Shown here: one piece after another, positions 1 to 64,000 of the stretch
Position numbering within the stretch: position 1 is the stretch's first letter
How the letters are laid out: the number at the start of each line of letters is the position of its first letter
Assembly (NCBI GenBank): GCA_003510435.1
Contig: DOMK01000009.1
Span: 24,675-88,674, forward strand
Origin: Candidatus Magasanikiibacteriota bacterium
GTDB taxonomy: Bacteria > Patescibacteriota > Patescibacteriia > Magasanikbacterales > UBA922
Reading direction: 5' to 3'
DNA length: 64,000 nucleotides
Notes under the pieces: generated by a model
What the model was told of the DNA's origin: nothing
Databases searched by the model: none
Seen by the model: the letters and a program-made list of their open reading frames with translations, nothing else
Program-made: the position numbers and the translations under genes

Positions 1-63
1 GGCTGTTTTTTATCAGTGAAATCCCTGCCTTCAGGCAGATACAAAATCGGTGGAATCAATGTT

Positions 64-228
64 TTATTTACCCTCGTCAACTATTTCTGCTTCCACATTT
101 TCGCCATCAATTTTATTGACTAGTAAAGAAATTCCACAAACATTGCACTCTATTACTTGTTCAACGTCTAAATTTGGATAAGAAAATAAATCTACTTCAT
201 TTTTACATTCTGGACAAATTAGTTTCAT
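64..228 (-). CDS. LysW/ArgW-like amino-group carrier protein (zinc ribbon), 54 aa; not in ORF track (below length cutoff)
   Basis: Manual minus-strand translation gives MKLICPECKNEVDLFSYPNLDVEQVIECNVCGISLLVNKIDGENVEAEIVDEGK. It aligns position by position with Thermus LysW (CPECGAELRLENPELGELVVCEDCGAELEVV...acidic tail). The C-terminal motif is DEGK rather than the canonical EDWGE. Confidence 0.55.
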   Translation of the reverse strand: MKLICPECKNEVDLFSYPNLDVEQVIECNVCGISLLVNKIDGENVEAEIVDEGK

Positions 229-379
229 AGTGTTAATATTATTATTAATTAAGCGCTCATTATTCTAACATAATTAGATAATTTAATCAATACCACCCGA
301 CCACTCAACCACCCGACCACTCAACCACACAATTGGCCAAGTGGTAAAGTGGTGAAGTGATGAGGTGGTCAAGTGTATT

Positions 380-1288
380 ATGAAAAGTATCCAAGTCCCC
401 TGCTCGGCCATTGCCCAAAAATTAGGCATTCCTGGCGATGTTTTTCTCAAACGAGAAGATCAACACAAATACGGTTCGCATAAAGGTCGGTCTCTCCCTA
501 TAATGATAAAAAAATATTTCAAAGAGGAAGGTATAACAAATTTTGTCATTTCTTCTTCTGGAAATGCTGCTCTCGCTGCGATCAACTCTATTCAAGTCCA
601 CAACCGCAATAATCCAAGTAAATTAAAACTTACTATTTTTATTGGTAAAAAAATTGATCCAAAAAAATTAAAAGTTCTTTTGGCTGTGATTGATGATGTT
701 AATATAAAACTAGAACAAGTAGAACGACCAAAACAAACTGCTTTTAAAATTGATAAAGATGGTGAAGCAAAACTTCTAAGACAATCAACTGATGATAGCG
801 CTTTGACTGGTTATTTTGAATTAGCTCAAGAACTTGATAAAATTCCTAACTTGCAAGCTATCTTTGTCCCTACTTCTTCTGGCACCACTGCCCAGGCACT
901 GGGTGAAGCTTTCCAAACTGAATTTTTAACGCAAAAACCACAAATTCATATTGTGCAAACCAATTCTTGCCATCCCATGGCCGAATATTTTCAACCAGAT
1001 TATTTAAAAAATCATCCTTATGCTAAGGCAGAAAAATCTATAGCTGGTGCGATTGTTGACAACATTGCTTTTCGTAAAAAAAAAGTTATTAATACAATTA
1101 AAACCAGTGGCGGATTTGGTTGGATTGTAGACAATGAAGATCTAAAAGAAGCTATGGAACTAAGTAAAGACGGTTGTCATTTAGTAATTTCTTCCAACTC
1201 GGCTTTATCAATTGCCGGATTAAAAAAAGCCGTAGAAAACGACTTTAAATTCACTGGTAATGTTGTCTGTTTGATTACCGGGATGTAA
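380..1288 (+). CDS. PLP-dependent fold-type II enzyme, threonine synthase-like (short form). The ORF track starts at a GTG at 365; the ATG at 380 is more likely.
   Basis: KREDQHKYGSHKGR matches K-x-E-x-x-NPTGSFKDR, and SSSGNAALAAIN matches ASTGNTSAAxAAY. It is divergent from the LysW-like ORF. Confidence 0.55.
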   Translation: MKSIQVPCSAIAQKLGIPGDVFLKREDQHKYGSHKGRSLPIMIKKYFKEEGITNFVISSSGNAALAAINSIQVHNRNNPSKLKLTIFIGKKIDPKKLKVLLAVIDDVNIKLEQVERPKQTAFKIDKDGEAKLLRQSTDDSALTGYFELAQELDKIPNLQAIFVPTSSGTTAQALGEAFQTEFLTQKPQIHIVQTNSCHPMAEYFQPDYLKNHPYAKAEKSIAGAIVDNIAFRKKKVINTIKTSGGFGWIVDNEDLKEAMELSKDGCHLVISSNSALSIAGLKKAVENDFKFTGNVVCLITGM

Positions 1289-1369
1289 AAACATAAATCA
1301 CATATCATGTATCACATAACAAATTTCAACATTCCAGTTATATATCAATCACCTGTTATGTGATATGTG

Positions 1370-2071
1370 TCATATGTTACGTGAGAATATGATACTCACA
1401 ATATTTCCAGGATCATCTTTGGTTCCATTTCCACCTTTGGTGGTGTAATACTGGTCTTGAATTTTAAGGCCAGTTTTTTTAAATATATTTTCTAATTCTT
1501 CCAAAGTAAAACCATGATAATATCTCTCTCCCAAAACTTCACTTTGTGAATTCATCCACGGGATCAAAAAATCTCCAGATTTAAATTCATTAAACTTTCC
1601 ATTGGCTACCAATTTTTGCGCTGTGTTGGAATACATGTTCCAATTAGTCATTATAATATACGAACCTGATTTTAATACTCGCTTCATTTCTTGCAATGAT
1701 TTAATTCTAGATTCTTCATCTGGTAAATGATGAAAAGTGGCAATGCAATACACCACATCAAATTCATTATCTTTAAATGGCAACTTAGTCATCTCGCCTA
1801 TTCTAAAATCTATGCCAGAAAATTTTTCTTTGGCAATTTTTATCTGTTCCTCACTCTGATCCATACCAATATATTTCACATCTTGAAAATCCTGGAAAAG
1901 ATGGTATAATCTGCCTGACCCACAACCAAGGTCAAGGACTTTAAAACCATCCTTTGTATATTTTTGTAAAGGTTTTAAATCATCCCAAAGATAGCGCCGA
2001 GTCTTTGCAAACAGATGAGCAATTTTATTATAAGTTTCTCTATTAAGTTTAATCAAATCCTTATCCTTCAT
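1370..2071 (-). CDS. class I SAM-dependent methyltransferase
   Basis: VLDLGCGSGRL motif I and FDVVYCIATFHHL motif. Confidence 0.7.
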   Translation of the reverse strand: MKDKDLIKLNRETYNKIAHLFAKTRRYLWDDLKPLQKYTKDGFKVLDLGCGSGRLYHLFQDFQDVKYIGMDQSEEQIKIAKEKFSGIDFRIGEMTKLPFKDNEFDVVYCIATFHHLPDEESRIKSLQEMKRVLKSGSYIIMTNWNMYSNTAQKLVANGKFNEFKSGDFLIPWMNSQSEVLGERYYHGFTLEELENIFKKTGLKIQDQYYTTKGGNGTKDDPGNIVSIIFSRNI

Positions 2072-2087
2072 AATAATCAGCTTAAAT

Positions 2088-2140
2088 TAATATTAGTATA
2101 GCATTAGTATCATTAGTATGAATTAGTATATTAGTATCGC
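2088..2140. repeat. tandem ATTAGTAT octamer array (6 units) in the divergent promoter region between the methyltransferase and elp3
   Basis: TATTAGTATAGCATTAGTATCATTAGTATGAATTAGTATATTAGTATCGC. Confidence 0.7.
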
Positions 2141-2145
2141 ATATT

Positions 2146-3816
2146 ATGAATATAGAACAAATAATCACGAAAATTATATCCTTTCAACCCACTACCCGGG
2201 CTGAATTTGATGATGTAAAAAGAAAAGTCTGTAACAAACTCTCAATTAACCAAATTTCTAATCGCGACCTGCTACAAGCTTACCAAAATTTATTAAAAAA
2301 GAAAAGAGTTGAGCCAGACAAAATTTTGGAAAGATTCATGCGTAAAGCTGATATTAGAACCTTATCTGGCGTAGCCGTTGTCACCTCCCTCTGTAAGCCC
2401 TATAATTGCCCTGGAAAATGCATTTACTGTCCAACTGAGGCTAGAATGCCAAAAAGCTATTTGGCCAGTGAACCAGCCGCTGCCAGAGCCCTGGCTCTGC
2501 AATTTGACCCTTATGAGCAAATGACCAGACGAATAGAAATGCTAAGGCTCTCTGGTCACCCCACTGACAAAATTGAATATATTATAAAAGGCGGATCTTG
2601 GAATGTCTATCCATTAAAATATCAATACTGGTTTATATTGGAATCTTTCCGGGCGGCAAATAATCTCGAACGAAGTGAGAGATCCCTTTTCGAAGCCTCT
2701 TCAAATGCATTAAAAAGCGATTCCTCAGTCGCTTCGCTCCTTCGGAATTTAAAAAAAGAACAAAACTACAATGACAAGATTGCAAAACACAAAATAATTG
2801 GCCTCACTCTAGAAACCAGACCCGACTGCATCACTCCAGACACAATCCATCACATGCGCCAAATGGGTTGTACAAGAATCGAACTGGGTTTGCAAGCGCC
2901 AGATGATAAAATTTTAAAATTGGTGAAACGCGGACACACAGTAGAGCAATTTAAAGACGCAATGCTTTTACTTCGTCAAGCTGGGTTTAAAGTTGATTTG
3001 CATTTTATGCCTGACCTCCCTGGTACTACTGCCAAGCATGATGTAGAGATGTATAAATCATTATTTACTGATCCTGGCTTTAAACCAGACATGGTAAAAA
3101 TTTATCCGTGTACTGTAATTAAAACGGCTGACTTGTATAAATGGTATAAACAAAAAAAATATAAACCATATTCAGAAAAGAAATTATTTGAAGCGTTAAT
3201 TGTCATGAAAATTAGTACGCCTCGTTATTGTCGTATCTCTAGATTGATTCGGGATATTCCTGATAACGAAATTATGGGCGGAAACATGATTACCAATCTT
3301 CGTCAAAATTTAAAAAAGGAAATGGCCATACGCGGACTAAAGTGCGAATGCTTGCGTTGCCGTGAAGTTGGTCACTCCACTCTACCACCTAACCACCTTA
3401 CCACTCTACCACCTAAATTGTTTGTTGATAAATATGAGACAACTGGTGGAACAGAATATTTTTTAAGTTATGAAGACAAAAAACGACAAGTGGTTTATGG
3501 TTTCCTGCGCTTGCGTTTACCCAACAAAGAAAAAAATAACTCAAACCTTTCTAGCCTTTTGGGCTTTTCAAGCCTTTCAAGCATTTCTTTTATTCGCGAA
3601 CTCCACACTTACGGTCAACTACTTGAACTAGGTACAAAAAATAAATCTGCTAGCCAGCACAAAGGTTTGGGTAAAAAATTAGTTGAAGAAGCTGAAAAGA
3701 TTGCCAAAAAAAATAGATATAAAAAACTAGCTGTAATTTCTGGGGTGGGAGTGCGTGGGTATTATCGAAAACTGGGGTATAAATTGGAAAAAACGTATAT
3801 GACAAAAAACATATAA
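2146..3816 (+). CDS. elp3: Elp3-like radical SAM / GNAT acetyltransferase (tRNA U34 carboxymethyluridine synthase homolog)
   Basis: CPGKCIYCP radical SAM Cx4Cx2C motif. The C-terminal GNAT region contains GLGKKLVEEAEKIA. Length is 556 aa, with low-complexity inserts (TLPPNHLTTLPP, SSLLGFSSLSS). Confidence 0.85.
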   Translation: MNIEQIITKIISFQPTTRAEFDDVKRKVCNKLSINQISNRDLLQAYQNLLKKKRVEPDKILERFMRKADIRTLSGVAVVTSLCKPYNCPGKCIYCPTEARMPKSYLASEPAAARALALQFDPYEQMTRRIEMLRLSGHPTDKIEYIIKGGSWNVYPLKYQYWFILESFRAANNLERSERSLFEASSNALKSDSSVASLLRNLKKEQNYNDKIAKHKIIGLTLETRPDCITPDTIHHMRQMGCTRIELGLQAPDDKILKLVKRGHTVEQFKDAMLLLRQAGFKVDLHFMPDLPGTTAKHDVEMYKSLFTDPGFKPDMVKIYPCTVIKTADLYKWYKQKKYKPYSEKKLFEALIVMKISTPRYCRISRLIRDIPDNEIMGGNMITNLRQNLKKEMAIRGLKCECLRCREVGHSTLPPNHLTTLPPKLFVDKYETTGGTEYFLSYEDKKRQVVYGFLRLRLPNKEKNNSNLSSLLGFSSLSSISFIRELHTYGQLLELGTKNKSASQHKGLGKKLVEEAEKIAKKNRYKKLAVISGVGVRGYYRKLGYKLEKTYMTKNI

Positions 3817-3892
3817 CACATATCACGTAACATGAAACAAAAAAAACTTCTAATTAAAGAAGTTTTTTTATTTACAAATTATTCCTTATTCT

Positions 3893-4813
3893 TTATCCAA
3901 TGTTCAAGACAATAACCCCCACAACCATAAAAATCAAAGCTAATAACTTTAACAACAAATTTTTCTTATCCCATTCTTCTTTTATATACTTGGGAGCGAA
4001 ATAAGAAATTAAACCCACTATCAAAAACACAAAAATCGCTTGAAAACCTTCCATTGCAAATACTAGTGACGTCTGTTTCAAAGACAAAGCCCATTGATTT
4101 AAGATTACTCCTCCCCAAGCAGTCAAAACCACCAAACCGACTAAAAATATATCTCGACGACCAATTACTCTAACTGTTTCAATTACTTCAATTCTAATTT
4201 TTTTAGACAATAAGATAGTACTGGCAGCAATGGCTTCAAAAATATAAAACCAAACAAAAGCGACAATCAAAGGAATTTGTTGCAGAACCTGGCGCATCAA
4301 AACACCATAAAAAGCATAACAAATACAAACAACTAACATTAGCCAAAAAGCTTTAGAAAATTTCCATTTGTTTACAGTATGATTAAAATGAAATGAGGTT
4401 AAGACAGAACCAAAAATCAAAATCAACATACCAATAAATTCAGACAAAATTAAACGATCACCAATAAAATAACCTAGACCCAAAGAAAAAATTGGAATTA
4501 AACTCCACAATATATTAATTCTACTCACCTCTTCCATTTGCATGGCTTTGATATAAGGCAAACCACCATAAAAATAAATAAAACCAGATAAAAATAATAA
4601 CAACAAAATATTGAATGATGGCAATGGATAGCCCAAAAATGGCAAAGCAAATATTAATATTATACCAACTAGAGAAAATAAAATTAAAAAAACATAAGGA
4701 TTGGCAAACCTTTTTTCTACAGCATATTTTGTCAAAATATTTTCTATTGCCCAAGAAAAATGAGCCCCGATTGCCAAAAATACCCAAACCATAAAAATTT
4801 GTCTAAAATACAA
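3893..4813 (-). CDS. polytopic membrane protein, probable DMT/EamA-family transporter
   Basis: About 10 hydrophobic segments in a two-repeat arrangement. Confidence 0.45.
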   Translation of the reverse strand: MYFRQIFMVWVFLAIGAHFSWAIENILTKYAVEKRFANPYVFLILFSLVGIILIFALPFLGYPLPSFNILLLLFLSGFIYFYGGLPYIKAMQMEEVSRINILWSLIPIFSLGLGYFIGDRLILSEFIGMLILIFGSVLTSFHFNHTVNKWKFSKAFWLMLVVCICYAFYGVLMRQVLQQIPLIVAFVWFYIFEAIAASTILLSKKIRIEVIETVRVIGRRDIFLVGLVVLTAWGGVILNQWALSLKQTSLVFAMEGFQAIFVFLIVGLISYFAPKYIKEEWDKKNLLLKLLALIFMVVGVIVLNIG

Positions 4814-4878
4814 GATTATGATACCATAAACTCATATTTTTTCAAACATTTTTAATTGCAGATTTCAAATTACAGAAT

Positions 4879-5277
4879 ATGAAACAAACCATCATTTGTT
4901 CAGGTCCAGTAATAATTGAGAGCGATAAAGTCTTATTAGTCAGGGAACAAAAAAGCTATGGTATTACTCCTTGGCTTTTTCCTGGTGGCAAAGCCGAACC
5001 AAATGAAACTGATCCACTAGAAATTTGCAGACGAGAAGCTAAAGAAGAAGTTGGGATTGATTTAGAAATTATTAAACAATTAACTACTACAGAAGCATCT
5101 AGTTGGCGCGGATTAAATAAAAAATATATTTTGTACCACTATTTAGCAAAAAGAATTGGTGAAATAAAACCAGGTGAAGATATTGTAGAATGGGCTTGGA
5201 TAGATATAAATAATTTACCAAAAGATTGCAATAAAAATGTTTACGAAATAATTGTTGATTATAAAAATATGTTGTAA
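4879..5277 (+). CDS. NUDIX hydrolase
   Basis: Nudix box GGKAEPNETDPLEICRREAKEEVGI. Confidence 0.85.
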   Translation: MKQTIICSGPVIIESDKVLLVREQKSYGITPWLFPGGKAEPNETDPLEICRREAKEEVGIDLEIIKQLTTTEASSWRGLNKKYILYHYLAKRIGEIKPGEDIVEWAWIDINNLPKDCNKNVYEIIVDYKNML

Positions 5278-5321
5278 AAAAACCTATAACCTATTTACTA
5301 AAACCTATAACCTATTTTTTT

Positions 5322-6572
5322 ATGAACAAAATTTTATTAAAAGACTACGATCCAATAATTCAACAAGCCATAACCAATGAACTTGCTCGCCAAGAACAAG
5401 GTCTAGAAATGATTCCATCGGAAAACTTTGTCTCATTGGCAGTCTTAGAGGCTTTAGGTTCAGTCCTGACTAATAAATATTCCGAAGGTTATATTGGCAA
5501 AAGATATTATGGCGGTTGTGAATTTATTGATACGATTGAAGGTGTTGCCATTGACCGCGCCAAACAAATTTTTAGTGCTGAACATGTAAATGTCCAACCA
5601 TTATCTGGTGCTCCTATGAATATTGCTGTTTATTTTGGTCTGATGGAACCAGGTGACACAATTCTTGGTATGGATTTGTCTCATGGTGGACATCTTACTC
5701 ATGGACATCCTGTAACTTACATGGCAAAAGTATTTAATTTTATTCGTTATAAAACCAATGCTGAAGGAAAAATTGATTTGGATAATTTGCGTCAAATGGC
5801 TCTAGAACACAAACCAAAAATGATTCTTGTTGGTTATAGTGCTTATTCTCGAGAAATTGAATATGAAAAAATAAAAGCCATTGCTGATGAGGTCGGCGCT
5901 ATCACTATGGCCGATGTCGCCCATATTGGCGGACTGATTGCTGGCAAACAAATGATTAATCCAGTGCCAATTTTTGATGTCGTCACTACCACTACGCACA
6001 AAACTCTACGTGGACCACGTGGAGGCATGATTATGTGTAAAGAAAAATTTGCTAAACAAATTGATAAAGCAGTTTTCCCCGGTCTTCAAGGTGGACCACA
6101 TGAAAATAATATTGCTGCCAAAGCAGTATCATTTAAAGAAGCTCTGGAACCAGAATTTCAAGAATATTCTAGACAAATTAAGGCTAATGCCAAAGTATTA
6201 GAAAAAAAGTTTTCCGATTGGGGTTATAAATTATGTTTTGGTGGCACAGATAATCATTTATTATTAGTTAATTTATTTTCTTCCAAAGGTATTACTGGTA
6301 AACAAGCTCAAATCGCTCTAGATATCGCCGGTATTACCCTAAATAAAAATATGATCCCTGATGATCCAAGAAGTCCAATGGATCCATCTGGCATTCGTTT
6401 TGGTACTCCAGCTCTCACAACCAGAGGCATGAAAGAAGCCGAAATGGAAATCATTGCTAATTGGATGAATGAAGGAATTATGAATTGGCAAGATGAAACA
6501 AAACTTAAAAGTATTAAAGCTGATGTAATTGAATTAACTAAAAAGTTTCCTCTTTATCCAGAGCTCCAATAG
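5322..6572 (+). CDS. glyA: serine hydroxymethyltransferase
   Basis: SENFVS, HGGHLTHG and TTTTHKTLRGPRGG motifs; 416 aa. Confidence 0.95.
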   Translation: MNKILLKDYDPIIQQAITNELARQEQGLEMIPSENFVSLAVLEALGSVLTNKYSEGYIGKRYYGGCEFIDTIEGVAIDRAKQIFSAEHVNVQPLSGAPMNIAVYFGLMEPGDTILGMDLSHGGHLTHGHPVTYMAKVFNFIRYKTNAEGKIDLDNLRQMALEHKPKMILVGYSAYSREIEYEKIKAIADEVGAITMADVAHIGGLIAGKQMINPVPIFDVVTTTTHKTLRGPRGGMIMCKEKFAKQIDKAVFPGLQGGPHENNIAAKAVSFKEALEPEFQEYSRQIKANAKVLEKKFSDWGYKLCFGGTDNHLLLVNLFSSKGITGKQAQIALDIAGITLNKNMIPDDPRSPMDPSGIRFGTPALTTRGMKEAEMEIIANWMNEGIMNWQDETKLKSIKADVIELTKKFPLYPELQ

Positions 6573-6665
6573 AACACAAATCACCCAAATTATACAAATT
6601 AACACAAATACCATTTGCGAAGATTTGAGGTAATTTGGGAAATTTGAGTCCTATTTAATTTACAT

Positions 6666-7103
6666 ATGAAATACACCACAAATTCGGAACAAGAATTAAT
6701 TAACCTAGGTAAAAAAATCGCTGTTAATTTCAAAGCTGGTGATATTATTTTACTTGAAGGTAATCTCGGTGCCGGTAAAACCACTTTAACCAAAGGTATT
6801 GCAGAATATTTTGGAATTAAAAAAAATATTACTAGTCCGACTTTTTCACTCATGAACGTGTATGAAATTAAAAGATTTAAAGATTTAAAGATTAAAAGAT
6901 TAGTGCACGTTGATACTTATCGTCTTGAAGATGAAGAAGATTTAATTGAAATCGGAATTGAAGATTATTTAGGCGCACCAGACACAATTTGTTTGATTGA
7001 GTGGCCAGAGAAGATTGAAGGATTATTGAGGAGGAAAAAAGTAATTAGAATAAAAATTGAACATGATGGTGATGGAAGAAAAATAATGATAAGTGATAAG
7101 TGA
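6666..7103 (+). CDS. tsaE: tRNA threonylcarbamoyladenosine biosynthesis protein TsaE
   Basis: GNLGAGKTTLTKGI P-loop and SPTFSL motif. Confidence 0.85.
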   Translation: MKYTTNSEQELINLGKKIAVNFKAGDIILLEGNLGAGKTTLTKGIAEYFGIKKNITSPTFSLMNVYEIKRFKDLKIKRLVHVDTYRLEDEEDLIEIGIEDYLGAPDTICLIEWPEKIEGLLRRKKVIRIKIEHDGDGRKIMISDK

Positions 7104-7155
7104 TAAAAAAACCGGCGCATGGCCAGTTTTTTTGATATATGATATGTGATGTATG

Positions 7156-7734
7156 TTATGTGATGATTTCTATTCCAAACTTCTTCAATTCTTGTACTAA
7201 CTGATAAACTGGCAAACCAACCGTGGCAAAATAATCACCAGATATTTTGGTAATAAACATTGCCCCTAAACCCTGAATCGCATAAGCTCCAGCCTTATCC
7301 AATGGTTCACCTGTCTTTATATACCAATCAATTTCCTTATCAGTCAATTTTTTCATGGTAATTTTTGTGGGAATTGATTTGGTAATTGTTTTTTTAGTTT
7401 GACAATCAAAAATTGTAAAAGCAGTAATGACCTCGTGACTTTTCCCGGATAACATTTTTAAAAACTTCTTAGCTTCAATTTTACTTTTTGGCTTGCCTAA
7501 AACTTTATCTTTATAAGCTATAATGGTATCCCCGCTAATAATAATGGCTTTGGGATATTTTTTCATGACCGCCAAAGCTTTATTTTTTGACAAAAACTCT
7601 ACCAATTTTTTTGGTTTTAAATTTAATGCCATGTCTTCTTCATAACCACTTTTTACTGCTTTAAACTTCAAACCAGTCTTACTTAATAATTCATTTCTAC
7701 GTGGTGAAGTGGAAGCTAAAATAATTTGTTTCAT
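7156..7734 (-). CDS. maf: Maf-like nucleoside triphosphate pyrophosphatase
   Basis: IILASTSPRRNELL N-terminus; 192 aa. Confidence 0.85.
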   Translation of the reverse strand: MKQIILASTSPRRNELLSKTGLKFKAVKSGYEEDMALNLKPKKLVEFLSKNKALAVMKKYPKAIIISGDTIIAYKDKVLGKPKSKIEAKKFLKMLSGKSHEVITAFTIFDCQTKKTITKSIPTKITMKKLTDKEIDWYIKTGEPLDKAGAYAIQGLGAMFITKISGDYFATVGLPVYQLVQELKKFGIEIIT

Positions 7735-8081
7735 ATTTTGTTTTTTACAAGAGCACCATTATACAATCTAAAACATTTTCTTTTTTCCGCTTTATAAATA
7801 TATGGCGTGCCCAAAATTTCTTTGCATTTAGGACATTTTAAACTCGGAATATCTTTTAAACTAAATTTTTCCAAACCAACTAATTTTTCTGGATAGACAA
7901 TGCGATCAAAATACAAACGATAAATAGACCCTGGGCCATCTTTTTGATATTTTACTACCAGTGAATTACAAAGGCGACAATTCAATTCTAATAAACGTGA
8001 ATAGCCACCGCGCGCCGTTCTAAATTTGTCTCTTTTTAATTTATCCTTCATAATTTTTTTCCATAGAAAATTTACACCCAC
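7731..8081 (-). CDS. hypothetical Cys4 zinc-ribbon protein. The start is probably internal, at MKDKL; it overlaps the queH 3' end.
   Basis: CRLCNS ... CPKC pairs. Confidence 0.4.
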   Translation of the reverse strand: MGVNFLWKKIMKDKLKRDKFRTARGGYSRLLELNCRLCNSLVVKYQKDGPGSIYRLYFDRIVYPEKLVGLEKFSLKDIPSLKCPKCKEILGTPYIYKAEKRKCFRLYNGALVKNKI

Positions 8082-8592
8082 AATAATTTTGGCGGTATAT
8101 TTGCCTTTCCACCACGAGCTTCACTGCCTTCTCTTGTCGACCACCTTTTTTCCAATCCACATTATAAAATTTTGTTTTTTTATGAATCTTTCCAAATGCC
8201 TTACCAATACCACCAATTACGGCCGCACTTTTATTTCTACCACTAGTCAAACTAGTACCCCAATAATTAAAACCATGTAACTGTGCATATTCTACTGTTT
8301 TAGCCATACGAAAACGCAAACAAACCGCACATCTTGTTCCACCTTCTGGCTCTTCTTCAAAACCTAAAACTGCTTTATTCCAAAGATCAGTTTCATTATA
8401 ATCATGATCAACTATTGGTACCCCCCACTCTTGACAAATTTTTACCACTTCTTGTTTCCTTTTTAAATACTCTTCTTCTGGGTAAATGTTAGGGTTATAA
8501 AAAAACACAGTCAAATCATACTGATTTTTCAATTCATCAATCACCGCGATACTACACGGTGCGCAACAAGTGTGTAATAAAAACTTTTGCAT
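8041..8592 (-). CDS. queH: epoxyqueuosine reductase QueH (DUF208)
   Basis: LLHTCCAPCS N-terminal Cys cluster and C-terminal CGC motif. Confidence 0.85.
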   Translation of the reverse strand: MQKFLLHTCCAPCSIAVIDELKNQYDLTVFFYNPNIYPEEEYLKRKQEVVKICQEWGVPIVDHDYNETDLWNKAVLGFEEEPEGGTRCAVCLRFRMAKTVEYAQLHGFNYWGTSLTSGRNKSAAVIGGIGKAFGKIHKKTKFYNVDWKKGGRQEKAVKLVVERQIYRQNYCGCKFSMEKNYEG

Positions 8593-8627
8593 AAATTTAA
8601 AATCCCCAGTATTACTGGGGATTTTGT

Positions 8628-8900
8628 TTATACTGAAATGTCTACTATTAAACTCCTTAATTGATCTTCGGGTACTTCTTGCTGCCCTACAAATAAACGA
8701 CCTTCATCATCAAAACTAAACTTGTCATCCAAGGCGACACCATATGCATCTTTTAATCCTTTTTGTGATAAGGCTCGCAATATAGTTTGTTTATCTGAAT
8801 CCGATAGACCTTGTTCAACTATTTTTGGGCCCCTTTCGCCTGAACTTCCGTAATGGCGAGCGATTTTACCTTCAATAATTGTTAATGGTATACCTGGCAT
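8628..8900 (-). CDS. hypothetical protein (90 aa)
   Basis: ORF only. Confidence 0.35.
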   Translation of the reverse strand: MPGIPLTIIEGKIARHYGSSGERGPKIVEQGLSDSDKQTILRALSQKGLKDAYGVALDDKFSFDDEGRLFVGQQEVPEDQLRSLIVDISV

Positions 8901-8962
8901 ACAATAATAAGTTAAATATTAATATAAATATAATACTACATTTTAACCATTTTGTCAATCAA

Positions 8963-9904
8963 CTATCTTAACACAAAATTAAAAAAATACCCCACCAAAG
9001 AAATCCCCACAAACATTACCCCAGCAAAAATGGCCAAAAGTTTTGGTTTCATGACTTTTTTGAGTATCATAAACTCGGGTAAAGATAGAGCTGTCACAGA
9101 CATCATAAGAGCCAAAGCTGTGCCCAATCCTACGCCTTTTTCTACTAGGGCTAATATTAATGGTACCACACCCGCCGCATTGGAGTAAAGGGGAATACCA
9201 ATCAAAGTGGCCAGTGGTACAGCATACCAGACACCACTACCAGCATATTGTGCTAACCAATCTGTTGGTACATAGCCATGAATCCACGCCCCTAAACCAA
9301 CCCCAATTATAATATATAACCAAACTTTTTTGACAATTCTCTTGGTATATTTTAAAGCATAATTTATACGTTCGTTCCAAGATGGGATTTTTTTATTAAC
9401 AAAAATATTTCTTTTATTATCCAAACTTTCTAACAAAGTTTCAGCTTTAAACTTACCAATGATATAGCCAGCTAAAATAGCAATTACTAAACCACTAATT
9501 ATATACAACAAAGCAATTTTTATACCAAACATACTCCAAAGTAAAGCAATTGCAATTTCATTAATCATAGGTGAAGCAATAAGAAAAGTAAAAGTCGCTC
9601 CCAGTGGTATTCCCGCTTCTACAAAACCTAAAAATAATGGCACCGCACTACAAGAACAAAATGGTGTGATAATACCGAATAACCCAGCTAATAAATGCCC
9701 GCAAAACGGATGACGTTTGGCCAAAATCGCTTTAATTTTTTCTTTGGGCAAAAATGTCCGCAAAACCGAAACCACAAAAATCATTACTGCGAGCAATAAT
9801 AAAATCTTGATTACATCATAAATAAAATAACTCACGACTTCAAATAAACGTGTGTCTGGTGTGATAAATAAGCTCGTGATAAAATTTGAAAAAAGTTTTA
9901 ACAT
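8963..9904 (-). CDS. permease, DUF318/ArsP-like family
   Basis: Polytopic protein with a TPFCSCSAVP motif. Confidence 0.55.
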   Translation of the reverse strand: MLKLFSNFITSLFITPDTRLFEVVSYFIYDVIKILLLLAVMIFVVSVLRTFLPKEKIKAILAKRHPFCGHLLAGLFGIITPFCSCSAVPLFLGFVEAGIPLGATFTFLIASPMINEIAIALLWSMFGIKIALLYIISGLVIAILAGYIIGKFKAETLLESLDNKRNIFVNKKIPSWNERINYALKYTKRIVKKVWLYIIIGVGLGAWIHGYVPTDWLAQYAGSGVWYAVPLATLIGIPLYSNAAGVVPLILALVEKGVGLGTALALMMSVTALSLPEFMILKKVMKPKLLAIFAGVMFVGISLVGYFFNFVLR

Positions 9905-10017
9905 AAAAATTTTAGATAGAACTCAAATTATACAAATCACCTCAAATTTTCGCAAATTATATCTGCCACGGTGCAGGCAGATTTGTATAAATTTGTCTGA
10001 TTTGTATAATTTGAGTT

Positions 10018-10674
10018 CTATCTTGAATTTACCTTCCACCACTCCTCTACTACTCTCGGATTATTAATATAATCATTTTCCCTAAAAAATTTTAACTTAT
10101 CTTTGTGATTTTGGATAAACTTTTTTAATTCATTTTTATCTTCCAAAGCACGCAAAGCCCAAGTCATCTGTCTAATCTCTTTTTTAGATATAAATTTTTT
10201 ATCTAAATAACGATTGGGACTGAGATCAAAATCAACTGGCTCTAATTTCACCTTATAACCTTTAAAAATTTTCTTTATTAATTCCCCAGCTCTTTTTCGT
10301 CGAGTAAATTCACAAAAGATAGTTATTTCAGCAAATTTTATTTTATTTTTAATAATATAATCACGTGCATACAAAAAGTTCTCCAAACGACAGACTGATT
10401 TATTCTCTTTTATATATTGCCAATCCTTAGTTTTAGCTTTAACAAATTTTCTTTTGGCTAAACTAATAAAAAATTTATACATTTCCTCGGCTTCAGTTCT
10501 TTGATATGGAGGATAACAGTCAGTCTTACCACCACAAAATAAAATGGTTGCTTCCTGACTATTTGATTCATCATAAATCTTATTAAAAGCAAAACTCAAA
10601 TAACGATTATAATTGGCATCAGTCATGATATTTTTTGGTACACCATAACCTGGAATAACAAAAATTTTATTCAT
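10018..10674 (-). CDS. hypothetical protein (possibly DUF218/YdcF-like)
   Basis: ORF; weak resemblance only. Confidence 0.3.
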   Translation of the reverse strand: MNKIFVIPGYGVPKNIMTDANYNRYLSFAFNKIYDESNSQEATILFCGGKTDCYPPYQRTEAEEMYKFFISLAKRKFVKAKTKDWQYIKENKSVCRLENFLYARDYIIKNKIKFAEITIFCEFTRRKRAGELIKKIFKGYKVKLEPVDFDLSPNRYLDKKFISKKEIRQMTWALRALEDKNELKKFIQNHKDKLKFFRENDYINNPRVVEEWWKVNSR

Positions 10675-10675
10675 A

Positions 10676-11214
10676 TTATTTTTTAATCATATAAGTCACT
10701 GTCACTCCACTACTTCCCAACGTAAATCTTTCTTTTACCTCATCACTCAAATCACTAATATATATAGTGTGTCCAGAAAATATACCACCTGGCTCTAATA
10801 CCCTGCACACTTCCAACAAAATTGTATTAACATCATTTTTATAAAAATTTTCATCAAACATACCTTGAGACACAACAAATTTGAAACTTGCATCAGCAAA
10901 AGGTAGAGCATGTGCATCGGCTTGAACAAAATTACCAGGACTTTTTTGCTTTAAATTATGATAATCTATACCTACACATTTTATACCCTGTTCTTTTAAC
11001 TTCTTCAACGCCCCCCCCTGCCAGCCCCCAGTTCCAACACAGATCCTTCACCAGAAACAATTGACTTATAAAATTCAGGATTAAGTTTTTTTAAACTTCT
11101 CAAAACGGTATCTATATAATCATGACCCATAATACTCTCTATATCAATATATGGACCTTTTTCAATTGGTACAACTGGTTCAAATGATGGTGAATCTGGT
11201 TTATTCATATACAA
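10676..11214 (-). pseudogene. class I SAM methyltransferase interrupted by a frameshift in a poly-C(8) tract at 11011-11018. The two ORF pieces are 11005-11214 and 10676-11008.
   Basis: The upstream piece ends ...VLELGAGRGGR*. The downstream piece continues LKKLKEQGIKCVGIDY...VLEPGG. One extra C/G (9 rather than 8) would give a continuous ...GAGRGGALKKLKEQG... reading frame. Confidence 0.65.
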
Positions 11215-11244
11215 AATTTTAAATTACTAATTACTATTTACTAA

Positions 11245-12492
11245 TTATTTCTTTAAATAATCTTTATTTTTTAATTCTTTTGGCAAATATTCTTGTTTTG
11301 CATCCTCACCTTTAAAATCCGGTGTGTATTTATAATCTTTTCCATAACCAATATTTTTCATGAATTTGGTTGGCGCATTACGTAAATGAATTGGTACACC
11401 CAAGTGTGAAGTATTTTTTGCATCATCAGCTGCCTGGCCATAAGCAACATAAAGTAAATTGGATTTTTTAGCTAGGGCACAATAAACCACGGCTTCAGCT
11501 AGATGGACATTACATTCTGGAAAGCCTAATTTATGACAAGCATCATAAGCAGCGTTAGCCACGAGTAAAGCATGCGAATCTGCCATACCGATATCTTCGG
11601 CAGCAAAACGTAAAACTCGACGCGCTACATACAATGGATCGCAACCACCCTCAATCATGCGTGCGAGCCAATACAAACTCGCATTCGCATCACTCCCTCG
11701 CATTGATTTATGCAGAGCAGAAATTAAATTATAAAACTCTTCACCATTTTTATCAAATACCAAATGCGTGCGTTGTAAAGCTTCCTTTATATCACTTTCA
11801 TCAACCACCAACTTACTCCTTACTCCTTTTTCCTTATTCTTTGATTTCACCGCCAATTCCAACCCATTCAACGCCACCCTCGCATCTCCACCACTAAGCT
11901 CTGCTAATAATTTTTTTACATCATCTTTAATTTCAACTTTATATTCACCAAATCCCCTCCCTTTATCTTCCAAGGCTTGAATAATAATTTTAATAATATC
12001 ATTATCATCAAGTTTTTTTAAAATAAATACGCGAGAACGAGAAAGCAATGGACCAATAATTTCAAACGAAGGATTTTCTGTCGTGGCACCAATCAAAACC
12101 AAATCCCCTTTTTCTACCAATGGCAATAACGCATCTTGTTGCGCCTTGTTCCAACGATGAATTTCATCTATAAATAAAATGGTTTTTTGACCTTCCAAAC
12201 CATAGAGCCGATCTTTGGCTTCTTTAACAATTTTTCTTAAATCATCTTTACCAGACTCAACTGCGGACAAAACTACAAAATGCGATTTGGTCTGGTTAGC
12301 AATAATTTGCGCTAAAGTGGTCTTACCAACACCCGGCGGACCCCAAAACATAATTGAAGATAACTCATCGTTCTCAACTAATTTACGCAATAATTTGCCT
12401 TCACCGACAATTTCCTCTTGACCAAAAAACTCGCTAAAAAAGCGAGGCCTCATTCTATCAGCTAGTGGTGATTGTAAAATATTATTATACAC
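11245..12492 (-). CDS. rarA: replication-associated recombination protein A (AAA+ ATPase)
   Basis: GPPGVGKTTLAQIIAN Walker A; 415 aa. Confidence 0.9.
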   Translation of the reverse strand: MYNNILQSPLADRMRPRFFSEFFGQEEIVGEGKLLRKLVENDELSSIMFWGPPGVGKTTLAQIIANQTKSHFVVLSAVESGKDDLRKIVKEAKDRLYGLEGQKTILFIDEIHRWNKAQQDALLPLVEKGDLVLIGATTENPSFEIIGPLLSRSRVFILKKLDDNDIIKIIIQALEDKGRGFGEYKVEIKDDVKKLLAELSGGDARVALNGLELAVKSKNKEKGVRSKLVVDESDIKEALQRTHLVFDKNGEEFYNLISALHKSMRGSDANASLYWLARMIEGGCDPLYVARRVLRFAAEDIGMADSHALLVANAAYDACHKLGFPECNVHLAEAVVYCALAKKSNLLYVAYGQAADDAKNTSHLGVPIHLRNAPTKFMKNIGYGKDYKYTPDFKGEDAKQEYLPKELKNKDYLKK

Positions 12493-12633
12493 AAAAATTA
12501 TATTTTTCTGTTTTAATCTGCTTTAATTTGTTCAAATCTGCTGTCAAATTGGACAAAACAGCAGATTAAACGGATTATAACAAATTTGAGCAGATAATTC
12601 TAAAACCTAATAGCTATAACCTAACACCTAATA

Positions 12634-13833
12634 TTACTTTTTTTTTCCATACCAATATTTATACATTTTCAAAGCCATCTTTTCTTTAAATTTATGCCAA
12701 CGACTACGCTTGGCCCATTTGATATCATCAAACGAAACTGTTTGTTCCAACCATTGCAAGACTTTATCTTTTAATTTCTTTACCGTTGATTTATCTTCAA
12801 TTTTTACATTAGCTTCATAATTATTATAAAAACCACCTTGTTCAATATTACTGCTGCCAACCATAGCCCAATCATCATCCACGATTACCCCTTTACCATG
12901 CATCATCTTGTCAATCAAGTGAATATTAACTCCGTGTTTTCTCATAATAGAAAACCAGGTAAAAGCGGCATACTTGGCAATTTTTATATCTACACGAAAC
13001 GGAATAAGTAAATCCACTCTTACCCCTCGTTTCCGAGCGGCCCACAGAGCTTGTAAAAATTTACGATCCGGAAAATAATAAGGGGAAAATAATATTACTC
13101 TTTCTCTGGCTTTTAATAATGCTTCTGTATATTTTTTTCTAGCATTAGATATTTTTTGATTTGGCTCATCATAAATAAATTTGGCTTCACCTTTGGCTAT
13201 TCTAAATTTGTATTGCAATAATTTTTTGACTTTTTCTTTGTCTCCACCAGATATAATATAGGATTTGGCAAACGCCCGGGATAATGAATTGACAGCGTTT
13301 CCTTTTACACTCACATGAATATCTAACCAATTTTCCATATCTTTTTGGACATTGACTCCACCAATAAATCCAATTTTTTCATCAATAACCATGATCTTGC
13401 GATGATTGCGCCTGGCCAACCAATTTTTCAGACCATGCAGTATGTTACCATCAAATTTGAATAATCTTATATCAACTCCAGCATTTTTTAATTTTTCAAT
13501 GGCTTTGTTTGATAACCAAAAACTACCCCAATAATCAACCACGATTTTTACGTCCACACCCTGTTTAACTTTTTCACACAATAAATCAAAAAACCGATTT
13601 CCCACACTATCATCTATCAATATATACACTTCCCAATAAATAGACTTTTGGGCATCAGAAATCGCCTGATACATCGCGTCCCAGGCTTCTTTTGAGGTAG
13701 AATAAATTTGGTAGTTTGACTTACCGTTCATAATAATATAATTTGTATATCTACTATAATAAAAAAAACCGCTTTTGGCAAGCGGAGTCGTTCGTAATCC
13801 CGAGCCACAGCGAGGGATCCCTTTCCTATACAT
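12634..13833 (-). CDS. phospholipase D-family protein / cardiolipin synthase-like. The true start is probably MNGKSNYQ near 13731; the upstream 34 codons read through a palindromic repeat.
   Basis: Two HKD motifs: HRKIMVIDEKIGFIGGVN and HGKGVIVDDDWAMVGSSN. Confidence 0.7.
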   Translation of the reverse strand: MYRKGIPRCGSGLRTTPLAKSGFFYYSRYTNYIIMNGKSNYQIYSTSKEAWDAMYQAISDAQKSIYWEVYILIDDSVGNRFFDLLCEKVKQGVDVKIVVDYWGSFWLSNKAIEKLKNAGVDIRLFKFDGNILHGLKNWLARRNHRKIMVIDEKIGFIGGVNVQKDMENWLDIHVSVKGNAVNSLSRAFAKSYIISGGDKEKVKKLLQYKFRIAKGEAKFIYDEPNQKISNARKKYTEALLKARERVILFSPYYFPDRKFLQALWAARKRGVRVDLLIPFRVDIKIAKYAAFTWFSIMRKHGVNIHLIDKMMHGKGVIVDDDWAMVGSSNIEQGGFYNNYEANVKIEDKSTVKKLKDKVLQWLEQTVSFDDIKWAKRSRWHKFKEKMALKMYKYWYGKKK

Positions 13834-13906
13834 CTAACTTCGCATTATTGAATTGCAATATTAGAGGTGATGAAAGGGATTCCTCTTTCGCTTCGCTCAC
13901 TCGGAA

Positions 13907-14608
13907 TTACGCGATAATTGTCCCATTAAATTTTTCTCCTTTTAATACTTTTTCCACCTCTTTTAAATTATTACCATCCAAGACCACAACTCTTAGACCA
14001 GCTTTTTCTGCTATACGACTGGCTTTAGGATCAAAAGGAGCATTCGCACCTGGCTTCCAAATATTTCCTATAATATTTTTTCTAAAATTCTTCCAACTAA
14101 TTTTTTCTATCTTCTCGGCATCTTTGTATTTTTTAGGATCTTTTGTATAAACATGAGAAATATTTGAAAGATTAATAACTTCTCCTGCACCATAAGCCTT
14201 TGTCAACTCCACTGCATCATAATCACTTGAACTGTTTGGCTTCCAACCTGATGCAACAATAATAGATTTAGTAGTTTTAACTTTTTCTTTAGGATAACTT
14301 ACTACTTCCTCATAGGCGTAATCACCGAAAAGAAGACGAACAAATTGGGCATTAAAAATTGTAGTATAAATTCCAAGCCAGTCTAAATTTTCATTGCTAG
14401 TTTTTACTGTTTTTGCCAAAGCTTCTTGATAAGCTCTACAAGTCGCTCCCCCACCAATGACTAAAATAAATTTCTCGCCTTTTTTTACACGCGCTAAAAT
14501 TAATTCTCTAAACTTTTTTAAAAAATTAATATCAAATCCGGTTTTTGGAATTATAATTGAACCACCGACAGAGATAATTTTGTATTTAGAACTTTTCTTA
14601 CTAGACAT
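13907..14608 (-). CDS. pyrH: archaeal-type uridylate (UMP) kinase, amino acid kinase family
   Basis: Collinear similarity to the Pyrococcus-type PyrH fold; VIGGGATCRAYQEA. 233 aa. Confidence 0.65.
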   Translation of the reverse strand: MSSKKSSKYKIISVGGSIIIPKTGFDINFLKKFRELILARVKKGEKFILVIGGGATCRAYQEALAKTVKTSNENLDWLGIYTTIFNAQFVRLLFGDYAYEEVVSYPKEKVKTTKSIIVASGWKPNSSSDYDAVELTKAYGAGEVINLSNISHVYTKDPKKYKDAEKIEKISWKNFRKNIIGNIWKPGANAPFDPKASRIAEKAGLRVVVLDGNNLKEVEKVLKGEKFNGTIIA

Positions 14609-14731
14609 ATTTTTATATAAAATAATTTTTGTTTTTTTTAATAAAAATGATTAGTGATAAGTGATAAAACTATTTTTAATTTTCCTTATCATTTATCACT
14701 TATCATTTAATTTTCTAAACAAATTAGATCT

Positions 14732-15070
14732 TTATTTTTTTAATAGACTACTCGTAAACCAGCTAACAATACTCATCACTAACGCACCCCAGAAAGCTGG
14801 CCAAAAACCCACCACTAAAAATCCTTGCACAACCGTGCCCACAAACCAAAACAACAAAGCATTAATCACTAAAGTAAACAGACCCAATGTTAAAATGTTT
14901 ACTGGCAAAGTTAACAAAATAAACAATGGACGAATGAGGGCATTGACCAAGCCTAATACCAGAGCCGCAATAAGAGCTGAATACCAACCTGTGACCGCAA
15001 TACCGGGCAAATAATTAGCTAAGAGTAATAAAACCCCAGCATTTATAACCCAACGAAGTAATAATTTCAT
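14732..15070 (-). CDS. phage holin family 4 / DUF360 (YvlD-like) small membrane protein
   Basis: 112 aa with 3-4 TM helices; N-terminus LLLRWVINAGVLLLLANYLPGI. Confidence 0.55.
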   Translation of the reverse strand: MKLLLRWVINAGVLLLLANYLPGIAVTGWYSALIAALVLGLVNALIRPLFILLTLPVNILTLGLFTLVINALLFWFVGTVVQGFLVVGFWPAFWGALVMSIVSWFTSSLLKK

Positions 15071-15114
15071 ATAGTAAAAAATAAATAATTAACAATTATA
15101 GTCTAACAAAAAAA

Positions 15115-16020
15115 TCAATTAATTACAATCTCACCATTTTCACTTATTTCCACTGTAATATCTCCTTGCAAATCTGTCCGCCAAATTGTACTACTAGCCC
15201 TTTCTAATCTTTTTACGACTCGGAGTGATGGATGACCATATTGATTTTTTTTACCAACAGAAAATATTGAATATTCAGGACTTACCACATCCACAAATTC
15301 TTGATATGACGCGCCAGCACTACCATGATGCCCAATTTTCAATATATCAGTATCCAACTGCTCACCATAAGTACTTAATAAATATTTTTCCAAATCAATT
15401 TCCGCGTCACCCATAAACAAAGCTTCTTTGCCATTATAATTTAATTCAAAAACAATGGATCCATTATTACTCTCTTTTTGCCAAGTGCTAGTAGCTAATG
15501 CCAGTGGTTGATCTGGATATAAAAAATGCAAACTGGTACTGGCGATTTCCCAAGTGTCTTCATGATCTACTTCAATATATTTTGCCTGCTCAGCCTGAAC
15601 CGACTGCCAAAATGATACCCAAAAATCATCATATTCTTTTTTTGTACCATTATAAAGAATATTTTTTACATCAAATCTTTTTAAAACTTCGGCACAACCA
15701 CCATAATGATCTGAATCAGGGTGAGTGACGAGTAAATAATCAATGTCATGATCATAATAATCCATTACTCTGCCCAGCGCTTCCAAAATTCGCCCATCCA
15801 CGGCACAATCTACCAACATTTGTTCACTATCGGGAAATTCCACAAAACTTGCATCACCTTGGCCAACATCTAGATATGTTATTTTTAATTTATCCTGAGC
15901 GACACTGAGCGAGTCCGGGGGACGAGTCGAATGTGGAGTCGAAGGATCTTTTTTTATAAACCAAAGCAAACCTAAAACAACCAGTAATAAAATAAAAATA
16001 AATATAATTGCTTTCTTCAT
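15115..16020 (-). CDS. comEC: ComEC/Rec2 C-terminal metallo-beta-lactamase domain protein (separate gene)
   Basis: LDVGQGDA and VTHPDSDHYGG (HxHxDH) motifs, and KIGHHGS. Confidence 0.8.
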   Translation of the reverse strand: MKKAIIFIFILLLVVLGLLWFIKKDPSTPHSTRPPDSLSVAQDKLKITYLDVGQGDASFVEFPDSEQMLVDCAVDGRILEALGRVMDYYDHDIDYLLVTHPDSDHYGGCAEVLKRFDVKNILYNGTKKEYDDFWVSFWQSVQAEQAKYIEVDHEDTWEIASTSLHFLYPDQPLALATSTWQKESNNGSIVFELNYNGKEALFMGDAEIDLEKYLLSTYGEQLDTDILKIGHHGSAGASYQEFVDVVSPEYSIFSVGKKNQYGHPSLRVVKRLERASSTIWRTDLQGDITVEISENGEIVIN

Positions 16021-16026
16021 ATTTTT

Positions 16027-16111
16027 ATAGAACTCAAATTACCAAAATATCCAAAATACACCAAAATAGATTTGCGAAAATTTGAGGTAATTTGGGTAAT
16101 TTGTGTTCTAT
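16027..16111. repeat. 85-bp repeat family B (ATAGAACTCAAATTACCAAAAT...TTTGCGAAAATTTGAGGTAATTTG...GTTCTAT). Other copies are at 18334-18418 (about 95% identical), 6569-6654 and 9915-10023.
   Basis: B3 and B4 are directly repeated 2.3 kb apart. The ends are mutually complementary and so can form a hairpin. Confidence 0.8.
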
Positions 16112-16761
16112 TTTGATACTAAAACAATTTGATTAACCCAAGTTTCACCTTCTTTAACAAACTTATTCTCTTCTATACTAAAAGCCAAAGTCTCCAAATC
16201 CTCTATCACCTGTTCTGGTCGATGATAATATGATTCAATCTCCACAAGGCCTTGTTCAGTTTTTATTTCTGGCGCTTTTCTTTGATTTATATTTGTTAAT
16301 AAAAATTTTCCGCCTTGCCCCGAGCCAAGTCGAGGGGCTGGTTTTAAAACACGATAAACTTCATCAAAAAATAAGTTCAAATCTTTCAAATGCACAATCA
16401 AAAAAGTCGCAATCACAATATCAAAACTATTATCTTCAAAGGGGAGATCCTCAGCTTCACCAATCACTACTTTTATTTTTTGATTTTTACTTTTTAATTT
16501 ATTCAGCATCTCCTCTGATACATCCAAAGCAGTTACTTTCGCTCCAGCCTTTGCCAATCGTAAAGACAAGCGCCCATTTCCTGCACCCACATCCAAAATT
16601 TCCCTATCCTTAACTTGCCCAAGCAATGGCACAACCTGATACTGTTCAAAACTATCCCAATATTTTTCTTTTTTGGCATAATAATCGGCTGTGAGATTAT
16701 AGCCATCTTTTGAATTTAAAATTTTTACTTTCTGCATATTTTTCCTTTCACCTGACTCCAA
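16108..16761 (-). CDS. class I SAM-dependent methyltransferase (Methyltransf_11-like)
   Basis: ILDVGAGNGRL and FDIVIATFLIVHL motifs. Confidence 0.7.
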   Translation of the reverse strand: MESGERKNMQKVKILNSKDGYNLTADYYAKKEKYWDSFEQYQVVPLLGQVKDREILDVGAGNGRLSLRLAKAGAKVTALDVSEEMLNKLKSKNQKIKVVIGEAEDLPFEDNSFDIVIATFLIVHLKDLNLFFDEVYRVLKPAPRLGSGQGGKFLLTNINQRKAPEIKTEQGLVEIESYYHRPEQVIEDLETLAFSIEENKFVKEGETWVNQIVLVSK

Positions 16762-16785
16762 TAACCAAATATATTTGGAGTAAAG

Positions 16786-18330
16786 TTATTGGTGTGAGGA
16801 GTTTGGCCTTTTATAAATAAAATAAATCAATAAAATATACATAATCACCATCCCCCACCACGGCACTGTTAAATCCACAGCAGACCATTTCAAACTGGCA
16901 AAAAATTCCACGATTTTTATAATATATTGCAATCCCACCCAACCAATCCAAGCAATTATTTCACCTAAAGGCATAAATACAAAACTTATCAAAACCGCAA
17001 AAAAACCTAACATCATTATAGTCGGGATAATCCATAATATCAAGATATTAACAATCGGCGCCACAATTGATAACCGGCCAAACTGAAATAATATTAATGG
17101 CAATGTGGCAGTAATCGCTGACAAAGTAGAAATTAATGATTCTCGAATACCCAAAAATTCTGGTACTCTGTCAAACCAATTTCTAATCACGGGCGTAATA
17201 TATACTAGACCTAGAGTGGAAATAAAAGAAAGTTGAAAGCCAGCGTCCCAAAGTAAAATAAACGGATTTTGCAATGACATCACAACCGCGGTCAAAACCA
17301 AAACATTACCCACTTGCGAAGTCCTACCCACTTGTTTGGCAAGGAGTACTATAATGCCCATAATTCCAGCCCGCACCACCGATGCACTCGCTCCCGTAAA
17401 AATAACAAATAAAATAATTCCACCTGTAATTAACCAAAAAGCTTTTTTGCGCGGAATATAAAGATTAACACAAATCGCAATTAAAATTGACGCGATCAAA
17501 CTAATGTTGTAACCAGAAATAGCTACTATATGCGTCACGCCAGTTCGACTAAACATCTCATTCAATTCTCCCAATCCACCACGATAACCGTAGAGCAAAC
17601 CCGCCATAAAGCTCGCACTCGGTTCGTGCCATAGTTTATTTATTCTATCAGCGATTACATTTTTAATATCAAAAATCCCAGCCAAAATTTTACTTCCTTC
17701 TTTACCCTGAGCTAATCCGCCAGCTGGCGGAGAAGCCGAAGGGTTTATCTTTGCATTTTCACAAATTGTAAACACACCGTACCGTGCCAAATACATATCA
17801 TAACGAAAATCATTAATAATTTCTGGTTTTTGTAAATCACATTTCAATTCTAATTTATCACCATATTTATATCTGGGATAAAGTAAAGTCTTTACATAAA
17901 CATTTTTTCCAACCAAATTATCTTGTATTTTGTTACGTGTATTTTGCCTGCCCACAACGCTCTCGCTTGCGAGGCGGACGGGTATCTTGATTATATATCT
18001 CACTCCATCCATTCTCACGTCTGGCTCAGCTGACACATAACCAACGACAGTTTGTCCACCTAAATTAATTTCTGATAAAGGAAACGCTATTAAATATCTC
18101 GCTACACCCAACACAAAAACAGCACAACAGAACAACACCATTCTCATTTTTTTATTTTTCCAATATATAATCAAAAAAGATATTAAAACAAATAATGCAA
18201 AAAACAAATATACAAAATCTATTTTCCATTCCAAAAGAGAGATACTAACAATTCCCAACAAAAAAGAAAAACAAAACGTCAGGAACGTTTTGCTTTTTGA
18301 ATTTATTATTGTATTAAGCATACCCTCCAA
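16786..18330 (-). CDS. comEC: ComEC/Rec2 competence membrane channel, N-terminal plus competence domain part
   Basis: 514 aa polytopic protein; DUF4131-like N-terminus followed by a competence domain. Confidence 0.75.
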   Translation of the reverse strand: MEGMLNTIINSKSKTFLTFCFSFLLGIVSISLLEWKIDFVYLFFALFVLISFLIIYWKNKKMRMVLFCCAVFVLGVARYLIAFPLSEINLGGQTVVGYVSAEPDVRMDGVRYIIKIPVRLASESVVGRQNTRNKIQDNLVGKNVYVKTLLYPRYKYGDKLELKCDLQKPEIINDFRYDMYLARYGVFTICENAKINPSASPPAGGLAQGKEGSKILAGIFDIKNVIADRINKLWHEPSASFMAGLLYGYRGGLGELNEMFSRTGVTHIVAISGYNISLIASILIAICVNLYIPRKKAFWLITGGIILFVIFTGASASVVRAGIMGIIVLLAKQVGRTSQVGNVLVLTAVVMSLQNPFILLWDAGFQLSFISTLGLVYITPVIRNWFDRVPEFLGIRESLISTLSAITATLPLILFQFGRLSIVAPIVNILILWIIPTIMMLGFFAVLISFVFMPLGEIIAWIGWVGLQYIIKIVEFFASLKWSAVDLTVPWWGMVIMYILLIYFIYKRPNSSHQ

Positions 18331-18417
18331 ATGATAGAACTCAAATTACCAAAATATCCAAAATACACCAAAATAGATTTGCGAAAATTTGAGGCAATTT
18401 GTAAAATTTGTGTTCTA

Positions 18418-21400
18418 TTAAATAACTATCGACACCAATCTCCCTTTTACATAAATAACTTTTTTCGGTTCCTTACCTTCTAACCATTTCTGTACTTTGT
18501 CTGATGCAAGTGCTAATTTTTTTATTTCTTCTTCACTAATATCCACTGGCACTTGAAATTCATCACGTACTTTACCATTTACTTGTGCCACTACAGTAAT
18601 AACGTCATCAATAATTAATTTTGGATCATATTCTGACCATTCACTCAAAGCAATGCTGTCTTTATTTCCCAAATCAGCCCATAATTCTTCACAAAGATGT
18701 GGGGCGAAGGGAGAGAGTAATTTAAGGAGTAAGGAATAAGGAGTAAGGAATAATTGTTCCTCTTTACTCATCTCATTTACTAAAATCATCAGTTGTGCAA
18801 CCGCGGTATTAAAATGCATCGCTTCAATATCTTCACTTACTTTTTTTATAGTCTGATGCAACAAAGTATCAATTTTCGTATTTCGTAATTTCGTATCTTT
18901 CGTAGTTCGTATCCCCAAATTCCACACCTTCTCCAAAAATCTCCGCACTCCAACCACTCCATTCGTATCCCACGCCACTGCTTGGTCAAATGGCCCCATA
19001 AACATTATATAAGTCCTGAAAGCATCAGTGCCAAATTTTTCTACCATCTCATCTGGGTTTATTACATTCCCTCTGCTCTTACTCATTTTTTCACCATCAG
19101 AAGCCAAAATCATGCCATGTGAAGTACGTTTTTTATATGGTTCACTCGTTGGCACCAAACCAATATCAAATAAAAATTCATTCCAAAATCTAGAATACAA
19201 TAAATGCAAAACTGTGTGCTCCATTCCCCCATTATACCAATCAACTGGATTCCAATAATCCATTTTTTCTCTATCCCAAATATATTCACCATTTTTTTCT
19301 TTCATCATGGTATAAGCTAAAAAATACCAAGAACTACCAGCCCAATTTGGCATAGTATCAGTTTCTCGTCTCGCTTCACCACCGCAAACCGGACAAATGG
19401 TATTTACCCACTCATCAATATGCGCCAATGGAGATTCGCCATTGTCAGTTGGTTCATATTTTGCTACTTTTGGTAATTCAAGTGGTAGAGATGATTCTGG
19501 AAGTGGAATCCAGCCAGTATTTTCTAGGAGTTGCAATACCATTGGCTCTTCAGATGCTGTAAAATGTACATCTTCAGGTCTTGCTAAAACTAAAGTTCCA
19601 TCTAATTTCTTTTCCAAATCTCTTAAATCCTTTTCAAATATTGTTTTAAAATCAATATCTCCTAAAATTATAAATTCATTACTTAATTTTTTTATCTTTT
19701 CAAAATCAAAATTCCAATCACAACTTTTTTCTACCACAGGACGTATCTTATCTGGAAATTTTGCTGTCACAACTGGATCAAGAAGTAAAACTTTAGCCAC
19801 TTTTTTATTTAATTTTTCTAATAATTTATATACAACAACTCCACCTAAACTATGGCCAACCAAAATTGTATTTTCATCAATTTTGGTATTTTTTAAAATA
19901 TATTCAACTTGTTCATCAATATTTGGTTCATTGGTATTTGGTAAATCGGGACAAAACACAGTATTTCCCTGCTTTTCTAAAATTTGTTTCATCCACGGCT
20001 TCCAACCTTCACCTGAATAGGACATAAATCCATGAACAAAAACATAATGATGTTTTTTATTTTTACAATTTTCACAATAAACCAATGGGATTGGTTCACC
20101 CCAATAACGCTGACGAGAAAATACCCAGTCGCGAAGTTTGTAATTAACTGCCCGTTTACCTAAATTATTTTTTACAATATATTCTATAATATCTTGTCTT
20201 ACTTCATCCCACTTTCTACCTTTAAAATCAATTGGCTCTTCTAAAATACCATTCTGTTCACGATAAAATATTTCTGTACTACGCACTTTTTCTGCCAATT
20301 CTTTGTCCTCAGGGAACAATACTGGGTGTAATGGCAAATCATACATTTTAGCAAACTTATAATCGCGTTCATCATGAACTGAACAACCAACAATGCCAGT
20401 GCCATAATCCATTAGAGCAAAACTTGCTACCCAAATTGGTAAATTGCGCCCAATACCCAAATAATTTTCTGAATAACGGCCAATAAAAATACCTTCCATA
20501 TCACTATCTATATCAAACTTATCACCAGCTTTTTTCTTTTTTATTTTTTCCACAAATTCCATTACTTCTTTTTCATGTTCAGTGCCTTTTACCATTTCAT
20601 AAACATAAGGATGTTCTGGAGCAATAATTACAAAAGTTTGAGCCATAAAAGTTTGCGGAATAGAATCATAAACTTCAAATTCCAAATTCATGTCTTTTAT
20701 TTTGTGTTTAAAATTAATACCTTCGGATCGTCCAATCCAATTCTGCTGTTGAATTTTTGCTTGAGGAATATAATCAACAGTTTCCAAACCTTGTAATAAC
20801 TTATCAGCATATTTGGTAATTGAAAGCATCCACTGTTCTTTATTTCTTTTTTCTACTGGACCACCACAACGTTCGCATTTACCATCTACAACTTCCTCAT
20901 TAGCCAAACCAATTTTACAGGAAATACACCAATTGATTGGCATAGCTTTTTTATAAGCCAAACCGTGTTTGAATAATTGTAAAAATATCCACTGGGTCCA
21001 TTTGTAATATTTTGGATCAGTAGTATCTACTGCCCTATCCCAAGCAAAACTATAACCAAGCATTTTTAATTGACGCGTAAAATTGGCAATATTTTCGGCT
21101 GTCACTTCGGCTGGCGGTCGACCAGTTTTAATGGCAAAATTTTCTGTCGGCAGTCCAAAGGCATCAAAACCAATCGGGAACAAAACATTTTTTCCTTGCA
21201 TTCTTTTTTTACGACAAATCACATCCATGGCTGTAAATGGTCGTGGATGACCAACATGAAGACCAGCTCCTGATGGATAAGGAAATTCTATCAGACCATA
21301 AAATTTTTCCCTGCCCTGAGTCTTTACCGAAGGGCTTTCCTCCGTAACTTCAAAAATTTTATTGTCTTCCCAATATTTTTGCCATTTTTTCTCGCCTTGT

Positions 21401-21477
21401 TCTTCTAAAAATTCCTGATATGTTTTCATATAATTATACTTTTTTATAATAAAAGCTATCGGCACTCCCCTTGCCAC
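18418..21477 (-). CDS. leuS: leucyl-tRNA synthetase carrying an inserted YdeN/RBBP9-family serine hydrolase domain (about 190 aa). The likely start is MKTYQEF at 21429.
   Basis: HVGHP (HIGH) and KMSKS motifs; a CP1 region (IIAPEHP, GTGIVGCSVHDERD); the anticodon-binding end motif LLSPFAPHLCEELW. The insert lies between YCENC and CPVCGG and contains VFVHGF and ENTILVGHSLGG. Confidence 0.95.
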   Translation of the reverse strand: MARGVPIAFIIKKYNYMKTYQEFLEEQGEKKWQKYWEDNKIFEVTEESPSVKTQGREKFYGLIEFPYPSGAGLHVGHPRPFTAMDVICRKKRMQGKNVLFPIGFDAFGLPTENFAIKTGRPPAEVTAENIANFTRQLKMLGYSFAWDRAVDTTDPKYYKWTQWIFLQLFKHGLAYKKAMPINWCISCKIGLANEEVVDGKCERCGGPVEKRNKEQWMLSITKYADKLLQGLETVDYIPQAKIQQQNWIGRSEGINFKHKIKDMNLEFEVYDSIPQTFMAQTFVIIAPEHPYVYEMVKGTEHEKEVMEFVEKIKKKKAGDKFDIDSDMEGIFIGRYSENYLGIGRNLPIWVASFALMDYGTGIVGCSVHDERDYKFAKMYDLPLHPVLFPEDKELAEKVRSTEIFYREQNGILEEPIDFKGRKWDEVRQDIIEYIVKNNLGKRAVNYKLRDWVFSRQRYWGEPIPLVYCENCKNKKHHYVFVHGFMSYSGEGWKPWMKQILEKQGNTVFCPDLPNTNEPNIDEQVEYILKNTKIDENTILVGHSLGGVVVYKLLEKLNKKVAKVLLLDPVVTAKFPDKIRPVVEKSCDWNFDFEKIKKLSNEFIILGDIDFKTIFEKDLRDLEKKLDGTLVLARPEDVHFTASEEPMVLQLLENTGWIPLPESSLPLELPKVAKYEPTDNGESPLAHIDEWVNTICPVCGGEARRETDTMPNWAGSSWYFLAYTMMKEKNGEYIWDREKMDYWNPVDWYNGGMEHTVLHLLYSRFWNEFLFDIGLVPTSEPYKKRTSHGMILASDGEKMSKSRGNVINPDEMVEKFGTDAFRTYIMFMGPFDQAVAWDTNGVVGVRRFLEKVWNLGIRTTKDTKLRNTKIDTLLHQTIKKVSEDIEAMHFNTAVAQLMILVNEMSKEEQLFLTPYSLLLKLLSPFAPHLCEELWADLGNKDSIALSEWSEYDPKLIIDDVITVVAQVNGKVRDEFQVPVDISEEEIKKLALASDKVQKWLEGKEPKKVIYVKGRLVSIVI

Positions 21478-22300
21478 CAGTAATTTCCTCTTTTACAAAC
21501 AAAACTCTTCCACTCTCATCAATTACTGTATTATTTTTACTAGAAATCAATGAACCTTTAATTGTCTCAAATGATGGCCCTGAAATCATAATAACATCTC
21601 CAATATTCATAATCCGATATAATTCACTAATTACGCTACTCACATATTTCTTTACTAAATCAGAATTATAACCATCCTGTGTATCCTCTTGTATTCCGCA
21701 AAGCAAAACATTTCCTCCGTAATTATCTGGAATGGAACGAACAAAATTTAACATTTCTTCTCTCAAAACATAAAGCTCCATAGCTTTACCATCGGGTCTC
21801 TCAACCTTGTCATACATTTCTTTCCTTGGGCATATATCAACTCCTACATATTCATTTGCTCCATATTGTGCTAATACTTCTGCCAAATCCTCAATTAGTA
21901 AATCATTTCCCCCACAACCTAAATCAAAAAAATTTTTACCATTTATAAGTTCGGCTATTCTTTTTTTATATGTCTCAAATTCTTCTATAAACCTCTGACC
22001 TTCACGTGGTGGTTTAATATCACTAAGAAATAAATCTGCAAATGGTATTTGTGACAAAACAAAAGGATGTTTACGTTCATCAAATTTTATTACCTCCCTT
22101 GGTTTAATAGGACGATTAAAACGAGCGCGTAATTCAACGACTTTTTTCTTAGAAAATTCCTGATTAATTAAATAGTCAGCATATTTTTTATCTTCATATC
22201 TTTTTCCTTCTCCACTTTTCATATTTTGAACCAAAAATAAGGCTTTTACTTGCCTAAAGAATAATATAGATATTTTAGCTAAAAACCCTATATTTTGCAA
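21434..22300 (-). CDS. SAM-dependent methyltransferase-like protein. The start is probably MKSGEGKRY near 22222.
   Basis: FFDLGCGGNDLL motif. Confidence 0.5.
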   Translation of the reverse strand: MQNIGFLAKISILFFRQVKALFLVQNMKSGEGKRYEDKKYADYLINQEFSKKKVVELRARFNRPIKPREVIKFDERKHPFVLSQIPFADLFLSDIKPPREGQRFIEEFETYKKRIAELINGKNFFDLGCGGNDLLIEDLAEVLAQYGANEYVGVDICPRKEMYDKVERPDGKAMELYVLREEMLNFVRSIPDNYGGNVLLCGIQEDTQDGYNSDLVKKYVSSVISELYRIMNIGDVIMISGPSFETIKGSLISSKNNTVIDESGRVLFVKEEITGGKGSADSFYYKKV

Positions 22301-22318
22301 GTTTATTTTGCAAGTTTA

Positions 22319-22347
22319 TTGACCTAACTTAGAGTACATAGTAAAAT
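22319..22347 (+). promoter_or_regulatory. sigma70-like promoter TTGACC-17-TAAAAT
   Basis: Hexamers at 22319-22324 and 22342-22347. Preceded by a TTTTGCAAGTTTAT direct repeat. Confidence 0.5.
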
Positions 22348-22380
22348 TAACAGTAGGACAACTCTCACCTGGAGGCCAAG

Positions 22381-22569
22381 ATGGCCCATGTTCTGGATCT
22401 TCGCGGCTCAACCATGCCACTGGCCGAACAGATCAAGACTGGGATTGCTCTCATCATGGTGGTGCCTTTCATCACAGCCTTCCTGATGAAGAGCAAATTT
22501 AGGGAGCTAAAGGCTAGGTGGTGGGACACGTTCGTCTCAGATGTCACCACTATAACAGGTGACGAATGA
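22381..22569 (+). CDS. hypothetical 62-aa membrane peptide with GC-rich codon usage and a GGAGG SD
   Basis: MAHVLDLRGSTMPLAEQIKTGIALIMVVPFITAFLMKSKF...; GGAGG lies 7 nt upstream; the local GC is atypical. Confidence 0.35.
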   Translation: MAHVLDLRGSTMPLAEQIKTGIALIMVVPFITAFLMKSKFRELKARWWDTFVSDVTTITGDE

Positions 22570-22675
22570 CAGACAAAAGGGGGTTCACGTGCGACTTCTT
22601 TGCCAACCGGTAAGAAAGGGGGTGGAAGTCGCTCAGTTGGTTTAGCCCATCAAAAGGTGGATTAAACCAAATAAA

Positions 22676-22702
22676 GAATTCCGAATTTAACGGAATTTTT
22701 TA
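22676..22702 (+). terminator. rho-independent terminator (GAATTCCG / CGGAATT stem followed by a T-run)
   Basis: Hairpin plus TTTTTT. Confidence 0.55.
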
Positions 22703-22703
22703 T

Positions 22704-22732
22704 TTGACAAAATATATTTATATAATTACAAT
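22704..22732 (+). promoter_or_regulatory. sigma70 consensus-like promoter TTGACA-17-TACAAT
   Basis: Hexamers at 22704-22709 and 22727-22732. Confidence 0.5.
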
Positions 22733-22960
22733 ACTTACTCAACTTCACCTAACTCCGCTGTCAGTGCTGGTTTGGAGTCAGGTGTTGTTTGTGGGCATCG
22801 TGACATGTCGACAAAACCATGGAACCGGGGACTATTAGTAGTGACAAGCGAAAGTAGCGAAATCGGGGCAAACCCCCGTTCCCCATCTGGGTGCCAAACC
22901 TAGAATTACCGTATTCCGACGGTAATGTTTCCCAAAAGTGGTTTGACACACCCTTAATTT

Positions 22961-22991
22961 GTCATGAGGTCGGCAGTTCAAGTCTGCCTAG
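22961..22991 (+). other. tRNA-Pro 3'-half-like fragment (variable loop, T-arm, acceptor 3' strand)
   Basis: GAGGTCGGCAGTTCAAGTCTGCCTAGGCCCA matches the 3' portion of the tRNA-Pro at 45303-45375 in 29 of 31 positions. No 5' half was found. Confidence 0.6.
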
Positions 22992-23057
22992 GCCCATGGA
23001 CTGGGTGGTCACGATGAAGGGGGTGTGGGCGACGACAGCTAGCCCCTCCTCTAAAAC

Positions 23058-23090
23058 AAACCCTGTACCGTTCTGGTACAGGGTTTTATT
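23058..23090 (+). terminator. rho-independent terminator
   Basis: AAACCCTGTACC-GTTCT-GGTACAGGGTTT followed by TTTT. Confidence 0.7.
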
Positions 23091-23112
23091 TCCGTGTAAT
23101 CCTTTTTTCCGT

Positions 23113-24345
23113 TTAAATCCTTATTTTATTCGCCACTCTCTCAATTGCTTTAACAAAAGCAGCTGTTCGCATATCAATACTATATTTTTCTTTTGTTTCC
23201 CAAACTTCATCAAATGCCTGTACCATCATGGGTTCTAATTTGGCAAAGACTTCTGCTTCAGTCCAACGTTCATTTTTAATATTTTGTTCCCATTCAAAAC
23301 AAGACACCGTCACCCCACCAGCATTGGCTAATACATCTGGCACAAGAATAATCCCACGTTCTTTTAATATTTCATCAGCCTCTGGTGTAGTTGGTCCATT
23401 AGCCATTTCTACTATTACCTTAGCTTTAATATTATTTACATTTTCTGTTGTAATTTGATTTTCCATAGCTGACGGTACTAAAATATCCACTGGCAATTCT
23501 AATAATTCTTCATTAGTAATATTTTCTGTATCAGGACAATCTTTTAAACTACCTGTTTTCTCTTTATGTTCAAAAACTTTGTCCAAATCCAAAGCAACAT
23601 TATTCCTTACAACCACCCCACCTTTGGAATCGCTAATAGCAACTACACTATAACCTTCACTCTTCAAAATTTTGGCCATAAAACCGCCCACATTTCCCAT
23701 ACCCTGAATGGCAACTTTGGTTTCACCTGGATTCAAATTTAATTTTTTGGCTAATTCTTTTACTACATAAACACCGCCCTGAGCCGTAGCAGTCTCTCTA
23801 CCTTCTGAACCACCGTCTTTGATCGCTTTACCAGTAATCACGCCTGGATCAGCCTGACCAAGCAATTTTTCAAATTCATCACGCATCCAACCCATAATAG
23901 TGGGTGTGGTATACATATCCGGCGCTGGAACATCTTTATCAGAACCAATCTCTCGCCAAATTTTTTGGATATAACCACGAGATAGTCTTTCCAATTCACC
24001 AACAGACAATGTTTTGGAATCAACAATTATTCCGCCTTTACCACCACCCATAGGAATATTTACTGTCGCACATTTTACCATCATCCAAAATGATAAAGCC
24101 TTTACTTCATCAATCGATACATTTTGGTGATATCTAATTCCACCCTTATATGGTCCCATAGCGTTGTTAAACTGTGATCTATAGCCGGTAAACACTCTTA
24201 CTTCTCCATTATCCATTTTTACTGGGATTGACACGGTTAACACGCGATCTGGTTGTTTCAAGATGGCATGAATACCTTTATCTAGGTTCATGATTTTGGC
24301 AGCTTTATCTAGCTGGGACATGGCGTTGGCGAATGGGTTGGACAT
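23113..24345 (-). CDS. gdhA: glutamate dehydrogenase (Glu/Leu/Phe/Val dehydrogenase family)
   Basis: KGGIRYH and NIPMGGGKGG motifs; 410 aa. Confidence 0.9.
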   Translation of the reverse strand: MSNPFANAMSQLDKAAKIMNLDKGIHAILKQPDRVLTVSIPVKMDNGEVRVFTGYRSQFNNAMGPYKGGIRYHQNVSIDEVKALSFWMMVKCATVNIPMGGGKGGIIVDSKTLSVGELERLSRGYIQKIWREIGSDKDVPAPDMYTTPTIMGWMRDEFEKLLGQADPGVITGKAIKDGGSEGRETATAQGGVYVVKELAKKLNLNPGETKVAIQGMGNVGGFMAKILKSEGYSVVAISDSKGGVVVRNNVALDLDKVFEHKEKTGSLKDCPDTENITNEELLELPVDILVPSAMENQITTENVNNIKAKVIVEMANGPTTPEADEILKERGIILVPDVLANAGGVTVSCFEWEQNIKNERWTEAEVFAKLEPMMVQAFDEVWETKEKYSIDMRTAAFVKAIERVANKIRI

Positions 24346-24449
24346 AATATTTCATTCCGAGCGTAGCGAGGAATCCCTTTCCTACCTCGGCTAAACTCAA
24401 TTTAATATTTAATTAGTTGCTTTATTCTACTCTTTTTTTAAATAATGGT

Positions 24450-24535
24450 CAATGGTGAACATAAAAGGAGTAAGGAATTAGGAATAAGAGGCGAGAATAT
24501 TTTCTCGCATCCAGTCCCAACTCCCAACTCCTATA
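24450..24535. repeat. hairpin repeat family C (GGAGTAAGGAATAAGG arms around a CGAGAAAATATTTTCTCGCATCC core). Other copies are at 25540-25625, 40672-40742, 49031-49088, 49410-49480 and 57232-57262.
   Basis: Direct comparison. All copies sit at gene 3' ends or between genes, so they are terminator-like. Confidence 0.7.
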
Positions 24536-24549
24536 AAAATTTTATTTTA

Positions 24550-25479
24550 TTATATGTTCGTTTTTCTAGGTCTGATTAATTGTACTACTCCCCAAACAAC
24601 CAACCCAATCACCAACCACAATGGAATATAAACCACTAGCCAAATTGCAAAATTAACCAAGCCTTTACCTACTCCAAGTAAACTTCTGGCGGCTGATTTT
24701 ACTTCGGCCCATGGTTTCCATTTATTAGTATCATCTACAGTTGGCAAAACATCTGGATCAGTTGATAAATAAACCGTTAGAGTAGACAAACTAGCACTAT
24801 CTTTCAAATACTTCATTCTACCCATCATGGTCTCTATATCCCGTCTTACCCAAGTCAATTCACGCTGGACTGCTAACACATCTTCAATCTTAACCGCGCG
24901 TTGCATAATTTGCAAAAATTGAGTTTCAGTCGCACGTAAATTTTTCAATTGTGAATCAAGGTCAACAAATTCTTCGGTCACATCCTGACCACTCACAGTT
25001 TCGCTCTCCACTTCACCCATGGCTTTTACATCTACTACACCACTATCAAAAACTGTCACAGGAATTCTAACTATAATTTCACCATAAGGAGCCACACCAA
25101 CCTTATCAACATTACTACTAACCACAAAACCACCTTTGTCTTTGGTATATTGAGAGATCTTGGCAATTGCTTCTCGCACATTTTCTACCACCATTGAAAT
25201 TGAACCTGTCTTGATAATCAATCTATCCTGAGCCGGACTAGCTTGGACAGCATCTTCTGCCACTCCATAACTTTCTTCTTTGGCTACCAAACTATTTCTT
25301 TCCGCCATCATTGGGGCAACAACACCACCGGTCATTTCACCTTTGGTCAAACCATAATTCAACGACTCATCATATGACATACTACTCGTGCCAAGCCAAA
25401 ATGTTTTCATAATCCAAACCAAAGCAATTACTATTACAAGAATTGCTCCCCCCAAAATTATTTTCCAATTTTTTTGCAT
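24550..25479 (-). CDS. membrane-anchored hypothetical protein (DUF4349-like, coiled-coil)
   Basis: TM segments at the N- and C-termini. Confidence 0.35.
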   Translation of the reverse strand: MQKNWKIILGGAILVIVIALVWIMKTFWLGTSSMSYDESLNYGLTKGEMTGGVVAPMMAERNSLVAKEESYGVAEDAVQASPAQDRLIIKTGSISMVVENVREAIAKISQYTKDKGGFVVSSNVDKVGVAPYGEIIVRIPVTVFDSGVVDVKAMGEVESETVSGQDVTEEFVDLDSQLKNLRATETQFLQIMQRAVKIEDVLAVQRELTWVRRDIETMMGRMKYLKDSASLSTLTVYLSTDPDVLPTVDDTNKWKPWAEVKSAARSLLGVGKGLVNFAIWLVVYIPLWLVIGLVVWGVVQLIRPRKTNI

Positions 25480-25683
25480 AGTGTTTATTAATTAAAAATT
25501 AGATTAACTATAAATATATTATACTCCACACAGGTCAAAGACGTCAAAAAAGGAATTAGGAGTTGGGACGAGAGGCTAGAAAATATATTCTCGCATCCAG
25601 TCCTTAATCCTAATTCCTACTATAAAAAAATTCCCTAGCTTTCACCAGAGAATTCTATATTCAAAATTCAATATTCTATATTC

Positions 25684-26091
25684 TTAAATGTGTTTCTCCA
25701 ACATTCCTTTCAATTTCTCTTTTGGCACACCACCAACCATCTTATCTACTACCTGTCCGCCTTTAAAAACCAAAAAAGTCGGGATACTCATGACTTGAAA
25801 CTGTCCAGCGACCAATTGATTTTCATCCACATTCAATTTAGCAATTTTTACTTTTGCGATATCTAATTCACTAGCTAGTTCTTCTATAATTGGACCCATC
25901 ATTTGACAAGGACCACACCATGGTGCCCAAAAATCTACTAAAACTGGCACGTTTGATTGCAAAACCTCCACCTCAAAGTTTGCATCTGTAAGATTTAATT
26001 CTGACATATATAAATTTAAAGATTTAAAGATTGAATAATTTAAAGATTTTTTGACAAGAAGTATTTTAACATTTTTGAAAATTACCAGCAA
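25684..26091 (-). CDS. trxA: thioredoxin. The probable start is MSELNLT near 26010.
   Basis: WAPWCGPCQM active site. Confidence 0.9.
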   Translation of the reverse strand: MLVIFKNVKILLVKKSLNYSIFKSLNLYMSELNLTDANFEVEVLQSNVPVLVDFWAPWCGPCQMMGPIIEELASELDIAKVKIAKLNVDENQLVAGQFQVMSIPTFLVFKGGQVVDKMVGGVPKEKLKGMLEKHI

Positions 26092-26102
26092 GGGTGGATA
26101 AC

Positions 26103-26972
26103 TTAGGTTAAACTTGTATTACCAGATCTCTTTTTTCTTTCTTCTTCCAAAGAGATAGAATTATTTGGTTTGGCCACTTCTTCATCTGACCCTGCCTGAG
26201 GCTCAATATTATTTTGCACTTCATTTTTATTATCTTTCGCATCATTTTCAACAGTCGATTTATGTTTATCTTTTGCAAAAAGAAAAAATATTCTTCTTAT
26301 CTCTGTCACATTATCACCCTTATCTGATGAATAAGTTAAAAATACAGAAAAACCCATTTGTTCTCCATCGTCATTTACCAAATAATTTGATTCAAAGTTT
26401 GGTGGAGTAAAACGAAATTTCATTCCTGGCTCACCAATAGAATTTTGCGGTGGATTTTCTAATTTCTTTTTCATTTCGTCTGCGCCAGCTTCAGAAATTA
26501 CCAAAATCATATTGTTAGGATCCGCAAAATCTAATTGATTGCCTAATTTTAGACTATCCAATCCAGCACTACCATGATCACGTTTCAACATCCCAATCTG
26601 ATCACCATATTCTCTAAACACCGCTGACAAACATTTCACCACTCCCCCACCTTCCAACTGAGTCTTTCTTAATTGGTCATGAATTTCTTGTAAATCTTGA
26701 TCATTTTCTAAATCTCTGCCTTCTGCCACAGCATGTTCAGCTTCAATTAATCGTTGGGCATTAGAATCAATAAATTCTCTTCTTCGCAAAGGTTCAATAT
26801 TTAATCTAGCACCATTAATAGAATAAGCAAAAGTTTCTGTCTGTTGCTCGTTAGAATATTCAACCAACATTTCTGGCCCTTGCTTTTTATCATTAGAGCT
26901 TGTTTCTGGCTGGGAAAATTTTGAAGCTGAATCAATCTGGTGTTCTGCTTCAATTCGTTGTGATTGTCCCAT
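26103..26972 (-). CDS. hypothetical acidic protein downstream of infB
   Basis: ORF; no recognisable motif. Confidence 0.35.
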   Translation of the reverse strand: MGQSQRIEAEHQIDSASKFSQPETSSNDKKQGPEMLVEYSNEQQTETFAYSINGARLNIEPLRRREFIDSNAQRLIEAEHAVAEGRDLENDQDLQEIHDQLRKTQLEGGGVVKCLSAVFREYGDQIGMLKRDHGSAGLDSLKLGNQLDFADPNNMILVISEAGADEMKKKLENPPQNSIGEPGMKFRFTPPNFESNYLVNDDGEQMGFSVFLTYSSDKGDNVTEIRRIFFLFAKDKHKSTVENDAKDNKNEVQNNIEPQAGSDEEVAKPNNSISLEEERKKRSGNTSLT

Positions 26973-26981
26973 ATAAACAAA

Positions 26982-29018
26982 TTATAATTCAAAAACAATT
27001 TTCTTACTCTTGCTATGTTCAGTATAAGCTTCTAGTATATCCCCTTCTTCTATTTTGTCTTTGCCTTCAAAACGCAAACCACATTCTGTCCCACTTGGGA
27101 CTTCGGACACATCTTGCTGACCAGTCTTACATTGAGAAAATTTGCCTTCACCAATCAATTCTCCTTTGCGCTTTATTCTTACTTTAGAATTTTTTGTGAC
27201 TTTGCCATCAGTAATCCGAGCACCAATGGTCATGGCATTTTTGTCTGTTCTAAAAATTGCCAAAACTTTGGCTCGGCCTAATTCTTCTATAGTCACTTCA
27301 GCACTCAACTTTTTTTCCAAATCTTCTTTTACCCAATTGATCAAATCATAAATAATTTCATAACGTTTGAATTCTACGTTCTTTTCGCGCATCAATTCTT
27401 CGGCACTCGGTGTCGGGTTGACATGAAAACCAACTATAGTGGCTTCACCCGCTTCAGCTTTATTAACATCATCTTCAGTAATATTTCCCAAGCCCTTGCC
27501 AATTATTTTCACTCCCACCTCTTCGTGTTTTAATTTTTGCAAAGAACCAACAATTGCTTCCAAAGATCCAAGCACATCAGTCTTTATTATTAAATTTAAA
27601 GTATGTTCACGTCGTACTCCCTCTTCTTCTTCGGTTTCATTTTTTATTACATTCAAGCTTCTCTCGGCTCCAGTTTGCTGATTCCGTTTTTGTTTTACAT
27701 CAATTTTACTAGCGTCACCTGCTTTTGACAAATTCATTATATCGCCCACTTCTGGTGCCACTTTAAAACCAATTATTTGCACTGGCACCGATGGTCCAGC
27801 AGTGGCCAAATCACGACCAATATAATCTTTCATAGCGCGCACTTTGCCATAAATTTCACCATTTACTACCAAAGGATCATTTCTTCTAAGAGTACCGGCT
27901 TGCACCAAAACGGTAGCCACTGGACCCATCCCCTTGTCAACATGGGATTCAATAATTGTTCCAACGGCTGGTAAACTAGGATCAGCTTTTATTTTATCTT
28001 CATTCAAATCAGCCATAAGAAGTAAAACATCTAATAATTTATCAATATTAAGTTTTTGTTTGGCCGAAATTTCTACCACTGGTACTGTCCCGCCCCAATC
28101 TTCACACAAAACATTTCTTTGCGAAAGTTCAGTTCTCACTCGTTGTGGGTCAGCCCCTTCTCTGTCAATTTTGTTAATGGCCACAATAAATGGCAACTTG
28201 GCGGCATTAATAATGTTTATTACTTCTTCGGTTTGTGGTTTGACACCATCGTCTGCGGCCACAACCATAATCGCAATATCTGCTACTTTAGCACCACGAC
28301 TGCGCATAACAGTAAAGGCCTCATGACCAGGAGTGTCAATAAAAGTTATTGCTCTTTCTTGTTTGTTTTTTGGATCTTGCCAAACAGTCTGATAAGCACC
28401 AATATGCTGAGTAATACCACCTGATTCAGTATCAATTATATTTGTACTACGGATAGCATCCAATAATTTGGTTTTACCATGATCAACATGACCCATCACG
28501 ACCACGACCGGTGATCTAGGTTGTAAATTTTCTGTAGATGATAAGGCTTCTTCCAATGCCTTTACTTTTTGTTCTTCCACAGCATGATCAACTTTGTTAG
28601 TTTCTTCTTTTTTGGCCGTAAATCCAAGCTCCTCAGCCATGATGGCGGCAGTATCATAATCAATGTTTTGATTTTGATTGGCCAAAATACCATTTTTCAT
28701 GAGTTCGGTAATGATCCGAGTGACAGACATATTAAGTTTGTCCGCAAAATCTCTTACTCTTATCAAATCTGGTAAGACTACTGTTTCGCCAGTTTCTTTG
28801 CGCAATTCTTTTTCTTTCATTTTTTTCTCTTCTTCTTCTTTTTTCTTTTGGTCATCTAGATCTTTTTTTATAAAACGCCACTTACGAGTAATTTGATCGG
28901 CCACCTTATTGTCAACTTTGATCGCTCTGGCTCCAATATCAAAACCATACTTGGGTAATAGTTCAAGCATTTCTTTGGTATTGATTCTTAATTTTCTCGC
29001 TAATTCTGTTACATTCAT
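26982..29018 (-). CDS. infB: translation initiation factor IF-2
   Basis: VVVVMGHVDHGKTKLLD G-domain; 678 aa. Confidence 0.95.
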   Translation of the reverse strand: MNVTELARKLRINTKEMLELLPKYGFDIGARAIKVDNKVADQITRKWRFIKKDLDDQKKKEEEEKKMKEKELRKETGETVVLPDLIRVRDFADKLNMSVTRIITELMKNGILANQNQNIDYDTAAIMAEELGFTAKKEETNKVDHAVEEQKVKALEEALSSTENLQPRSPVVVVMGHVDHGKTKLLDAIRSTNIIDTESGGITQHIGAYQTVWQDPKNKQERAITFIDTPGHEAFTVMRSRGAKVADIAIMVVAADDGVKPQTEEVINIINAAKLPFIVAINKIDREGADPQRVRTELSQRNVLCEDWGGTVPVVEISAKQKLNIDKLLDVLLLMADLNEDKIKADPSLPAVGTIIESHVDKGMGPVATVLVQAGTLRRNDPLVVNGEIYGKVRAMKDYIGRDLATAGPSVPVQIIGFKVAPEVGDIMNLSKAGDASKIDVKQKRNQQTGAERSLNVIKNETEEEEGVRREHTLNLIIKTDVLGSLEAIVGSLQKLKHEEVGVKIIGKGLGNITEDDVNKAEAGEATIVGFHVNPTPSAEELMREKNVEFKRYEIIYDLINWVKEDLEKKLSAEVTIEELGRAKVLAIFRTDKNAMTIGARITDGKVTKNSKVRIKRKGELIGEGKFSQCKTGQQDVSEVPSGTECGLRFEGKDKIEEGDILEAYTEHSKSKKIVFEL

Positions 29019-29036
29019 AATTACTGATTACTGATA

Positions 29037-29180
29037 ATCCGGATTTACGGATTCACAGATATTAAATAAAAATTTAAAAAAGATGAAATTTAACATCTGT
29101 GAGTAAGATTATAGCTAAATAAAAGAAAAAAGTCAATTTTATCCGTAAATCCGGATTATCCGTATATCCGTAATTTTAAA
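29037..29180. repeat. nested inverted repeat, family D (ATAATCCGGATTTACGGAT ... ATCCGTAAATCCGGATTAT). A related unit lies in frame in truB (37001-37037), and a degenerate copy is at 45515-45550.
   Basis: 19-bp perfect inverted arms about 100 bp apart, with an inner TCACAGAT/ATCTGTGA pair. Confidence 0.7.
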
Positions 29181-29186
29181 AGTCAA

Positions 29187-31697
29187 CTAATTAAACCTCT
29201 TTTTCTTTATAAAAAAACCTAACACCCACATCGTTAACAAAGGTAAAAATATCATCATTACAAATTCATTTAACGACAATATTTCCAAATGAAAAACCAA
29301 TCTTAATGATTTCAAACTAAAACACAAAATAAGAAATATAAAACTAATTGCATTAATAATTAATAATATTTTATTAGTCTTGACCTGTTCCCATTCACGA
29401 GTAAAAACTATTAAAAATATTTGTGAAGCTACGAGTGAACCAAAAGCCAAGCTCTTACCTAGTTCATCATTGCCCAAGTAGATTGAAAAATAATAATATA
29501 GACCAAAAGACAAAGCTAAAATTGTTCCACCTTGCAAAAATATTCTCAACCAAGCGCGTGGATTGACCAATGGTTCTTTGGTTGATCTTGGTTTTTCAAG
29601 CATCAAACCCCGACGGGCTGGTTCTTTTTCAAAACCAATTACCGATGATGGATCACAAATTAATTCCAAAAAAATAATGTGGATTGGTAAAAATATCAAT
29701 GGTTCACCAAACAGTAAAGGCAAAATTGCCAAACCAATAATTGGCAAATGAAAAGAAAACAAAAATACAAAAGCTTGGCGTAAATTATCATAAATTCTTC
29801 GACCTTCTTTGACCGCATTTACAATCGTGGCAAAATTATCATCCATAAGGATAATACCGGCTGCGGCTCTGGCTACTTCTGTGCCTTTTTGTCCCATGGC
29901 AATCCCTATATTAGCTTTTTTGAGAGCAGGAGCATCATTCACACCGTCACCAGTCATCGCCACGATTTCTCCTTGATTTTGCAAGGCTTCTACTAATAAA
30001 TACTTTTGTTCTGGTTCCACCCTAGTAAAAATATCATGTCGTCTAGCGGTTTCTTGTAAGGCTGTCGGCGACATATTTTTCAAATCTGCTCCAGTCATTA
30101 TTTCTTCATTGTGCTTTAGACCAATTTGCTCGGCCACACTATGTGCAGTCAGTTTATTATCACCCGTAATCATAATGATTCTAATCCCCGCTTTTTGACA
30201 AGTATCAATCGCTTCTTTCACTCCAGACCGAGGGGGGTCACTCATAGCCAATAGTCCTATAAATTGCAAATCTTCTATTACAATTTTTCCACTCTCGTGA
30301 CAAGGGCGTTTGGCAATACCAATTACTCTATAACCACTATCAGCCATAATTTCATAAGCTGACATAATTTTATTTTTTTCAGCTTTTTTTAATAAACTAG
30401 ATTCAATTACAAATTCTGGCGCGCCCGCTGTGTGTTGTTCACACAATCCTCTCTTATGTTTCCACAAGTGATGGACCATTTTTGTTTTTGATTCAAAAGG
30501 TAAATCCTGTACCAAACTATGTTCATTAAAATATTTATTTACATCAATTCCAAGTTTAACTGCATAGGCTTGAACTTCAATTTCAATTGGATCAATCGCT
30601 ACTTGTTCAAGAGATAATAAAGCACACTCAATCAATTCTTTTATATCCTGTTTATGTTCCCCATCATTAATATCAATTAATTCATTATTAAAATACACTT
30701 GTTTCAAAGCCATTTTACCTTCAGTCAAAGTACCGGTTTTGTCAGTGCAAATTACCGTGGCTGAACCAAGAGTTTCTACCATGGCCATTTCTCTAACCAA
30801 AGCTTTTTGCTTGGTCATACGCCATACCCCCATAATCAGAAATACACTAAACACTACGGGAAATTCTTCGGGAATGAGTGACATGGCAATCGTAACTCCA
30901 GCCAAAAAACCATGAACCCAACCTTCTTTCAAAGTCATTACTGCCCCGACACCAAAAGCAGAAATTATAGCCACAATCGCCACAAAACGCACGAGACGAT
31001 GCATCTTTTGTTGCAGAGGAGTTTTTTCCGTAATAATTTTTTCTAATAAATTTCCCAATTGTCCATACTTGGTGGCTCCACCGGTTTTTTCTACTACTAG
31101 ATAACCTTCGCCTTGAACAATCATGGTTCCTTGATATAACAAATTTTCTTCACTAGTATTTTCTTGTTTATTGCCAATTTCACTTTTTGTCACAGAAACT
31201 GATTCGCCAGTGAGCATGGATTCATCTACCTGCACACCAGGTGAATTTAAAATAAAACCATCGGCTGGTACTCTGTCTCCAGCAGTCAAATATACATAAT
31301 CACCGGGTACTAAAAATTTTACTTCTATTTTTTCTCTTACTCCATTACGAAACACTTCTACATATTGCACCATCATTTTATCCAAAGCGCGGACAGCTTC
31401 ATCAGTTTTGGATTCTTGAAAAAATTCAATCGCTAAAATTGGAATAATAGAACACAACAAAATTATGGCTTCTAATTTATCGCCAATAAAAAAATAGATA
31501 ATGGCCGCCGCCAAGAGCAATAAAATCATTGGTTCAGTTATAATGTCAAACAAACGCTTTATCCACGTTTTATTTTTTACCACTGGTCGACTATTTTCAC
31601 CATGGGTTTGCAATAATTCTTCTACCTGAGATGAAGTCAAACCTTGATAATTTTTTTGGTAAGTATTCATAAAAAATAAATAAGATACAATATACAT
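29187..31697 (-). CDS. P-type cation-transporting ATPase (Ca2+/Mg2+ type)
   Basis: DKTGTLT phosphorylation site and GDGVNDAPALKKA. Confidence 0.9.
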   Translation of the reverse strand: MYIVSYLFFMNTYQKNYQGLTSSQVEELLQTHGENSRPVVKNKTWIKRLFDIITEPMILLLLAAAIIYFFIGDKLEAIILLCSIIPILAIEFFQESKTDEAVRALDKMMVQYVEVFRNGVREKIEVKFLVPGDYVYLTAGDRVPADGFILNSPGVQVDESMLTGESVSVTKSEIGNKQENTSEENLLYQGTMIVQGEGYLVVEKTGGATKYGQLGNLLEKIITEKTPLQQKMHRLVRFVAIVAIISAFGVGAVMTLKEGWVHGFLAGVTIAMSLIPEEFPVVFSVFLIMGVWRMTKQKALVREMAMVETLGSATVICTDKTGTLTEGKMALKQVYFNNELIDINDGEHKQDIKELIECALLSLEQVAIDPIEIEVQAYAVKLGIDVNKYFNEHSLVQDLPFESKTKMVHHLWKHKRGLCEQHTAGAPEFVIESSLLKKAEKNKIMSAYEIMADSGYRVIGIAKRPCHESGKIVIEDLQFIGLLAMSDPPRSGVKEAIDTCQKAGIRIIMITGDNKLTAHSVAEQIGLKHNEEIMTGADLKNMSPTALQETARRHDIFTRVEPEQKYLLVEALQNQGEIVAMTGDGVNDAPALKKANIGIAMGQKGTEVARAAAGIILMDDNFATIVNAVKEGRRIYDNLRQAFVFLFSFHLPIIGLAILPLLFGEPLIFLPIHIIFLELICDPSSVIGFEKEPARRGLMLEKPRSTKEPLVNPRAWLRIFLQGGTILALSFGLYYYFSIYLGNDELGKSLAFGSLVASQIFLIVFTREWEQVKTNKILLIINAISFIFLILCFSLKSLRLVFHLEILSLNEFVMMIFLPLLTMWVLGFFIKKKRFN

Positions 31698-31784
31698 GGA
31701 AAAACATACAAAAGTATTTTAATACCCACATATTATATTTTGTACATTAATTTTAACAGAAAAGGTTTGTATATTCAATACAGT

Positions 31785-31808
31785 AAAAAAACCGCCCTCA
31801 CGGACGGC
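31785..31808 (-). terminator. rho-independent terminator after the aminotransferase gene
   Basis: On the minus strand CCGTCCGTGAGGGCGG forms a hairpin with a GTGA loop, followed by TTTTTTT. Confidence 0.55.
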
Positions 31809-31831
31809 TTATTACTTGTACACTTACAAAC

Positions 31832-33232
31832 TTACGCACTAAAATACTTATTCACCAACTCATCAATCTTTCCATCCACTTCTTCCATTTTCAATGGTGA
31901 TACTTCCCCACTCTTCTCAATCAATTCAATTACCACTTTCAAAATATATTTCATCCCCGGAATAATATGATTATTGCGATCTTCGGCATAAGAAAAACGA
32001 ATATGGCCTTTGCCCATTTGACCAAAATCTGAACCAGCCAGTGTGGCCACTCCTCTTTCATACAAAAACCAATTTCGCAAATCAACGTCTGACTTCAAAC
32101 CCAAATCTTCTTTGACATATTTTAAATCCAAAACTCTGGTAAAACTGGGAAATAAATAAAATGCTCCCTCAGCTTCATTACAAACTACATAAGGCTTTAG
32201 TAAATTTAAAGCTTCGGAAACAAAGCCACCCTTTTTCTCATATTCAACAAAATCTTTATCAATTATTTCTTGAACTTCTTCTTTTATACTTGGATAATGA
32301 AAGCCATCCAAATCCACATCACCATAAATTGCTCCAGCCACAATTTGATTCATCTTATTTACATTACTCCATTTATTAATGGCCAAACGTCCAAAAATTT
32401 CAATCAACCATTCTGGGGCCACTAAAAAGCCTAGACGCCAGCCAGTCATAGCATAATTTTTTGAATAGCCATTCAAATTTACTGTCCAATCCAACATACC
32501 AGGGATAGAAAGAAAACTAAAATGCTTTCGTCCACCAAAAGTGATTTGATCATAAATATCATCAAAAATCACAAAGAATTTATACTTCTTTACCAATTCA
32601 GCCACCTGTTCCAAAGTTTCCTTTGGCATCATCATACCAGTCGGATTTTGGGGAGTGTTGATAACTAATAACTTAATATTTTGATTTTCTTGAAATAATT
32701 TTTCTAAATCTTCTACACGAAATTCCAAAGTCTGTTTGTCCTCATCTTTATGCGCTTGCCAAGCCAAGACTTGACCGTGATGATAAAATTCGGCCAATGA
32801 TTCATACACTGGATACCCTGGATCTTGCACAATAATTTTATCACCTGGAGCAATGAGAGTTTGCAAAGATAATTCAATCGCTGATTTGCCCGCTGGTTCT
32901 AATAAAATATTTTCCGGCTTTATTTCCACCCCACGAAGTTCACTCCAGTATTTGGCAATATTCTGACGGACTTGGGGATAACCTAAAAAATGACCATATT
33001 TTGTTTGTTTATCTTTTAGGGCTTGAATCGCTGTATTAATTATTGGTTCTGGTGTTTTTGGTCCAGTATCACCCACATGAAATTTATAAATCTGAGAAAA
33101 CTTTTTTGAACTTTCTACTTTGATTACTTCTGCCCCAAAACCAAAAGCCGTCTCAGTACCCAAATAATTCAAATCTGGATTGATTGTCACGTTGGGAATT
33201 AAATTTTTGTCTGTTAGAAATTTTGGAATCAT
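31832..33232 (-). CDS. class I/II PLP-dependent aminotransferase (aspartate aminotransferase family) with a C-terminal extension of about 90 aa
   Basis: SKNYAMTGWRLGF Lys motif; 466 aa. Confidence 0.75.
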   Translation of the reverse strand: MIPKFLTDKNLIPNVTINPDLNYLGTETAFGFGAEVIKVESSKKFSQIYKFHVGDTGPKTPEPIINTAIQALKDKQTKYGHFLGYPQVRQNIAKYWSELRGVEIKPENILLEPAGKSAIELSLQTLIAPGDKIIVQDPGYPVYESLAEFYHHGQVLAWQAHKDEDKQTLEFRVEDLEKLFQENQNIKLLVINTPQNPTGMMMPKETLEQVAELVKKYKFFVIFDDIYDQITFGGRKHFSFLSIPGMLDWTVNLNGYSKNYAMTGWRLGFLVAPEWLIEIFGRLAINKWSNVNKMNQIVAGAIYGDVDLDGFHYPSIKEEVQEIIDKDFVEYEKKGGFVSEALNLLKPYVVCNEAEGAFYLFPSFTRVLDLKYVKEDLGLKSDVDLRNWFLYERGVATLAGSDFGQMGKGHIRFSYAEDRNNHIIPGMKYILKVVIELIEKSGEVSPLKMEEVDGKIDELVNKYFSA

Positions 33233-33235
33233 ATT

Positions 33236-33365
33236 CGTAATCCCGAGCGCAGCGAGGGATCCCTTTTTGACGCACGGAAATGTTTATTAAATTAAATTTT
33301 ATTTAAAGCAATTTTTAATGAATTGAAAAGGGATTCCTCACTCACTATCGTTCATTCGGAATGAC
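33236..33365. repeat. palindromic intergenic repeat family A (arms of about 38 bp, CGTAATCCCGAGCGCAGCGAGGGATCCCTTT, with an AT-rich loop of about 50 bp). Other copies are at 13789-13913 and 35961-36088, with a half copy at 24349-24382.
   Basis: Direct comparison of the four loci; each full copy forms a long imperfect hairpin. Confidence 0.8.
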
Positions 33366-35593
33366 AAAGAAAGAATCTTATTTTTTATCTCTTCACTCGT
33401 CATCCCCGCCATTTCATAAACTTCGTCTACTGTACCGGATTTTAAATAATGGTCAATACTAATTCCGCGCTCAGTATAATCTGCTGGTAAAATAAACGGA
33501 TATAAAAATCCTTTCCAACCATTGTGAATTGGAATCGTAATCGCGCGTTCATCATCCGAAAAAATACTATTAGCTTTTTCCGGATTATTTTTTCTTAATT
33601 CTTCAAACAATTGTGGTGAAGTCACAGCTAACACTTTTACACTCAGACCCTGTGCTTCCAAATCTGGCACAATTTTCATAGTATTCATCATTGGAATAGA
33701 TCCTGAAACTGCCAAAACGATGTCTGTTTTTTTGTTTTCTTGATTTTTTGCTTTATTACTTTCATAAAAAACATACGCCCCATTCACCGCATCTCCCGGT
33801 TTGGAATTTCCTACACTTCTGTCAAACACAATAGTATCTGGACGAGACACTGACAAAGCAATCGGTTCACCTTTTTCCAAAGCATAAAATAACATTTCAA
33901 TTGTTTCATTAGCATCTAGTGGCTTGTAAACTTTTATTCCTGGGTAAGCCGTAAACATACTCATCCAATACATTCCTTGATGAGTTGGACCATCTTCTCC
34001 AGTCTCTGGACCATCATGAGCCGCTTGCATAATAAAAAACCCTTTATTCTTTGGATTCAAATGATTACCAATCAAACCTAAACGCACACAATTGGTCATC
34101 ATAGAAGTAAACACCGCATAAGTAGAAAAAATTGATACTGGAGCAAAACCACCCGGCAATCTATCTCCTGTCATACCCACACTCATCATAGCCATGTTTT
34201 GTTCGGCAATCCCCCAACGAATTCCCCGACCAAGAGGATTTTGGACAGTCATTTCACCATAAACATCCTCAGCTTTTTGCGTCAAAATTGATTTAGATAA
34301 ATCACCTGTCCCCGCCCAGAAAAAAGCGGTTTGTTTCATGAGCCACAGATAAAACGCTTCGCTAGCTTTTCTTGTTGCCACTTTTGTACCAGGAGCAAAA
34401 TTTAATTCGGCTGGCAATTCACTCGGACGTTTAATATCAAGAGGATTCACCATTGGTCTATCGCCTAACTTTACTTTCATCTTTTCAACCAATGCATTCT
34501 GATCGCTGATCACTGATCTTTGCACATTGACTCTTTCTTCAATATATTTTGCAAGTTCATCAGTTATTTGTTCTTCCACAAACTTTATATCATCAATCAC
34601 TTGTCCTTCTACACCCTGAATATCAAACCCCAAACCTTTCATTATTCCTACATAATCCTCATGCTTGGCTGGTGAACCATGTGAACTCGCTGTATTTTCC
34701 AACTTTCCATAATGTTTACCTTTTATACAATGAGCCAAAACTACAGTTGGGGCATTGTTTTCGAACACTTTTTGTGCAGCCAATTGATAAGCATAAACCA
34801 GTTCCAAAATATTATGTCCATCCACTTCAATCACATTCCAGCCCATTCCCTGCCAATGATTAATATATGGAGAATTGATTACTTCATTAATATCACCATC
34901 AATTCCAAAATGATTATAATCAAGTGAAACAATTACATTATCAGCTCCGACTGCTTTCAAAACATTGCGTGCTTCATAGCTCATTCCTTCTTCGCTCTCG
35001 GCATCGCCCATAAACACCCAAACATTAGTATCTAGTCCAGATGATTTGTGAGCAATGGCCATGCCACCAGCCGCTGACAAACCATGTCCAGATGGACCAG
35101 TCGCCACGTCAGACAAAGGATAATAATTTTCAATATGTCCTTGGGGACCGTCATGGTGGCGGAAACGCAATAAATCTTCTGGCAAGACGGCTTCTATTTT
35201 TTTTGCATCAAAATCAATTCCCACTTTTCTTAAAGCACTATAAATCAAACTTAATCCACTATAAAGCCCTGGTGAACAGTGTCCAGCACTCCACACCACA
35301 CGATCACGTCCAGAATTTTTTGGTTCCAGTGCATCAAACTTCATGGCTCCACCAAGTACCATAGCCAAAAATTGTTCTACCTTAGAAGAAGATCCACCAG
35401 GATGCCCTGAATGTGAGGCTTCTAAAGAAGAAAAAATAAAACCACGCATAATGCGGGCCATTTCATTAAACTTATCCACATCAATTCCTTCTATACTAGC
35501 CAAATCTAAACCTCGTAAATCTAGATAATTTTCTGTTTTTAATTTGTTTATTTCTTCTGTGTTAAAAAGATTAATGGACATACAAAAAAACAA
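33338..35593 (-). CDS. tkt: transketolase (full length, with insertions)
   Basis: SGHPGGSSS thiamine diphosphate region and GEDGPTHQ; 751 aa. Confidence 0.85.
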   Translation of the reverse strand: MFFCMSINLFNTEEINKLKTENYLDLRGLDLASIEGIDVDKFNEMARIMRGFIFSSLEASHSGHPGGSSSKVEQFLAMVLGGAMKFDALEPKNSGRDRVVWSAGHCSPGLYSGLSLIYSALRKVGIDFDAKKIEAVLPEDLLRFRHHDGPQGHIENYYPLSDVATGPSGHGLSAAGGMAIAHKSSGLDTNVWVFMGDAESEEGMSYEARNVLKAVGADNVIVSLDYNHFGIDGDINEVINSPYINHWQGMGWNVIEVDGHNILELVYAYQLAAQKVFENNAPTVVLAHCIKGKHYGKLENTASSHGSPAKHEDYVGIMKGLGFDIQGVEGQVIDDIKFVEEQITDELAKYIEERVNVQRSVISDQNALVEKMKVKLGDRPMVNPLDIKRPSELPAELNFAPGTKVATRKASEAFYLWLMKQTAFFWAGTGDLSKSILTQKAEDVYGEMTVQNPLGRGIRWGIAEQNMAMMSVGMTGDRLPGGFAPVSIFSTYAVFTSMMTNCVRLGLIGNHLNPKNKGFFIMQAAHDGPETGEDGPTHQGMYWMSMFTAYPGIKVYKPLDANETIEMLFYALEKGEPIALSVSRPDTIVFDRSVGNSKPGDAVNGAYVFYESNKAKNQENKKTDIVLAVSGSIPMMNTMKIVPDLEAQGLSVKVLAVTSPQLFEELRKNNPEKANSIFSDDERAITIPIHNGWKGFLYPFILPADYTERGISIDHYLKSGTVDEVYEMAGMTSEEIKNKILSLSFRMNDSE

Positions 35594-35802
35594 GGGTTAA
35601 TTGTTAAGTTGTCTCCATTATAACAAATAGAATAAAAATGACAAGAGAGAATAAAAATGACAAATTTCTAATAACTAATATCAAATCTAAAAAATTTTAG
35701 CCATTTGTAATTAATTAGAAATTAGGTGAATTAGAAATTAAAAATTTATAAGACTTACATTAATCCATTTAGCTATTCTCAAAAAAAACACTCCACTATT
35801 TT

Positions 35803-36867
35803 TCAATCTTTTTTAGCTAAAATCACATACCCTTGCGCCTCCACCCACTTCCCTACCAAATACATTTCTACCAACCCATACAACTCACACAAAGCTGTAG
35901 AATAGGGATGTAAATATTTTTTTATTTTATATAATATTTTGTTTATAAATTTTAATAACATAATCCCGAACCCAGACGAAAGGGGGAGAGATCCCTTTTT
36001 GGTGAGCTGATTATTAACATTAATTATTACATCGTTTGATGCATTGGAAAGGGATCCCTCGTCGCCCTGTCGGGCTCGCTCGGGATGCCAAAAAAATTCA
36101 TCCGGATGCACCAAAAAACTTGCCCAAAAAGCATTGTACATTTTTTCTATATAAAAACCAGTATTTGCTAACAAACTTTTCAATTCTGATTTTGAATAAA
36201 GTGAAATATGAAACTCGGCATGTGGATCAATATTCAGTCCGCGCTTCATTAAATAATTTCTTACATAAGCATGACGACCAAGTTTTGATTCACTAAACAT
36301 GGCCAATACGCCACCAAATTTTAAAACGCGATTTAATTCTTTTAGCCAGGCTGGTACATTGGCTACATGCCCCAAAACATCTGATGTGTAGATCGCATCA
36401 AAATAATTATTTTCAAAAGGTAAGTGTTCACCATCATACCACTCCACTTCGGCATGCACACCATTTTGTTTAACTTTTTCTTTGGCCAAATCAATTTGTA
36501 ATTTTATTACATCTATTCCATATACTTCTACTTGCCGACCAAACATTTTTTTCAAATCAACCAAACTCGCACCAGTACCACAACCCACATCCAAAATTCT
36601 AATAGTTTCTACTTGCCAGCCAAGCTCATGAGTCTGGGGATTGTCTGCCAATCTTTGCTTAATATATTTCTTAATATACCGATACAAAAACCACTTCTTA
36701 GGATAAAAAAGTAATTTTGCCCAATCTTTTAATTCTACACGCTCACCCAAAAATACCGGGTTTGTATCCCAGATTTCTACACCGTCGTCTTGTGTTTTAC
36801 CCCAACCAAGAGTATTATTATTTTGCATATTGTTTATATTGTACCATGGACAAGATACAAAATACAT
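35803..36867 (-). CDS. class I SAM-dependent methyltransferase whose C-terminal tail of about 95 aa is read through a palindromic repeat element (35961-36088)
   Basis: ILDVGCGTGAS motif I. The sequence after ...FLVHPDEFF is encoded by the repeat. Confidence 0.6.
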   Translation of the reverse strand: MYFVSCPWYNINNMQNNNTLGWGKTQDDGVEIWDTNPVFLGERVELKDWAKLLFYPKKWFLYRYIKKYIKQRLADNPQTHELGWQVETIRILDVGCGTGASLVDLKKMFGRQVEVYGIDVIKLQIDLAKEKVKQNGVHAEVEWYDGEHLPFENNYFDAIYTSDVLGHVANVPAWLKELNRVLKFGGVLAMFSESKLGRHAYVRNYLMKRGLNIDPHAEFHISLYSKSELKSLLANTGFYIEKMYNAFWASFLVHPDEFFWHPERARQGDEGSLSNASNDVIINVNNQLTKKGSLPLSSGFGIMLLKFINKILYKIKKYLHPYSTALCELYGLVEMYLVGKWVEAQGYVILAKKD

Positions 36868-36924
36868 GGAACAATATACACAGTTATAATAAATTGTATT
36901 TTGTTACGTGTATTTTGTATGTTT

Positions 36925-37695
36925 ATTTTAATCAACAAACCAAAAGACTGGACCAGTTTTGATGTGGTTGGCTATATTCGCAAGATCGCTCGCCAATCAC
37001 TCAAATCCGTAGATCCGGATAATCAGAAAATCCGTAGTTTAAAAGTCGGTCATGCTGGCACTTTAGATCCATTTGCCACTGGTCTTCTGATTGTTGGGGT
37101 TGGTCGTGAAGCTACCAAACGATTAGATGAATTTAAAAATTTGCCAAAAACTTATGTTGCGACTATAAGACTTGGCGCAGTGAGTGATACGTTTGATTCG
37201 ACAGGTGTAATTACGAACTACAAAAAATCATTGTCAAATTGTTACATGGTTACATTGCTAAAAAAACTATTCAAAAAAAATAACAATGTAACAATTCAAC
37301 AATGTAACAATGAATTCAACAAAATAGATTCTGTATTAATTCAAAACGTTTTAAATAAATTTATAGGGAAAATTAAACAAACACCACCAATGTACTCTGC
37401 GAAAAAAATCAATGGCCAAAAACTTTATGATCTCGCGCGTAAAGGAATAACTATTAGACGAAAGAAAAACAAAATTGAAATCTACAATATCAAACTAATA
37501 GAATATAATTATCCAATATTAAAAATCTCAGTCAACTGTTCCGCTGGCACCTATATTCGCACTCTGGCCAATGATATTGGTGAAAAACTCAGGGTCGGTG
37601 CATATTGTGAAGAACTGGAAAGAACTAAAATTGGTGAATATTCATTGGATGAGGCGAAAAGCATTGCAGATATAAAAAATTTACAATTCACCTAA
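36925..37695 (+). CDS. truB: tRNA pseudouridine(55) synthase. The ORF track begins at 36790; the conserved N-terminus starts near MFILINKPKDW.
   Basis: NKPKDWTSFDVV and KVGHAGTLDPFATG motifs. It contains a 15-aa repeat-derived insert SLKSVDPDNQKIRSL. Confidence 0.85.
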   Translation: MLINKPKDWTSFDVVGYIRKIARQSLKSVDPDNQKIRSLKVGHAGTLDPFATGLLIVGVGREATKRLDEFKNLPKTYVATIRLGAVSDTFDSTGVITNYKKSLSNCYMVTLLKKLFKKNNNVTIQQCNNEFNKIDSVLIQNVLNKFIGKIKQTPPMYSAKKINGQKLYDLARKGITIRRKKNKIEIYNIKLIEYNYPILKISVNCSAGTYIRTLANDIGEKLRVGAYCEELERTKIGEYSLDEAKSIADIKNLQFT

Positions 37696-37962
37696 TAAAA
37701 TATCAAATTCTAATCTAAAATAAATTATTCAAAATTTAACATTCGTCATTTTATTAGAAATTAGGTTAATTAGAAATTAGAAATTTTTTTGATTGTCATG
37801 GACAATCAAAAACTCCCCTCTACTCTAATTCTTTTTTAAAAAAGAACCAAAGCAGATTCGGGGAGTTTTTGTTTCCTCCTTTTTGGTTGTTGATTCCCTC
37901 CTCCGCGCCACACTGGCATGTTCCGATATCATCCAAGCCCTCCTAAAGAGCTGTTGGTTGTT

Positions 37963-38481
37963 TCAGCTTCCCTCCTCCGACTGAGGTAGAAGTTCGAAGA
38001 AGGGTTGTTCGGACGGCCACGTCCAGCAGAACGGACCGCTGGGCTCTTCGTCGGGCCCGTAGCCCGTGATGAATTGCCCACACTCCTGTTGATCAGTGTT
38101 ACATTCATGGTTGAATGAAATGTCCGGCATCTGGTAGTAGACTCGCCAGAACGCCTCCTGCTTGTAGTCGCGGTCACTGCACCCGGCCGTCATCTCGTCG
38201 ACCCAGAACATGATTGTGGGGTTCTTGTCATGAGAACAACATACTATTTGTCCTCTATCACCCACTCCCATGCAGTTGTGCAGGTCGCGAATACCCGGGA
38301 ACTCATGCCCGAAGTACGTCTCCACGACGTACCCGCCACTGATGGCGATCGGCACCGGCGTGCTGTCGCCCCACTTCACCGGGAGGCTGTTGTCGACCAG
38401 GATGGCCAGCGTCGCCAGGATGGCGAAACCGATGACCAACTTGCTGACGTACTTGCCCCGAAAGTCGACCTTGTTCAGCAT
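37963..38481 (-). CDS. hypothetical Cys/Trp-rich membrane-anchored or secreted protein (172 aa) in a high-GC island
   Basis: AAGGAGGG SD 9 nt upstream; N-terminal signal anchor; 7 Cys; GC3-rich codons unlike the host. Confidence 0.5.
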   Translation of the reverse strand: MLNKVDFRGKYVSKLVIGFAILATLAILVDNSLPVKWGDSTPVPIAISGGYVVETYFGHEFPGIRDLHNCMGVGDRGQIVCCSHDKNPTIMFWVDEMTAGCSDRDYKQEAFWRVYYQMPDISFNHECNTDQQECGQFITGYGPDEEPSGPFCWTWPSEQPFFELLPQSEEGS

Positions 38482-38505
38482 GATGAGACCCTCCTTCTGT
38501 GAGTT

Positions 38506-38598
38506 CTACCACCACCCCATACCCTTGGTGATAATCGCAGCCAACACAGCCGCGATCACGAAAAACGGGGTCCATCGCCCCTCCATGAAACGACTCAT
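38506..38598 (-). CDS. hypothetical 30-aa hydrophobic peptide MSRFMEGRWTPFFVIAAVLAAIITKGMGWW in the high-GC island (not in ORF track)
   Basis: GGGGGAGGGGG SD directly upstream; in an operon with the 172-aa ORF. Confidence 0.4.
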   Translation of the reverse strand: MSRFMEGRWTPFFVIAAVLAAIITKGMGWW

Positions 38599-38788
38599 CG
38601 CCCCCTCCCCCAAGGTTGGACAAATTTGAATTTACACTACCAAAAAATTATGAGAAAGTCAACCAAACATCCAATACCCTGACACCAATAACCTCACCCC
38701 AACAAATACGGAATTGGGTTATTAGAGTCAGGTACAAGGAACGAGGGGTGTGGACAACTTTCCCCTTTCTCTCCATATAAAGAGAACA

Positions 38789-38817
38789 TTGACAAAATCG
38801 CCTTAGCCTGCTATACT
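38789..38817 (+). promoter_or_regulatory. sigma70-like promoter TTGACA-17-TATACT, possibly for rny with a long 5' leader
   Basis: Hexamers at 38789-38794 and 38812-38817. Confidence 0.4.
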
Positions 38818-39081
38818 TAGGTCATATTAAATTAATAATGCTGTGAAAAGAATCGACTGATTATAGATGCAAGCCATGAAGAAAAACGGGATATTATGAA
38901 TAAAATTAGCTTAATTAAGCCAATTTACACTTCCCAAAACTTAAAAACTTCATACCTTTACCCTACTTTGGGTAATGATTTTCGCATCTAATAATCTCAA
39001 TCTCCCCTTTTTAAGGGGAGACTAAGAGGGGTTATTTTAACCCAAGTCAATTCTCTTAACACAGTTTAGAGAAGTTTTTTT

Positions 39082-40611
39082 ATGTCACAAGAATTAATGG
39101 TTATCTTAGGAGCTGTGATTGGTATTTTGCTTGGCTTTGGTTTGGGATATTATATCCGCAAACAAGTTGCCCAAGCTCGTGCCAATTCTGCCGAAGCCAC
39201 CGCCGAAAAAATGTTAACTGAGGCCAAACAAAAAGAGCAAGATGTTTTGTTAAGAGCCAAAGAACAAGCTATCAAAATTATTGATGGTGCAAAAAAAGAA
39301 GAAAACGATCGTCGCAGTGATATTGGACAACTCCAAAAACGTTTGGAACAACGCGAGTCCATGTTTGATAAACAACTCTTGGATTTTGAAGCTCGCAAAG
39401 AAAAGCTCCAACAAAAAGTAGAAGAAATCCAAGCGATCAAAGCTAGAGTGGACGAGGCTCATGAAAAAGCTATGGTGCAATTACAAACCATTGCTGGCTA
39501 TACCAAAGACGAAGCCAAACAAGTTTTGTTTGATAAAATTGAAGAACAATCTCATGATGACCTAATGGTTCGTATCATGAAAGCCGAAAAACAAAACACT
39601 GAAGAATATGAAAAGAAAGGTAGAGAAATTATAATGGACGCAATTCAACGCTGTTCTTCTGATCATTCAGCCGAAACAACTTCCACTGCCGTGGCTTTAC
39701 CAAGCGATGAAATGAAAGGTAGAATTATTGGCAAGGATGGTAGAAATATAAAAACAATTGAAAAACTTACAGGTTGCGAATTAATCATTGACGAAACTCC
39801 AGACATGATTTTGGTTTCTGGTTTCTCCCCGATTCGCCGTCGAGTTTGTCAATTGGCTTTGGAAAAATTAATCAAAGACGGACGCATTCAACCAGCTAGA
39901 ATTGAAGAGTTTATTGAATCAGCCAAAAAAGATTTGGCCATTGATATTAAAAAAGCCGGTGATGAAGCAGTTTACAAAATGGGCTTTATTGGACTGGAAC
40001 CAAAATTGATTGGTATTATTGGCAGATTAAAATACCGTACCAGCTATGGCCAAAATATTTTAAACCATTCCATGGAAGTAGCTTACTTATCTGCTCTAAT
40101 TGCCGAAGAACTTGGTCTAGATGCTAACAAAGCCAAAAAATGTGGCTTCTTCCATGATATTGGTAAAGCGGTTGATCAAGAAACACAAGGTAGCCATCCA
40201 GAAGTTGGTTATACAATTTTGAAAAAATTTGGCATGGACGAAGATATTTGCGATACAGCTGCTCATCATCATGATGATAAACCAACTAGCGTGTATGCTC
40301 AGATTGCCAAAGCCGCTGATGCTATCTCTGGTGCTAGAGAAGGTGCTCGCCGTGATACTTATGAACAATTTGTCGCGAGGCTTGAAGAGATTGAACAAAC
40401 TGCTTCTGACTTCCCTGGCATTGATAAAGTCTATGCTATCCAAGCTGGTCGTGAAGTTCGTGTCTTTGTCAAACCAGAAGAAGTTGATGATTACCAAGCT
40501 TATAACTTGGCCAAAGATATTGCGAGAAAAATTGAAAATGAATTGCAATATCCTGGTGAAATTAGAGTCAATGTCATTAGAGAAAAACGTGTGATTGAGT
40601 ACGCCCGGTAA
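39082..40611 (+). CDS. rny: ribonuclease Y
   Basis: N-terminal TM segment, KH domain GRIIGKDGRNIKTIE and HD domain; 509 aa. Confidence 0.9.
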   Translation: MSQELMVILGAVIGILLGFGLGYYIRKQVAQARANSAEATAEKMLTEAKQKEQDVLLRAKEQAIKIIDGAKKEENDRRSDIGQLQKRLEQRESMFDKQLLDFEARKEKLQQKVEEIQAIKARVDEAHEKAMVQLQTIAGYTKDEAKQVLFDKIEEQSHDDLMVRIMKAEKQNTEEYEKKGREIIMDAIQRCSSDHSAETTSTAVALPSDEMKGRIIGKDGRNIKTIEKLTGCELIIDETPDMILVSGFSPIRRRVCQLALEKLIKDGRIQPARIEEFIESAKKDLAIDIKKAGDEAVYKMGFIGLEPKLIGIIGRLKYRTSYGQNILNHSMEVAYLSALIAEELGLDANKAKKCGFFHDIGKAVDQETQGSHPEVGYTILKKFGMDEDICDTAAHHHDDKPTSVYAQIAKAADAISGAREGARRDTYEQFVARLEEIEQTASDFPGIDKVYAIQAGREVRVFVKPEEVDDYQAYNLAKDIARKIENELQYPGEIRVNVIREKRVIEYAR

Positions 40612-40808
40612 AGAATTAGAATATTATACACAATAAAATCCTTCGGCGATAGCTGGGGGATTTTTATTTTAGTATTTGGGAGTTGGGGCTAGATGCGAGA
40701 AAAAATTTCTCGCATCCCGTCCTTATTCCTTACTCCTATTATTTTAATCAACATAACTATAATTGTAAAATTTAAAAAAAATTTGTCCACAGACAAAAAT
40801 TTGCTCTA

Positions 40809-40837
40809 TTGACATAAAAAATCAAAAAATATACAAT
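40809..40837 (+). promoter_or_regulatory. sigma70 promoter TTGACA-17-TACAAT upstream of hup
   Basis: Hexamers at 40809-40814 and 40832-40837. A palindrome TTTGTCCACAGACAAA lies just upstream. Confidence 0.5.
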
Positions 40838-40907
40838 ATTAATGTAAATTAAGCTAATTTCCCTTTAAGGGAGTCTTAATCTAAAACTTACTCTTAACCC
40901 ATCTATT

Positions 40908-41192
40908 ATGAACAAAGCAGAATTGGCTCAAACAATTGCCGATAAAGTCGGTGTCTCAAAAAAAGAAGCCGAGGAAATGGTAGCAACCTTTGTCACTGTT
41001 GTTACTACTACTCTACAAGCTGGTGGTGAAGTTACTATTGCTGGCTTTGGTGCTTTTAGTGCCAAAAAAAGAGCAGGCCGGGTTGGTGTTAATCCACAAA
41101 ACCCAAGTCAAAAAATTCAGATCCCACCTGTCACAGTGCCAAAATTCAAGGCGGGAAAAGGATTGAAAGACGCTTTGAAAGGTAAGGCCTAA
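40908..41192 (+). CDS. hup: DNA-binding protein HU
   Basis: MNKAELAQTIADKVGVSKKEAEEMV...GFGAFS; 94 aa. Confidence 0.9.
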   Translation: MNKAELAQTIADKVGVSKKEAEEMVATFVTVVTTTLQAGGEVTIAGFGAFSAKKRAGRVGVNPQNPSQKIQIPPVTVPKFKAGKGLKDALKGKA

Positions 41193-41221
41193 AGTCAATA
41201 AAAAAATTACACTTTAAAAAA

Positions 41222-41245
41222 TCACCAAATTCTGGTGGTTTTTTT
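41222..41245 (+). terminator. rho-independent terminator of hup
   Basis: CACCA-AATTC-TGGTG hairpin followed by TTTTTTT. Confidence 0.65.
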
Positions 41246-41247
41246 GG

Positions 41248-41276
41248 TTGACAAAATATTATTTTTTTAGTATAAT
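41248..41276 (+). promoter_or_regulatory. consensus sigma70 promoter TTGACA-17-TATAAT driving the tRNA pair
   Basis: Exact consensus hexamers at 41248-41253 and 41271-41276. Confidence 0.7.
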
Positions 41277-41318
41277 TTTTGCACTGTTATTGGAAGGCTC
41301 GGTTCCCAGCCTGTATAT

Positions 41319-41390
41319 GCCGCCATCGTCTAACGGCTAGGACTTCGCCTTCTCAAGGCGGAAATCGGAGTTCGATTCTCCGTGGCGGTA
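41319..41390 (+). tRNA. tRNA-Glu (anticodon CTC)
   Basis: Manual cloverleaf: acceptor GCCGCCA/TGGCGGT, D-arm GTCTAACGGCTAGGAC, anticodon loop TTCTCAA, T-arm CGGAGTTCGATTCTCCG. CCA is not encoded. Confidence 0.75.
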
Positions 41391-41403
41391 CAACAAAATA
41401 AAT

Positions 41404-41477
41404 GTCAGGGTAGCTCAGCTGGTTAGAGCGTAGCATTCATAACGCTAAGGTCGGGAGTTCGAGCCTCCCCCTTGACA
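41404..41477 (+). tRNA. tRNA with CAT anticodon (elongator Met, or Ile2 if lysidinylated)
   Basis: Acceptor GTCAGGG/CCTTGAC, D-arm GCTCAGCTGGTTAGAGC, anticodon loop TTCATAA, T-arm GGGAGTTCGAGCCTCCC. Confidence 0.75.
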
Positions 41478-41484
41478 CAAAAAA

Positions 41485-41520
41485 CAGTAGAGGCGTGCCA
41501 CGGCACGCCTCTACTGTTTT
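41485..41520. terminator. bidirectional rho-independent terminator (14-bp perfect stem)
   Basis: CAGTAGAGGCGTGCC ... GGCACGCCTCTACTG, followed by TTTT on the plus strand and TTTTTT on the minus strand. Confidence 0.75.
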
Positions 41521-41532
41521 ATTTAATATTTT

Positions 41533-42432
41533 TTATTCCACTTCCTTTAAAATTTCAGAAATCTCTACCAAATTCAAACCCATAACCAAAGCAATCGCAA
41601 TCGCTGCTAAGGCTGGATAAACGTCTTCTTGTCTTTTTGCATCAAACAAATACATCGGCACCATTGAACCATGATAAGAAATTTTAAAATAAATACCAAT
41701 TGTTTCACCTGCCTCCCCTGTCTTAAAAAGCACATCACTCGCTCGCACATCTGCTTCGACATGAAAACCAAAAGTAAAAATATCTGCCTCAGTTTTATTA
41801 CCCATTACAAAAATATCTTCCTCATCGCGATTTAAAATTGCAAAACTATTTTTATCAAGTGTACTAATCATTAATCTTAATTCCTGACTAAGTTTTTTTA
41901 AAGTTTTGAAATATTCTAAATAAGCCTCATTGAGTGAAGTCACTACCCCAACTTTACACGGCGCCATAGAAGTGAGATGTTTCAAATCTCCTGGTTTACT
42001 AGCCAACATTTCCAAAACCAAAACTTCAGGATAATTTTTATCCCGCTTTAAAATTAATTTAAAAGCTCTTAAAAATATCTGACACCAACCATAAACTGAT
42101 CTACCCGGGTCAACCATACCAATAACTGCCAAAGGTAAACCAAACTCATTATTATGAGCATCTGGATTACCAACCACTCTAAATTTTGTACTCAAAACTT
42201 TTACCACCAACTTTTTTAAACCCCTTTTTCCCACTGAACCAGCAATCCCAATAATATCTGGTTCATATTTTTTTAAAATCAGACGAGTAAAAAATCTAAG
42301 AAATTTTTTAACAATTGTTTTCATAAAATTATCTATTTGGTGGTACTTGGTAATATTGTAAAATAAATTTAGCAATTTCTCCAAAAGCTGGCGCGGTCGT
42401 ACTATCAGCCCAAGTCCGAGCTGGTTTTTCAA
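41533..42432 (-). CDS. Mur ligase family protein, MurF-like P-loop and middle domains only; no N- or C-terminal domain. The start is probably MKTIVKK near 42324.
   Basis: GIAGSVGKRG P-loop; GNPDAHNNEFGLPLAVIGM matches the MurF GNxNNxIGVPLT motif; ...VVTSLNEAYLEYF. The ORF stops where the Mur C-terminal domain should begin. Confidence 0.55.
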   Translation of the reverse strand: MKNQLGLGLIVRPRQLLEKLLNLFYNITKYHQIDNFMKTIVKKFLRFFTRLILKKYEPDIIGIAGSVGKRGLKKLVVKVLSTKFRVVGNPDAHNNEFGLPLAVIGMVDPGRSVYGWCQIFLRAFKLILKRDKNYPEVLVLEMLASKPGDLKHLTSMAPCKVGVVTSLNEAYLEYFKTLKKLSQELRLMISTLDKNSFAILNRDEEDIFVMGNKTEADIFTFGFHVEADVRASDVLFKTGEAGETIGIYFKISYHGSMVPMYLFDAKRQEDVYPALAAIAIALVMGLNLVEISEILKEVE

Positions 42433-44101
42433 ATTTTATTAACATTACAAATTTTGGATTATCAGATGGAAATACACCAATAAAAGTCTGGATTGTCTCG
42501 GCTGTATAGCCACCAGGCCCTGGAATTTGCGCTGTACCAGTCTTTCCCCCAACATAATAACCTGGCACCCCAGCTCGCTTGGCATGGCCGTTTTCTACCA
42601 CACTGGTAAGCATGCCGAGCAATAAAACTGACGTCTGATTATTCAAAACAGTTCTAGTTTCTTTTGGATTTCTTTTTTCAATTGTACCATCAGCCATACG
42701 CACTTCTTCTACTATATATGGTTTATAAAGTTTTCCACCATTAACTATCGCTGAAAAAGCTGAGACCAACTGCAATGGAGTGGCGGTAATACCTTGTCCA
42801 AACGAAGCGGTTGCACCATAGCAATCAATCTTATCACCTTTATTTTCTTTAAGAGTAGAAATATTGCCCCCGACTTCGCTATCCAATTCTAGTCCACTCT
42901 GAAAACCAAAACCAAAATCTTCTAAATATTTAATTTCTCTTTTCTTACCCAATTGTTCGGCCACAAATACCATACCAGTATTTACAGAATTTTCCAAAAC
43001 TCCAATCATACTCTGTGTCTGATACGACTTATCATCAGCATTTCTAATTGGCGTTTGACACAAACCAGCTCGTGAGCCACTATCAAAAAAAGTTGTATTT
43101 GGCGACACCAAACCCTCATTAATCGCCGCCGCCATTAAAATAGGTTTGAAAACTGAACCTGGTTCATACGGGGTAAATATATTTGAATTATTATATACAT
43201 CAGCATTTTCTACCTGGCCATAATTATTTGGATCAAAATCAGGCAAACTACACATAGTTCTTATTGCCCCATTGTATGGATCTATAAGTATAAGAGATGC
43301 GGTCTTAGCGCCAAATTCTTGTCTATAAGCTTCTAGTCTTTCACAGGCTTTATATTGAATTGTCCGATCAATAGTCAAAAGCAAATCAGCTCCATCTTCT
43401 GAGGCCTTCAAATAACGATCAGCCAATGGAATAAACGCCCCTACAGCACTCTTGGCTCCCTGGACAAAGCCACCTTTACCAGCCAATTCTTTTTGCCAAT
43501 AACCTTCAATTCCATAATGCCCAATATTATTACCGTCTTTATCCTTACCCAAAAAGCCAATCACTGGCGCCGCCAAATTTCCTTCGGGATAAAAACGAAA
43601 TGGCTGGCGCACAAAATCAATTCCAACCAAATTCAAAGTGGTTATTTTTTGCATTGTCATTTCATCGATTTTATTTTCAATTGGTTCATATGGATCAGTC
43701 CTTTTATTTAATTGGGTAAGAATCTTTAATTTTTTGGCATCATCATAATTAAAAACCTCGGCTAATTTTTGCAAAACCAAATTAGCTTCTTCATTAGTTT
43801 TAATTTTTCTCGTATCAGCATAAACCAAAAAATAATCACGATTAATCGCTAGTGGATATTCTTCTTTGGTGCGTGAATCTTGAATATACACACTCCCGCG
43901 TTTGGGAAATAATTTATTATACATGTCGTGTGAACCAGCCGCCAATGCCAAATAAAAATTATTTTCCCAAATCATTAACATGAAAAGTCGGCCTACCACC
44001 ACCACAGCCAACAAAACAAATAAAACCCACATTATTTTTAAACGTGGATCACTGTTGGTAGTTTTTCTATTACTAGATTTGTAGGCTGTTTGATAAAACA
44101 T
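42329..44101 (-). CDS. penicillin-binding protein 2 / FtsI-type transpeptidase
   Basis: SxxK (GSVFKP), SxN (ENSVNTG) and KTG (GKTGTA) motifs; 590 aa. Confidence 0.85.
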   Translation of the reverse strand: MFYQTAYKSSNRKTTNSDPRLKIMWVLFVLLAVVVVGRLFMLMIWENNFYLALAAGSHDMYNKLFPKRGSVYIQDSRTKEEYPLAINRDYFLVYADTRKIKTNEEANLVLQKLAEVFNYDDAKKLKILTQLNKRTDPYEPIENKIDEMTMQKITTLNLVGIDFVRQPFRFYPEGNLAAPVIGFLGKDKDGNNIGHYGIEGYWQKELAGKGGFVQGAKSAVGAFIPLADRYLKASEDGADLLLTIDRTIQYKACERLEAYRQEFGAKTASLILIDPYNGAIRTMCSLPDFDPNNYGQVENADVYNNSNIFTPYEPGSVFKPILMAAAINEGLVSPNTTFFDSGSRAGLCQTPIRNADDKSYQTQSMIGVLENSVNTGMVFVAEQLGKKREIKYLEDFGFGFQSGLELDSEVGGNISTLKENKGDKIDCYGATASFGQGITATPLQLVSAFSAIVNGGKLYKPYIVEEVRMADGTIEKRNPKETRTVLNNQTSVLLLGMLTSVVENGHAKRAGVPGYYVGGKTGTAQIPGPGGYTAETIQTFIGVFPSDNPKFVMLIKFEKPARTWADSTTAPAFGEIAKFILQYYQVPPNR

Positions 44102-44151
44102 AAAAAACTCAATTTCCTATTTTATTCAGAAAATTAGTAAATTGAAAATTA

Positions 44152-45186
44152 TTAAATTTTCTTTTGTCGCCCCATTCTTCTTTCGGCCATATCCTTATCA
44201 ACCAAATCATCTTTTATTAATTGTTTCAAAGCATTGTCCATAGTTATCATGCCATCTTTGGCTCCAGTTTGAATAGAACTATTTATCTGGGCAATACTAT
44301 TTTCTTTTATCATATTGGCAATGGCTGGAGTATTTATTAATATTTCCCTCGCTACGATTCTCTGACCATTTTTAGCTGGTAATAATTGTTGCGCCACAAT
44401 CCCCCGCAATACCGAAGATAATTGAATCAAAATTTGTTTTTGTTTGGCACCTTCAAATACATCTACAATTCTCTCAACTGCTTCGGCGGCATTTGAAGTG
44501 TGTAGAGTAGAAAATACCAAGTGACCAGTTTCAGCTGCAGTCAAAACTGTTGCAATAGTTTCTGGGTCACGCATTTCCCCTACAAGAATAACATTTGGAT
44601 CCTGACGCAAAACATGTTTGAGAGCATTGGCAAATGATTTGGTATCAGTACCAATTTCTCTCTGCTCTACCAAACTCTTTTTATCAGTAAAAACGAACTC
44701 AATTGGATCTTCTATAGTAATAATATGAGCCTTGCGAGTCTTGTTAATTTCTTCAACCATAGAGGCAATGGTAGTTGATTTACCATGACCAGTTGCGCCA
44801 ACAACTAAAACTAAACCATCCATTAAATTGGTAAAATTTAACAGAGCTGGTTCAAAACGCAAATCCTCTGGCGAAGGAATATCTTTTGGTATTAGTCTGG
44901 CTGACAAACCAATTTTGCCTTCTTGACGATGAAGATTAATTCTAAACCTTATTCCACTGTGTTCATAGCCAAAATCCAGTTCCATTTCTTCGTTAAATTT
45001 TTTCTTTTGTTCTACACTTAACAAACCAAGTACTTCAGTCTCTAATTCTTTCTCATTTAATTTTTTTTCTTCAAGTTCTTTTAACTCCCCTTCCAATCTA
45101 ATCATTGGTTTTTCATCAGCTACCAAATGTAGATCTGAAGCATTATTTTTAATAGCTTCTTCAAAATAAGTTTTTATTGATTTCAT
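44152..45186 (-). CDS. pilT: type IV pilus retraction ATPase PilT
   Basis: VGATGHGKSTT Walker A; 344 aa; C-terminal GAKDGMITMDNAL. Confidence 0.85.
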   Translation of the reverse strand: MKSIKTYFEEAIKNNASDLHLVADEKPMIRLEGELKELEEKKLNEKELETEVLGLLSVEQKKKFNEEMELDFGYEHSGIRFRINLHRQEGKIGLSARLIPKDIPSPEDLRFEPALLNFTNLMDGLVLVVGATGHGKSTTIASMVEEINKTRKAHIITIEDPIEFVFTDKKSLVEQREIGTDTKSFANALKHVLRQDPNVILVGEMRDPETIATVLTAAETGHLVFSTLHTSNAAEAVERIVDVFEGAKQKQILIQLSSVLRGIVAQQLLPAKNGQRIVAREILINTPAIANMIKENSIAQINSSIQTGAKDGMITMDNALKQLIKDDLVDKDMAERRMGRQKKI

Positions 45187-45302
45187 AAATATAAATGCTT
45201 GAAAAGCCTAAAACGCCAAAAAGGCTTGAAAGGCCTGTGGATAATTAATACCTATATTTTAGCATAATAAAAACCAAGCGACAATGCTTGATTTTTGATG
45301 TG

Positions 45303-45375
45303 TCGGGCTAGGCAGACTTGAACTGCCGACCTCGTCGTCCCGAACGACGCGCGCTACCAACTGCGCTATAGCCCG
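45303..45375 (-). tRNA. tRNA-Pro (anticodon CGG)
   Basis: Reverse complement CGGGCTATAGCGCAGTTGGTAGCGCGCGTCGTTCGGGACGACGAGGTCGGCAGTTCAAGTCTGCCTAGCCCGA folds as a cloverleaf with anticodon loop TTCGGGA. Confidence 0.8.
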
Positions 45376-45550
45376 TTTGAATGAAAAAAGGGATATATAT
45401 AAAAATAAGTCTGTATTGGCCATATTTTACTCTTTTTAATTTAAAAATCAAATTTAAACAAAAACACTCCCTTTTATAAGAGTGTTTAAATTTTACAATT
45501 TTTAAACATTTTCCACATTCCGTATAATCCGTATTCTCCTCACTTCCGTG

Positions 45551-45868
45551 TTATTTCTTCATTTGCCCCTTCAAATTACTCCACTGAGCCACGACTAATT
45601 TTTCTACCATTTTCTTAATATTTTCGGCCAAACCATTATCAATCGCATACTTATTAACCAATTCCTGTACCATTTTTACATATTCATTTTTAGTCAATTT
45701 ATAATACTGTTCTGAAGTCAAAATCTTTTCTTTTAGTTTGACATAGACTTCAGCTGCATGATCAAGCATTTCATCGCGCATTTCCTTACCTTTTTTAGTA
45801 GTATTGAGCCACATTAAACCAGCACCCAACAAACCACCAAGCAAAAGTCCTTTTTTAAATATTCCCAT
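45551..45868 (-). CDS. YtxH-like (DUF948) small membrane/stress protein
   Basis: Gly-zipper N-terminus GLLLGGLLGAGL followed by a coiled coil. Confidence 0.45.
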   Translation of the reverse strand: MGIFKKGLLLGGLLGAGLMWLNTTKKGKEMRDEMLDHAAEVYVKLKEKILTSEQYYKLTKNEYVKMVQELVNKYAIDNGLAENIKKMVEKLVVAQWSNLKGQMKK

Positions 45869-45967
45869 ATAATAATAGTTAAAAGTAAAAAGTTATAAAG
45901 TCCATAAAGTAAATATAAACTTACAACTATCTATAACAGTATAACAAAACAATACTTTTTTAGCAAA

Positions 45968-45998
45968 CAAAAACAGCCTCACTTTTGAGACTGTTTTA
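45968..45998 (-). terminator. rho-independent terminator downstream of the DsbA-like gene
   Basis: ACAGTCTC-AAAAG-GAGGCTGT on the minus strand, followed by a T-run. Confidence 0.5.
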
Positions 45999-46021
45999 TT
46001 TTAAAACTATAATTTAATTTT

Positions 46022-46858
46022 TTATACACCACACTCTACATTAGCAGCATTATCACTAGCAGTTAGACCAAAACCAGCTGAATAACTAGAATTACTCAAA
46101 ACTTTCTTACATTCTTCTGGCTGTTTGTTAAAAGCTGCACAAATCACTTGTTTGACTGCTTCTGGAGTCCGAGCTACATTAACTTGAGTACCATTGATAA
46201 CCAAAGTTGGAGAACCTTGGACATCATATTTTGTATTCAAATCACCATCTATACCATAAATTGGGTAACGGCCTGACAACCAAGTACTTTTGTCATTGTA
46301 TTGTTCAGTGATTTTATATTTTTTATCAGTGCTATTGACACAAGAAGCCAATTTTTCATCAGTCAATTTTACTGCTGACAAACACTTGGCAGAATTATCT
46401 TCGGCCACAAAACATTTCAAATAAGCAATTAATTTATCTTTTGAATCTTGACCGATACAATATTGTCTAGTATTTTCATCAATTTCTTTTTTACCATGCA
46501 TAGCATAGCTAACAAATTTTAAACTTATATCAGCTTTGTTTTTTAACAATTCCCAAGCTGGTAAATAAGCTTTTTCCATTTGTAAGCCATAAGGACAATA
46601 TGACATGACAAATAACTCAACGACTGGCTTATCACTTTTTACGACAGTGGGAGAGGGTGCTACTGCTCCATCAACATCATTTTGTACTACGGCCGGTTTA
46701 TTGTCTACTGTTTCAGTAGTTGAACTTCCTCCAGATAACAATATTCCTAGAGTTATAAAAAAACCAATCGTACAAAGTACTAAAACGCCTCCGATAATAC
46801 CGAAAGCAAATGATTGACCTCGACTCATGAGATCAAAAAAACTTTTTTTCTCATCCAT
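46022..46858 (-). CDS. membrane-anchored thioredoxin-fold protein (DsbA-like), CPYG active site
   Basis: N-terminal TM segment and the VMSYCPYGLQ CxxC motif. Confidence 0.5.
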   Translation of the reverse strand: MDEKKSFFDLMSRGQSFAFGIIGGVLVLCTIGFFITLGILLSGGSSTTETVDNKPAVVQNDVDGAVAPSPTVVKSDKPVVELFVMSYCPYGLQMEKAYLPAWELLKNKADISLKFVSYAMHGKKEIDENTRQYCIGQDSKDKLIAYLKCFVAEDNSAKCLSAVKLTDEKLASCVNSTDKKYKITEQYNDKSTWLSGRYPIYGIDGDLNTKYDVQGSPTLVINGTQVNVARTPEAVKQVICAAFNKQPEECKKVLSNSSYSAGFGLTASDNAANVECGV

Positions 46859-46936
46859 AGATAAAAAATTAAATTAATTAATACTAAATAAGTATATATT
46901 ATACTATAATAAGAGATTATAACAAATTTTAAAAAG

Positions 46937-48133
46937 CTAGACAAGCTGTTGATAAATACTATTAAGTCTTTCCCCCATTAATTCTAATGAATATCTTTCC
47001 TCAGCTGTCTGCCGGACATCCTGTGTCCACTGCCACTGATCTACATCTTCCTTAAAATAACCAAATAAAGTTTCTGCCAAAAGTAAATGACTTCCCGAGG
47101 CAAAAACCATTCCGCCTTCACTGGCCACTGTTCGCACTCCTGGTAAATCACTAGCTACCACTGGCACCCCACTAGCCATAGCTTCTAATAAAACCATACC
47201 AAAAGCTTCACCTTTGGTTGTGGAAGGTAAAACAAACAAATCTGCCAGGTTATAATAATATGGCAGTTCTTCCTGACTAACCTGACCAGCAAATTTCACA
47301 AAATCACTTAAGCCTAAAACCTTAGCCTGCATTTCATATTCTTGTCTTAATTCTCCATCCCCCACTAACAAAGTCTGTAAAATAAAATCATGGGTTTTTA
47401 ATTCATGCAAAGCTTGTAATAAGACTGGAATACCCTTGAAATAATGTGCCCTATCCATACCGCCGACAAATAACAACACGGGCAAATCTGGATTTAAATT
47501 ATGACGACTAAATAAACTGGCTGATTTATCTCTGGGTCTAAATCGTTCAATATCAACTCCAAAAGGAACTTCTATCCACTTATTTGGATTTTGCAAATAA
47601 ATCTCACGGGCTTGACTGTTTTCTATATAATCTAGAGAACTGGCAATTAAGACATCAGCTGTGTTTAAAATCTTTGGCATCCAATATTTGGCATAATATT
47701 TGAAAAATAATCCAAGCCAACCAGGGGCTCGATTATCCATATGATAAGTCACGACTAAGGGCTTTTGTGGATTGCGAACTTTCCATTTTCGTACCAAATT
47801 TGCCACACCATAAAAAGGATAATGCAAATGGACTAAATCAAAATTATCCAATTCATGTTGGATCTGAGGAATATAAGCAGCATTACCTTTTTGTAAAGCT
47901 GGTTTTAAACGTCTGGCCACCACGTCCAATTCTCTTTCAGTGATTTTTTGTTCTTTAACAAAAGTTGGCTCACTGTCTTTATCAATCTCTAATTCTTCTT
48001 CCCGATAATAATGTGGAGTAATCACTTCTATTTCATGCCCAAATTTGGCCAGTTCACTGGCTGTTTGATAAACAATATTTCCCATTCCACCATGATACGG
48101 CGGAAAAGTACAAACTACTTGGGCAATGCGCAT
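46937..48133 (-). CDS. glycosyltransferase family 4 (GT-B)
   Basis: EAFGMVLLEAMASGVPVVASD motif. Confidence 0.8.
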   Translation of the reverse strand: MRIAQVVCTFPPYHGGMGNIVYQTASELAKFGHEIEVITPHYYREEELEIDKDSEPTFVKEQKITERELDVVARRLKPALQKGNAAYIPQIQHELDNFDLVHLHYPFYGVANLVRKWKVRNPQKPLVVTYHMDNRAPGWLGLFFKYYAKYWMPKILNTADVLIASSLDYIENSQAREIYLQNPNKWIEVPFGVDIERFRPRDKSASLFSRHNLNPDLPVLLFVGGMDRAHYFKGIPVLLQALHELKTHDFILQTLLVGDGELRQEYEMQAKVLGLSDFVKFAGQVSQEELPYYYNLADLFVLPSTTKGEAFGMVLLEAMASGVPVVASDLPGVRTVASEGGMVFASGSHLLLAETLFGYFKEDVDQWQWTQDVRQTAEERYSLELMGERLNSIYQQLV

Positions 48134-48186
48134 AACATTGATTTCACTGATTAATTAAGATTACACAGATTTTATAAATATGAATC

Positions 48187-48996
48187 TTATTCAATACTAT
48201 ACATAAAATATTCTGTTTTCCCTGTTCCTTTATTGTATTGTTGCCAAATTAAAGATTTTTCCAACATCACAAACCCTTTTGGCTGTGAAACACTAGTGAC
48301 AATCACCTCATCTTTTTTACCGTCAGAAAAAGTTCCATTTCTTTTATTAATAATTATACAGTCTCTTCTCACTGAGGTATGTCTCCGTCTTTGTTTATAG
48401 GTCATCAAAGGATCACAACTCATAATATAATCATAATTGTCAGTGCGATAATCAATCTTTCTTCCAAAAGATAACCCAACACTATTTGGCTCTATTTTAT
48501 CCCCTGTTTTTGGATCAATAACTATTCCACCATCCGTCACTAAATTGGTAGCGTGTTCATCAACAAACTGGTATATAGCATAATCGGGTTTGTCACTTTT
48601 TATTTTTTCTTTATAACCTGTAAAATCAAAAAATTCAACTTTTTTATTTATAATATCAAAAGATGCACAAGGGACTAATTTATAATCAACATTACATTTT
48701 GTGTAAAAAAATCCATCTATTACATCTCCACCAACTAACCATTGGGTACCTTGTTCTTCGGTCATTGGAATTTCAAAAATTTTATAAACCTTGTCCACTT
48801 CCATTGTCATTCCAGGTTGAAATACAAAAACTTTCGTGACAGGAAGCTGAACACCTCCATAAGGTAATTCTCCACCAAAATAATTAGAAATAAATTTTGA
48901 CAAAAAATAAAAAACAACGAGTATTGATATAATTACAACCATTTTCAAAACAATACCTGGGTTTGTTTTTGATTTATTCTTTATTTCATCCTGCAT
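48187..48996 (-). CDS. hypothetical membrane-anchored protein
   Basis: ORF with an N-terminal TM segment. Confidence 0.35.
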   Translation of the reverse strand: MQDEIKNKSKTNPGIVLKMVVIISILVVFYFLSKFISNYFGGELPYGGVQLPVTKVFVFQPGMTMEVDKVYKIFEIPMTEEQGTQWLVGGDVIDGFFYTKCNVDYKLVPCASFDIINKKVEFFDFTGYKEKIKSDKPDYAIYQFVDEHATNLVTDGGIVIDPKTGDKIEPNSVGLSFGRKIDYRTDNYDYIMSCDPLMTYKQRRRHTSVRRDCIIINKRNGTFSDGKKDEVIVTSVSQPKGFVMLEKSLIWQQYNKGTGKTEYFMYSIE

Positions 48997-49062
48997 ATTT
49001 ATAAAAATTAATCATTAAATCTTTTAATCTTAATTCCTTATTCCCCGCCTGCGCAGGCAGGC

Positions 49063-49404
49063 TTATTCCTTATTCCTTACTCCTTCCCCGACCGCTTCTC
49101 TCCTCACCACCTTAGTAATATCTCTACCAACAGATTCAAGCTTGATATGAAGTTTAAATAATAAATAAAATATAATTACCAAGGCAACATAAATAACAAA
49201 ATCTGTACCGCGACCAATCCCTAAATAATTTGCCAGAATCGTAGTACTATTTGGCCAGAGCACAGCCACAATTGCTAAAAGCCAAAATATTAGCCAAAAA
49301 AACAAACCCTTTGGACCAAGCAAACCTTCTTGTTTACGCTTAATAACGTTCACTATGGCAAACAAAACAAACATAGTAAACAAAATTTGAAATAAAATTA
49401 ACAT
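49063..49404 (-). CDS. small 3-TM membrane protein (DUF2304-like?) adjacent to a GT2. The last ~7 codons are encoded by a repeat element.
   Basis: 113 aa. The C-terminal ...GEGVRNKE is read from GGAGTAAGGAATAAGG repeat DNA. Confidence 0.4.
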   Translation of the reverse strand: MLILFQILFTMFVLFAIVNVIKRKQEGLLGPKGLFFWLIFWLLAIVAVLWPNSTTILANYLGIGRGTDFVIYVALVIIFYLLFKLHIKLESVGRDITKVVRREAVGEGVRNKE

Positions 49405-49473
49405 AATATTTAAGGAATAAGGATTAAGGAATAAAGAATAAAATTTTATCCTTATTCCTTACTCCTTTTTCCT

Positions 49474-50130
49474 TTACTTTACAAACTTACCAAACACTAA
49501 ATCTCTTGCCACCTTAAAACCACCACCCAAACCCTGACCAAACTTATGGTATACCACTTTCACCGGAAATTCAACGTATTGTAAACCCAATTTTTTCGCC
49601 TTGGCTGGAATCTCAGTGGCATGGGCCATCCTGTCTTGTTCAATTGTAATTTGTTCTAAAGCTTTTTTATTCAATATTCTAAATCCATTGTGAGTATCTT
49701 CCAAATCTACTCCACAAATTTTATTAAAAATTTTAGCCACAGGAAAAAGAATATATTTTTTAAACCATGGTAATTGGGTCCGATTATCCAAAAATCTAGA
49801 ACCAAACAATATATCCACTCCACTGTCTTTTAACTTTTTCAAAGCTGGTTTGATATCTTCCACACAAAATTGATTATCTCCATCAAAATGTAAAACATAA
49901 TCAGCCCCAATTTGCAAAGCATAATCATGACCGGTTTGCAAAGCTGCACCTTGTCCACGATTTATTTTGTGTTGTAAAACAATCGCTCCACTTGTCAAAG
50001 CTTGTTTGTACGTATTGTCACACGAACAATCATCCACCACAATCACTTTATCCACATGAGCAAAAAGGCTCTGGACCACAGAGCCGATAGTTTTTTCTTC
50101 ATTGTAAGCAGGGACAACAGCCACGAACAT
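49474..50130 (-). CDS. glycosyltransferase family 2 (dolichyl-phosphate sugar synthase-like)
   Basis: VVPAYNEEKTI ... VVDDCSCDNT. Confidence 0.8.
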   Translation of the reverse strand: MFVAVVPAYNEEKTIGSVVQSLFAHVDKVIVVDDCSCDNTYKQALTSGAIVLQHKINRGQGAALQTGHDYALQIGADYVLHFDGDNQFCVEDIKPALKKLKDSGVDILFGSRFLDNRTQLPWFKKYILFPVAKIFNKICGVDLEDTHNGFRILNKKALEQITIEQDRMAHATEIPAKAKKLGLQYVEFPVKVVYHKFGQGLGGGFKVARDLVFGKFVK

Positions 50131-50167
50131 ACTTATAATACCAACGTAAATTTATAATTTAAAATTT

Positions 50168-51178
50168 TTATAACATCTCCTTGTTAGCAATTGTATAATC
50201 AATGGTTTTATTTAAACCATCTTCCAAATTAATTAATGGGATCCAATCCAAATTTTCTTTGGCTCGAATCAAATCCGGCACGCCTTTTGGAGTTAAAAAT
50301 ACCAATGGAGCTTCATATCTAATTTTGGAAGTTGAATTGGTCATCTTAATAATTTTTTCTGCTACGGCTGCCATACTATATATCTGATCATGTCCTAGAT
50401 TAACCAAATGAAATTCTGGTTCGGATCTCATGAGACGAACTAGACCATCAACCATATCAGTAATAAAACATAATGATTGATTCATATCCCCATTGCCATA
50501 AATTACTAAATCTTGTCCATCCAAAGCATCCAAAATAAAATCTGGAATAAGTAAACCATCACGCAATTTCATTCTTGGACCATAAGTACTAAAAATCCGC
50601 GCAATTTTTGCATCCAAACCATAAACTTGACGGTAAGTTTCTACACAAGTTTCGGCAAATCTCTTGCCTTCATCATAACAACCCCGCGGTGACAGATGAT
50701 TAACTATGCCCTCATCATCTTCTTTAAAAATCTTTCTATCTTCTCGCGGTGGCCCATAAACTACCGAACTAGAACCAAAAACATATTTGGCTCGATATTT
50801 TACTGCCAAATCCAAGGTATTAATCATGGCTCGAGAATTGGCCCACAAAGAATTAAGTTTTAAATTCTCAAAATTCTTTGGACTAGTTGGACAAGCCAAA
50901 TGATAAATTTCTTGTATGCCCTGAAATTTAATTTTAAATTTGTCTAGTTCATCAAAATTATCAAAATCTAGTGGCTGATTAACATCATATTTTATAAATT
51001 CAAAATCTGGATACTGCAAAAGATGATCAATATTTTTTATGTTAGAATTTGACAAATCATCCATACAAATTACTTTGGCTTCTTTCAAAAGTCTTTCGCA
51101 CAAATGTGAACCCAAAAAACCGGCTCCGCCAGTAACTAGAACATTCTTTTTTTCAAAAATTGGTATATCTCCTATCAT
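50168..51178 (-). CDS. UDP-glucuronate decarboxylase (UXS-like short-chain dehydratase)
   Basis: VLVTGGAGFLGSHL; CYDEGKRFAETCVETYRQVYGLDAKIARIFSTYGPRM closely matches UXS. Confidence 0.75.
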   Translation of the reverse strand: MIGDIPIFEKKNVLVTGGAGFLGSHLCERLLKEAKVICMDDLSNSNIKNIDHLLQYPDFEFIKYDVNQPLDFDNFDELDKFKIKFQGIQEIYHLACPTSPKNFENLKLNSLWANSRAMINTLDLAVKYRAKYVFGSSSVVYGPPREDRKIFKEDDEGIVNHLSPRGCYDEGKRFAETCVETYRQVYGLDAKIARIFSTYGPRMKLRDGLLIPDFILDALDGQDLVIYGNGDMNQSLCFITDMVDGLVRLMRSEPEFHLVNLGHDQIYSMAAVAEKIIKMTNSTSKIRYEAPLVFLTPKGVPDLIRAKENLDWIPLINLEDGLNKTIDYTIANKEML

Positions 51179-51241
51179 ATAAAAGTAATTATTAGATTAT
51201 ATTATAAATTAATAAGGTTTCCATTCTTAATTATTATATCC

Positions 51242-53200
51242 TTAGTATACCAAAATTCTAGCATTTTTAACACTCTGACCAATAAATGTAGACCATTCTG
51301 CCATTTTCTTTACTTTTCCACTCCAAACCCTGGTTAATTGACTATTATCCAAAGGCTGCACCACTACATCATCTGAGCCATCATAATTATAATCACCTAT
51401 TTCCAAATCTACCCCGCCTTTGTAACTAGAGTCATAAGCGGTAAATTTTCTTTTTAATTTTCCATCCGTCTCAAAATATAATAAATAGGGTATTTCTCCT
51501 GTGCCAGCTACAATGACAAATTCCATTTCTTTATCACCATCAATATCACCTATTTTAAAGTCACCTACTGATTTTACATCATTTACAGACCACTCTTTTA
51601 TAATTTTATTTTGCTCATCAAAAATGTTTAAATTTAAACCATTAAAATTATAAACAGTCACAATTTTTTGTTTTTCATTTACTTTTTCTCTAACCAAATC
51701 AATCTGCACACCTTGGTGTTTTCCTTCAATAGTCAGCTCGTCTAATTCTTTACCAGTCAAATCAAATATTTTATAAACTTGTTTATCAGCATATCGGGGT
51801 GACAAAATTATTTCCTTTTTACTGTCACCACGAACATCACCAGTGGCCAAATCTAAAAATCCAAAAGCCTCAACTTCCCAAGAATTAATTACTTGCCAAT
51901 CTTTATCATAGATAACCACTATTATTTTGTTATCAATTGGCTCAGACACTGTGACAAATTTTAATTCACCTTTATCCAAAAAACTTTGAGCATCAGAAAT
52001 ATTTTTTAATTTTTCATTAATACCAAATTTTATATTATCTTTTAAATTTTTATTTTCTACATTACCAGTGTCAGAATCAAAACTCAAAATATTATTAATG
52101 ACTCGACTAAAACTTAATCTATCAAAAGCATACTTTACAGCCTTATCAATTTGCAATAAACCTGCGCCAAATAAATTGGCATAAACAGTTTCATCTTGAC
52201 CGGGCGTATGATGAACAGTTGATGTTATGGCAAAAAATATTTCTCTTGATCCCCAGGTCGGTTGAATTGATTTTATAAGAGCCACTGCTCCGCTTATTAA
52301 TGGAGCAGCAAATGAAGTCCCATTCCAATTACCTCCATATCTTTGATTAAGACCATTGGTTGGTGAAAAACGTAAAGTACTACTCAAACCTTTACCTGGA
52401 GCCGTAAAGTCAACGCAATTGGAACCAAAATTAGAAAAATTTGCCAAATGATGATCTGGAGTAATAGCATTAACACCAAATATTAAAAAATCTTCATCAG
52501 TATCCTGACAAATTGGATAGTAGGGTTTTTTGTTTAAATAAACAGCATCATTACCAGCCGCTGTCACTACTACTACTCCACTTTCAAAAGCATATTTAAT
52601 CGCTTCAGCCACGTCTTCATCTAATAAACTACTAACAATACTAATATTAATTACATCCGCTCCATTATCCACTGCATAATGAATGGCTTTTGAAAAATTT
52701 TTATAACTTCCGCTCCCACTATTACCCAAGACTTTTAAATTCATCATTTTTACTTGCCAATTCATTCCCACACCATCCAATTCATTATTTCCTTTAGCTC
52801 CAATCAAGCCGGCAACTACGGTCGCATGATTAAAAACTCCTGATTCTCTTTCCTCATCTGATAAATCATCAATTAACACTCGTGGATCATTGTTGTCTTC
52901 CAAAAAATTCCAGCCCCAGACATCATCCACATAGCCATTTTTATCATCGTCTTCATGATTATTAGGTATTTCATTTTCATTTTTCCAAACATTATCACGC
53001 AAATCTGGATGAAAAGTATCAAAACCATTATCCAAAATCGCCACCACCACATCACCAGAACCAGTCGTATAATCCCAAGCATCAAAAAGGCCAATATCTT
53101 TATAAGCCCACTGAGTAAAAAAAGGATCATTGGATATTGTAGTAGCCAAAACCAATTTTGGTATAAAGACAAACAGCCACAACAATAGTAATTTTCTCAT
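51242..53200 (-). CDS. secreted subtilisin-like S8 serine protease with a C-terminal beta-rich domain
   Basis: D (VAILDNGFD), H (NHATVVAG) and S (GTSFAAPLISG) triad in subtilisin order; signal peptide. Confidence 0.8.
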   Translation of the reverse strand: MRKLLLLWLFVFIPKLVLATTISNDPFFTQWAYKDIGLFDAWDYTTGSGDVVVAILDNGFDTFHPDLRDNVWKNENEIPNNHEDDDKNGYVDDVWGWNFLEDNNDPRVLIDDLSDEERESGVFNHATVVAGLIGAKGNNELDGVGMNWQVKMMNLKVLGNSGSGSYKNFSKAIHYAVDNGADVINISIVSSLLDEDVAEAIKYAFESGVVVVTAAGNDAVYLNKKPYYPICQDTDEDFLIFGVNAITPDHHLANFSNFGSNCVDFTAPGKGLSSTLRFSPTNGLNQRYGGNWNGTSFAAPLISGAVALIKSIQPTWGSREIFFAITSTVHHTPGQDETVYANLFGAGLLQIDKAVKYAFDRLSFSRVINNILSFDSDTGNVENKNLKDNIKFGINEKLKNISDAQSFLDKGELKFVTVSEPIDNKIIVVIYDKDWQVINSWEVEAFGFLDLATGDVRGDSKKEIILSPRYADKQVYKIFDLTGKELDELTIEGKHQGVQIDLVREKVNEKQKIVTVYNFNGLNLNIFDEQNKIIKEWSVNDVKSVGDFKIGDIDGDKEMEFVIVAGTGEIPYLLYFETDGKLKRKFTAYDSSYKGGVDLEIGDYNYDGSDDVVVQPLDNSQLTRVWSGKVKKMAEWSTFIGQSVKNARILVY

Positions 53201-53204
53201 GTTT

Positions 53205-54788
53205 TTACATTTTTATAATATCACCAGCCAACATCTCAGTCGGATAAATAATTTCGGTATTAGAAAAAGTTTTCTTTTCTGCCATAAAATCTATATTATA
53301 TGGTGATAAAGATACAAATTTTGGATCAAAATTTAGATTTTTAAAATTCTTGTCATTTGTATCGCGTCCCAAATAATAATATTTACCATTACTATGACGA
53401 TAATACAATTTTTTATCAGCATAATTTTTTATTATTGAACCAATGGGATATTCATAGGTATCGGCCAATAAGGTATTTAGATTACCATAGCCAGCAGCTG
53501 GATAACCATTAAGAATTTCTGGCATGTCGCTATAGCTGTCCCCATCAGTATCTTTATTAGTCGGATCAGAAAACCAAAAATTAATTTCTTCCAAGTCAGC
53601 CAAACCATCACCATCAGTATCTAATTTTTTATCACTACTACCATACTTATCTTCAGTCTCTTTGGAAACCCCATCATGGTCACTGTCGACTATTTCCAAA
53701 TCAACATCAGTTATGTCATAGGTTAAGGTATTGTAATTACTAGCATGAACCAAATCTAATTCCAAAACTCTTTTTACCCATTCTGATCCATATAAAAGAT
53801 ATGCTTCAGCTTCGGATAAAATTGGTCGCAACTGACAGCCAGGTTCAACAGCATAAATTTTTGGCAAACCTTTAAATTTTAATAACCAAGTTCCAGGACG
53901 AACACAGACTTGTGGGCCAATCTGGTACTCACTCAGTTTAGCATTGCTCAAAAATCTTATATTACTAAAATCTTTGTACCAAGAATGATAAACTCCACTA
54001 TTTAAAAATGGATGCAACCGACCATCAAAGCCATAATAATAAATTGTGCTCCCCTGCCCTTTCATCAGAGTACCTTCTTCCAAATAGACTGAGGGCTGAT
54101 TATAAATAATTTTTTTACTTACAGTTTCCTTTTGTCCATTACTGTTTAAAAATTGAATATAAATTGTTTTTTCCCCTGCTCCAGGTGATAAAACCCAAGC
54201 CACGCGATCAGTAATTGATTTAAATTCTAAGTCAGTAAAATTATTACTATCATTGCTAGCAATATACCCCTCTACCCCAGTGGAATAAGTTAAGTCTAAA
54301 TTTACATAGCGTGAATCAGTGTCCTTGGCACTAATCTTTTTGTCCTTATTGCTTTTGTCAATCTCAGCATTGATAAAAAAATCTACATCCATTGCTTTTG
54401 GGGCTGATAACTGAATTTTACCACTATAAATATTACTGACATCGCCCTTGGCATTTTTAAATCTAATATAAACAATTTTGGTTCCAGCTCCAAAGGAAAC
54501 AAACCAGGATTTGCGTGAGCTGTAAGCTTCCCACTCTGCTTCGGCAAAACCTACATCATTTGACACTTTCATAAACTTGGCGTCTTCTGTGCCTTTTATA
54601 TACAAAGTAACTTTTCTAGTCTTAGTAGTAGTTCCAGCACTATTATTTATTTTTAATGACGGGGTATCGGCAGTCTCAACAAAACCAGCCAGTCCTAAAC
54701 CAAAAAATACTAGCAAAACACTAACTAAAAAAATAAACTTAAAATGTTGCTTTTTTCTCATAAATCTGCTAATATTAAAAATAATCAC
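53205..54788 (-). CDS. secreted protein with thrombospondin type 3-like Ca-binding repeats
   Basis: DTDGDGLADLEE and DKDTDGDSYSD repeats; N-terminal TM/signal segment. Confidence 0.6.
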   Translation of the reverse strand: MIIFNISRFMRKKQHFKFIFLVSVLLVFFGLGLAGFVETADTPSLKINNSAGTTTKTRKVTLYIKGTEDAKFMKVSNDVGFAEAEWEAYSSRKSWFVSFGAGTKIVYIRFKNAKGDVSNIYSGKIQLSAPKAMDVDFFINAEIDKSNKDKKISAKDTDSRYVNLDLTYSTGVEGYIASNDSNNFTDLEFKSITDRVAWVLSPGAGEKTIYIQFLNSNGQKETVSKKIIYNQPSVYLEEGTLMKGQGSTIYYYGFDGRLHPFLNSGVYHSWYKDFSNIRFLSNAKLSEYQIGPQVCVRPGTWLLKFKGLPKIYAVEPGCQLRPILSEAEAYLLYGSEWVKRVLELDLVHASNYNTLTYDITDVDLEIVDSDHDGVSKETEDKYGSSDKKLDTDGDGLADLEEINFWFSDPTNKDTDGDSYSDMPEILNGYPAAGYGNLNTLLADTYEYPIGSIIKNYADKKLYYRHSNGKYYYLGRDTNDKNFKNLNFDPKFVSLSPYNIDFMAEKKTFSNTEIIYPTEMLAGDIIKM

Positions 54789-54826
54789 CTATTGAATTAT
54801 ACAAAAAAAACACTAAATAAGCAAAT

Positions 54827-56212
54827 ATGCGCTTGATATACAGAATAAAACAGGCCATGCTCGCCACTGGAGATTGGGTTATTTTTTATATAACATTCTG
54901 GTTAAGCCTATCTATTAGAAACTGGCAAATTCCCAATTGGCAAATTATAGAAAAAAATCTTGATTTATTTTCTATTTTGTTTATTGTTTGGTTGTTAATC
55001 AACTATATAAATGGTCTATATGATCTCCTAAAGATTAAAGGACAATTATTTAGACGTCATTTTATAGAATCAGCCATAATGTCGCTAATAATAAGCGTTT
55101 TGATAATATACACATTACCGACGCGTGGCATTGTGCCAAAAACTATTCTTCTTTTAAATATACTCCTTGGTTATTCATTAAGTTATCTTTGGAAGATCAT
55201 CTTCAATAAATATATAAATACCAAAACCTTAAAAACCAATGTAATTTTTATTGGTCTTGATAATGAAACATTAGAAATAACTAAAATAATCCAAAGATAC
55301 CCAGAAAAAGGTTATCTAACTAAAGCTCTGATTGATCCAGAAAAGCATACAGGGTCAGATGAATTTCCTTTTTTTGATGTCTATCATGATCTTAGCATTC
55401 TAAAGACAAAAATTGATGATTATAAGGCCAGCTTATTAGTCATAGCCAATCATCTCAAGACTGACACAGAAACTCTAAAAGAACTATACAGATTATTATT
55501 TTACAATATAAAAATCGTCGACACTTCATCTTTTTATGAAGAAATCACTGGAAGAATACCACCATCAGTTTTTTCTGAGGGTTGGTTTTTGGAACATCTC
55601 CAGACTAGACAAATCATCCACGAAAAAATAAAAACTTTTTACGATTACATGGCTGGGTTTGTGATGGGGATATGTTTTGCTATTCTTTTCCCCTTTATTG
55701 CTCTAGCCATAAAAACAAATTCCAAAGGCTCAATTTTTTTTACTCAAGCTCGAGTTGGTAAAAATGGAAAAATTTTTACTTTGTATAAATTTAGATCAAT
55801 GTATGTTTTGGCTGATGATGGTAGTGCTGAGATATCAGGTGCAGAATTTGCCCAAAAAGATGACAAAAGAATAACTTTTATTGGAAATTTTTTACGCAAA
55901 ACAAGATTAGATGAATTACCTCAATTCATTAATGTATTTAAAGGAGAAATATCTTTGATTGGACCAAGACCAGAACGGCCGGAGATTGTTGAACAATTAA
56001 AAAAAATCATGCCCTATTATGATCTACGCCATACTGTAAAACCTGGACTGACTGGCTGGGCTGTTATTCACCAACATTATACTGATAATTTAGAAAGTTC
56101 ACTCCAAAAATTACAGTATGATTTGTATTATATAAAAAATCGTTCTTTACTATTAGACATTTCTATATTATTAAAAACAGTTAACGTAGTAATAAGGATG
56201 ATGGGGCAATGA
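54827..56212 (+). CDS. polyprenyl-phosphate sugar phosphotransferase (WbaP/bacterial sugar transferase family)
   Basis: C-terminal ...RLDELPQFINVFKGEISLIGPRPERPE. Confidence 0.85.
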   Translation: MRLIYRIKQAMLATGDWVIFYITFWLSLSIRNWQIPNWQIIEKNLDLFSILFIVWLLINYINGLYDLLKIKGQLFRRHFIESAIMSLIISVLIIYTLPTRGIVPKTILLLNILLGYSLSYLWKIIFNKYINTKTLKTNVIFIGLDNETLEITKIIQRYPEKGYLTKALIDPEKHTGSDEFPFFDVYHDLSILKTKIDDYKASLLVIANHLKTDTETLKELYRLLFYNIKIVDTSSFYEEITGRIPPSVFSEGWFLEHLQTRQIIHEKIKTFYDYMAGFVMGICFAILFPFIALAIKTNSKGSIFFTQARVGKNGKIFTLYKFRSMYVLADDGSAEISGAEFAQKDDKRITFIGNFLRKTRLDELPQFINVFKGEISLIGPRPERPEIVEQLKKIMPYYDLRHTVKPGLTGWAVIHQHYTDNLESSLQKLQYDLYYIKNRSLLLDISILLKTVNVVIRMMGQ

Positions 56213-56305
56213 CACCGAACCACTTTACCACCTGACCACACAATCAAACAAAAAGAGCCGAAGGCTCTTTTTGTTATGTGATAAAGTGCTTAAGTGTTTA
56301 GGTGG

Positions 56306-57217
56306 TTAAGTGATATTCCATTCCTCTTTCAACTTTTTAATTCCCTCTTCTAAATTTACAGTCGGCTCCCAACCTAGCAATATTTTAGCTTTAGTATTAT
56401 CAGCTTTGGTATATTTCATTTCACCAGACATTTCTGGGATATTAATTGTCGGACCACCAATTAAACCAGCTAATTGATTAACTGAGTAGGGATTGCCATT
56501 GCCAATATTAATAACCTCACCCTTCCCTATTGTATCTTTTGTCATGGCAAGTAAATTAGCTCTTACCACATCTGATACATGGGTATAATCACGATACATC
56601 TCACCATTCCCCCGGATAGTCATTGGTTCATTATTTTTTCTCTGTTGTAAAAATCTACCAATTACCAAAGCATAAGCGCCATTGGGATCTGCATATGGGC
56701 CATAGACATTAAAATAAACTAGAGAAACAGTTTCCAATCCGTACAAATCTGAAAACAAACGGCAGTAGTGTTCGCCAATATATTTGTGCAAAGCATAAGG
56801 AGCTAGAGGCTTCTTTACTACTCCATCTTCTTTCAGAGGGTAAACTTCCTGATCACCATAAGCTGATGATGAGGAAGAAAATACTACCCGTTTTACACCG
56901 TTGTCACGGGCTGACAATAAAACATTTAATGTGCCATTAACATTGACATTGTGAGTCTCCAAAGGTTGTTCAACTGAAAAAACTACCCGCGGTAAAGCTG
57001 CCATATGAAACACTCCATCCACACCTGTCATAGCTTTATTTAATTCCTCTAAATTGCGGATATCACCTTCTACATACTCTACACCTTCTTGAAAACGCTC
57101 TGGTTTCTTACCGCCAGCGTAATTATCAAATACCACTACCTCATGACCTTCGGCTAATAATTGTATTACGAGGTTGGTGCCAATAAACCCAGCCCCGCCT
57201 GTAACTAAATATTTCAT
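56306..57217 (-). CDS. NAD-dependent nucleotide-sugar epimerase/dehydratase
   Basis: MKYLVTGGAGFIGTNL Rossmann fold and YxxxK. Confidence 0.75.
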   Translation of the reverse strand: MKYLVTGGAGFIGTNLVIQLLAEGHEVVVFDNYAGGKKPERFQEGVEYVEGDIRNLEELNKAMTGVDGVFHMAALPRVVFSVEQPLETHNVNVNGTLNVLLSARDNGVKRVVFSSSSSAYGDQEVYPLKEDGVVKKPLAPYALHKYIGEHYCRLFSDLYGLETVSLVYFNVYGPYADPNGAYALVIGRFLQQRKNNEPMTIRGNGEMYRDYTHVSDVVRANLLAMTKDTIGKGEVINIGNGNPYSVNQLAGLIGGPTINIPEMSGEMKYTKADNTKAKILLGWEPTVNLEEGIKKLKEEWNIT

Positions 57218-57242
57218 AAAATAATAATTAAATATAAATTCC

Positions 57243-58673
57243 TTATTCCTTATTCCTTATTCCTTTCAAAAATGGAGAACCAACGGCAATAACATCAAAC
57301 CCGGCTTGTTGTAAATCAATATAATTATGTTGCAACATCCTCCGTCCATCCATTATAAGTGGTCTGTTTGGTAATTGCAAGATCAATTCCCCTAAGCCCC
57401 TAAATTGTGGCCAATCTGTGGCAATGATAATTACATCCACACCATTAGCTCCCCCTATAGGAGGGGTGGTAGGGATGGCCATCACACATTCTATTTCACT
57501 TTTACAATATACAAACTGATTTGATTCTGGAAAAACTTGTTTAAAAAAGTCCATCCCAGCCGGATCATAAATCTGGACAGTCTTAACTTGTTTTTCTTTC
57601 AAAAAATTACCAATCTCAATACTAGATGAATTGCGAATATCATTTGTATCACGTTTAAAAGCCACTCCGAGCAAAGCCACAGTTTTATCTGTCCAATCAA
57701 TTTGGGCTTCTTTTTCTGCTCGACCAAGAAAATTTTCTAATTGACGTTTATTGGCCAAATAAGTTTCATTTACCAGTATAGCATTAGTTCCCGTCGTCTG
57801 TAATTGATGAGATAATGATCTGGCATCTTTTATAAAACAACTACCTCCAGCGTAAAGACTATCATATAGTCCCCAGGAACCAATTCTCGGATCAGTGGTT
57901 AAAATCTTGCGTAAATTTTCAAATTGCAAATCAGAAAAAGTTTCACAAGTCCGACCGATCACATCAAAGCAAATAGCTAATTTGTTAAATAAATAAAAAT
58001 TGGCTAATAGTTTACCAGCGGCAGCTTCTTTTGGATTCACTTCTACATATTCGACATTGGGAGAATTGTAAAATCTCTGATAAACTTGTCTCATTATTAT
58101 AAAATCTTTTTCAGCCCAAGCGCCCACCACAATTCTATCTGGTTTTAATGAGCCAGAAATCGCTTTACCTTCAACTAAAAATTCTGGATTAGAAACTATA
58201 CCATAATTTTTTACCCCAGCTTTATCCATTATTTCTTGCGTATGATTTACCATATCAATCGGCACTGTACTCTTATTAACAATAATGATATATTTTTCTT
58301 GCTTACTTTGATTGCGTTTTAATAAACTGCATGCTAATTTTTCGGCCGCGTCAAAATAATAAGTTAAATTGCTCTCCCCTGTCTCGCCAATTTCCGGTGT
58401 AGGCAGACACATAAAAATAGCATCACAATCATCTAAAAATTTTTCTACCAAATTATAATCAAGCGTAAACTCGATTCTTTCTTTATTTCTAATTAATAAA
58501 TCTCCTAAGCCATTTTCAAACAAACAAGATTGTATGGTATCACGATCCCCGGAAGATAATAATTTTATTTTTTCTTCACTAATATCATACACCAAAGTAT
58601 TGTGTCCACTATCAGCTGAGACAGCGGCACTACATGCTCCAACAAAACCGGCTCCTATATAAAGTAACTTCAT
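57243..58673 (-). CDS. UDP-glucose/GDP-mannose 6-dehydrogenase family (Ugd-like)
   Basis: N-terminal IGAGFVGA and GGSCFIKDA catalytic Cys region. Confidence 0.8.
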   Translation of the reverse strand: MKLLYIGAGFVGACSAAVSADSGHNTLVYDISEEKIKLLSSGDRDTIQSCLFENGLGDLLIRNKERIEFTLDYNLVEKFLDDCDAIFMCLPTPEIGETGESNLTYYFDAAEKLACSLLKRNQSKQEKYIIIVNKSTVPIDMVNHTQEIMDKAGVKNYGIVSNPEFLVEGKAISGSLKPDRIVVGAWAEKDFIIMRQVYQRFYNSPNVEYVEVNPKEAAAGKLLANFYLFNKLAICFDVIGRTCETFSDLQFENLRKILTTDPRIGSWGLYDSLYAGGSCFIKDARSLSHQLQTTGTNAILVNETYLANKRQLENFLGRAEKEAQIDWTDKTVALLGVAFKRDTNDIRNSSSIEIGNFLKEKQVKTVQIYDPAGMDFFKQVFPESNQFVYCKSEIECVMAIPTTPPIGGANGVDVIIIATDWPQFRGLGELILQLPNRPLIMDGRRMLQHNYIDLQQAGFDVIAVGSPFLKGIRNKE

Positions 58674-58677
58674 AAAA

Positions 58678-59427
58678 TTATTTTTTAAATAAATATTGTT
58701 TAATTTTAGATAAAATACGTCTTGTAATAAAAAATCTTGGAATTTTAAAATTATTTATAGCCCAAGCTTTTTTTAATTCTTGCCAGCCTTTTTTCCGTTG
58801 TTTATAACTCTGTCCACTAAAACCACCTTCTCGCATACAAACAAAAGTTTGTGGTAAATAATTAACTTTCAAACCATTTTTTAAAAATCTTAACATTAAT
58901 CCATAATCCGCTGCAATTCTAAAATCCAAATTGAATAAACCAAATTTATTATAAATCTCTTTTTTCACAAAAAAAGCTGGGTGGGGCATTATCCAACCAC
59001 AGTTTAATTTTTCTTCTTTATATTCCCCTGCTCGCCAAAATCTTACTTGTTTTTTTATATCTTTTCTATTCACATAAATAATATCACCATAAACAGCGTC
59101 TGAACTGGTATTTTCAAATTGACTGATGATATTATTAAAAATTTGATCATTAAAATAAAAATCATCAGAATTTATAATTCCTACCACTTCACCCGTAGCC
59201 ATATTTATTCCTTTATTCATAGCGTCGTAAATACCTTTGTCTGGCTCAGAAACTATTTTAGCAATTTTATCTCTATACTTGTCTACTATTTGCAAAGTAC
59301 TATCTTTTGAACCACCATCAACTATTATATATTCCAAATCAGAATAATTCTGGGCTATTACACTTTTTATAGTATCTTCTATAGTTTCAGCGCTATTATA
59401 GGAAACAGTAATAATTGATAATTTCAT
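58678..59427 (-). CDS. glycosyltransferase family 2
   Basis: SIITVSYNSAETIEDTIKSV...IIVDGGSKD. Confidence 0.8.
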   Translation of the reverse strand: MKLSIITVSYNSAETIEDTIKSVIAQNYSDLEYIIVDGGSKDSTLQIVDKYRDKIAKIVSEPDKGIYDAMNKGINMATGEVVGIINSDDFYFNDQIFNNIISQFENTSSDAVYGDIIYVNRKDIKKQVRFWRAGEYKEEKLNCGWIMPHPAFFVKKEIYNKFGLFNLDFRIAADYGLMLRFLKNGLKVNYLPQTFVCMREGGFSGQSYKQRKKGWQELKKAWAINNFKIPRFFITRRILSKIKQYLFKK

Positions 59428-59429
59428 AT

Positions 59430-60632
59430 TTATAATTCATTATAAAGTTTAAAATAACTAGACAGAAATCTTTCTTTTGTATAATTAGCCAAAATATATT
59501 CTCTAGCATCAATTCCTTTATCTTTTAAAATTTCTTCATTATTTAATAAATCTACCATATTTTTAGCTAACTGTCCACTATCAACAGGCACTAATCTACC
59601 TACTTTTTCATTAATTAAATCTCTTAAAGCTAAAATATCAAAACCCAAAACTGGCAAACCACAAGACAAAGCTTCTAATACTGTTAAAGGCATAGTTTCA
59701 ACCAAAGAAGTAAAACATAAAACATCTGATAAAGCTAAATAGTCAGATAATATATGTTTATCTTTTATATAACCCACCAATCGGACATTTTCTTTTGCAT
59801 AAAAAACTCCTTTACCTAAACCTAAAAATAAATAATCATTTTTATCTAAAATTTTAATTAAATCAATAATATAGTTCATTCCTTTATTTTTGTCTTTAAA
59901 ATCACCAATATTAAACAAAATAATTTTTTTGTCTATGGGCAAATTATATTTTACACGTAAAGCTGTTCTGTTACTTGTTGGTTGAAATAAATTAGTATCT
60001 ACACCGTTAGTAATTGTTCTTATTTCAAACTTGTTTAAAAATGATTTTCTTATATTATTGGTCAACCACTGGGCAGGTGAAATAATTATTGGACTCCAAT
60101 CTAAACTAAAAATCTTTTTCTTTCTCTTCAAATTATACTTAGCTAAAATTGGCCAATAATTTTTTGGATAAGAATATTTATTTTTACATTTTCCCTCTAA
60201 AGTCTGACAGTGTTCACAACCCATACTATGTGCTGACAACCAAGTAATTGCCCATTCATCATGCAATGTCCAAATTACTCTAATTTTTTCTTTAGCCAAA
60301 AATTTTATAAAAAAAGAAAAATTTAGATAATAACCATGCAGATTGTGCAAATGAATCAAATCAAATTTTTCTCTTTTTATAAAATTAATTAACTTGCGAG
60401 TAGAAAAAAAATTACCAAAGCCTTCCAAGCCAAAAAAACGTACTAAACAAATATGAAATAAAGTTTCTAACCAATTACCAAAACAAAATACTCTTGGCAA
60501 ATTATTTTTTTTACCTCGACCAAAAGCGAAATAAAATTCACAATTATTATTTGTAGAAAAAAACAAATCCTGAGCAATGGTTGCTGCCCCACCCTGGTCA
60601 AAAGTAGTATTAATTATTAATACTTTTTTCAT
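59430..60632 (-). CDS. glycosyltransferase family 4 (GT-B)
   Basis: C-terminal TMPLTVLEALSCGLPVL motif. Confidence 0.7.
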   Translation of the reverse strand: MKKVLIINTTFDQGGAATIAQDLFFSTNNNCEFYFAFGRGKKNNLPRVFCFGNWLETLFHICLVRFFGLEGFGNFFSTRKLINFIKREKFDLIHLHNLHGYYLNFSFFIKFLAKEKIRVIWTLHDEWAITWLSAHSMGCEHCQTLEGKCKNKYSYPKNYWPILAKYNLKRKKKIFSLDWSPIIISPAQWLTNNIRKSFLNKFEIRTITNGVDTNLFQPTSNRTALRVKYNLPIDKKIILFNIGDFKDKNKGMNYIIDLIKILDKNDYLFLGLGKGVFYAKENVRLVGYIKDKHILSDYLALSDVLCFTSLVETMPLTVLEALSCGLPVLGFDILALRDLINEKVGRLVPVDSGQLAKNMVDLLNNEEILKDKGIDAREYILANYTKERFLSSYFKLYNEL

Positions 60633-61713
60633 ATTTTTCTTTAAAAATTTTTAAAACTTCTCTAGCTCTGTCACCTACTTCATGTTTGTCTTTTAAAAGT
60701 CTTTCATAACCAGCCTGAGCTACTTCTGTTCGTTTTTTTTCATTTGCCAAATAATATCTTAATTTTTCGAGTAATTCTTCTTTGGATTTAAAATAATCAG
60801 CCTCTTTGCCTTGTGCAAATAAACTATTCAAATCATCACTATATTCACTAAGCATCAAAGATTTCGTGGCTGGTATTTCAAAACACCGACGAGTATAAGT
60901 ATCATTATTTCTTTTGGATAAAAATACCAAACAAATTTTTGCACTATTCAAAGCTGAATTATATTCCACATTATCCAGATTATCAATTGGACCAATTTTA
61001 TGGGTAAAATAGTTATAATACTTTGATTTTATCCACGAAGACCCACCAAATAATTTTATATTTACTCCCCTGTCAAATAAAAATTTAATATATTCATCTC
61101 GACCATCGTCCTCAAAATGTCCTACAAACACCACATCAGATTTAAAACGGCTTTCATCATCTTTATCAATATAAAAATTTCTTTCTTTGATATAACATGA
61201 TCGAAGTAAACTAACATTACTGTATCCTAATTTTTTATAATCAATAATATTTTTTTCACGATAAGAAAAAATATGGTCATAAAATGGAATAGCCTTTATA
61301 AAATGACGCCAAAAATAAAAAGGATAATTTTTACTAAAAGGATCATCATTATTATAGCCAAATATTATTATTCCATTTTTTTTAATTTTTTTTAAAGTCT
61401 TTGCTAATATATGAGTTCCTCTATAGATAAAAATTAAATCTGGTCTAAATGCTTCTACTTTCTTTAACAAATCTCTATTTAAATATCCAAAGGCTGGACC
61501 AATCAAATACTTATTTTGAAATTTATAATAAATTTTTTCAAAAATATTTCTTTTTGTTTCCATGCCATATTGATAACCTTTAAAAAATTGCCACCAAGAA
61601 AATCTGTCAGTTTCATAACCACAATCAACAAAAGCCTTCAAAAAAGCTTCTTCATAAATAGCTGAATGAAAATCACCGACTACTAGAATTTTCATAATTA
61701 TTGGTAAAATCAA
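60610..61713 (-). CDS. GT-B glycosyltransferase, CgeB-like
   Basis: C-terminal ...RRCFEIPATKSLMLSE... region. Confidence 0.5.
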   Translation of the reverse strand: MILPIIMKILVVGDFHSAIYEEAFLKAFVDCGYETDRFSWWQFFKGYQYGMETKRNIFEKIYYKFQNKYLIGPAFGYLNRDLLKKVEAFRPDLIFIYRGTHILAKTLKKIKKNGIIIFGYNNDDPFSKNYPFYFWRHFIKAIPFYDHIFSYREKNIIDYKKLGYSNVSLLRSCYIKERNFYIDKDDESRFKSDVVFVGHFEDDGRDEYIKFLFDRGVNIKLFGGSSWIKSKYYNYFTHKIGPIDNLDNVEYNSALNSAKICLVFLSKRNNDTYTRRCFEIPATKSLMLSEYSDDLNSLFAQGKEADYFKSKEELLEKLRYYLANEKKRTEVAQAGYERLLKDKHEVGDRAREVLKIFKEKYEKSINN

Positions 61714-62611
61714 TAATATTATTATGGATTAAATACTGTTTTCCACAACTCTGACAGACGAGTACATTATCAATTCTGTTTAATTTGTCATTTTTGCAAT
61801 CAAGACAGACCAAATAATCAAAAATATTAATCAATTTATTACGCTTATTTTGAGAAAAAATTACTCGAAAAATTTTTAAAACAAACTGCTTTATTTTTAT
61901 TTTTAAATTAATATTAGCTTTTTGAGTTGATTCGGAATCTTGATATTGCCAATCAAATTTATATTCGGGATTTAAAATTTTATATTTAATTCCACCAGTT
62001 TGTCTATTCCAATAATAACGGACATGAAAATGAAATGGAAACTTAGTCAACCAATTGGGAAAAATTTCTTTTGCCTTGCCAAAAAGATGCTCCAAATCTA
62101 TATCAACAGTAGATGCTGTTTTTTTTCTAATCATTAGACAATTATTTTCTTCTGAAATTTCAAGCCGGTGTGCCTTATAATTAGTCAATCTCTCCATAAA
62201 TGCATCCGGCACTTCAATATAGCCTGCTTTAGCTACTCTCTGTATTTCCGATAAAAACTTATCTGGATCCATTGAGTGTTCCAAAACATGAGAAGCAATC
62301 AAAAAATCAAATGAACTATCCTTAAATGGTAAATTTTCCACAAAGGCCAAAACAGTCGGACGATCAGAGACTAAAGGGACAAAACCTCGTTCTCCAGTAT
62401 TAAGATAAGCATCACAAAGAATATTAGCTCTAAAATAAGGACTGCCACCACTACCTACCTCTAATACTAAATCTGTTTTTTTTACTGGACAATACAACCA
62501 ACGCAAAGACCAGGCCAAAGAATTCAAACCTAATCTGATAAGCAAATGCATTAAAAAACTTTCTTTTTTAAATATATTTTTATTTTCTACATTCAACATA
62601 TAATGATTCAA
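61673..62611 (-). CDS. class I SAM methyltransferase with a C-terminal CxxC...CxxC zinc ribbon
   Basis: VLEVGSGGSP and FDFLIASHVLEH motifs; CLDCKN...CQSCG. Confidence 0.65.
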   Translation of the reverse strand: MNHYMLNVENKNIFKKESFLMHLLIRLGLNSLAWSLRWLYCPVKKTDLVLEVGSGGSPYFRANILCDAYLNTGERGFVPLVSDRPTVLAFVENLPFKDSSFDFLIASHVLEHSMDPDKFLSEIQRVAKAGYIEVPDAFMERLTNYKAHRLEISEENNCLMIRKKTASTVDIDLEHLFGKAKEIFPNWLTKFPFHFHVRYYWNRQTGGIKYKILNPEYKFDWQYQDSESTQKANINLKIKIKQFVLKIFRVIFSQNKRNKLINIFDYLVCLDCKNDKLNRIDNVLVCQSCGKQYLIHNNIIDFTNNYENSSSR

Positions 62612-63278
62612 AAGTACCCACGTCTAAAGAATTAGTGTTTGGACACGCTCCAACAGAACAACTTTGTTTTACTATTTCTTTAAAAACCACACCATCCAGT
62701 TCCTTTTTCAGCATGGCAAAATCATACATATATTTGTGACCAGAAAAAATATATTCATAAGGTTTAAAAAAATATGATTCTAATATTTTTTCTTTATCTC
62801 CATCTTTAAACATTTCTAACACAACTTCTAAATCTGGCACCACCACTCTCATTAAACCACCTGGTTTTAATATCCGATAACATTCTTTTAAAAATTTTTC
62901 AGCATCTTCTTTGTAAAGATGCTCAAGAAAATGACTGTGATAGATAACATCAACAGAATTATCATTAAATGGTAAGCCTCTACGCAAATCATGAAAGTAC
63001 AAACCAATCTCTTTAATAATTCTATTGTATCTCTCAAAAGTATAATGTACAGATGTACCAGAAATGCCATAAAGTATTTTATTGATAAAGGTAAATTTTC
63101 TTGATCCTAGAAGAGCTGTTGGACCGGCATCAACATTATACCAACCGTCTTCAACTTCCATTCCACAACCAAAATTTACTTTAACTTCACCTGGTGCTGT
63201 TTTTATTTTTCTATTTTTTAATATAAACGAGAATAATGACACTAATATGGCAATAATTTTCTTTTTCATAATAAACAT
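62580..63278 (-). CDS. class I SAM methyltransferase
   Basis: VDVIYHSHFLEHL and ILKPGGLMRVVVPD motifs. Confidence 0.6.
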   Translation of the reverse strand: MFIMKKKIIAILVSLFSFILKNRKIKTAPGEVKVNFGCGMEVEDGWYNVDAGPTALLGSRKFTFINKILYGISGTSVHYTFERYNRIIKEIGLYFHDLRRGLPFNDNSVDVIYHSHFLEHLYKEDAEKFLKECYRILKPGGLMRVVVPDLEVVLEMFKDGDKEKILESYFFKPYEYIFSGHKYMYDFAMLKKELDGVVFKEIVKQSCSVGACPNTNSLDVGTFESLYVECRK

Positions 63279-63281
63279 AAT

Positions 63282-64000
63282 TTAATTTGATTTAAAAATT
63301 TTAGGAATATCTTTTATGGATCTACCTAGAGTAGAAAAAAACTTAGCTTTATTTTGTGCTAAAATAATATTTGGCAATAATGATAAGACAAGAGTGACAA
63401 AAATATTTCTGATAATTAATTTAGGGAAATGTTTAAAATATTTATACCACATGTAAAGATGATTTCTAAAAATAAAATAGTATCTTTCTGGTGAATACAG
63501 TGCCACTCTTCTACCTAAAAATTTTTGTGGTGTACCACCAACATGAAACAAATAAATATTTGAAACAAGAGATATGGAATAACCAGCCAAAATTGATTTA
63601 AGACAATAATCATAATCCACCCAATCAATAAATAATCTCTCATCAAAACCACCAACTAAATTATATAATTTTAAATTTAAAAAAGAACCAGACGTTATTA
63701 ATAATTGTACTGAATTTAAAGTTGATTCTAAATTCTCTTTGGGTGATTTATAACTACTATAATCTGTGGGTGTAATTCCAATCACAGAAATTTTTGACCA
63801 ATCTAGCGTATCGGCAAAAGCAACATATTTTTGTATCATTTGTTCGGAAAAAAAAGAATCTTGATCCATGGTTAACAAAATATCATACCCCTCTTGAATC
63901 GCTCTAACCGCGGTATTATTCAAAACATTAGAAATTCCATTGTTTTTAAGATTTGGAATATACTCAATTTTTGTAGACAAATCAACAACTGAATCTTTGT
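63282..64000 (-). CDS. glycosyltransferase family 2 (partial; N-terminus beyond the window end)
   Basis: TMDQDSFF and later GT2 motifs. Confidence 0.6.
   Translation of the reverse strand, partial: KDSVVDLSTKIEYIPNLKNNGISNVLNNTAVRAIQEGYDILLTMDQDSFFSEQMIQKYVAFADTLDWSKISVIGITPTDYSSYKSPKENLESTLNSVQLLITSGSFLNLKLYNLVGGFDERLFIDWVDYDYCLKSILAGYSISLVSNIYLFHVGGTPQKFLGRRVALYSPERYYFIFRNHLYMWYKYFKHFPKLIIRNIFVTLVLSLLPNIILAQNKAKFFSTLGRSIKDIPKIFKSN

Follow-up and report, generated by a model that had tools for sequence, protein, structure and literature searches.

Carrier proteins of the LysW type have been described in thermophiles and archaea, where they serve lysine and arginine synthesis, and in a few natural-product pathways of actinomycetes. 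In the LysW/ArgW systems of Thermus thermophilus, Sulfolobus and Thermococcus kodakarensis (structures 3wwl, 3wwn, 5eio and 5k2m), a small acidic zinc ribbon ends in an EDWGE motif, and the γ-carboxyl of its terminal Glu is joined to the amine of the substrate. Amino-group carrier proteins have reportedly been found, by the Nishiyama laboratory, to be re-used in Streptomyces secondary metabolism, where they keep the Glu terminus and LysX/Z/Y/J-type enzymes. Other described systems share single traits with the locus analysed here. In the CysO–CysM–Mec+ system of Mycobacterium tuberculosis, the conserved C-terminus of a small protein (CysO, a β-grasp protein with a Gly-Gly thiocarboxylate end and E1-like activation) feeds a reactive group into a PALP-fold enzyme, and a dedicated peptidase frees the amino acid. 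The peptidoglycan-tailoring modules VanT/VanC/VanXY and aspartate racemase with D-aspartate ligase (Aslfm) act on the stem peptide, whose L-Lys ε-amine is acylated by D-aspartate ligase, and we know of no carrier protein in either. RimK, acting on ribosomal protein S6, and tubulin tyrosine ligase are ATP-grasp enzymes that add residues to the acidic C-terminal tail of a protein.

We examined a small gene at the left end of a 64-kb stretch of DNA (64,000 nucleotides, hereafter the window), on the minus strand at positions 64–228 (stop codon 64–66). The 54-aa ORF to which a first-pass annotation had drawn attention exists and translates exactly as given there (MKLICPECKNEVDLFSYPNLDVEQVIECNVCGISLLVNKIDGENVEAEIVDEGK), and it is kept at the orthologous loci of relatives: its homologues (53–54 aa, 60–100% identical to the window protein) form more than 120 clusters, and relatives are present in the genomes of 260 GTDB species. 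Comparison of 68 orthologous coding sequences shows saturation of synonymous differences (pS 0.75, versus pN 0.24), and the closer pairs give a dN/dS of ~0.27, confirming that the gene is real and under purifying selection. The system is therefore common in CPR/Patescibacteria and not peculiar to this genome, although a carrier-type pathway had been supposed to be unexpected in a reduced CPR-like genome. A metagenome scan using the alignment of a more distant clade, whose members end in EEEK, gave no confirmed match. Database names for the family are inconsistent: a protein 98% identical to that of the window is a ‘hypothetical protein’ at NCBI, one 80% identical bears the UniRef name ‘Lysine biosynthesis protein LysW’, as do some other homologues in JGI and UniRef, and further labels include ‘sulfonate ABC transporter’, ‘ribosomal protein S27E’ and ‘RpoP’. 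We considered ribosomal protein S27e or RpoP as the identity of the ribbon and rejected both, the score being weak (22.9 versus 70) and the context wrong.

The zinc-ribbon core (136–216, minus strand) contains four Cys, C5 and C8 in CPECKN and C28 and C31 in ECxxCG, which are invariant columns in both homologue alignments (A1 and A2). Pfam, hhalign and Foldseek all bear out the LysW/ArgW-like pattern that had been read from the sequence. The best Pfam match is Zn_ribbon_LysW (PF21344; residues 5–41, E = 9e-5), a match also precomputed for many homologues; the best PDB matches of the family profile are LysW 5k2m_E and 3wwl; and hhalign against Thermus LysW gives a probability of 90.7%. The AF2 model (pLDDT 90.3) retrieves Thermus LysW as its top three Foldseek matches (3wwl, 3wwn_B and 5eio_C; TM 0.75–0.77, rmsd 1.4–2.2), with TM 0.77, rmsd 2.2 and probability 1.00 for 3wwl, and the fold as modelled is LysW-like. 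The protein further resembles LysW/ArgW in its length of ~54 aa, its CPxC...CxxCG ribbon, its strongly acidic character (computed pI 4.05, net charge −8.5) and its flexible, conserved C-terminal tail. Assignment to the LysW family proper is another matter: although PF21344 is the best match, the window protein falls below every curated LysW cut-off (22.5 bits versus a GA of 27 for PF21344, 20.9 versus 53.2 for TIGR01206, and 18 versus 75 for NF041070). Neither is it a CysO-type carrier, since its fold is not β-grasp and it has no C-terminal Gly-Gly.

The clearest departure from LysW is at the C-terminus, encoded by the codons for D51-E52-G53-K54 (67–78, minus strand). The EDWGE motif with its terminal Glu is absent, as had been pointed out earlier, and the variant that replaces it is itself conserved: the tail is DEGK in 81/81 orthologues, with E52, G53 and K54 invariant in alignment A1, and EEEK in the wider Patescibacteria clade, while the divergent tails TQTSK and LKDSK retain only the terminal K. 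Lys is the last residue in 231 of 232 homologues (119/120 plus 112/112 among the matches listed) and hence a family-wide constant. Besides the Cys ligands, the tail is the most conserved part of the protein in the alignments, and it appears flexible in the AF2 model (mean pLDDT 61 for residues 51–54, versus 91–94 elsewhere). Because the terminus is Lys and not Glu, the LysW chemistry that joins the γ-carboxyl to a substrate amine is not directly transferable to this protein. Covariation of the penultimate residue (G or E) with the residue that follows the PLP lysine of the neighbouring enzyme (G/I or D) was also considered, but it tracks two clades only and is uninformative.

That neighbour, encoded divergently on the plus strand (380–1288, start ATG at 380), is a 302-aa fold-type-II PLP enzyme. 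Its earlier description as a short ThrC-like form with GSHKGR at the active site holds, the PLP lysine of that motif (K35, 482–484) being invariant. The Pfam PALP score is 100.9 bits, and the best NCBIfam ThrC model gives 58 bits against a cut-off of 421, with a match that begins at model position 66–76, so that the N-terminal region is missing. The best PDB match is Aquifex ThrC (E = 1e-5), and the AF2 model (pLDDT 89.8) is closest to 2zsj (TM 0.77), with ThrC, TdcB, serine racemase and aspartate racemase all at TM 0.73–0.78. As a lead, we considered that the ribbon might be the split-off N-terminal zinc ribbon of an archaeal-type ThrC, given that the PLP enzyme lacks the first 45–75 model positions of PRK05638, PRK08329 and PRK06450; however, the ribbon matches no ThrC model at E ≤ 1 and no ThrC chain in the PDB.

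The synteny of the two genes is strict. The PALP orthologue is divergent from and adjacent to the ribbon gene in 80/80 related GTDB loci, and a PALP gene lies within 2.5 kb of the ribbon in 11/11 independent contexts from the distant EEEK and other-tail clades, which supports a functional tie between the ribbon and the ThrC-like enzyme. Such a tie would also fit a ribbon that serves as a non-covalent accessory or regulatory subunit of the PLP enzyme, binding it electrostatically and occupying or gating a site with its Lys tail while no substrate is attached; the ATP-grasp, amidase and Mur genes described below would then be mere neighbours. The PLP enzyme is indeed the only universal neighbour of the ribbon, the pair persists in genomes with no ATP-grasp or amidase gene within 10 kb, this one included, and the computed charges are complementary (pI 9.1 for the enzyme, 4.05 for the ribbon). 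We nevertheless consider this reading somewhat unlikely, since the closest structural relatives of the ribbon are all covalent carriers, an invariant end residue, where the tail is disordered, typifies a reactive or loaded end more than it does a docking surface, and a ligase and hydrolase pair co-localises with the ribbon in most lineages despite rearrangement.

The spacer between the divergent genes (229–379, by ORF bounds) is 29–80 nt long in about half of the relatives' loci. Here it contains a sigma-70-like match upstream of the ribbon (TTGATT-17-TAGAAT with TG; 262–290, minus strand), by consensus only, and a palindromic array with 8-nt periodicity (292–375), in which five ACCACNNN units (292–331) are followed by an inverted set of TGGTNAAG units (334–375). 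The C-rich and G-rich repeats noted earlier at 294–375 are thus real, and on folding they form a long imperfect hairpin (−33.9 kcal/mol, z −3.66), but they are not a conserved promoter feature, being found in the ribbon–PALP spacer of none of 80 relatives. We likewise discarded a conserved regulatory element or riboswitch, as the palindrome has no Rfam match, is absent in 80/80 relatives and recurs twice in the window (3376–3412 and 56219–56310). It is a genome-specific dispersed repeat and no conserved part of the ribbon system.

Partner genes of the lysine type (LysX-like ATP-grasp, kinase and reductase) had been expected to the left of the window, and the sequence there does not bear this out: LysX, LysZ, LysY and LysK are absent from the window and from the 10 kb to its left. 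That left flank instead encodes a NUDIX protein, a 308-aa unknown protein, a MurC/Mpl-like ligase, a flavin reductase, an ATE-like transferase and an MraY-like protein. On the other side, the PLP gene is followed by genes for a Trm9-like methyltransferase (1370–2071), which can be aligned over nearly its whole length with the Trm9 chain from the Trm9–Trm112 complex (5cm2_Z, E = 3e-10), and a bona fide Elp3 (2146–3816; TIGR01211, 530 bits). Together with a weak Pfam Trm112p match of the ribbon (E = 0.011, 16.1 versus a cut-off of 22), these genes raise the idea of a Trm112-like activator of the methyltransferase, working with Elp3 in tRNA U34 modification. We hold this to be very improbable, as only 40–44 of 80 loci have the methyltransferase and Elp3 genes (with the methyltransferase adjacent in 39–44) and the compact modules of the distant clade all lack them, whereas PALP occurs in all, and no Trm112 structure is among the top 50 fold matches.

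In most relatives the ribbon–PLP pair lies in one array with genes for an ATP-grasp_3 protein, an NlpC/P60-like amidase with Cys, His and His, and MraY-like, MurC/Mpl-like and ATE/Fem-like proteins, and some ribbon loci also have MurA, MurB, MurE, MurF-like, MurG, FtsW or VanY (the last in locus L101). The ATP-grasp_3 and NlpC/P60-like genes are adjacent to each other within the same array in 53–54 of 80 loci, and both also occur in loci L090, L093, L096, JGI 3300072015, L098 and L101. Gene order differs, running PALP, ATP-grasp, amidase, MraY in the distant clade, and ATP-grasp, amidase, MraY, ATE-like, MurC-like, antisense ribbon, PALP in Magasanikbacteria; the same module gene set persists despite this rearrangement. 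An ATP-grasp partner, as first envisaged, is thus encoded in the same cluster in most relatives, but it is of the PF02655 type (24–33 bits) and not of the RimK/LysX type: its match to RimK is marginal (21.6 bits over 25 residues; 13.8 versus 143 for rimK_fam), and its best NCBIfam match is PRK06524 (111 bits, cut-off 684), followed by LdmS (32 bits), while the best PDB matches have E ~0.02. The relatives' amidase (236–272 aa) has an invariant Cys in G(I/V)DCSG, an invariant His and a near-invariant second His, and it matches Pfam weakly (NLPC_P60, 20.1–22.5 versus 23; Amidase_6, 20.7 versus 23.2), one homologue carrying a precomputed NLPC_P60 match labelled ‘weak’. In the 74 kb formed by the window and the 10 kb to its left we found neither an ATP-grasp ligase nor an NlpC/P60-like amidase, and both are likewise absent from about eight other ribbon loci with full flanks; the ribbon and the PLP enzyme may consequently act without a ligase.

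The genomic setting is therefore peptidoglycan precursor synthesis and not lysine or arginine biosynthesis, although its synteny with cell-wall genes could in part be a gene order that streamlined CPR genomes have inherited. That the ribbon is a canonical LysW/ArgW amino-group carrier of lysine or arginine biosynthesis, which the fold, the motif pattern and the JGI and UniRef names of some homologues might suggest, has in our view almost no likelihood, given the curated cut-offs missed, the lack of an EDWGE tail and terminal Glu, and the absence of LysX, LysZ, LysY, LysJ and LysK families among the genes of ~100 ribbon loci. The relatives' system is like LysW/ArgW in that genes for an ATP-grasp ligase and a putative hydrolase accompany the ribbon gene in its cluster, and differs from it in the type of ATP-grasp, in the putative modifying enzyme, which is ThrC-like and PLP-dependent, and in its setting in a CPR peptidoglycan cluster. 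The Streptomyces carriers provide a precedent for recruitment of a LysW homologue beyond lysine and arginine synthesis, but with a Glu terminus and a Lys-type enzyme set that the ribbon system lacks. CysO–CysM–Mec+ offers the parallel of a small protein with a conserved C-terminus, a PALP-fold enzyme and a peptidase, the differences being the zinc ribbon, the Lys end and the ATP-grasp protein as possible activator; the inspected ribbon loci contained neither ThiF/MoeB nor JAMM genes. The relatives' ribbon cluster, like the Van and Aslfm modules, combines genes for a PLP enzyme, an ATP-grasp ligase and a putative peptidase, yet its enzymes are far removed from theirs in sequence. RimK and tubulin tyrosine ligase, for their part, modify a structural protein and not a dedicated 54-aa ribbon, and work with no PLP enzyme or amidase.

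The presence of the ribbon and its PLP enzyme in a cell-wall precursor cluster suggests a hitherto undescribed carrier-protein step in cell-wall building rather than in lysine biosynthesis. We tentatively favour a Lys-terminated carrier or scaffold of the LysW type that serves a peptidoglycan-linked amino-acid step. Its working end would be the flexible tail, (D/E)-E-(G/E)-K-COOH. It belongs to a Patescibacteria-wide module with a constant PLP enzyme and, in most lineages, an ATP-grasp ligase and an NlpC/P60-like amidase, embedded among peptidoglycan-precursor genes that encode MraY-like, MurC/Mpl-like, MurE/F and MurA/B proteins and Fem/ATE-like transferases. If we reason by analogy with LysW, the acidic ribbon would dock on basic partner enzymes and present its tail, to which the ATP-grasp ligase would join a small amino-acid substrate; the PLP enzyme would transform, or add to, the tethered substrate, the papain-like amidase would free the product and regenerate the carrier, and the product would go into stem-peptide or cross-bridge synthesis. 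It is from this analogy that we infer covalent loading, the order in which the steps run, the substrate and a connection between the product and peptidoglycan.

The PLP enzyme requires a free α-amine, which constrains how a substrate could be tethered. PylC and D-aspartate ligase acylate Lys ε-amines, and one arrangement that would leave the α-amine free is a ‘carboxyl-group carrier’ of reverse polarity, in which the ATP-grasp enzyme would acylate the ε-amine of the C-terminal Lys with the carboxylate of an amino acid, ThrC-like PLP chemistry would act on the exposed α-amine, and the NlpC/P60-like protein would serve as the isopeptidase that restores the carrier by freeing the product, a non-standard or D-amino acid for the CPR stem peptide or cross-bridge. 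We regard this scheme as unlikely.

Another reading of the PLP enzyme, the ATP-grasp ligase and the peptidase (with VanY in L101) is that they form a carrier-free module of racemase and D-amino-acid ligase. A related proposal is that the tail, ...E-x-K-COOH, with a free α-carboxylate and the ε-amine on an L-Lys, may mimic the end of UDP-MurNAc-tripeptide (γ-D-Glu-L-Lys), in which case the ribbon would be a decoy, primer or regulator of enzymes that act on the stem-peptide Lys (MurF-like ligase, Fem/ATE-like transferases, ATP-grasp side-chain ligase), with the PLP and ATP-grasp enzymes as analogues of a racemase and a D-amino-acid ligase. The constant peptidoglycan setting (MurA, MurB, MurC-like, MurE, MurF-like, MraY-like, MurG, FtsW, FemAB/ATE-like and VanY) is consistent with such mimicry, as is the PLP enzyme model, which is as near serine and aspartate racemases as ThrC (TM 0.73–0.78); Ddl, VanC and D-aspartate ligase are, moreover, ATP-grasp enzymes paired with racemases. 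The proposal is one of analogy, however, and seems to us decidedly improbable, as some tails (TQTSK and LKDSK) lack the Glu at position −2 and mimicry leaves unexplained both the retention of the LysW fold and a linkage that is strictest to the PLP enzyme and not to the Mur or Fem genes.

In the literature on LysW in Patescibacteria, LysW-like proteins and ATP-grasp amidoligases we found no description of this ribbon family or module. Our results correct the database labels of the family: it comprises proteins with a modelled LysW fold but a different end, Lys, and a wholly different set of enzymes (ThrC-like PLP enzyme, ATP-grasp_3 and putative papain-like amidase), conserved across hundreds of Patescibacteria species within murein-precursor genes. 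Each of the four module proteins is small and soluble, which opens loading and release to direct tests in vitro. If the ribbon is a carrier, it would represent a new branch of carrier-protein biochemistry and an unrecognised step in the synthesis of cell-wall building blocks by host-dependent, biosynthetically poor bacteria.

The 54-aa minus-strand ORF at 64-228 is a real gene, and its translation is the LysW-like zinc-ribbon protein (hereafter the ribbon) quoted in the first-pass annotation. A search of 5.8 billion proteins returned more than 120 clusters of homologues from Magasanikbacteria and other Patescibacteria, nearly all of 53-54 aa and 60-100% identical, and groundwater metagenomes hold identical copies. 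The small ORF is kept in relatives: scanning one genome per GTDB species found it in 260 genomes, from which 80 loci were fetched for context analysis. Synonymous sites are saturated in 68 orthologous coding sequences (pS 0.75, versus pN 0.24), with dN/dS ~0.27 in closer pairs. Database labels for family members are inconsistent (hypothetical, LysW, S27E, RpoP, 'sulfonate ABC transporter'). The last, given at NCBI to several distant homologues, looks like an annotation error, as does the title 'uncultured Gammaproteobacteria bacterium' of many GTDB MAGs with a typical Patescibacteria locus (L010, L018, L022 and others).

We next consider the likeness to LysW. The best Pfam match was Zn_ribbon_LysW (E 9e-5), at 22.5 bits below the gathering score of 27, and scores against the NCBIfam LysW models fell far under their cut-offs. 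A profile of 33 homologues had LysW chains (5k2m_E, 3wwl) as its best PDB matches, with weak E-values of 0.02-0.07; in hhalign it matched Thermus LysW over 39 columns (probability 90.7%), the LysW sequence compared agreeing with the PDB-search match over its first 36 of 54 residues. The AlphaFold2 model is confident (pLDDT 90.3 overall, 61 over the last four residues), and its top three Foldseek matches in the PDB were Thermus LysW (3wwl, 3wwn_B, 5eio_C; TM 0.75-0.77, rmsd 1.4-2.2 Å, 30% identity), Thermococcus LysW ranking shortly below. The ribbon is also strongly acidic (pI 4.05, net charge -8.5). On the model, Foldseek and acidity results, it thus resembles LysW in predicted fold, size, charge and tail flexibility, and the LysW pattern first noticed stands in these respects but not as family membership by the Pfam and NCBIfam thresholds.

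Besides the four Cys, CPECKN and ECxxCG, the most conserved part of the ribbon is its C-terminus: E52, G53 and K54 are invariant, D51 nearly so, and DEGK is the terminus of all 81 orthologues in the fetched loci. When 1.84 billion cluster representatives were searched with a profile, further ribbons of 53-68 aa with the ending ...(I/V)(I/V)EEEK came to light, together with a two-ribbon tandem form carrying one EEEK tail and a handful of divergent ends (TQTSK, LKDSK, EIEK, DDKK). The EEEK clade comprises at least 395 clusters, whose sources are Dojkabacteria, Spechtbacteria and unclassified Patescibacteria, and its profile matches the DEGK one with 99.6% probability. Among the matches listed, Lys is the last residue in 119 of 120 and 112 of 112 homologues; given these counts and the DEGK and EEEK ends, the family-wide invariant is a C-terminal Lys, usually after acidic residues. 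The variant tail proposed to replace EDWGE is therefore conserved, but the terminal Glu of LysW is absent and Lys stands in its place. Of the tandem two-ribbon proteins, P0286 has retained one EEEK end and its gene lies beside that of the PLP enzyme (L103); P0285, P0290, P0298, P0301 and P0310 finish in long tails, basic or acidic, and are probably parts of other systems.

As first described, the ribbon gene is divergent from that of a short ThrC-like PLP enzyme (PALP family, 302 aa, 380-1288, plus strand) with GSHKGR and an invariant Lys35. The window derives from a Magasanikbacteria MAG, and a Magasanikbacteria protein at NCBI is 100% identical to the enzyme. Judged by sequence, the enzyme is remote from characterised ThrC (best ThrC model 58 bits, cut-off 421; best PDB match E 1e-5), lacking the N-terminal 45-75 positions of archaeal-type ThrC models. 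Its AF2 model (pLDDT 89.8) best matches ThrC (TM 0.77), but its fit to TdcB, serine racemase and PLP-dependent aspartate racemase is about equal (TM 0.73-0.78), so the fold points to no single reaction. With a pI of 9.1 the enzyme is basic, and its charge complements that of the acidic ribbon.

Partners were counted over the 80 loci by tblastn of reference proteins. The PLP enzyme is divergently adjacent to the ribbon in 80/80, usually 40-250 bp away, and the opposite flank of the ribbon carries a MurC/Mpl-like ligase (75/80), an ATE_C-like (arginyltransferase-like) protein (69/80) and an MraY-like transferase (68/80; 185 bits versus an MraY cut-off of 192). Searching back from distant-clade proteins located an ATP-grasp and a 253-aa protein in 53-54 of the 80 loci, always in the order ATP-grasp, 253-aa protein, MraY-like, ATE-like, MurC-like, optional NUDIX, antisense ribbon, PLP enzyme; a compact instance is L043, where MurB diverges from the array. 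In the 253-aa family, a candidate amidase, the Cys of G(I/V)DCSG and one His are invariant and a second His is nearly so; its scores for NLPC_P60 and Amidase_6 fall slightly under threshold, and this family, like that of the ATP-grasp, is far from any solved structure. At equivalent cell-wall-cluster places stand ATE_C or FemAB proteins (L001 14510-15181, L043 11561-12208, L090 1431-3663), an equivalence suggesting that an ATE/Bpt-like enzyme may act as an aminoacyl-tRNA-dependent cross-bridge transferase in some CPR lineages.

The PLP enzyme is present in 11/11 independent distant contexts. In L090 and L093/L094 an operon transcribed divergently from the ribbon starts with PLP enzyme, ATP-grasp (PF02655), a 253-257-aa protein and MraY-like, followed by two FemAB and a Mur ligase (L090) or by MurF-like, HAD, MurE (405 bits, above cut-off) and ATE_C-like (L093). 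A JGI contig has FtsW-MurG, ribbon, PLP enzyme, ATP-grasp, NlpC/P60, MraY, two FemAB and a Mur ligase; Dojkabacteria locus L096 has ribbon, PLP enzyme, ATP-grasp and a 261-aa protein with no adjacent Mur genes. L098 runs ATP-grasp, amidase-like, MraY, DUF1611, MurC-like, then MurB with ribbon and MurA with PLP enzyme, and L097 PLP enzyme, ribbon, MurC-like, DUF1611. L101 holds PLP enzyme, VanY, ATP-grasp and an amidase-like gene, the ribbon lying 2.3 kb off; in L103 one small ORF separates the two-ribbon protein from the PLP enzyme, with FtsW and MurG nearby; and in short contigs L089, L091 and L099 the PLP enzyme N-terminus is beside the ribbon. Extra genes recruited to the cluster are DUF1611, between MurC-like and MraY-like genes (L097 3117-4253, L098 11129-12268), and a VanY-type D,D-carboxypeptidase between PLP enzyme and ATP-grasp (L101 2431-3639).

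The first-pass annotation expected a LysX-like ATP-grasp partner left of the window. The relatives and distant contexts do supply an ATP-grasp, but of PF02655 type, another family than LysX, and in this genome ATP-grasp and amidase genes were found neither in the 64-kb window nor in the 10 kb to its left (L001). That flank holds NUDIX, a 308-aa unknown, the MurC/Mpl-like ligase, a 185-aa unknown, flavin reductase, ATE-like and MraY-like genes. Beyond MraY-like, at the place where relatives have ATP-grasp and amidase, stand an AbiEii-type toxin gene preceded by a small ORF, then CorA and a radical-SAM gene (L001 16817-19706). This suggests that an insertion or rearrangement displaced or replaced the two genes in the window's lineage. 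The pair is also missing nearby in ~8 other loci with full flanks. Such persistence of ribbon and PLP enzyme without a nearby ligase favours the main rival reading, in which the ribbon would act on the PLP enzyme non-covalently, as its subunit or regulator, and which we rate as somewhat unlikely.

Beyond the PLP enzyme, the window encodes a class-I methyltransferase (1370-2071, minus strand), aligning over nearly its full length with the Trm9 chain of yeast Trm9-Trm112 (5cm2_Z, E 3e-10), and a bacterial Elp3 (radical SAM + GNAT; 2146-3816, plus strand; TIGR01211, 530 bits versus cut-off 350). By homology these could be a CPR bacterium's version of the eukaryote/archaea-type enzyme pair for (m)cm5U34 modification of tRNA; about half of the related loci (40-44/80) keep both genes. 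Between the convergent PLP enzyme and methyltransferase genes, a near-perfect 22-bp inverted repeat with a 32-nt loop (1300-1377; -20.7 kcal/mol, z -2.9) probably serves as a bidirectional terminator, or else is a palindromic element of another kind. Farther on, a 299-aa ORF with only a Mur-ligase middle domain (41533-42432, minus strand) shares ~100 bp with the end of a gene for a PBP2/FtsI-type transpeptidase (42329-44101, minus strand); truncation or frameshift of a MurE/F-like gene, or a miscalled start, may explain it.

The C-rich/G-rich repeats reported in the ribbon-PLP enzyme spacer are real, forming a palindromic array of 8-nt periodic units at 292-375, but do not belong to the ribbon system: the motif occurs in that spacer in 0/80 relatives, about half of which have a spacer of only 29-80 nt. 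Similar arrays lie at 3376-3412, inside the Elp3 coding sequence, where the array encodes ...LPPNHLTTLPPK..., and at 56219-56310. The periodic ACCACNNN units gave 9 matches versus 0 expected, two of the three sites have long palindromes, and no Rfam family matches the 292-375 element, which is a genome-specific dispersed repeat. The arrays may represent a small element in this genome that resembles REPs or MITEs.

The ribbon's tail and gene context contradict both a canonical LysW role and a Trm112-like one. The LysW system comprises carrier, LysX, modifying enzymes and LysK, and the parallel here is an acidic LysW-fold protein, ATP-grasp, modifying enzyme and hydrolase, but all enzyme families differ and the reactive end would be Lys. 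An acidic LysW-fold ribbon with a flexible, invariant terminus would be a covalent carrier or scaffold, the mechanism we consider likeliest, if at slightly under even chances. In a more specific version, chemically coherent but improbable, the substrate would acylate the terminal Lys epsilon-amine, leaving its own alpha-amine free for PLP chemistry, and a papain-like isopeptidase would release the product. That the ribbon instead mimics a stem peptide is very unlikely. We found no paper describing the family or its gene module. Because the peptidoglycan gene setting is constant, the module would serve to tailor or supply an amino acid for building the stem peptide or the cross-bridge.

Follow-up and report, generated by a model that had tools for sequence, protein, structure and literature searches.

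Few enzymes have been studied as thoroughly as the aminoacyl-tRNA synthetases, whose accessory domains, such as CP1, the ZN modules and the leucine-specific domain, are thought to have been largely catalogued. A published survey of domain insertions names leucyl-tRNA synthetase (LeuRS) for CP1 only. The four-cysteine ZN-2 module, which is specific to bacterial and mitochondrial LeuRS and essential in the enzyme (PMC4005665), belongs to its static body and is not among the mobile elements concerned with the CCA end (PMC9424281). A class Ia synthetase with an unrelated small enzyme domain is represented by the IleRS carrying a GNAT domain (NCBIfam NF040702, 'ileS_w_GNAT'). YdeN of B. subtilis (1UXO) and human RBBP9 (2QS9, 7OEX) are free-standing alpha/beta hydrolases, the latter of which removes acyl groups with a free alpha-amino group; the bond that it cleaves may be an amide, an ester or a thioester (PMC8866121). 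Here, we describe a LeuRS in which an enzyme of the YdeN/RBBP9 family lies inside ZN-2; it differs from the GNAT-bearing IleRS in both the host and the inserted fold, which is non-homologous.

The host synthetase and the position of the insert

The leuS gene of a groundwater Patescibacterium (Candidatus Magasanikbacteria) is located on the minus strand of a 64-kb window, that is, the whole stretch of 64,000 nucleotides that was analysed. The preliminary description gave its product as 1019 aa. Such an ORF does exist in the ORF list (18418..21477, minus strand, from an upstream in-frame GTG at 21477), but public gene calls begin at M17 (ATG 21429), which makes 1003 aa the likelier length; the public protein P0020 has 1003 aa and is 100% identical. 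Residues are numbered throughout according to the 1019-aa ORF. The features of the host protein are as follows:

18418..21429, minus strand: leuS, 1003 aa from the ATG at 21429, stop included
21247..21258, minus strand: HIGH signature HVGH, residues 74-77, located as a motif and aligned to HMGH of T. thermophilus
20866..20928, minus strand: ZN-1 zinc knuckle, CISC 184-187 and CERC 201-204, from motif search and comparison with relatives
20179..20745, minus strand: CP1 editing domain of the 'DSIPQT' class, residues 245-433 (Pfam PF13603, 139.4 bits)
20065..20079, minus strand: first half of ZN-2, YCENC 467-471 (C468, C471), aligned to T. thermophilus C439/C442
19516..20064, minus strand: inserted YdeN/RBBP9-family alpha/beta serine hydrolase, subtype A, K472-T654, 183 aa, with no LeuRS counterpart
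19378..19395, minus strand: second half of ZN-2, CPVCGG 695-700 (C695, C698), aligned to T. thermophilus C484/C487 and invariant in alignment A2
19075..19089, minus strand: KMSKS signature, residues 797-801, located as a motif and in the T. thermophilus alignment

LeuS is a complete bacterial-type LeuRS that retains all four ZN-2 cysteines and the synthetase signatures. The whole protein scores 895.5 bits against the equivalog NCBIfam model leuS_bact (TIGR00396, cutoff 548.4), in three stretches broken by the insert, and its full-length AF2 model (pLDDT 86.3) is similar to bacterial LeuRS structures (Foldseek TMt 0.74-0.84). With the canonical enzymes of T. thermophilus (1H3N/2BYT), N. gonorrhoeae (7NU*) and E. 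coli (4AQ7) it shares HIGH, KMSKS, ZN-1, the placement of CP1, the four-Cys ZN-2 and the anticodon-binding and C-terminal domains. CP1 follows the CISC/CERC of ZN-1, as is the bacterial arrangement, and ZN-1 is kept across 120 LeuRS relatives as CxxC...CxxC or CPKD...CERC; the cysteines of the first half of ZN-2 (C452/C455 in alignment A2) are invariant. LeuS differs from the canonical set in its threonine-rich motif, DSIPQT, and in the missing leucine-specific domain: in the alignment with T. thermophilus LeuRS, no such domain precedes KMSKS, and residues 584-636 of the latter are left without a counterpart.

In the same alignment, T. thermophilus residues 10-442 extend up to the first CxxC of ZN-2 and residues 443-583 resume at G655, leaving 183 in-frame residues between the first CxxC and the equivalent of T. 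thermophilus G443. This clean break places the true insert at K472-T654 (window positions 19516-20064), so that LeuS has an extra enzyme between T. thermophilus C442 and G443. The earlier placement of the insert within a single zinc module, flanked by its two CxxC halves, is borne out by this alignment and by the motif positions; the limits first given (19498-20058, residues 474-660) run 6 residues too far at the C-terminal end, which makes no material difference. Since ZN-2 is both static (PMC9424281) and essential (PMC4005665), an insertion at the tip of the knuckle that keeps the four cysteines is structurally plausible.

Fold and active site of the embedded hydrolase

The insert is a compact, folded alpha/beta serine hydrolase of the YdeN/RBBP9 family. 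Analysed in isolation, it matches Pfam Abhydrolase_1 (45.8 bits, cutoff 25.8, E=7.7e-12), Abhydrolase_6 (36.0 bits, cutoff 26.3) and, as had been anticipated, PF06821 Ser_hydrolase (33.2 bits, cutoff 22), the last match being confined to the N-terminal half of the model (positions 2-94 of 172). The top phmmer match in the PDB is YdeN (1UXO, E=6e-11), and this alignment reproduces the motif pairs that had been noticed by eye (YdeN YIIHGY, HWFPWLKK and HENTYLVAHSLGC). An AF2 model of the insert (pLDDT 95.9, pTM 0.92) was matched by Foldseek to 1UXO with E=1.5e-13 and TM 0.80/0.82 and to RBBP9 with TM 0.81-0.84; the next family follows at E~1e-7, about 5 orders of magnitude behind. Pfam, the PDB sequence search and the structural comparison thus agree on the family first proposed. 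With YdeN and RBBP9, the insert has in common the ~185-aa fold, the HG motif, the G-H-S-x-G nucleophile elbow and the C-terminal G/x-H-F histidine, whereas, unlike them, it lies inside another enzyme. The active-site positions are as follows:

20029..20034, minus strand: H482-G483, oxyanion-hole 'HG' motif; His in 84/84 Patescibacterial homologs, the next residue G or A
19840..19857, minus strand: nucleophile elbow G-H-S543-L-G-G, residues 541-546; S543 (19849-19851) aligns to RBBP9 S75
19777..19779, minus strand: D567, candidate relocated catalytic acid directly after strand beta6; Asp in 30/30 subtype-A inserts
19657..19659, minus strand: D607, second candidate relocated acid at the end of strand beta7; conserved as Asp in all 30 subtype-A inserts
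19648..19650, minus strand: F610, at the canonical acid position, to which RBBP9 D138 aligns
19564..19566, minus strand: H638, catalytic histidine (V-H-F), present in 84/84 homologs and aligned to RBBP9 H165

The nucleophile is S543, and not S544 as previously assigned; the elbow serine and the second glycine are invariant in the 65/65 inserts and in 19/19 free-standing homologs. The expected Ser-His-Asp triad was recovered in part in the alignment: S543 and H638 are invariant (84/84), but the canonical Asp after beta7 (RBBP9 D138, in the motif 'S-x-x-D-P') is absent from the insert, which has Phe610 in its place. Loss of this Asp at column 610 covaries perfectly with the presence of both D567 and D607 in the 30 subtype-A sequences, and an Asp at position 567, whose placement relative to the strands is taken from the predicted structure, is absent from all 54 sequences in which the canonical acid persists. 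P0001, the nearest of the free-standing relatives, takes an intermediate position in having both D607 and D610. The occurrence of two invariant aspartates exactly where the canonical acid has been lost points to migration of the acid and not decay; therefore, the insert is regarded as a derived subtype with a putatively relocated acid, homologous to the PF06821 family. From this pattern of conservation we infer that Ser543 and His638, together with Asp567 or Asp607, would make the insert an active hydrolase.

Distribution, origin and relation to CP1 editing

Another important question is how widely this nested architecture occurs. Among the 120 nearest LeuRS clusters, 65 bear the hydrolase module at the same ZN-2 site, with common junction residues (NKK... 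/ ...NT-GW), and a single-sequence scan found the architecture in three further species-representative genomes, so the suggested check in related CPR genomes came out in favour of conservation. The architecture is widely conserved in Patescibacteria. It had been thought undescribed, and a literature search covering hydrolase, NUDIX and CPR domain insertions in LeuRS indeed yielded no paper on it; nevertheless, it is not rare, because public databases contain dozens of LeuRS from Patescibacteria with this insert. The identical LeuS protein was present in two independent assemblies from different runs, and its in-frame junction recurs in homologs, which rules out the assembly artefact that had been considered and excludes a chimera.

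An intein was likewise rejected. Intein junctions have an N-terminal Cys, Ser or Thr and a C-terminal His-Asn followed by Cys, Ser or Thr. The insert starts with Lys and ends in ...E-N-T|G, which are not splice residues, and Pfam gave no Hint/intein, LAGLIDADG/HNH or endonuclease signal within it; the junctions show no flanking repeats beyond short AT-rich chance repeats.

The distribution is patchy at close range. Close relatives with 79-80% identity in the flanks lack the module, and at least 15 presence/absence changes are required on a rough NJ tree of the 120 best LeuRS matches only. The insert diverges much faster than its host: it is 54% identical to that of the sister P0021, whereas the host part is 77-92% identical; its nearest relative is the insert of another LeuRS, P0032 (68%). 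A scenario consistent with these data is a single gain at ZN-2 in the ancestor of this LeuRS lineage, which may have been followed by the separation of two subtypes and then by repeated loss or exchange through recombination among related leuS genes. In related LeuRS, other loops house NUDIX, HAD, SAM-methyltransferase and nucleotidyltransferase modules, and members of the lineage carry one to three additional complete enzymes in their surface loops, the serine hydrolase being the commonest.

The same hydrolase family was also found in LeuRS at the junction of the catalytic and CP1 domains (P0172, P0285 and P0224) and inside CP1 (P0246 and P0184), typically as one copy per protein at these non-ZN-2 sites, and in one ValRS fragment at an analogous post-CP1 site. 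The search profile was biased to LeuRS-embedded sequences, which inflates the synthetase count but does not create different sites. This repeated independent entry into LeuRS sites and ValRS suggests that the hydrolase is functionally tied to class Ia synthetases and that more is involved than their tolerance of insertions. Most members of the family are free-standing proteins (20,021 representative clusters), and others are joined to NUDIX, IMPase, methyltransferase, peptidase S51, LspA, SecA, glyoxalase and other alpha/beta hydrolases. Six gene contexts of free-standing homologs proved too heterogeneous to assign a function: they include smpB/rnpA, RidA with a tRNA_bind protein, glycosyltransferase, CYTH/NUDIX and secA, and their sole recurring pattern is the presence of nearby NUDIX and HAD genes. 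Two of these homologs adjoin tRNA-related genes (smpB/rnpA and the tRNA_bind gene, respectively). Embedded copies are as acidic as free-standing ones, with no shift to basic pI and, by this comparison, no electrostatic adaptation to RNA. Within the 64-kb window, there is no second YdeN-like gene.

Patchiness among close relatives, fast divergence, promiscuous fusions and the unshifted pI are passenger-like traits. Counting against a mere passenger are entry into LeuRS at two or more other positions and into ValRS, the two homologs beside tRNA-related genes, and the resemblance of RBBP9 substrates to aminoacyl-adenosine esters (PMC8866121; in part through Shenoy 2020, as cited in PMC7730578).

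These data raise the question of whether the insert is linked to a degenerate CP1 editing site, as the preliminary description proposed. The variant threonine-rich motif is located as follows:

20650..20667, minus strand: DSIPQT, residues 271-276, equivalent to TTRPDT by T. thermophilus alignment

The motif had been read correctly: in E. coli numbering, T247, T248 and R249 are changed, and the equivalents of T252 and D345 are kept; HDERD is also retained in the T. thermophilus alignment. DSIPQT is a widespread CP1 class in its own right (45 of the 120 nearest relatives), and the association with the hydrolase runs in the opposite direction to that proposed. In the 120 nearest clusters, TTRPDT enzymes comprise 59 with and 13 without the hydrolase and DSIPQT enzymes 6 with and 39 without (odds ratio 29.5, Fisher p=1e-13, phylogenetic non-independence being ignored). 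In other words, the canonical motif is present in 59/65 hydrolase-bearing LeuRS, and the hydrolase is missing from 39/45 DSIPQT LeuRS. Compensation for a degenerate CP1 is thus rejected, since the hydrolase tracks canonical TTRPDT. The nearest CP1 relatives of LeuS are insert-free DS-type LeuRS, and it appears that LeuS gained its DSIPQT CP1 by module exchange onto the body of the hydrolase-bearing lineage.

Possible roles of the insert

The explanation that we favour, to which we give an even chance, is a complete LeuRS with a competent hydrolase in ZN-2 that was gained once and does, in tethered form, what its free-standing homologs do. The embedded enzyme would share the job of the abundant ~185-aa Patescibacterial homologs, and LeuRS would serve as the tether by being essential, constitutively made and tolerant of insertions in its surface loops. 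By analogy with RBBP9, the hydrolase may cleave a small acyl or aminoacyl ester or amide via an acyl-enzyme intermediate, and it would neither replace nor repair CP1 editing. The insert is most likely an active hydrolase with an accessory function, tethered to a synthetase that is permissive of insertions, and we infer the accessory role with moderate confidence.

A rather doubtful alternative, which generalises the earlier idea of a cis-acting deacylase, is that the hydrolase deacylates aa-tRNA(Leu) or hydrolyses the aminoacyl-adenylate made by its host, as a second proofreading or product-clearing activity that need not compensate for CP1. Acyl-enzyme formation by RBBP9 involves a single hydrophobic amino acid (Leu/Ile, Phe, Tyr, Trp) and requires a free alpha-amine (PMC8866121), and RBBP9 is reported, in the account of Shenoy 2020 given in PMC7730578, to activate valacyclovir, the valyl ester of a nucleoside analogue. 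The independent insertions at three or more sites of LeuRS and in ValRS, both editing class Ia enzymes, the invariant catalytic Ser and His, and the free-standing homologs next to smpB/rnpA and a tRNA_bind gene point the same way. However, the association with CP1 degeneracy is reversed, the module looks dispensable among close relatives, the family is fused promiscuously to non-translation proteins, other contexts of its free-standing members are unrelated to translation, and the embedded domains remain acidic. The RBBP9 alpha-amine ligands S76/Y99/E108 align to L544/V569/P580, in variable columns where the alignment is uncertain, and are not kept, and ZN-2 is part of the static body instead of the mobile elements serving the CCA end (PMC9424281). 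Searches of Pfam, NCBIfam, PDB sequences and Foldseek connected the insert to no established aminoacyl-tRNA deacylase by sequence or fold. CP1, AlaX, YbaK/ProX, DTD and peptidyl-tRNA hydrolase have no sequence or fold kinship to it and would share its substrate class only if aminoacyl esters were the substrate; to our knowledge, none of them uses an alpha/beta-hydrolase Ser-His-Asp triad.

It is quite improbable that the module is an antidote embedded in its target, in which the hydrolase, like the NUDIX, HAD, methyltransferase and nucleotidyltransferase domains of relatives, would destroy or modify aminoacyl-adenylate-mimic inhibitors of class Ia synthetases. The model for such a role is the action of MccF and MccE on processed microcin C: the serine peptidase MccF and the GNAT MccE, also small enzymes, inactivate a mimic of an aminoacyl-adenylate that is directed against a synthetase (PMC7157772), but they are free-standing or encoded in biosynthetic clusters and non-homologous to the embedded hydrolase. 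The families found in these LeuRS are typical small-molecule-modifying folds, a GNAT embedded in IleRS is curated (NF040702), the adenylate mimic TM84 is known to target LeuRS according to the 3ZGZ structure and what PMC5059758 relates of it, and accessory resistance traits show a similarly patchy and recombining distribution. This support is wholly circumstantial; no accompanying genes for biosynthesis or transport were observed, and the hydrolase is also fused to SecA, LspA, IMPase and others.

Very improbable, too, is a catalytically dead scaffold, a pseudoenzyme kept for its structure as a spacer or for binding protein or RNA: Phe610 at the canonical acid position in subtype A and the faster evolution of the insert would fit it, but Ser, His and the HG motif are unchanged in 84/84 homologs, the two new aspartates are invariant exactly in the subtype without the canonical acid, and the fold is predicted with very high confidence. 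An artefact or selfish element (chimeric assembly, frameshifted two-gene fusion or intein-like mobile insertion) can practically be dismissed: GC falls to 0.24 within the insert and the distribution is patchy, but two assemblies, more than 65 architectures with the same in-frame junction and three further genomes contradict it.

A more general proposal is that Patescibacterial class Ia synthetases are platforms for small catalytic 'guard' modules acting on synthetase-linked molecules, among them the hydrolase and the NUDIX, HAD, methyltransferase and nucleotidyltransferase modules of relatives. In this case the hydrolase would be a cis-acting aminoacyl-ester or -adenylate hydrolase of a new, non-CP1 type, serving additional proofreading and clearance of products or else destroying antibiotics that mimic adenylates where they bind. 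We consider this tentative and on the unlikely side; what speaks for it is the repeated, independent insertion of the same hydrolase into LeuRS (three or more sites) and ValRS.

The hydrolase-bearing LeuRS lineage of these ultra-small uncultured bacteria is a robust and widely conserved exception to the catalogued domains of aminoacyl-tRNA synthetases. The inserts form a natural series that records how the catalytic acid of an alpha/beta hydrolase has migrated. Automated annotation labels some of these synthetases 'alpha/beta fold hydrolase' or 'hypothetical protein', and such mislabelling of essential enzymes bears on completeness estimates of CPR genomes. If the module is an autonomous passenger, it would be a striking natural case of streamlined genomes nesting enzymes in essential proteins and would show which LeuRS loops tolerate insertions of 180-350 aa, which is useful for engineering; if it acts on aminoacyl esters or adenylates, it would amount to a new class of built-in synthetase activity serving quality control or self-protection.

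The leuS gene and its insert

The longest leuS ORF encodes 1019 aa, a numbering that was kept for comparability with the preliminary description. Public gene calls start at Met17 (ATG 21429) and give a product of 1003 aa; the identical database protein, P0020, is annotated as 'hypothetical protein DEB09_02270, Candidatus Magasanikbacteria'. The GTG-start ORF (from 21477) overlaps the end of an upstream 288-aa ORF (21434-22300, minus strand), an overlap that the ATG start avoids.

Features of leuS and its product
18418..21477, minus strand: longest leuS ORF, GTG start
residues 74-77: HVGH, class I signature
residues 797-801: KMSKS, class I signature
CISC/CERC: ZN-1 knuckles
residues 245-433: CP1 editing domain (Pfam PF13603)
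19516-20064, minus strand: K472-T654, hydrolase insert (183 residues)
residues 695-700: CPVCGG, second CxxC of ZN-2

An anticodon-binding domain and a LeuRS C-terminal domain are also present. With the NCBIfam equivalog leuS_bact the protein reaches 895.5 bits (cutoff 548.4), and its full-length model (pLDDT 86.3, pTM 0.77), in which the hydrolase is the best-modelled segment, matches bacterial LeuRS structures with target-normalised TM values of 0.74-0.84. The leucine-specific domain (residues 584-636 of T. thermophilus LeuRS, 1H3N, hereafter Tth) has no counterpart: the alignment skips from Tth 583 to 637, a gap that maps to window positions ~19090-19140 (minus strand), just upstream of KMSKS. 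Three tRNA genes were found in the window, tRNA-Glu(CTC) and tRNA-Met(CAT), 12 nt apart (41319-41478, plus strand), and tRNA-Pro(CGG) (45302-45375, minus strand); the window has no tRNA-Leu.

The residue-level alignment with Tth is unbroken as far as the second YCENC cysteine (Tth C442) and restarts at Tth G443, which corresponds to G655. Since K472-T654 lacks a LeuRS counterpart and the second CxxC is aligned to Tth C484/C487, the insert lies inside ZN-2, right after the first knuckle. The proposed placement between the two halves of one zinc motif is thus borne out, although the C-terminal junction had been set six residues too far. An alignment of 53 sequences shows no variation at any of the four ZN-2 cysteines, which fits the loss of aminoacylation in ZN-2 Cys-to-Ala mutants (PMC4005665).

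Searched alone, the insert matched Abhydrolase_1 (45.8 bits, cutoff 25.8), Abhydrolase_6 (36.0, cutoff 26.3) and, as anticipated in the preliminary description, Ser_hydrolase PF06821 (33.2, cutoff 22; N-terminal half of the model only). Its top match in all PDB sequences was B. subtilis YdeN (1UXO, E=6e-11); RBBP9 scored E about 2e-3. The 1UXO alignment reproduced the motif pairs noticed earlier. An AlphaFold2 model built with 46 homologs (mean pLDDT 95.9, pTM 0.92) likewise had YdeN 1UXO as its top structural match (E=1.5e-13, TM 0.80/0.82), and four RBBP9 chains gave TM values of 0.81-0.84; the next alpha/beta-hydrolase group trailed by about five orders of magnitude in E-value. Agreement between sequence and predicted fold confirms the assignment to the YdeN/RBBP9 family.

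A hydrolase of 178-209 aa occupies exactly this ZN-2 site in 65 of the 120 best-scoring LeuRS clusters, all of which are Patescibacteria-like. Carriers share the junction residues C-x-x-C-[NK]-K-K... and ...N-T-G-W, and insert-free sister proteins have 0-41 residues at the site. In three more species-representative genomes the hydrolase is likewise part of a LeuRS ORF, flanked by its two CxxC pairs.

Candidate roles of the embedded hydrolase

The reading that we favour, with middling confidence, is that LeuRS is functional and carries an active hydrolase of the YdeN type. The domain would act as a serine hydrolase through S543-H638 and a relocated Asp. It would have the function of the free-standing Patescibacterial homologs but be attached to an essential protein that tolerates insertions, and would not substitute for CP1 editing.

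This last point bears on the initial suggestion that the hydrolase compensates for a degenerate CP1. The Tth alignment does bear out that DSIPQT stands in place of the threonine-rich motif TTRPDT, with the T252 and D345 equivalents retained. Among the relatives, the hydrolase is present in 59 and absent from 13 LeuRS with TTRPDT, and present in 6 and absent from 39 with DSIPQT (odds ratio 29.5, Fisher p = 1e-13, a test that ignores shared ancestry); the three extra genomes with the hydrolase all have TTRPDT. On these counts the inference of editing compensation does not hold: the hydrolase mostly accompanies TTRPDT (59/65), and 39/45 DSIPQT proteins lack it. The predominance of TTRPDT among carriers indicates that the hydrolase usually coexists with an editing site that appears intact.

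A second possibility, which we consider rather unlikely, is that the domain acts in cis on aminoacyl esters or adenylates. When 1.84 billion representative proteins were searched exhaustively with a profile, the hydrolase family turned up in 20,021 clusters, and about 24 of the best 150 matches were LeuRS or LeuRS fragments, in which ZN-2 was not always the site. The hydrolase lies where the catalytic domain meets CP1 in P0172, P0285 and P0224, and inside CP1 in P0246 and P0184; P0172 and P0246, whose sequences span the ZN-2 site, have no insertion there. A ValRS fragment (P0241) carries it at a roughly comparable point, just ahead of valS profile position ~460. Such recurrence in synthetases would favour a tie to aminoacylation, as would two free-standing homologs that adjoin smpB-rnpA and a tRNA_bind gene, respectively. 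To our knowledge, RBBP9 is the sole biochemically characterised member of the family. Its chemistry points the same way: RBBP9 strips off single aminoacyl groups, hydrophobic or aromatic, only when the alpha-amine is free, and Leu/Ile are among the acyl-enzymes trapped (PMC8866121). It has also been cited as a valacyclovir-activating enzyme.

Against such a tie, the RBBP9 alpha-amine ligands are not conserved in the hydrolase, family members are mostly free-standing proteins of about 185 aa, and the remaining gene neighbourhoods of the latter are unrelated to translation. Other fusion partners are NUDIX (several), other alpha/beta hydrolases, inositol monophosphatase, SAM methyltransferase, peptidase S51, signal peptidase II, glyoxalase and SecA (wing/scaffold insertion). 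Embedding goes with no shift towards a more basic composition: the median pI is 6.0-6.3 for embedded domains and 5.9 for free ones. In NgLeuRS, the CCA end is handled by mobile elements, namely the CP1 hairpin, the editing domain and the leucine-specific domain, whereas Zn2 is drawn with the static body (PMC9424281). Furthermore, LeuRS of this clade hosts other enzymes: NUDIX, HAD_2 or SAM-methyltransferase modules inside CP1, one or two NUDIX domains immediately ahead of CP1, and, at the site of the leucine-specific domain, an ANT(2'')-like nucleotidyltransferase (P0023, P0043, P0044, P0067, P0094, P0099 and P0118, up to 1358 aa). LeuRS is therefore a generally permissive carrier.

The same families also meet outside LeuRS. 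Free-standing YdeN-like genes are adjacent to, or at most 3-5 kb from, free-standing NUDIX and HAD_2 genes (loci L011 4001-5183, L007 4001-8473 and L006 6001-12010), the same three families that are embedded together in LeuRS, and direct hydrolase-NUDIX fusions occur in P0148, P0213 and P0222. P0219 has a YdeN-like hydrolase within the wing/scaffold domain of SecA, and in other genomes (L013 4001-4573) a separate YdeN-like gene overlaps the secA 3' end by 17 nt, which looks like two stages of fusion.

By analogy with MccF/MccE (PMC7157772) and with a curated NCBIfam family of IleRS with GNAT, the hydrolase might instead be an antidote embedded in the target of adenylate-mimic inhibitors, a role that we regard as very unlikely.

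Active site and catalytic acid

H482 of the H-G motif, the nucleophile serine S543 (G-H-S-L-G) and H638 are invariant in 65 embedded and 19 free-standing homologs. The acid column was located by an alignment anchored on the published RBBP9 triad S75/D138/H165; the RBBP9 sequence used as anchor agrees with all six published residue identities. The triad expected in the preliminary description is upheld for Ser and His, but the canonical Asp (D138) column holds Phe610 in the window LeuS.

Acidic residues in the two groups of homologs
Subtype B (longer inserts) and all free-standing, n=54: Asp in column 610, 54/54; D567, none; D607, 1 (P0001)
Subtype A (all LeuRS-embedded, including the window insert), n=30: acid of column 610 lost in 28; D567, 30/30; D607, 30/30

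Asp567 directly follows strand beta6, and Asp607 stands at the beta7 end. An apparent intermediate in the shift is P0001, the nearest of the free-standing relatives (41% identity), in which D607 occurs together with the canonical Asp. At the level of the alignment, so clean a split reads as the signature of catalytic-acid migration, not decay. Such migration is known in the alpha/beta-hydrolase superfamily. A pseudoenzyme, to which the loss of the canonical acid could point, is scarcely probable given the invariant Ser and His.

Distribution and mosaic history

The exact LeuS protein occurs on two independently assembled contigs from different sequencing runs, a 124-kb groundwater contig (ENA ERZ909580) and a Logan contig (SRR6487867). 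Together with the recurrent architecture in relatives, this answers the earlier concern about a chimeric assembly, and an artefact or mobile element is next to impossible.

GC content is 0.24 within the insert (19600-19899) and 0.33-0.40 in flanking leuS, which is consistent with a Lys/Asn/Ile-rich composition; beyond GC, no further signs of recent transfer of the insert were seen. A Ser/Phe-rich, low-complexity 207-aa ORF antisense to it (19397-20020, plus strand) is not a gene but simply arises from the AT richness of the coding strand. A LeuRS of Patescibacteria type with the hydrolase (73% identity over the insert) is also encoded at locus L017 (CAZHEJ010000001.1), in a MAG that bears the title 'uncultured Gammaproteobacteria bacterium' and is probably mis-binned or mislabelled.

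Compared with relatives P0020-P0139, the window LeuS looks mosaic. Its CP1 is nearest to insert-free DS-type LeuRS (76-77% identity), and the catalytic core, the flanks of ZN-2 and the C-terminal half come nearest to TTR-type hydrolase-bearing LeuRS (78-87%). The insert is nearest to that of P0032 (68%) and not to that of its sister P0021 (54%), whose host regions share 77-92% identity with the window LeuS. On rough NJ trees, the CP1 class requires two changes on the CP1 tree versus eight on the body tree, which suggests exchange of the CP1 module between leuS genes; hydrolase presence requires at least 15 on either. These comparisons make it evident that leuS modules are shuffled by recombination among these bacteria and that loss or exchange of the hydrolase has happened many times.

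Both parts, bacterial LeuRS with ZN-2 and the YdeN/RBBP9 hydrolases, are already known, and public databases already contain their combination, with names given by automatic annotation: 'leucine--tRNA ligase', 'alpha/beta fold hydrolase', 'hypothetical protein' and, at JGI, 'leucyl-tRNA synthetase/predicted alpha/beta hydrolase family esterase'. Full-text literature searches found no published description of a LeuRS with an embedded hydrolase, and LeuRS appears in a 2026 domain-insertion survey for CP1 only. In line with the preliminary description, the architecture seems not to have been described for LeuS, although public sequences carry it. The LeuRS-hydrolase is an aminoacyl-tRNA synthetase with an extra embedded enzyme, an architecture that is robust, conserved and recurrent and whose function is directly testable.

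Follow-up and report, generated by a model that had tools for sequence, protein, structure and literature searches.

A lineage-variable, GC-rich block beside gdhA in a Magasanikbacteria genome most likely holds two small genes, for a membrane peptide and for a predicted non-coding RNA

Comparable systems in other bacteria

Type I toxin-antitoxin loci with a convergent or adjacent small RNA (sRNA) include txpA/RatA and bsrG/SR4 of Bacillus subtilis and the par locus (fst/RNAII) of Enterococcus faecalis. The RsaE/RoxS-type sRNAs of the Firmicutes are C-rich regulators that target the Shine-Dalgarno (SD) sequence. To our knowledge, almost nothing is known about the small proteins and regulatory RNAs of the CPR (Patescibacteria), whose genomes are small and poorly annotated; likewise, our search of the literature found no report of type I toxin-antitoxin systems or of GC-rich intergenic RNAs in this group.

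The window, i.e. the whole stretch of 64 kb that was analysed, contains a GC-rich block of 0.8 kb beside gdhA, in which there are most probably two very small genes, each complete in itself: one for a 62-residue membrane peptide (unit 1) and one for a predicted non-coding RNA of approx. 350 nt (unit 2). Unit 1 resembles the type I toxin-antitoxin loci in its short single-transmembrane (TM) peptide with a charged tail, its structured mRNA, and its own promoter and terminator; the cassettes related to it are also intergenic, strain-variable and sometimes tandem, and in two related loci (L022 and L023) an opposite-strand promoter-like site faces the 3' end. In contrast with those systems, there is no sequence relation to known toxin families, codon usage is unusually GC-rich, and the sRNA and peptide genes are independent in relatives. 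Unit 2 shares with RsaE/RoxS the layout of an sRNA that stands alone, between a sigma-70 promoter of its own and an intrinsic terminator, as well as CU- or C-rich motifs (CCCCUCCUC in the window; CCUCC in relatives) in unpaired regions beside the terminator; however, it shows no sequence or Rfam relation to these RNAs, it is approx. 350 nt long versus approx. 100 nt, and it carries an embedded tRNA-derived hairpin. Like the att sites in tRNA genes, this hairpin duplicates the 3' portion of such a gene, with the variable loop at one end and the discriminator base at the other. It differs from them in that the copy is inverted, with neither an integrase nor a delimited island, its acceptor strand is mutated in a way that extends a local hairpin, and it lies inside the predicted sRNA gene. 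Finally, the RNA described here resembles YrlA-type Y RNAs and tmRNA in that a canonical T-stem-loop (here GGCAG-UUCAAGU-CUGCC) is embedded in a larger structured molecule; nevertheless, the element described here comprises the T-arm and its flanks only, without a D-arm mimic, an acceptor stem or a CCA end, and has neither an Rsr/Ro or SmpB context nor an Rfam or ARAGORN match.

The block and its surroundings

A preliminary description of this DNA, made from the letters alone, had reported a non-coding block of about 50% GC without a long open reading frame (ORF), and a check of the sequence found all of the features predicted for it in place. The GC content of positions 22348-23092 is 0.478, versus 0.343 for the whole window, and reaches 0.50-0.51 in windows of 200 nt. 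The longest credible ORF is the one of 62 codons at 22381-22569; an ORF of 115 aa at 22891-23238 reads across a terminator into the antisense strand of gdhA. On one side the block is bounded by gdhA, which is convergent to it and shares the terminator of transcript 2. The ORF on the left had been labelled a methyltransferase, a name for which Pfam offers no support as this ORF has no match there; the neighbouring protein of 262 aa has only three relatives in a protein search. A perfect 13-nt tandem repeat (two copies of TATTTTGCAAGTT, 22291-22316) overlaps the -35 element (TTGCAA) of the divergent promoter of this neighbour and abuts the -35 element of the first promoter of the block. The AT-rich window has 53 sigma-70-like sites that score at least 10 of 12 in its 128 kb of strand, or approximately one every 2.4 kb, so that the promoters of the block are plausible but not rare.

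In the closest relative, L001, the flanks can be aligned up to approx. 22285 and again from approx. 23086, and the interior of the block (22286-23085) has no similarity to the unrelated sequence found there. Two further metagenome contigs, reached through identical-protein look-ups, carry blocks that are 100% identical and therefore give no covariation. A BLAST search of phages and plasmids with the block returned no match. Elsewhere in the window, another alien GC-rich island is present at 37.9-38.7 kb.

Unit 1, a probable peptide cassette

Unit 1 extends on the plus strand from 22319 to 22706. Its promoter (TTGACC-17-TAAAAT, 22319-22347, 10/12), the SD sequence GGAGG (22371-22375, 5 nt ahead of the ATG at 22381) and the ORF of 62 aa (22381-22569) were all where they had been reported. 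In the peptide, a single TM helix is predicted at residues 20-36 and the C-terminal tail is charged; the hydrophobic stretch of 17 residues, TGIALIMVVPFITAFLM, has a mean Kyte-Doolittle hydropathy of 2.3. As had been noted, the codons are GC-rich: GC by codon position is 0.49/0.40/0.62, and the GC3 of gdhA is 0.28. The codon-phase GC signal of the ORF is weak (p of approx. 0.05), and since this periodicity is borderline for both units it does not discriminate. No homologue of the peptide was found among 5.8 billion clusters or by an exhaustive HMMER search, and word-indexed and exhaustive protein searches returned only the query itself and one repetitive TM artefact. Likewise, Pfam and PHROGs gave nothing for ten cassette peptides, and the L023b peptide used as a query matched only itself.

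Downstream of the ORF, the 3'UTR contains a conserved element (22588-22645) formed by a hairpin and a pseudoknot. In the hairpin, of 8 bp, GCGACUUC (22591-22598) pairs with GAAGUCGC (22625-22632); in the pseudoknot, the loop GCCAAC (22602-22607) is complementary to the tail GUUGGU (22636-22641). The element is common to L022 and to two L023 cassettes, and the motif GUCGCUCA[G/C]UUGG occurs in the window, L022 and L023. The small-peptide cassettes L022a, L023a and L023b thus define a family with the element GCGAC-stem...GUCGC-UCA[G/C]UUGG, in which the loop CCAA[C/G] is complementary to the tail, and the window has this element. The 8-bp stem is paired 100% in all four sequences and includes 2 compensatory pairs; its score was reached by 5 of 500 shuffles, and slid controls were paired in 25-53% of cells. 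The pair of loop and tail also covaries, being CCAAC:GUUGG in the window versus CCAAG:CUUGG in the relatives. These counts are small, as befits a family of four sequences, the only copies in 522 kb. The score of 60 bits that the window obtains with the model of this element, R1, is not independent because the window was included in the training; the compensatory changes and the common motif of 18 nt (17/18) can nevertheless be seen in the sequence itself. A scan of viral contigs with the motif gave 4 chance matches, none with the hairpin. The transcript would end at an intrinsic terminator of the bidirectional type (22668-22706, with 16-nt arms that are 94% complementary and a T-tract), which includes the hairpin earlier placed at 22676-22702.

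Unit 1 would thus be self-contained, with a promoter, an SD sequence, a single-pass membrane peptide, a structured 3'UTR and a terminator. That the ORF is a real gene is plausible on account of the related cassettes, in which coding is supported. The peptide would enter the membrane, where its role may be that of a small toxin-like or modulatory protein.

Unit 2, a predicted non-coding RNA

The second promoter (TTGACA-17-TACAAT, 22704-22732, plus strand) was likewise present as described and scores 11/12. It precedes a predicted non-coding RNA of approx. 350 nt (22739-23091), in which no SD-preceded ORF exceeds 17 aa. With terminators, the folding z-scores of the two transcripts against shuffles were -4.6 and -4.5, and without terminators they were -3.0 and -2.0 (mononucleotide shuffles); those of unit 2 range from -3.0 to -4.6. 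Three domains can be distinguished in the predicted structure. The first is a 5' hairpin (22746-22784) of CACCUAACUCC and GGAGUCAGGUG, with the loop GCUGUC at 22757-22762. The second is an expanded middle domain (22796-23016), found in both the minimum free energy and the centroid structures and closed by a 9-bp helix between CAUCGUGAC (22796-22804) and GUCACGAUG (23008-23016). The third is a 3' module (23014-23094) formed by a G-rich/C-rich hairpin (23018-23050), the CU-rich stretch CCCCUCCUC (23043-23051), an A-rich spacer and the terminator. The latter, CCCUGUACC-GUUCU-GGUACAGGG (23061-23083) followed by a T-tract, forms a hairpin with 17-nt arms (23053-23091 with the tract) that covers the terminator first mapped to 23058-23090, and is 88-95% identical to the terminators of L011, L033 and L018.

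The 3' module is shared with an sRNA family defined here from L011, L013b, L017, L018, L021 and L033, in which it shows compensatory pairs. A model of this module built without the window, R3, matched 23014-23094 with 33.1 bits (E of approx. 3e-6), its best match in the 64 kb; on the reverse strand it scored 27.3 bits, which indicates that most of the score comes from the terminator. Another model, R2, found new members of the family in L017 and L013. The window also matches the layout of the family, i.e., its own sigma-70-type promoter at a distance of 150-350 nt upstream, no credible ORF and an orientation convergent to gdhA, and the position relative to gdhA is the same in L011, L017, L018, L021 and L033. 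In L013b, L017, L018 and L021 a 5' segment can pair with the loop of the 3' hairpin (GCCAG:CUGGC); the pair in the window differs, since 6 bp would form between GCUGUC (22757-22762) and GACAGC (23034-23039), for which we estimate a chance expectation of approx. 10%. Upstream of approx. 23010 the transcript aligns with no relative, and it is the 3' end of approx. 80 nt that does; a blastn search of 200 fetched loci with both transcripts matched the terminator only. A metagenome scan with the pattern GTTCAAGTC-N58-88-AACCCTGNACC was too loose, and gave 120 chance matches and 0 homologous ones. The families that were defined rest on 4-7 sequences, and their covariation counts are accordingly small.

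From these comparisons of sequence, transcript 2 appears to belong, as a divergent member, to a Magasanikbacteria sRNA family that is unannotated and whose 3' module is carried by at least six relatives. The members of this family would have their own sigma-70 promoter, a variable middle domain, probably enlarged in the present genome, and a 3' module in which a G/C hairpin and the intrinsic terminator accompany a single-stranded CU-rich stretch (CCUCC, anti-SD-like). This stretch would pair with ribosome-binding sites of the GGAGG type, possibly including that of unit 1.

A hairpin derived from tRNA-Pro

Within the middle domain, positions 22966-22991 are identical over 26 nt (26/26) to positions 45333-45308 of an intact tRNA-Pro(CGG) gene (45302-45375, minus strand, 66 bits), which is the source or the partner of this identity and stands in inverted orientation; none of 100 shuffles gave such a match. 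Over the 31 nt of the tRNA-derived segment (22966-22996) the identity is 29/31, as first reported, and both differences are in the acceptor strand (TAGGCCC versus TAGCCCG). A direct reading of the sequence reveals that the two substitutions create a GGUC/GGCC pairing with the former variable loop. The segment folds into a long hairpin of approx. 15 bp (22961-23001), the tip of which is the T-arm, with its T-stem-loop at 22972-22988. The block has no similarity to the 5' half of a tRNA. In 708 kb of related sequence, all other T-arm hairpins belonged to true tRNAs, and the other members of the sRNA family lack a tRNA-derived segment; the tRNA-derived tip is unique to the present genome.

The preliminary description offered two explanations for this segment, i.e., a remnant of integration or a structured non-coding RNA with a tRNA-like 3' end. 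The second is nearer the mark, given that the transcript is structured, has no credible ORF and ends in a sequence that fits the model derived from the relatives; it has to be amended in that the hairpin is internal, since approx. 95 nt follow it, including the conserved 3' module and the terminator, and in that no Rfam family corresponds to the RNA. We propose that a 31-nt copy of the 3' half of the resident tRNA-Pro(CGG) was captured into the middle domain of unit 2, where it has become the apex of a long hairpin whose T-loop may serve as a stabilising or protein-binding structural module.

Related loci downstream of gdhA

A comparison of 40 related Magasanikbacteria loci revealed that the site downstream of gdhA is a hot spot. 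It holds non-homologous GC-rich cassettes composed of a promoter, an SD sequence, a small ORF of high GC3 that often encodes a TM helix, a structured 3'UTR and a terminator, and GC-rich islands lie directly downstream of gdhA in at least 12 Magasanikbacteria loci. In L001, whose glutamate dehydrogenase is 90% identical and whose gene order is the same, the site is occupied by another block, of 0.4 kb, which reaches up to 55% GC in 200-nt windows and has its own TTGACA promoter, an SD sequence and an ORF of approx. 55 aa with a TM helix; as this closest relative has no sRNA module, the module must be dispensable. SD-preceded ORFs of high GC3 with a TM helix are found on the strand convergent to gdhA in the window, L002 (two), L013, L019, L022, L024 and L044, and direct reading revealed one in L033; outside the window, the cassette ORFs have GC3 values of 0.48-0.86. 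L002 also has an ORF of 618 aa at 67% GC. The comparison of L022a with L023b, which differ by 19 synonymous and 19 non-synonymous codon differences of 57, points to purifying selection on one cassette ORF. The cassettes of L023 are tandemly duplicated, and in L013 a peptide cassette is followed by an sRNA, the same layout at another locus. In L023a, L023b and L022b, the opposite strand has a conserved promoter-like site (TTGATT-16/17-TATACT or TACACT) that is directed into the shared 3' element.

The block beside gdhA is a strain-variable spot. The fuller reading, that it is a lineage-variable accessory island with two mini-genes that face gdhA convergently from a hot spot on its downstream side, has in our opinion about an even chance of being correct.

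Alternative explanations

Among the alternatives, the least unlikely is a module similar to type I toxin-antitoxin systems, in which unit 1 encodes a small membrane toxin with a structured mRNA that limits its translation, and the antitoxin is either transcript 2, acting in trans through CCUCC, or a cis-antisense RNA. The length of 62 aa, within the size range of such toxins (less than approx. 60-70 aa), the single TM helix with its hydropathy mean of 2.3 over 17 residues and the charged tail are in agreement with such a toxin, as are a strongly structured, GC-rich mRNA, the intergenic and strain-variable cassettes with their tandem arrangement in L023, the recurrence in L013 of a peptide gene paired with an sRNA, and the opposite-strand site that aims into the 3' element in L023a, L023b and L022b. 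In the window, a site on the minus strand (TTGTCT-16-TG-TATAGT, 22576-22549) could play a similar role; however, it is less well placed than the site in L022 and L023, it scores 9/12, a value reached by chance, and the position of the antisense promoter of L023 is not conserved. Moreover, the predicted duplex between the two units is no better than those of shuffled sequences (16% of shuffles were better), the sRNA occurs without a peptide gene in L017, L018 and L021, the peptide cassette occurs without an sRNA in L001 and L013a, and there is no match to a Pfam toxin family. We consider this reading tentative and rather doubtful.

It is unlikely, and slightly more so, that the block is foreign debris, i.e., GC-rich DNA that this epibiont, being naturally competent, took up and that came to rest at an intergenic position tolerant of it, with an incidental ORF, promoters and folds. 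GC and GC3 values far above those of the host, an orphan ORF and an orphan RNA, the frequency of promoter-like sites, the absence of the block from the nearest relative and the existence of other alien GC-rich islands, both at 37.9-38.7 kb and in relatives (the 618-aa ORF of L002), would all be expected from debris. They do not explain why an ordered -35/-10 promoter, a well-spaced SD sequence, a small ORF and an intrinsic terminator recur in unrelated cassettes across many genomes. Purifying selection on one of the cassette ORFs, compensatory changes in the 3' elements and the complete identity of the block in two further metagenome contigs also argue against debris, and the 26-nt identity to the resident tRNA indicates that at least this part is not foreign.

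The integration remnant (attL/attR) left by an element that targeted tRNA-Pro, as first suggested, is very improbable. The 31-nt duplicate does extend between the variable loop and the discriminator base, over the part of the tRNA that integrases typically duplicate, and it sits in DNA of alien composition. However, the copy is inverted with respect to the only tRNA-Pro gene of the window, 22 kb away, and housekeeping genes of uniform orientation (e.g., those of IF-2 and thioredoxin) lie between the two. No direct-repeat partner was found with up to 3 mismatches; the segment has two copies in the 64 kb, on opposite strands, the other one being the intact tRNA gene. In the Pfam scan, which covered the neighbours of the tRNA gene and of the block, the former were a T2SSE/PilT-like ATPase, a penicillin-binding protein and a Mur ligase rather than an integrase, and the ORFs that flank the block gave no integrase or other Pfam domain. 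The acceptor strand of the copy, UAGGCCC, could not restore a tRNA with CGGGCUA, since positions 1:72 and 4:69 would mispair, and no viral contig carries the tRNA-like segment (0 matches). In addition, L001 has a different cassette at this site and not an empty site, other relatives have unrelated cassettes or the sRNA without the tRNA piece, and the transcript that contains the segment has a 3' module ancestral to the locus. Two further explanations were also rejected: an inversion that would account for the orientation of the copy, given that gene orientation and GC skew are uniform over 23-45 kb, and a transposon-like insertion with a target duplication (AAACCCTATA and AAACCCTGTA at the borders of the block), given that both a transposase and terminal inverted repeats are absent and that the right-hand copy falls within a terminator ancestral in the relatives. 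We conclude that the tRNA-Pro piece is most unlikely to be a recombination scar.

A divergent housekeeping RNA (tmRNA, RNase P RNA, 6S, SRP RNA, or an intron-containing or split tRNA-Pro), as could be imagined from a GC-rich block in an AT-rich genome that carries a T-arm, a strong promoter and a terminator, is effectively refuted by the absence of the sequence from the nearest relative sharing the flanking genes, and the searches agree: a sensitive Rfam run over 22200-23200 gave terminator-like noise only (the best match, Thr_leader with 25 bits, is the terminator), ARAGORN detected neither a tRNA nor a tmRNA in the block, nothing in it resembles the 5' half of a tRNA, and a split or intron-containing tRNA was rejected because no 7-mer fully pairs with UAGGCCC as a 5' acceptor partner (the best candidates pair 6/7). 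More broadly, no family was found by Rfam at the gathering threshold in the window and 15 relatives, by its sensitive mode in the block and four relatives, or by ARAGORN, in line with the initial failure to fit a tmRNA, RNase P or SRP consensus; as the gathering run over the whole window missed the genuine tRNA-Pro, only the short-range run was trusted for the block.

Implications for the Magasanikbacteria

A wider proposal, which we regard as speculative and improbable, is that the Magasanikbacteria carry undescribed hyper-variable GC-rich mini-gene cassettes at recombination hot spots, of which the site downstream of gdhA would be one, each with a promoter, an SD sequence, a single-TM peptide, a covarying 3' hairpin and pseudoknot and a terminator. 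These would be modules similar to type I toxin-antitoxin systems or modules for membrane-targeting competition, accompanied by a lineage-specific family of anti-SD sRNAs, one member of which would have exapted the T-arm of tRNA-Pro as a functional tRNA mimic (e.g., one by which RNase P, TruB or the CCA-adding enzyme could hold the RNA).

The value of these observations lies in annotation and in the choice of targets for transcriptomics, and alone they open no major question. They add two candidate RNA elements that are absent from Rfam and show first signs of covariation, and they make a clear case against taking such a tRNA fragment for an integration scar. They also suggest that the GC-rich "non-coding" patches of AT-rich CPR genomes can be organised mini-genes, running from promoter to terminator, with a fast turnover among close relatives.

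Organization of the GC-rich block

In this genome of a Candidatus Magasanikbacteria member (CPR/Patescibacteria), the block (22286-23085) has a GC content of 0.478 over 22348-23092, with peaks of 0.50-0.51, versus 0.343 for the window. According to the ORF listing, it is flanked on the right by gdhA (23113-24345, minus strand) and on the left by an ORF of 262 or 288 aa, also on the minus strand (21434 to 22222 or 22300). The signals reported in the preliminary description are present, namely the two promoters (TTGACC-17-TAAAAT, 22319-22347; TTGACA-17-TACAAT, 22704-22732), the GGAGG Shine-Dalgarno (SD) sequence (22371-22375) located 5 nt ahead of the ATG at 22381, the 62-aa ORF with one hydrophobic helix, and the terminators, each formed by a hairpin and a T-tract (22668-22706 and 23053-23091). 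These signals delimit two predicted units, unit 1 with transcript 1 (22319-22706) and unit 2 with transcript 2 (22704-23091). Promoter-like sites matching at least 10 of 12 positions are not rare in the AT-rich window (53 in 128 kb of strand); for such sites, position counts for more than score.

The left neighbor had been called a methyltransferase. Neither Pfam nor PHROG gave a match for this ORF (21434-22222), and its homologues among 5.8 billion protein clusters number only three; it does contain a DLGCGGN motif reminiscent of the SAM-binding motif I. Between the divergent promoters of this ORF and transcript 1 there is a 13-nt perfect tandem repeat, TATTTTGCAAGTT x2 (22291-22316), with an exact 15-nt copy within a coding region at 34543-34557 (E 0.04); this may point to an operator, or the match may be due to chance. 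The nearby leucyl-tRNA synthetase (18418-21477), like those of loci L201 and L203, carries an inserted alpha/beta-hydrolase domain (Abhydrolase_1 / Ser_hydrolase) according to precomputed Pfam hits, and its length in this lineage is 1015-1245 aa.

GC-rich cassettes at the gdhA locus

Among approximately 40 Magasanikbacteria loci fetched via gdhA, at least 12 have a GC-rich island directly downstream of this gene. The islands show no mutual similarity by blastn, and share one recurring architecture on the gdhA-convergent strand, i.e., a TTGAC(A/T/C) promoter, a leader of 35-45 nt with a strong SD sequence, an ORF of 33-78 aa mostly with one transmembrane (TM) helix, a GC-rich structured 3'UTR and an intrinsic terminator. 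The GC3 of the cassette ORFs from other loci is 0.48-0.86, and that of the 62-aa ORF is 0.62, versus 0.28 for gdhA. L022a and L023b, the one orthologous pair of cassette ORFs that these loci provide, show synonymous differences in 19 of 57 codons and non-synonymous differences in another 19, the signature of a translated gene. The 62-aa ORF itself is an orphan, with no homologue in protein searches and no Pfam or PHROG match; therefore, its coding status rests on the analogy with the cassettes together with its SD sequence, TM helix and GC3.

Tandem peptide cassettes are found in L023 (5490-6330, minus strand) and L022 (5440-6117). Each of them has the conserved hairpin element at its end and, after this, an AT-rich box, TATATTTACAAAATATATTGAAT, that on the other strand reads as a promoter-like site aimed back into the element. 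A single cassette also occurs alone on several isolated contigs of approximately 540 bp.

A second alien island, where GC rises to 65% against 34% for the genome, is located in the window at 37880-38640 on the minus strand and shows that the phenomenon is not limited to one site. It includes a TM ORF of approximately 30 aa and, behind its own promoter, an ORF of 172 aa (37963-38481, GC3 0.76); no Pfam, PHROG or plasmid match was obtained for this island. Further evidence of alien GC-rich genes in these genomes is provided by L002 (44% GC overall), with a 618-aa multi-TM ORF of 67% GC upstream of gdhA (1100-2956, minus strand) and two GC-rich TM-peptide ORFs of 68 and 65 aa downstream (5250-5810).

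The 3' element of transcript 1

The 3'UTR of transcript 1 ends with an element common to three cassettes in L022 and L023, consisting of an 8-bp hairpin with a GCGAC/GUCGC base, followed by UCA[G/C]UUGG. All four sequences keep the stem paired, with changes on both sides at two positions (U-A, G-C or A-U in one case, C-G or U-A in the other). Five of 500 column shuffles reached the observed stem score, and slid registers pair in just 25-53% of cells. The hairpin loop contains CCAAC in the window, and in the relatives this reads CCAAG; by direct reading, the two are complementary to the respective tails, GUUGG and CUUGG; this compensatory loop-tail change suggests an H-type pseudoknot. A covariance model of the element detected these four copies only in 522 kb, and viral contigs contained none. 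In the window and in L023b, the UAG of GGUUUAG closes a short ORF, and an explanation of the motif as a reading frame was considered; an RNA structure is preferred, because the frame is not kept in L022. Weak matches of 15 bits to the hairpin model occur at orthologous positions in L012 (7411-7451, plus strand) and L014 (7036-7076, plus strand), with the sequence CAAGAUU...AAUCUUGGUCA[G/A]UUGAU[C/U]UAG; ordinary terminators, or else distantly related forms of the element, may account for these matches.

Transcript 2 as a putative member of an sRNA family

The alternative that the second transcript is a structured non-coding RNA is partly right. It is favored by the absence in the transcript of any ORF of more than 17 codons preceded by an SD sequence, and by a folding z-score versus shuffles of -4.6, or of -3.0 when the terminator is left out; no Rfam family accounts for the transcript. 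The predicted fold comprises a 5' hairpin (22746-22784), a multi-branched middle domain of 220 nt closed by a 9-bp helix (22796-22804 / 23008-23016), a G-rich/C-rich hairpin (23018-23050) followed by CCCCUCCUC, and the terminator.

Only the last 80 nt of transcript 2 have relatives. Its terminator shares 88-95% identity with the terminators of L011, L018 and L033, whose GDH proteins are only 66-78% identical to that of the window, and the aligned 3' module shows compensatory pairs in both helices. With a model of this module, two more members were detected, one of them downstream of gdhA in L017 and the other beside tRNA-Trp in L013. When a model was built without the window sequence, 23014-23094 was the top match in 64 kb (33.1 bits, E about 3e-6), a score that the terminator alone largely explains, since the reverse strand reaches 27.3 bits.

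Clearly homologous, unannotated sRNAs of approximately 190 nt are located downstream of gdhA in L017 (1322-1507), L018 (5490-5665) and L021 (5278-5460), all on the minus strand, and match no Rfam family. They start with GCCAGCUACU, their 5' end is complementary to the 3' hairpin loop, and they carry two CCUCC motifs, one in a 5' loop and the other in the 3' single strand. The two-unit layout of the window is found again in L013 (7726-7061, minus strand), where a 33-aa TM-peptide cassette precedes an sRNA with the shared 3' module; this locus adjoins tRNA-Trp instead of gdhA. From these comparisons, transcript 2 can be read as a putative divergent member of this family with an expanded variable middle domain. 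The families of unit 1 and of the sRNA comprise 4-7 sequences only, and contigs with identical proteins had identical blocks, giving no covariation within the window's own lineage.

Competing interpretations and the tRNA-Pro copy

An attractive, though rather unlikely, reading is that the block encodes a type I toxin-antitoxin system. The size and TM helix of the peptide and the tandem copies in L023 are in agreement with it, as are the joint presence of peptide and sRNA in L013 and, in L022 and L023, the opposite-strand promoter-like site that faces the element. However, the antisense promoter of L022 and L023 is absent in the window, where the antisense site matches 9 of 12 positions (chance level), the predicted pairing between units 1 and 2 is no better than for shuffles, and the peptide and sRNA genes occur separately in relatives. 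That the block is non-functional alien debris seems to us distinctly improbable.

The copy of the 3' half of tRNA-Pro(CGG) is indeed present at 22966-22996. It is identical to 45333-45308 in 26 of 26 positions and overall in 29 of 31; none of 100 shuffles gave any match, and the window contains exactly two copies, on opposite strands. The piece forms the tip of a predicted hairpin of approximately 15 bp (22961-23001) with an intact T-stem-loop. Through the two substitutions the old acceptor strand now reads GGCC and pairs with GGUC of the old variable loop, and the non-tRNA flanks GUCAUG and CAUGGAC lengthen the helix. Its T-arm sequence is specific to the tRNA-Pro of this lineage (that of E. 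coli proK presumably differs); therefore, the resident gene, or else a close relative, served as the template for the piece. In 708 kb of related sequence, all other T-arm-like hairpins belong to true tRNAs, and no other member of the sRNA family has a tRNA-derived segment; the piece is a one-off capture and not a family trait, and the hairpin is a curiosity.

The preliminary description preferred to read this copy as the scar of tRNA-targeted integrase activity (an attL/attR remnant), which is very improbable. Its partner, the intact tRNA gene itself, is in inverted orientation at a distance of 22 kb and lies next to genes for a PilT-like ATPase, a PBP and a Mur ligase; uniformly oriented housekeeping genes with a monotonic GC skew lie in between. 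The copy is unable to restore a working acceptor stem, the segment is absent from the viral contigs scanned, and at this site no tRNA piece occurs in any relative examined. In all, the block shows none of the features that define a tRNA att site.

A housekeeping RNA is excluded, given that the closest relative, L001 (GDH 90% and neighboring ORF 84% identical, same gene order), aligns with the window as far as about 22285 and again beyond about 23086, and its 0.4-kb interior is completely different. Likewise, the suggested Rfam and ARAGORN searches revealed no family in the block: a sensitive Rfam run over 22200-23200 gave terminator-like noise only, and ARAGORN detected neither tRNA nor tmRNA. 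The Rfam result is taken from this short-range run because the whole-window run at gathering thresholds omitted the genuine tRNA-Pro (45303-45375), which reaches 66 bits in a search of 281 nt; the Rfam speed filters can lose true matches on 64 kb. A split or intron-containing tRNA is also excluded, since the acceptor strand of the copy, UAGGCCC, has no full 7-mer pairing partner upstream and nothing similar to a tRNA 5' half was found in the block.

Possible roles of the two units

No prior description was found in the literature. The tightly folded mRNA of unit 1, which its 3' pseudoknot may stabilize, would be translated into a small membrane peptide of toxin-like or modulatory nature, and the sRNA of unit 2 might use its CU-rich single strand for pairing with ribosome-binding sites of the GGAGG type. 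The block is best classed as a candidate small-protein gene together with a candidate regulatory sRNA, located in a variable hot spot.
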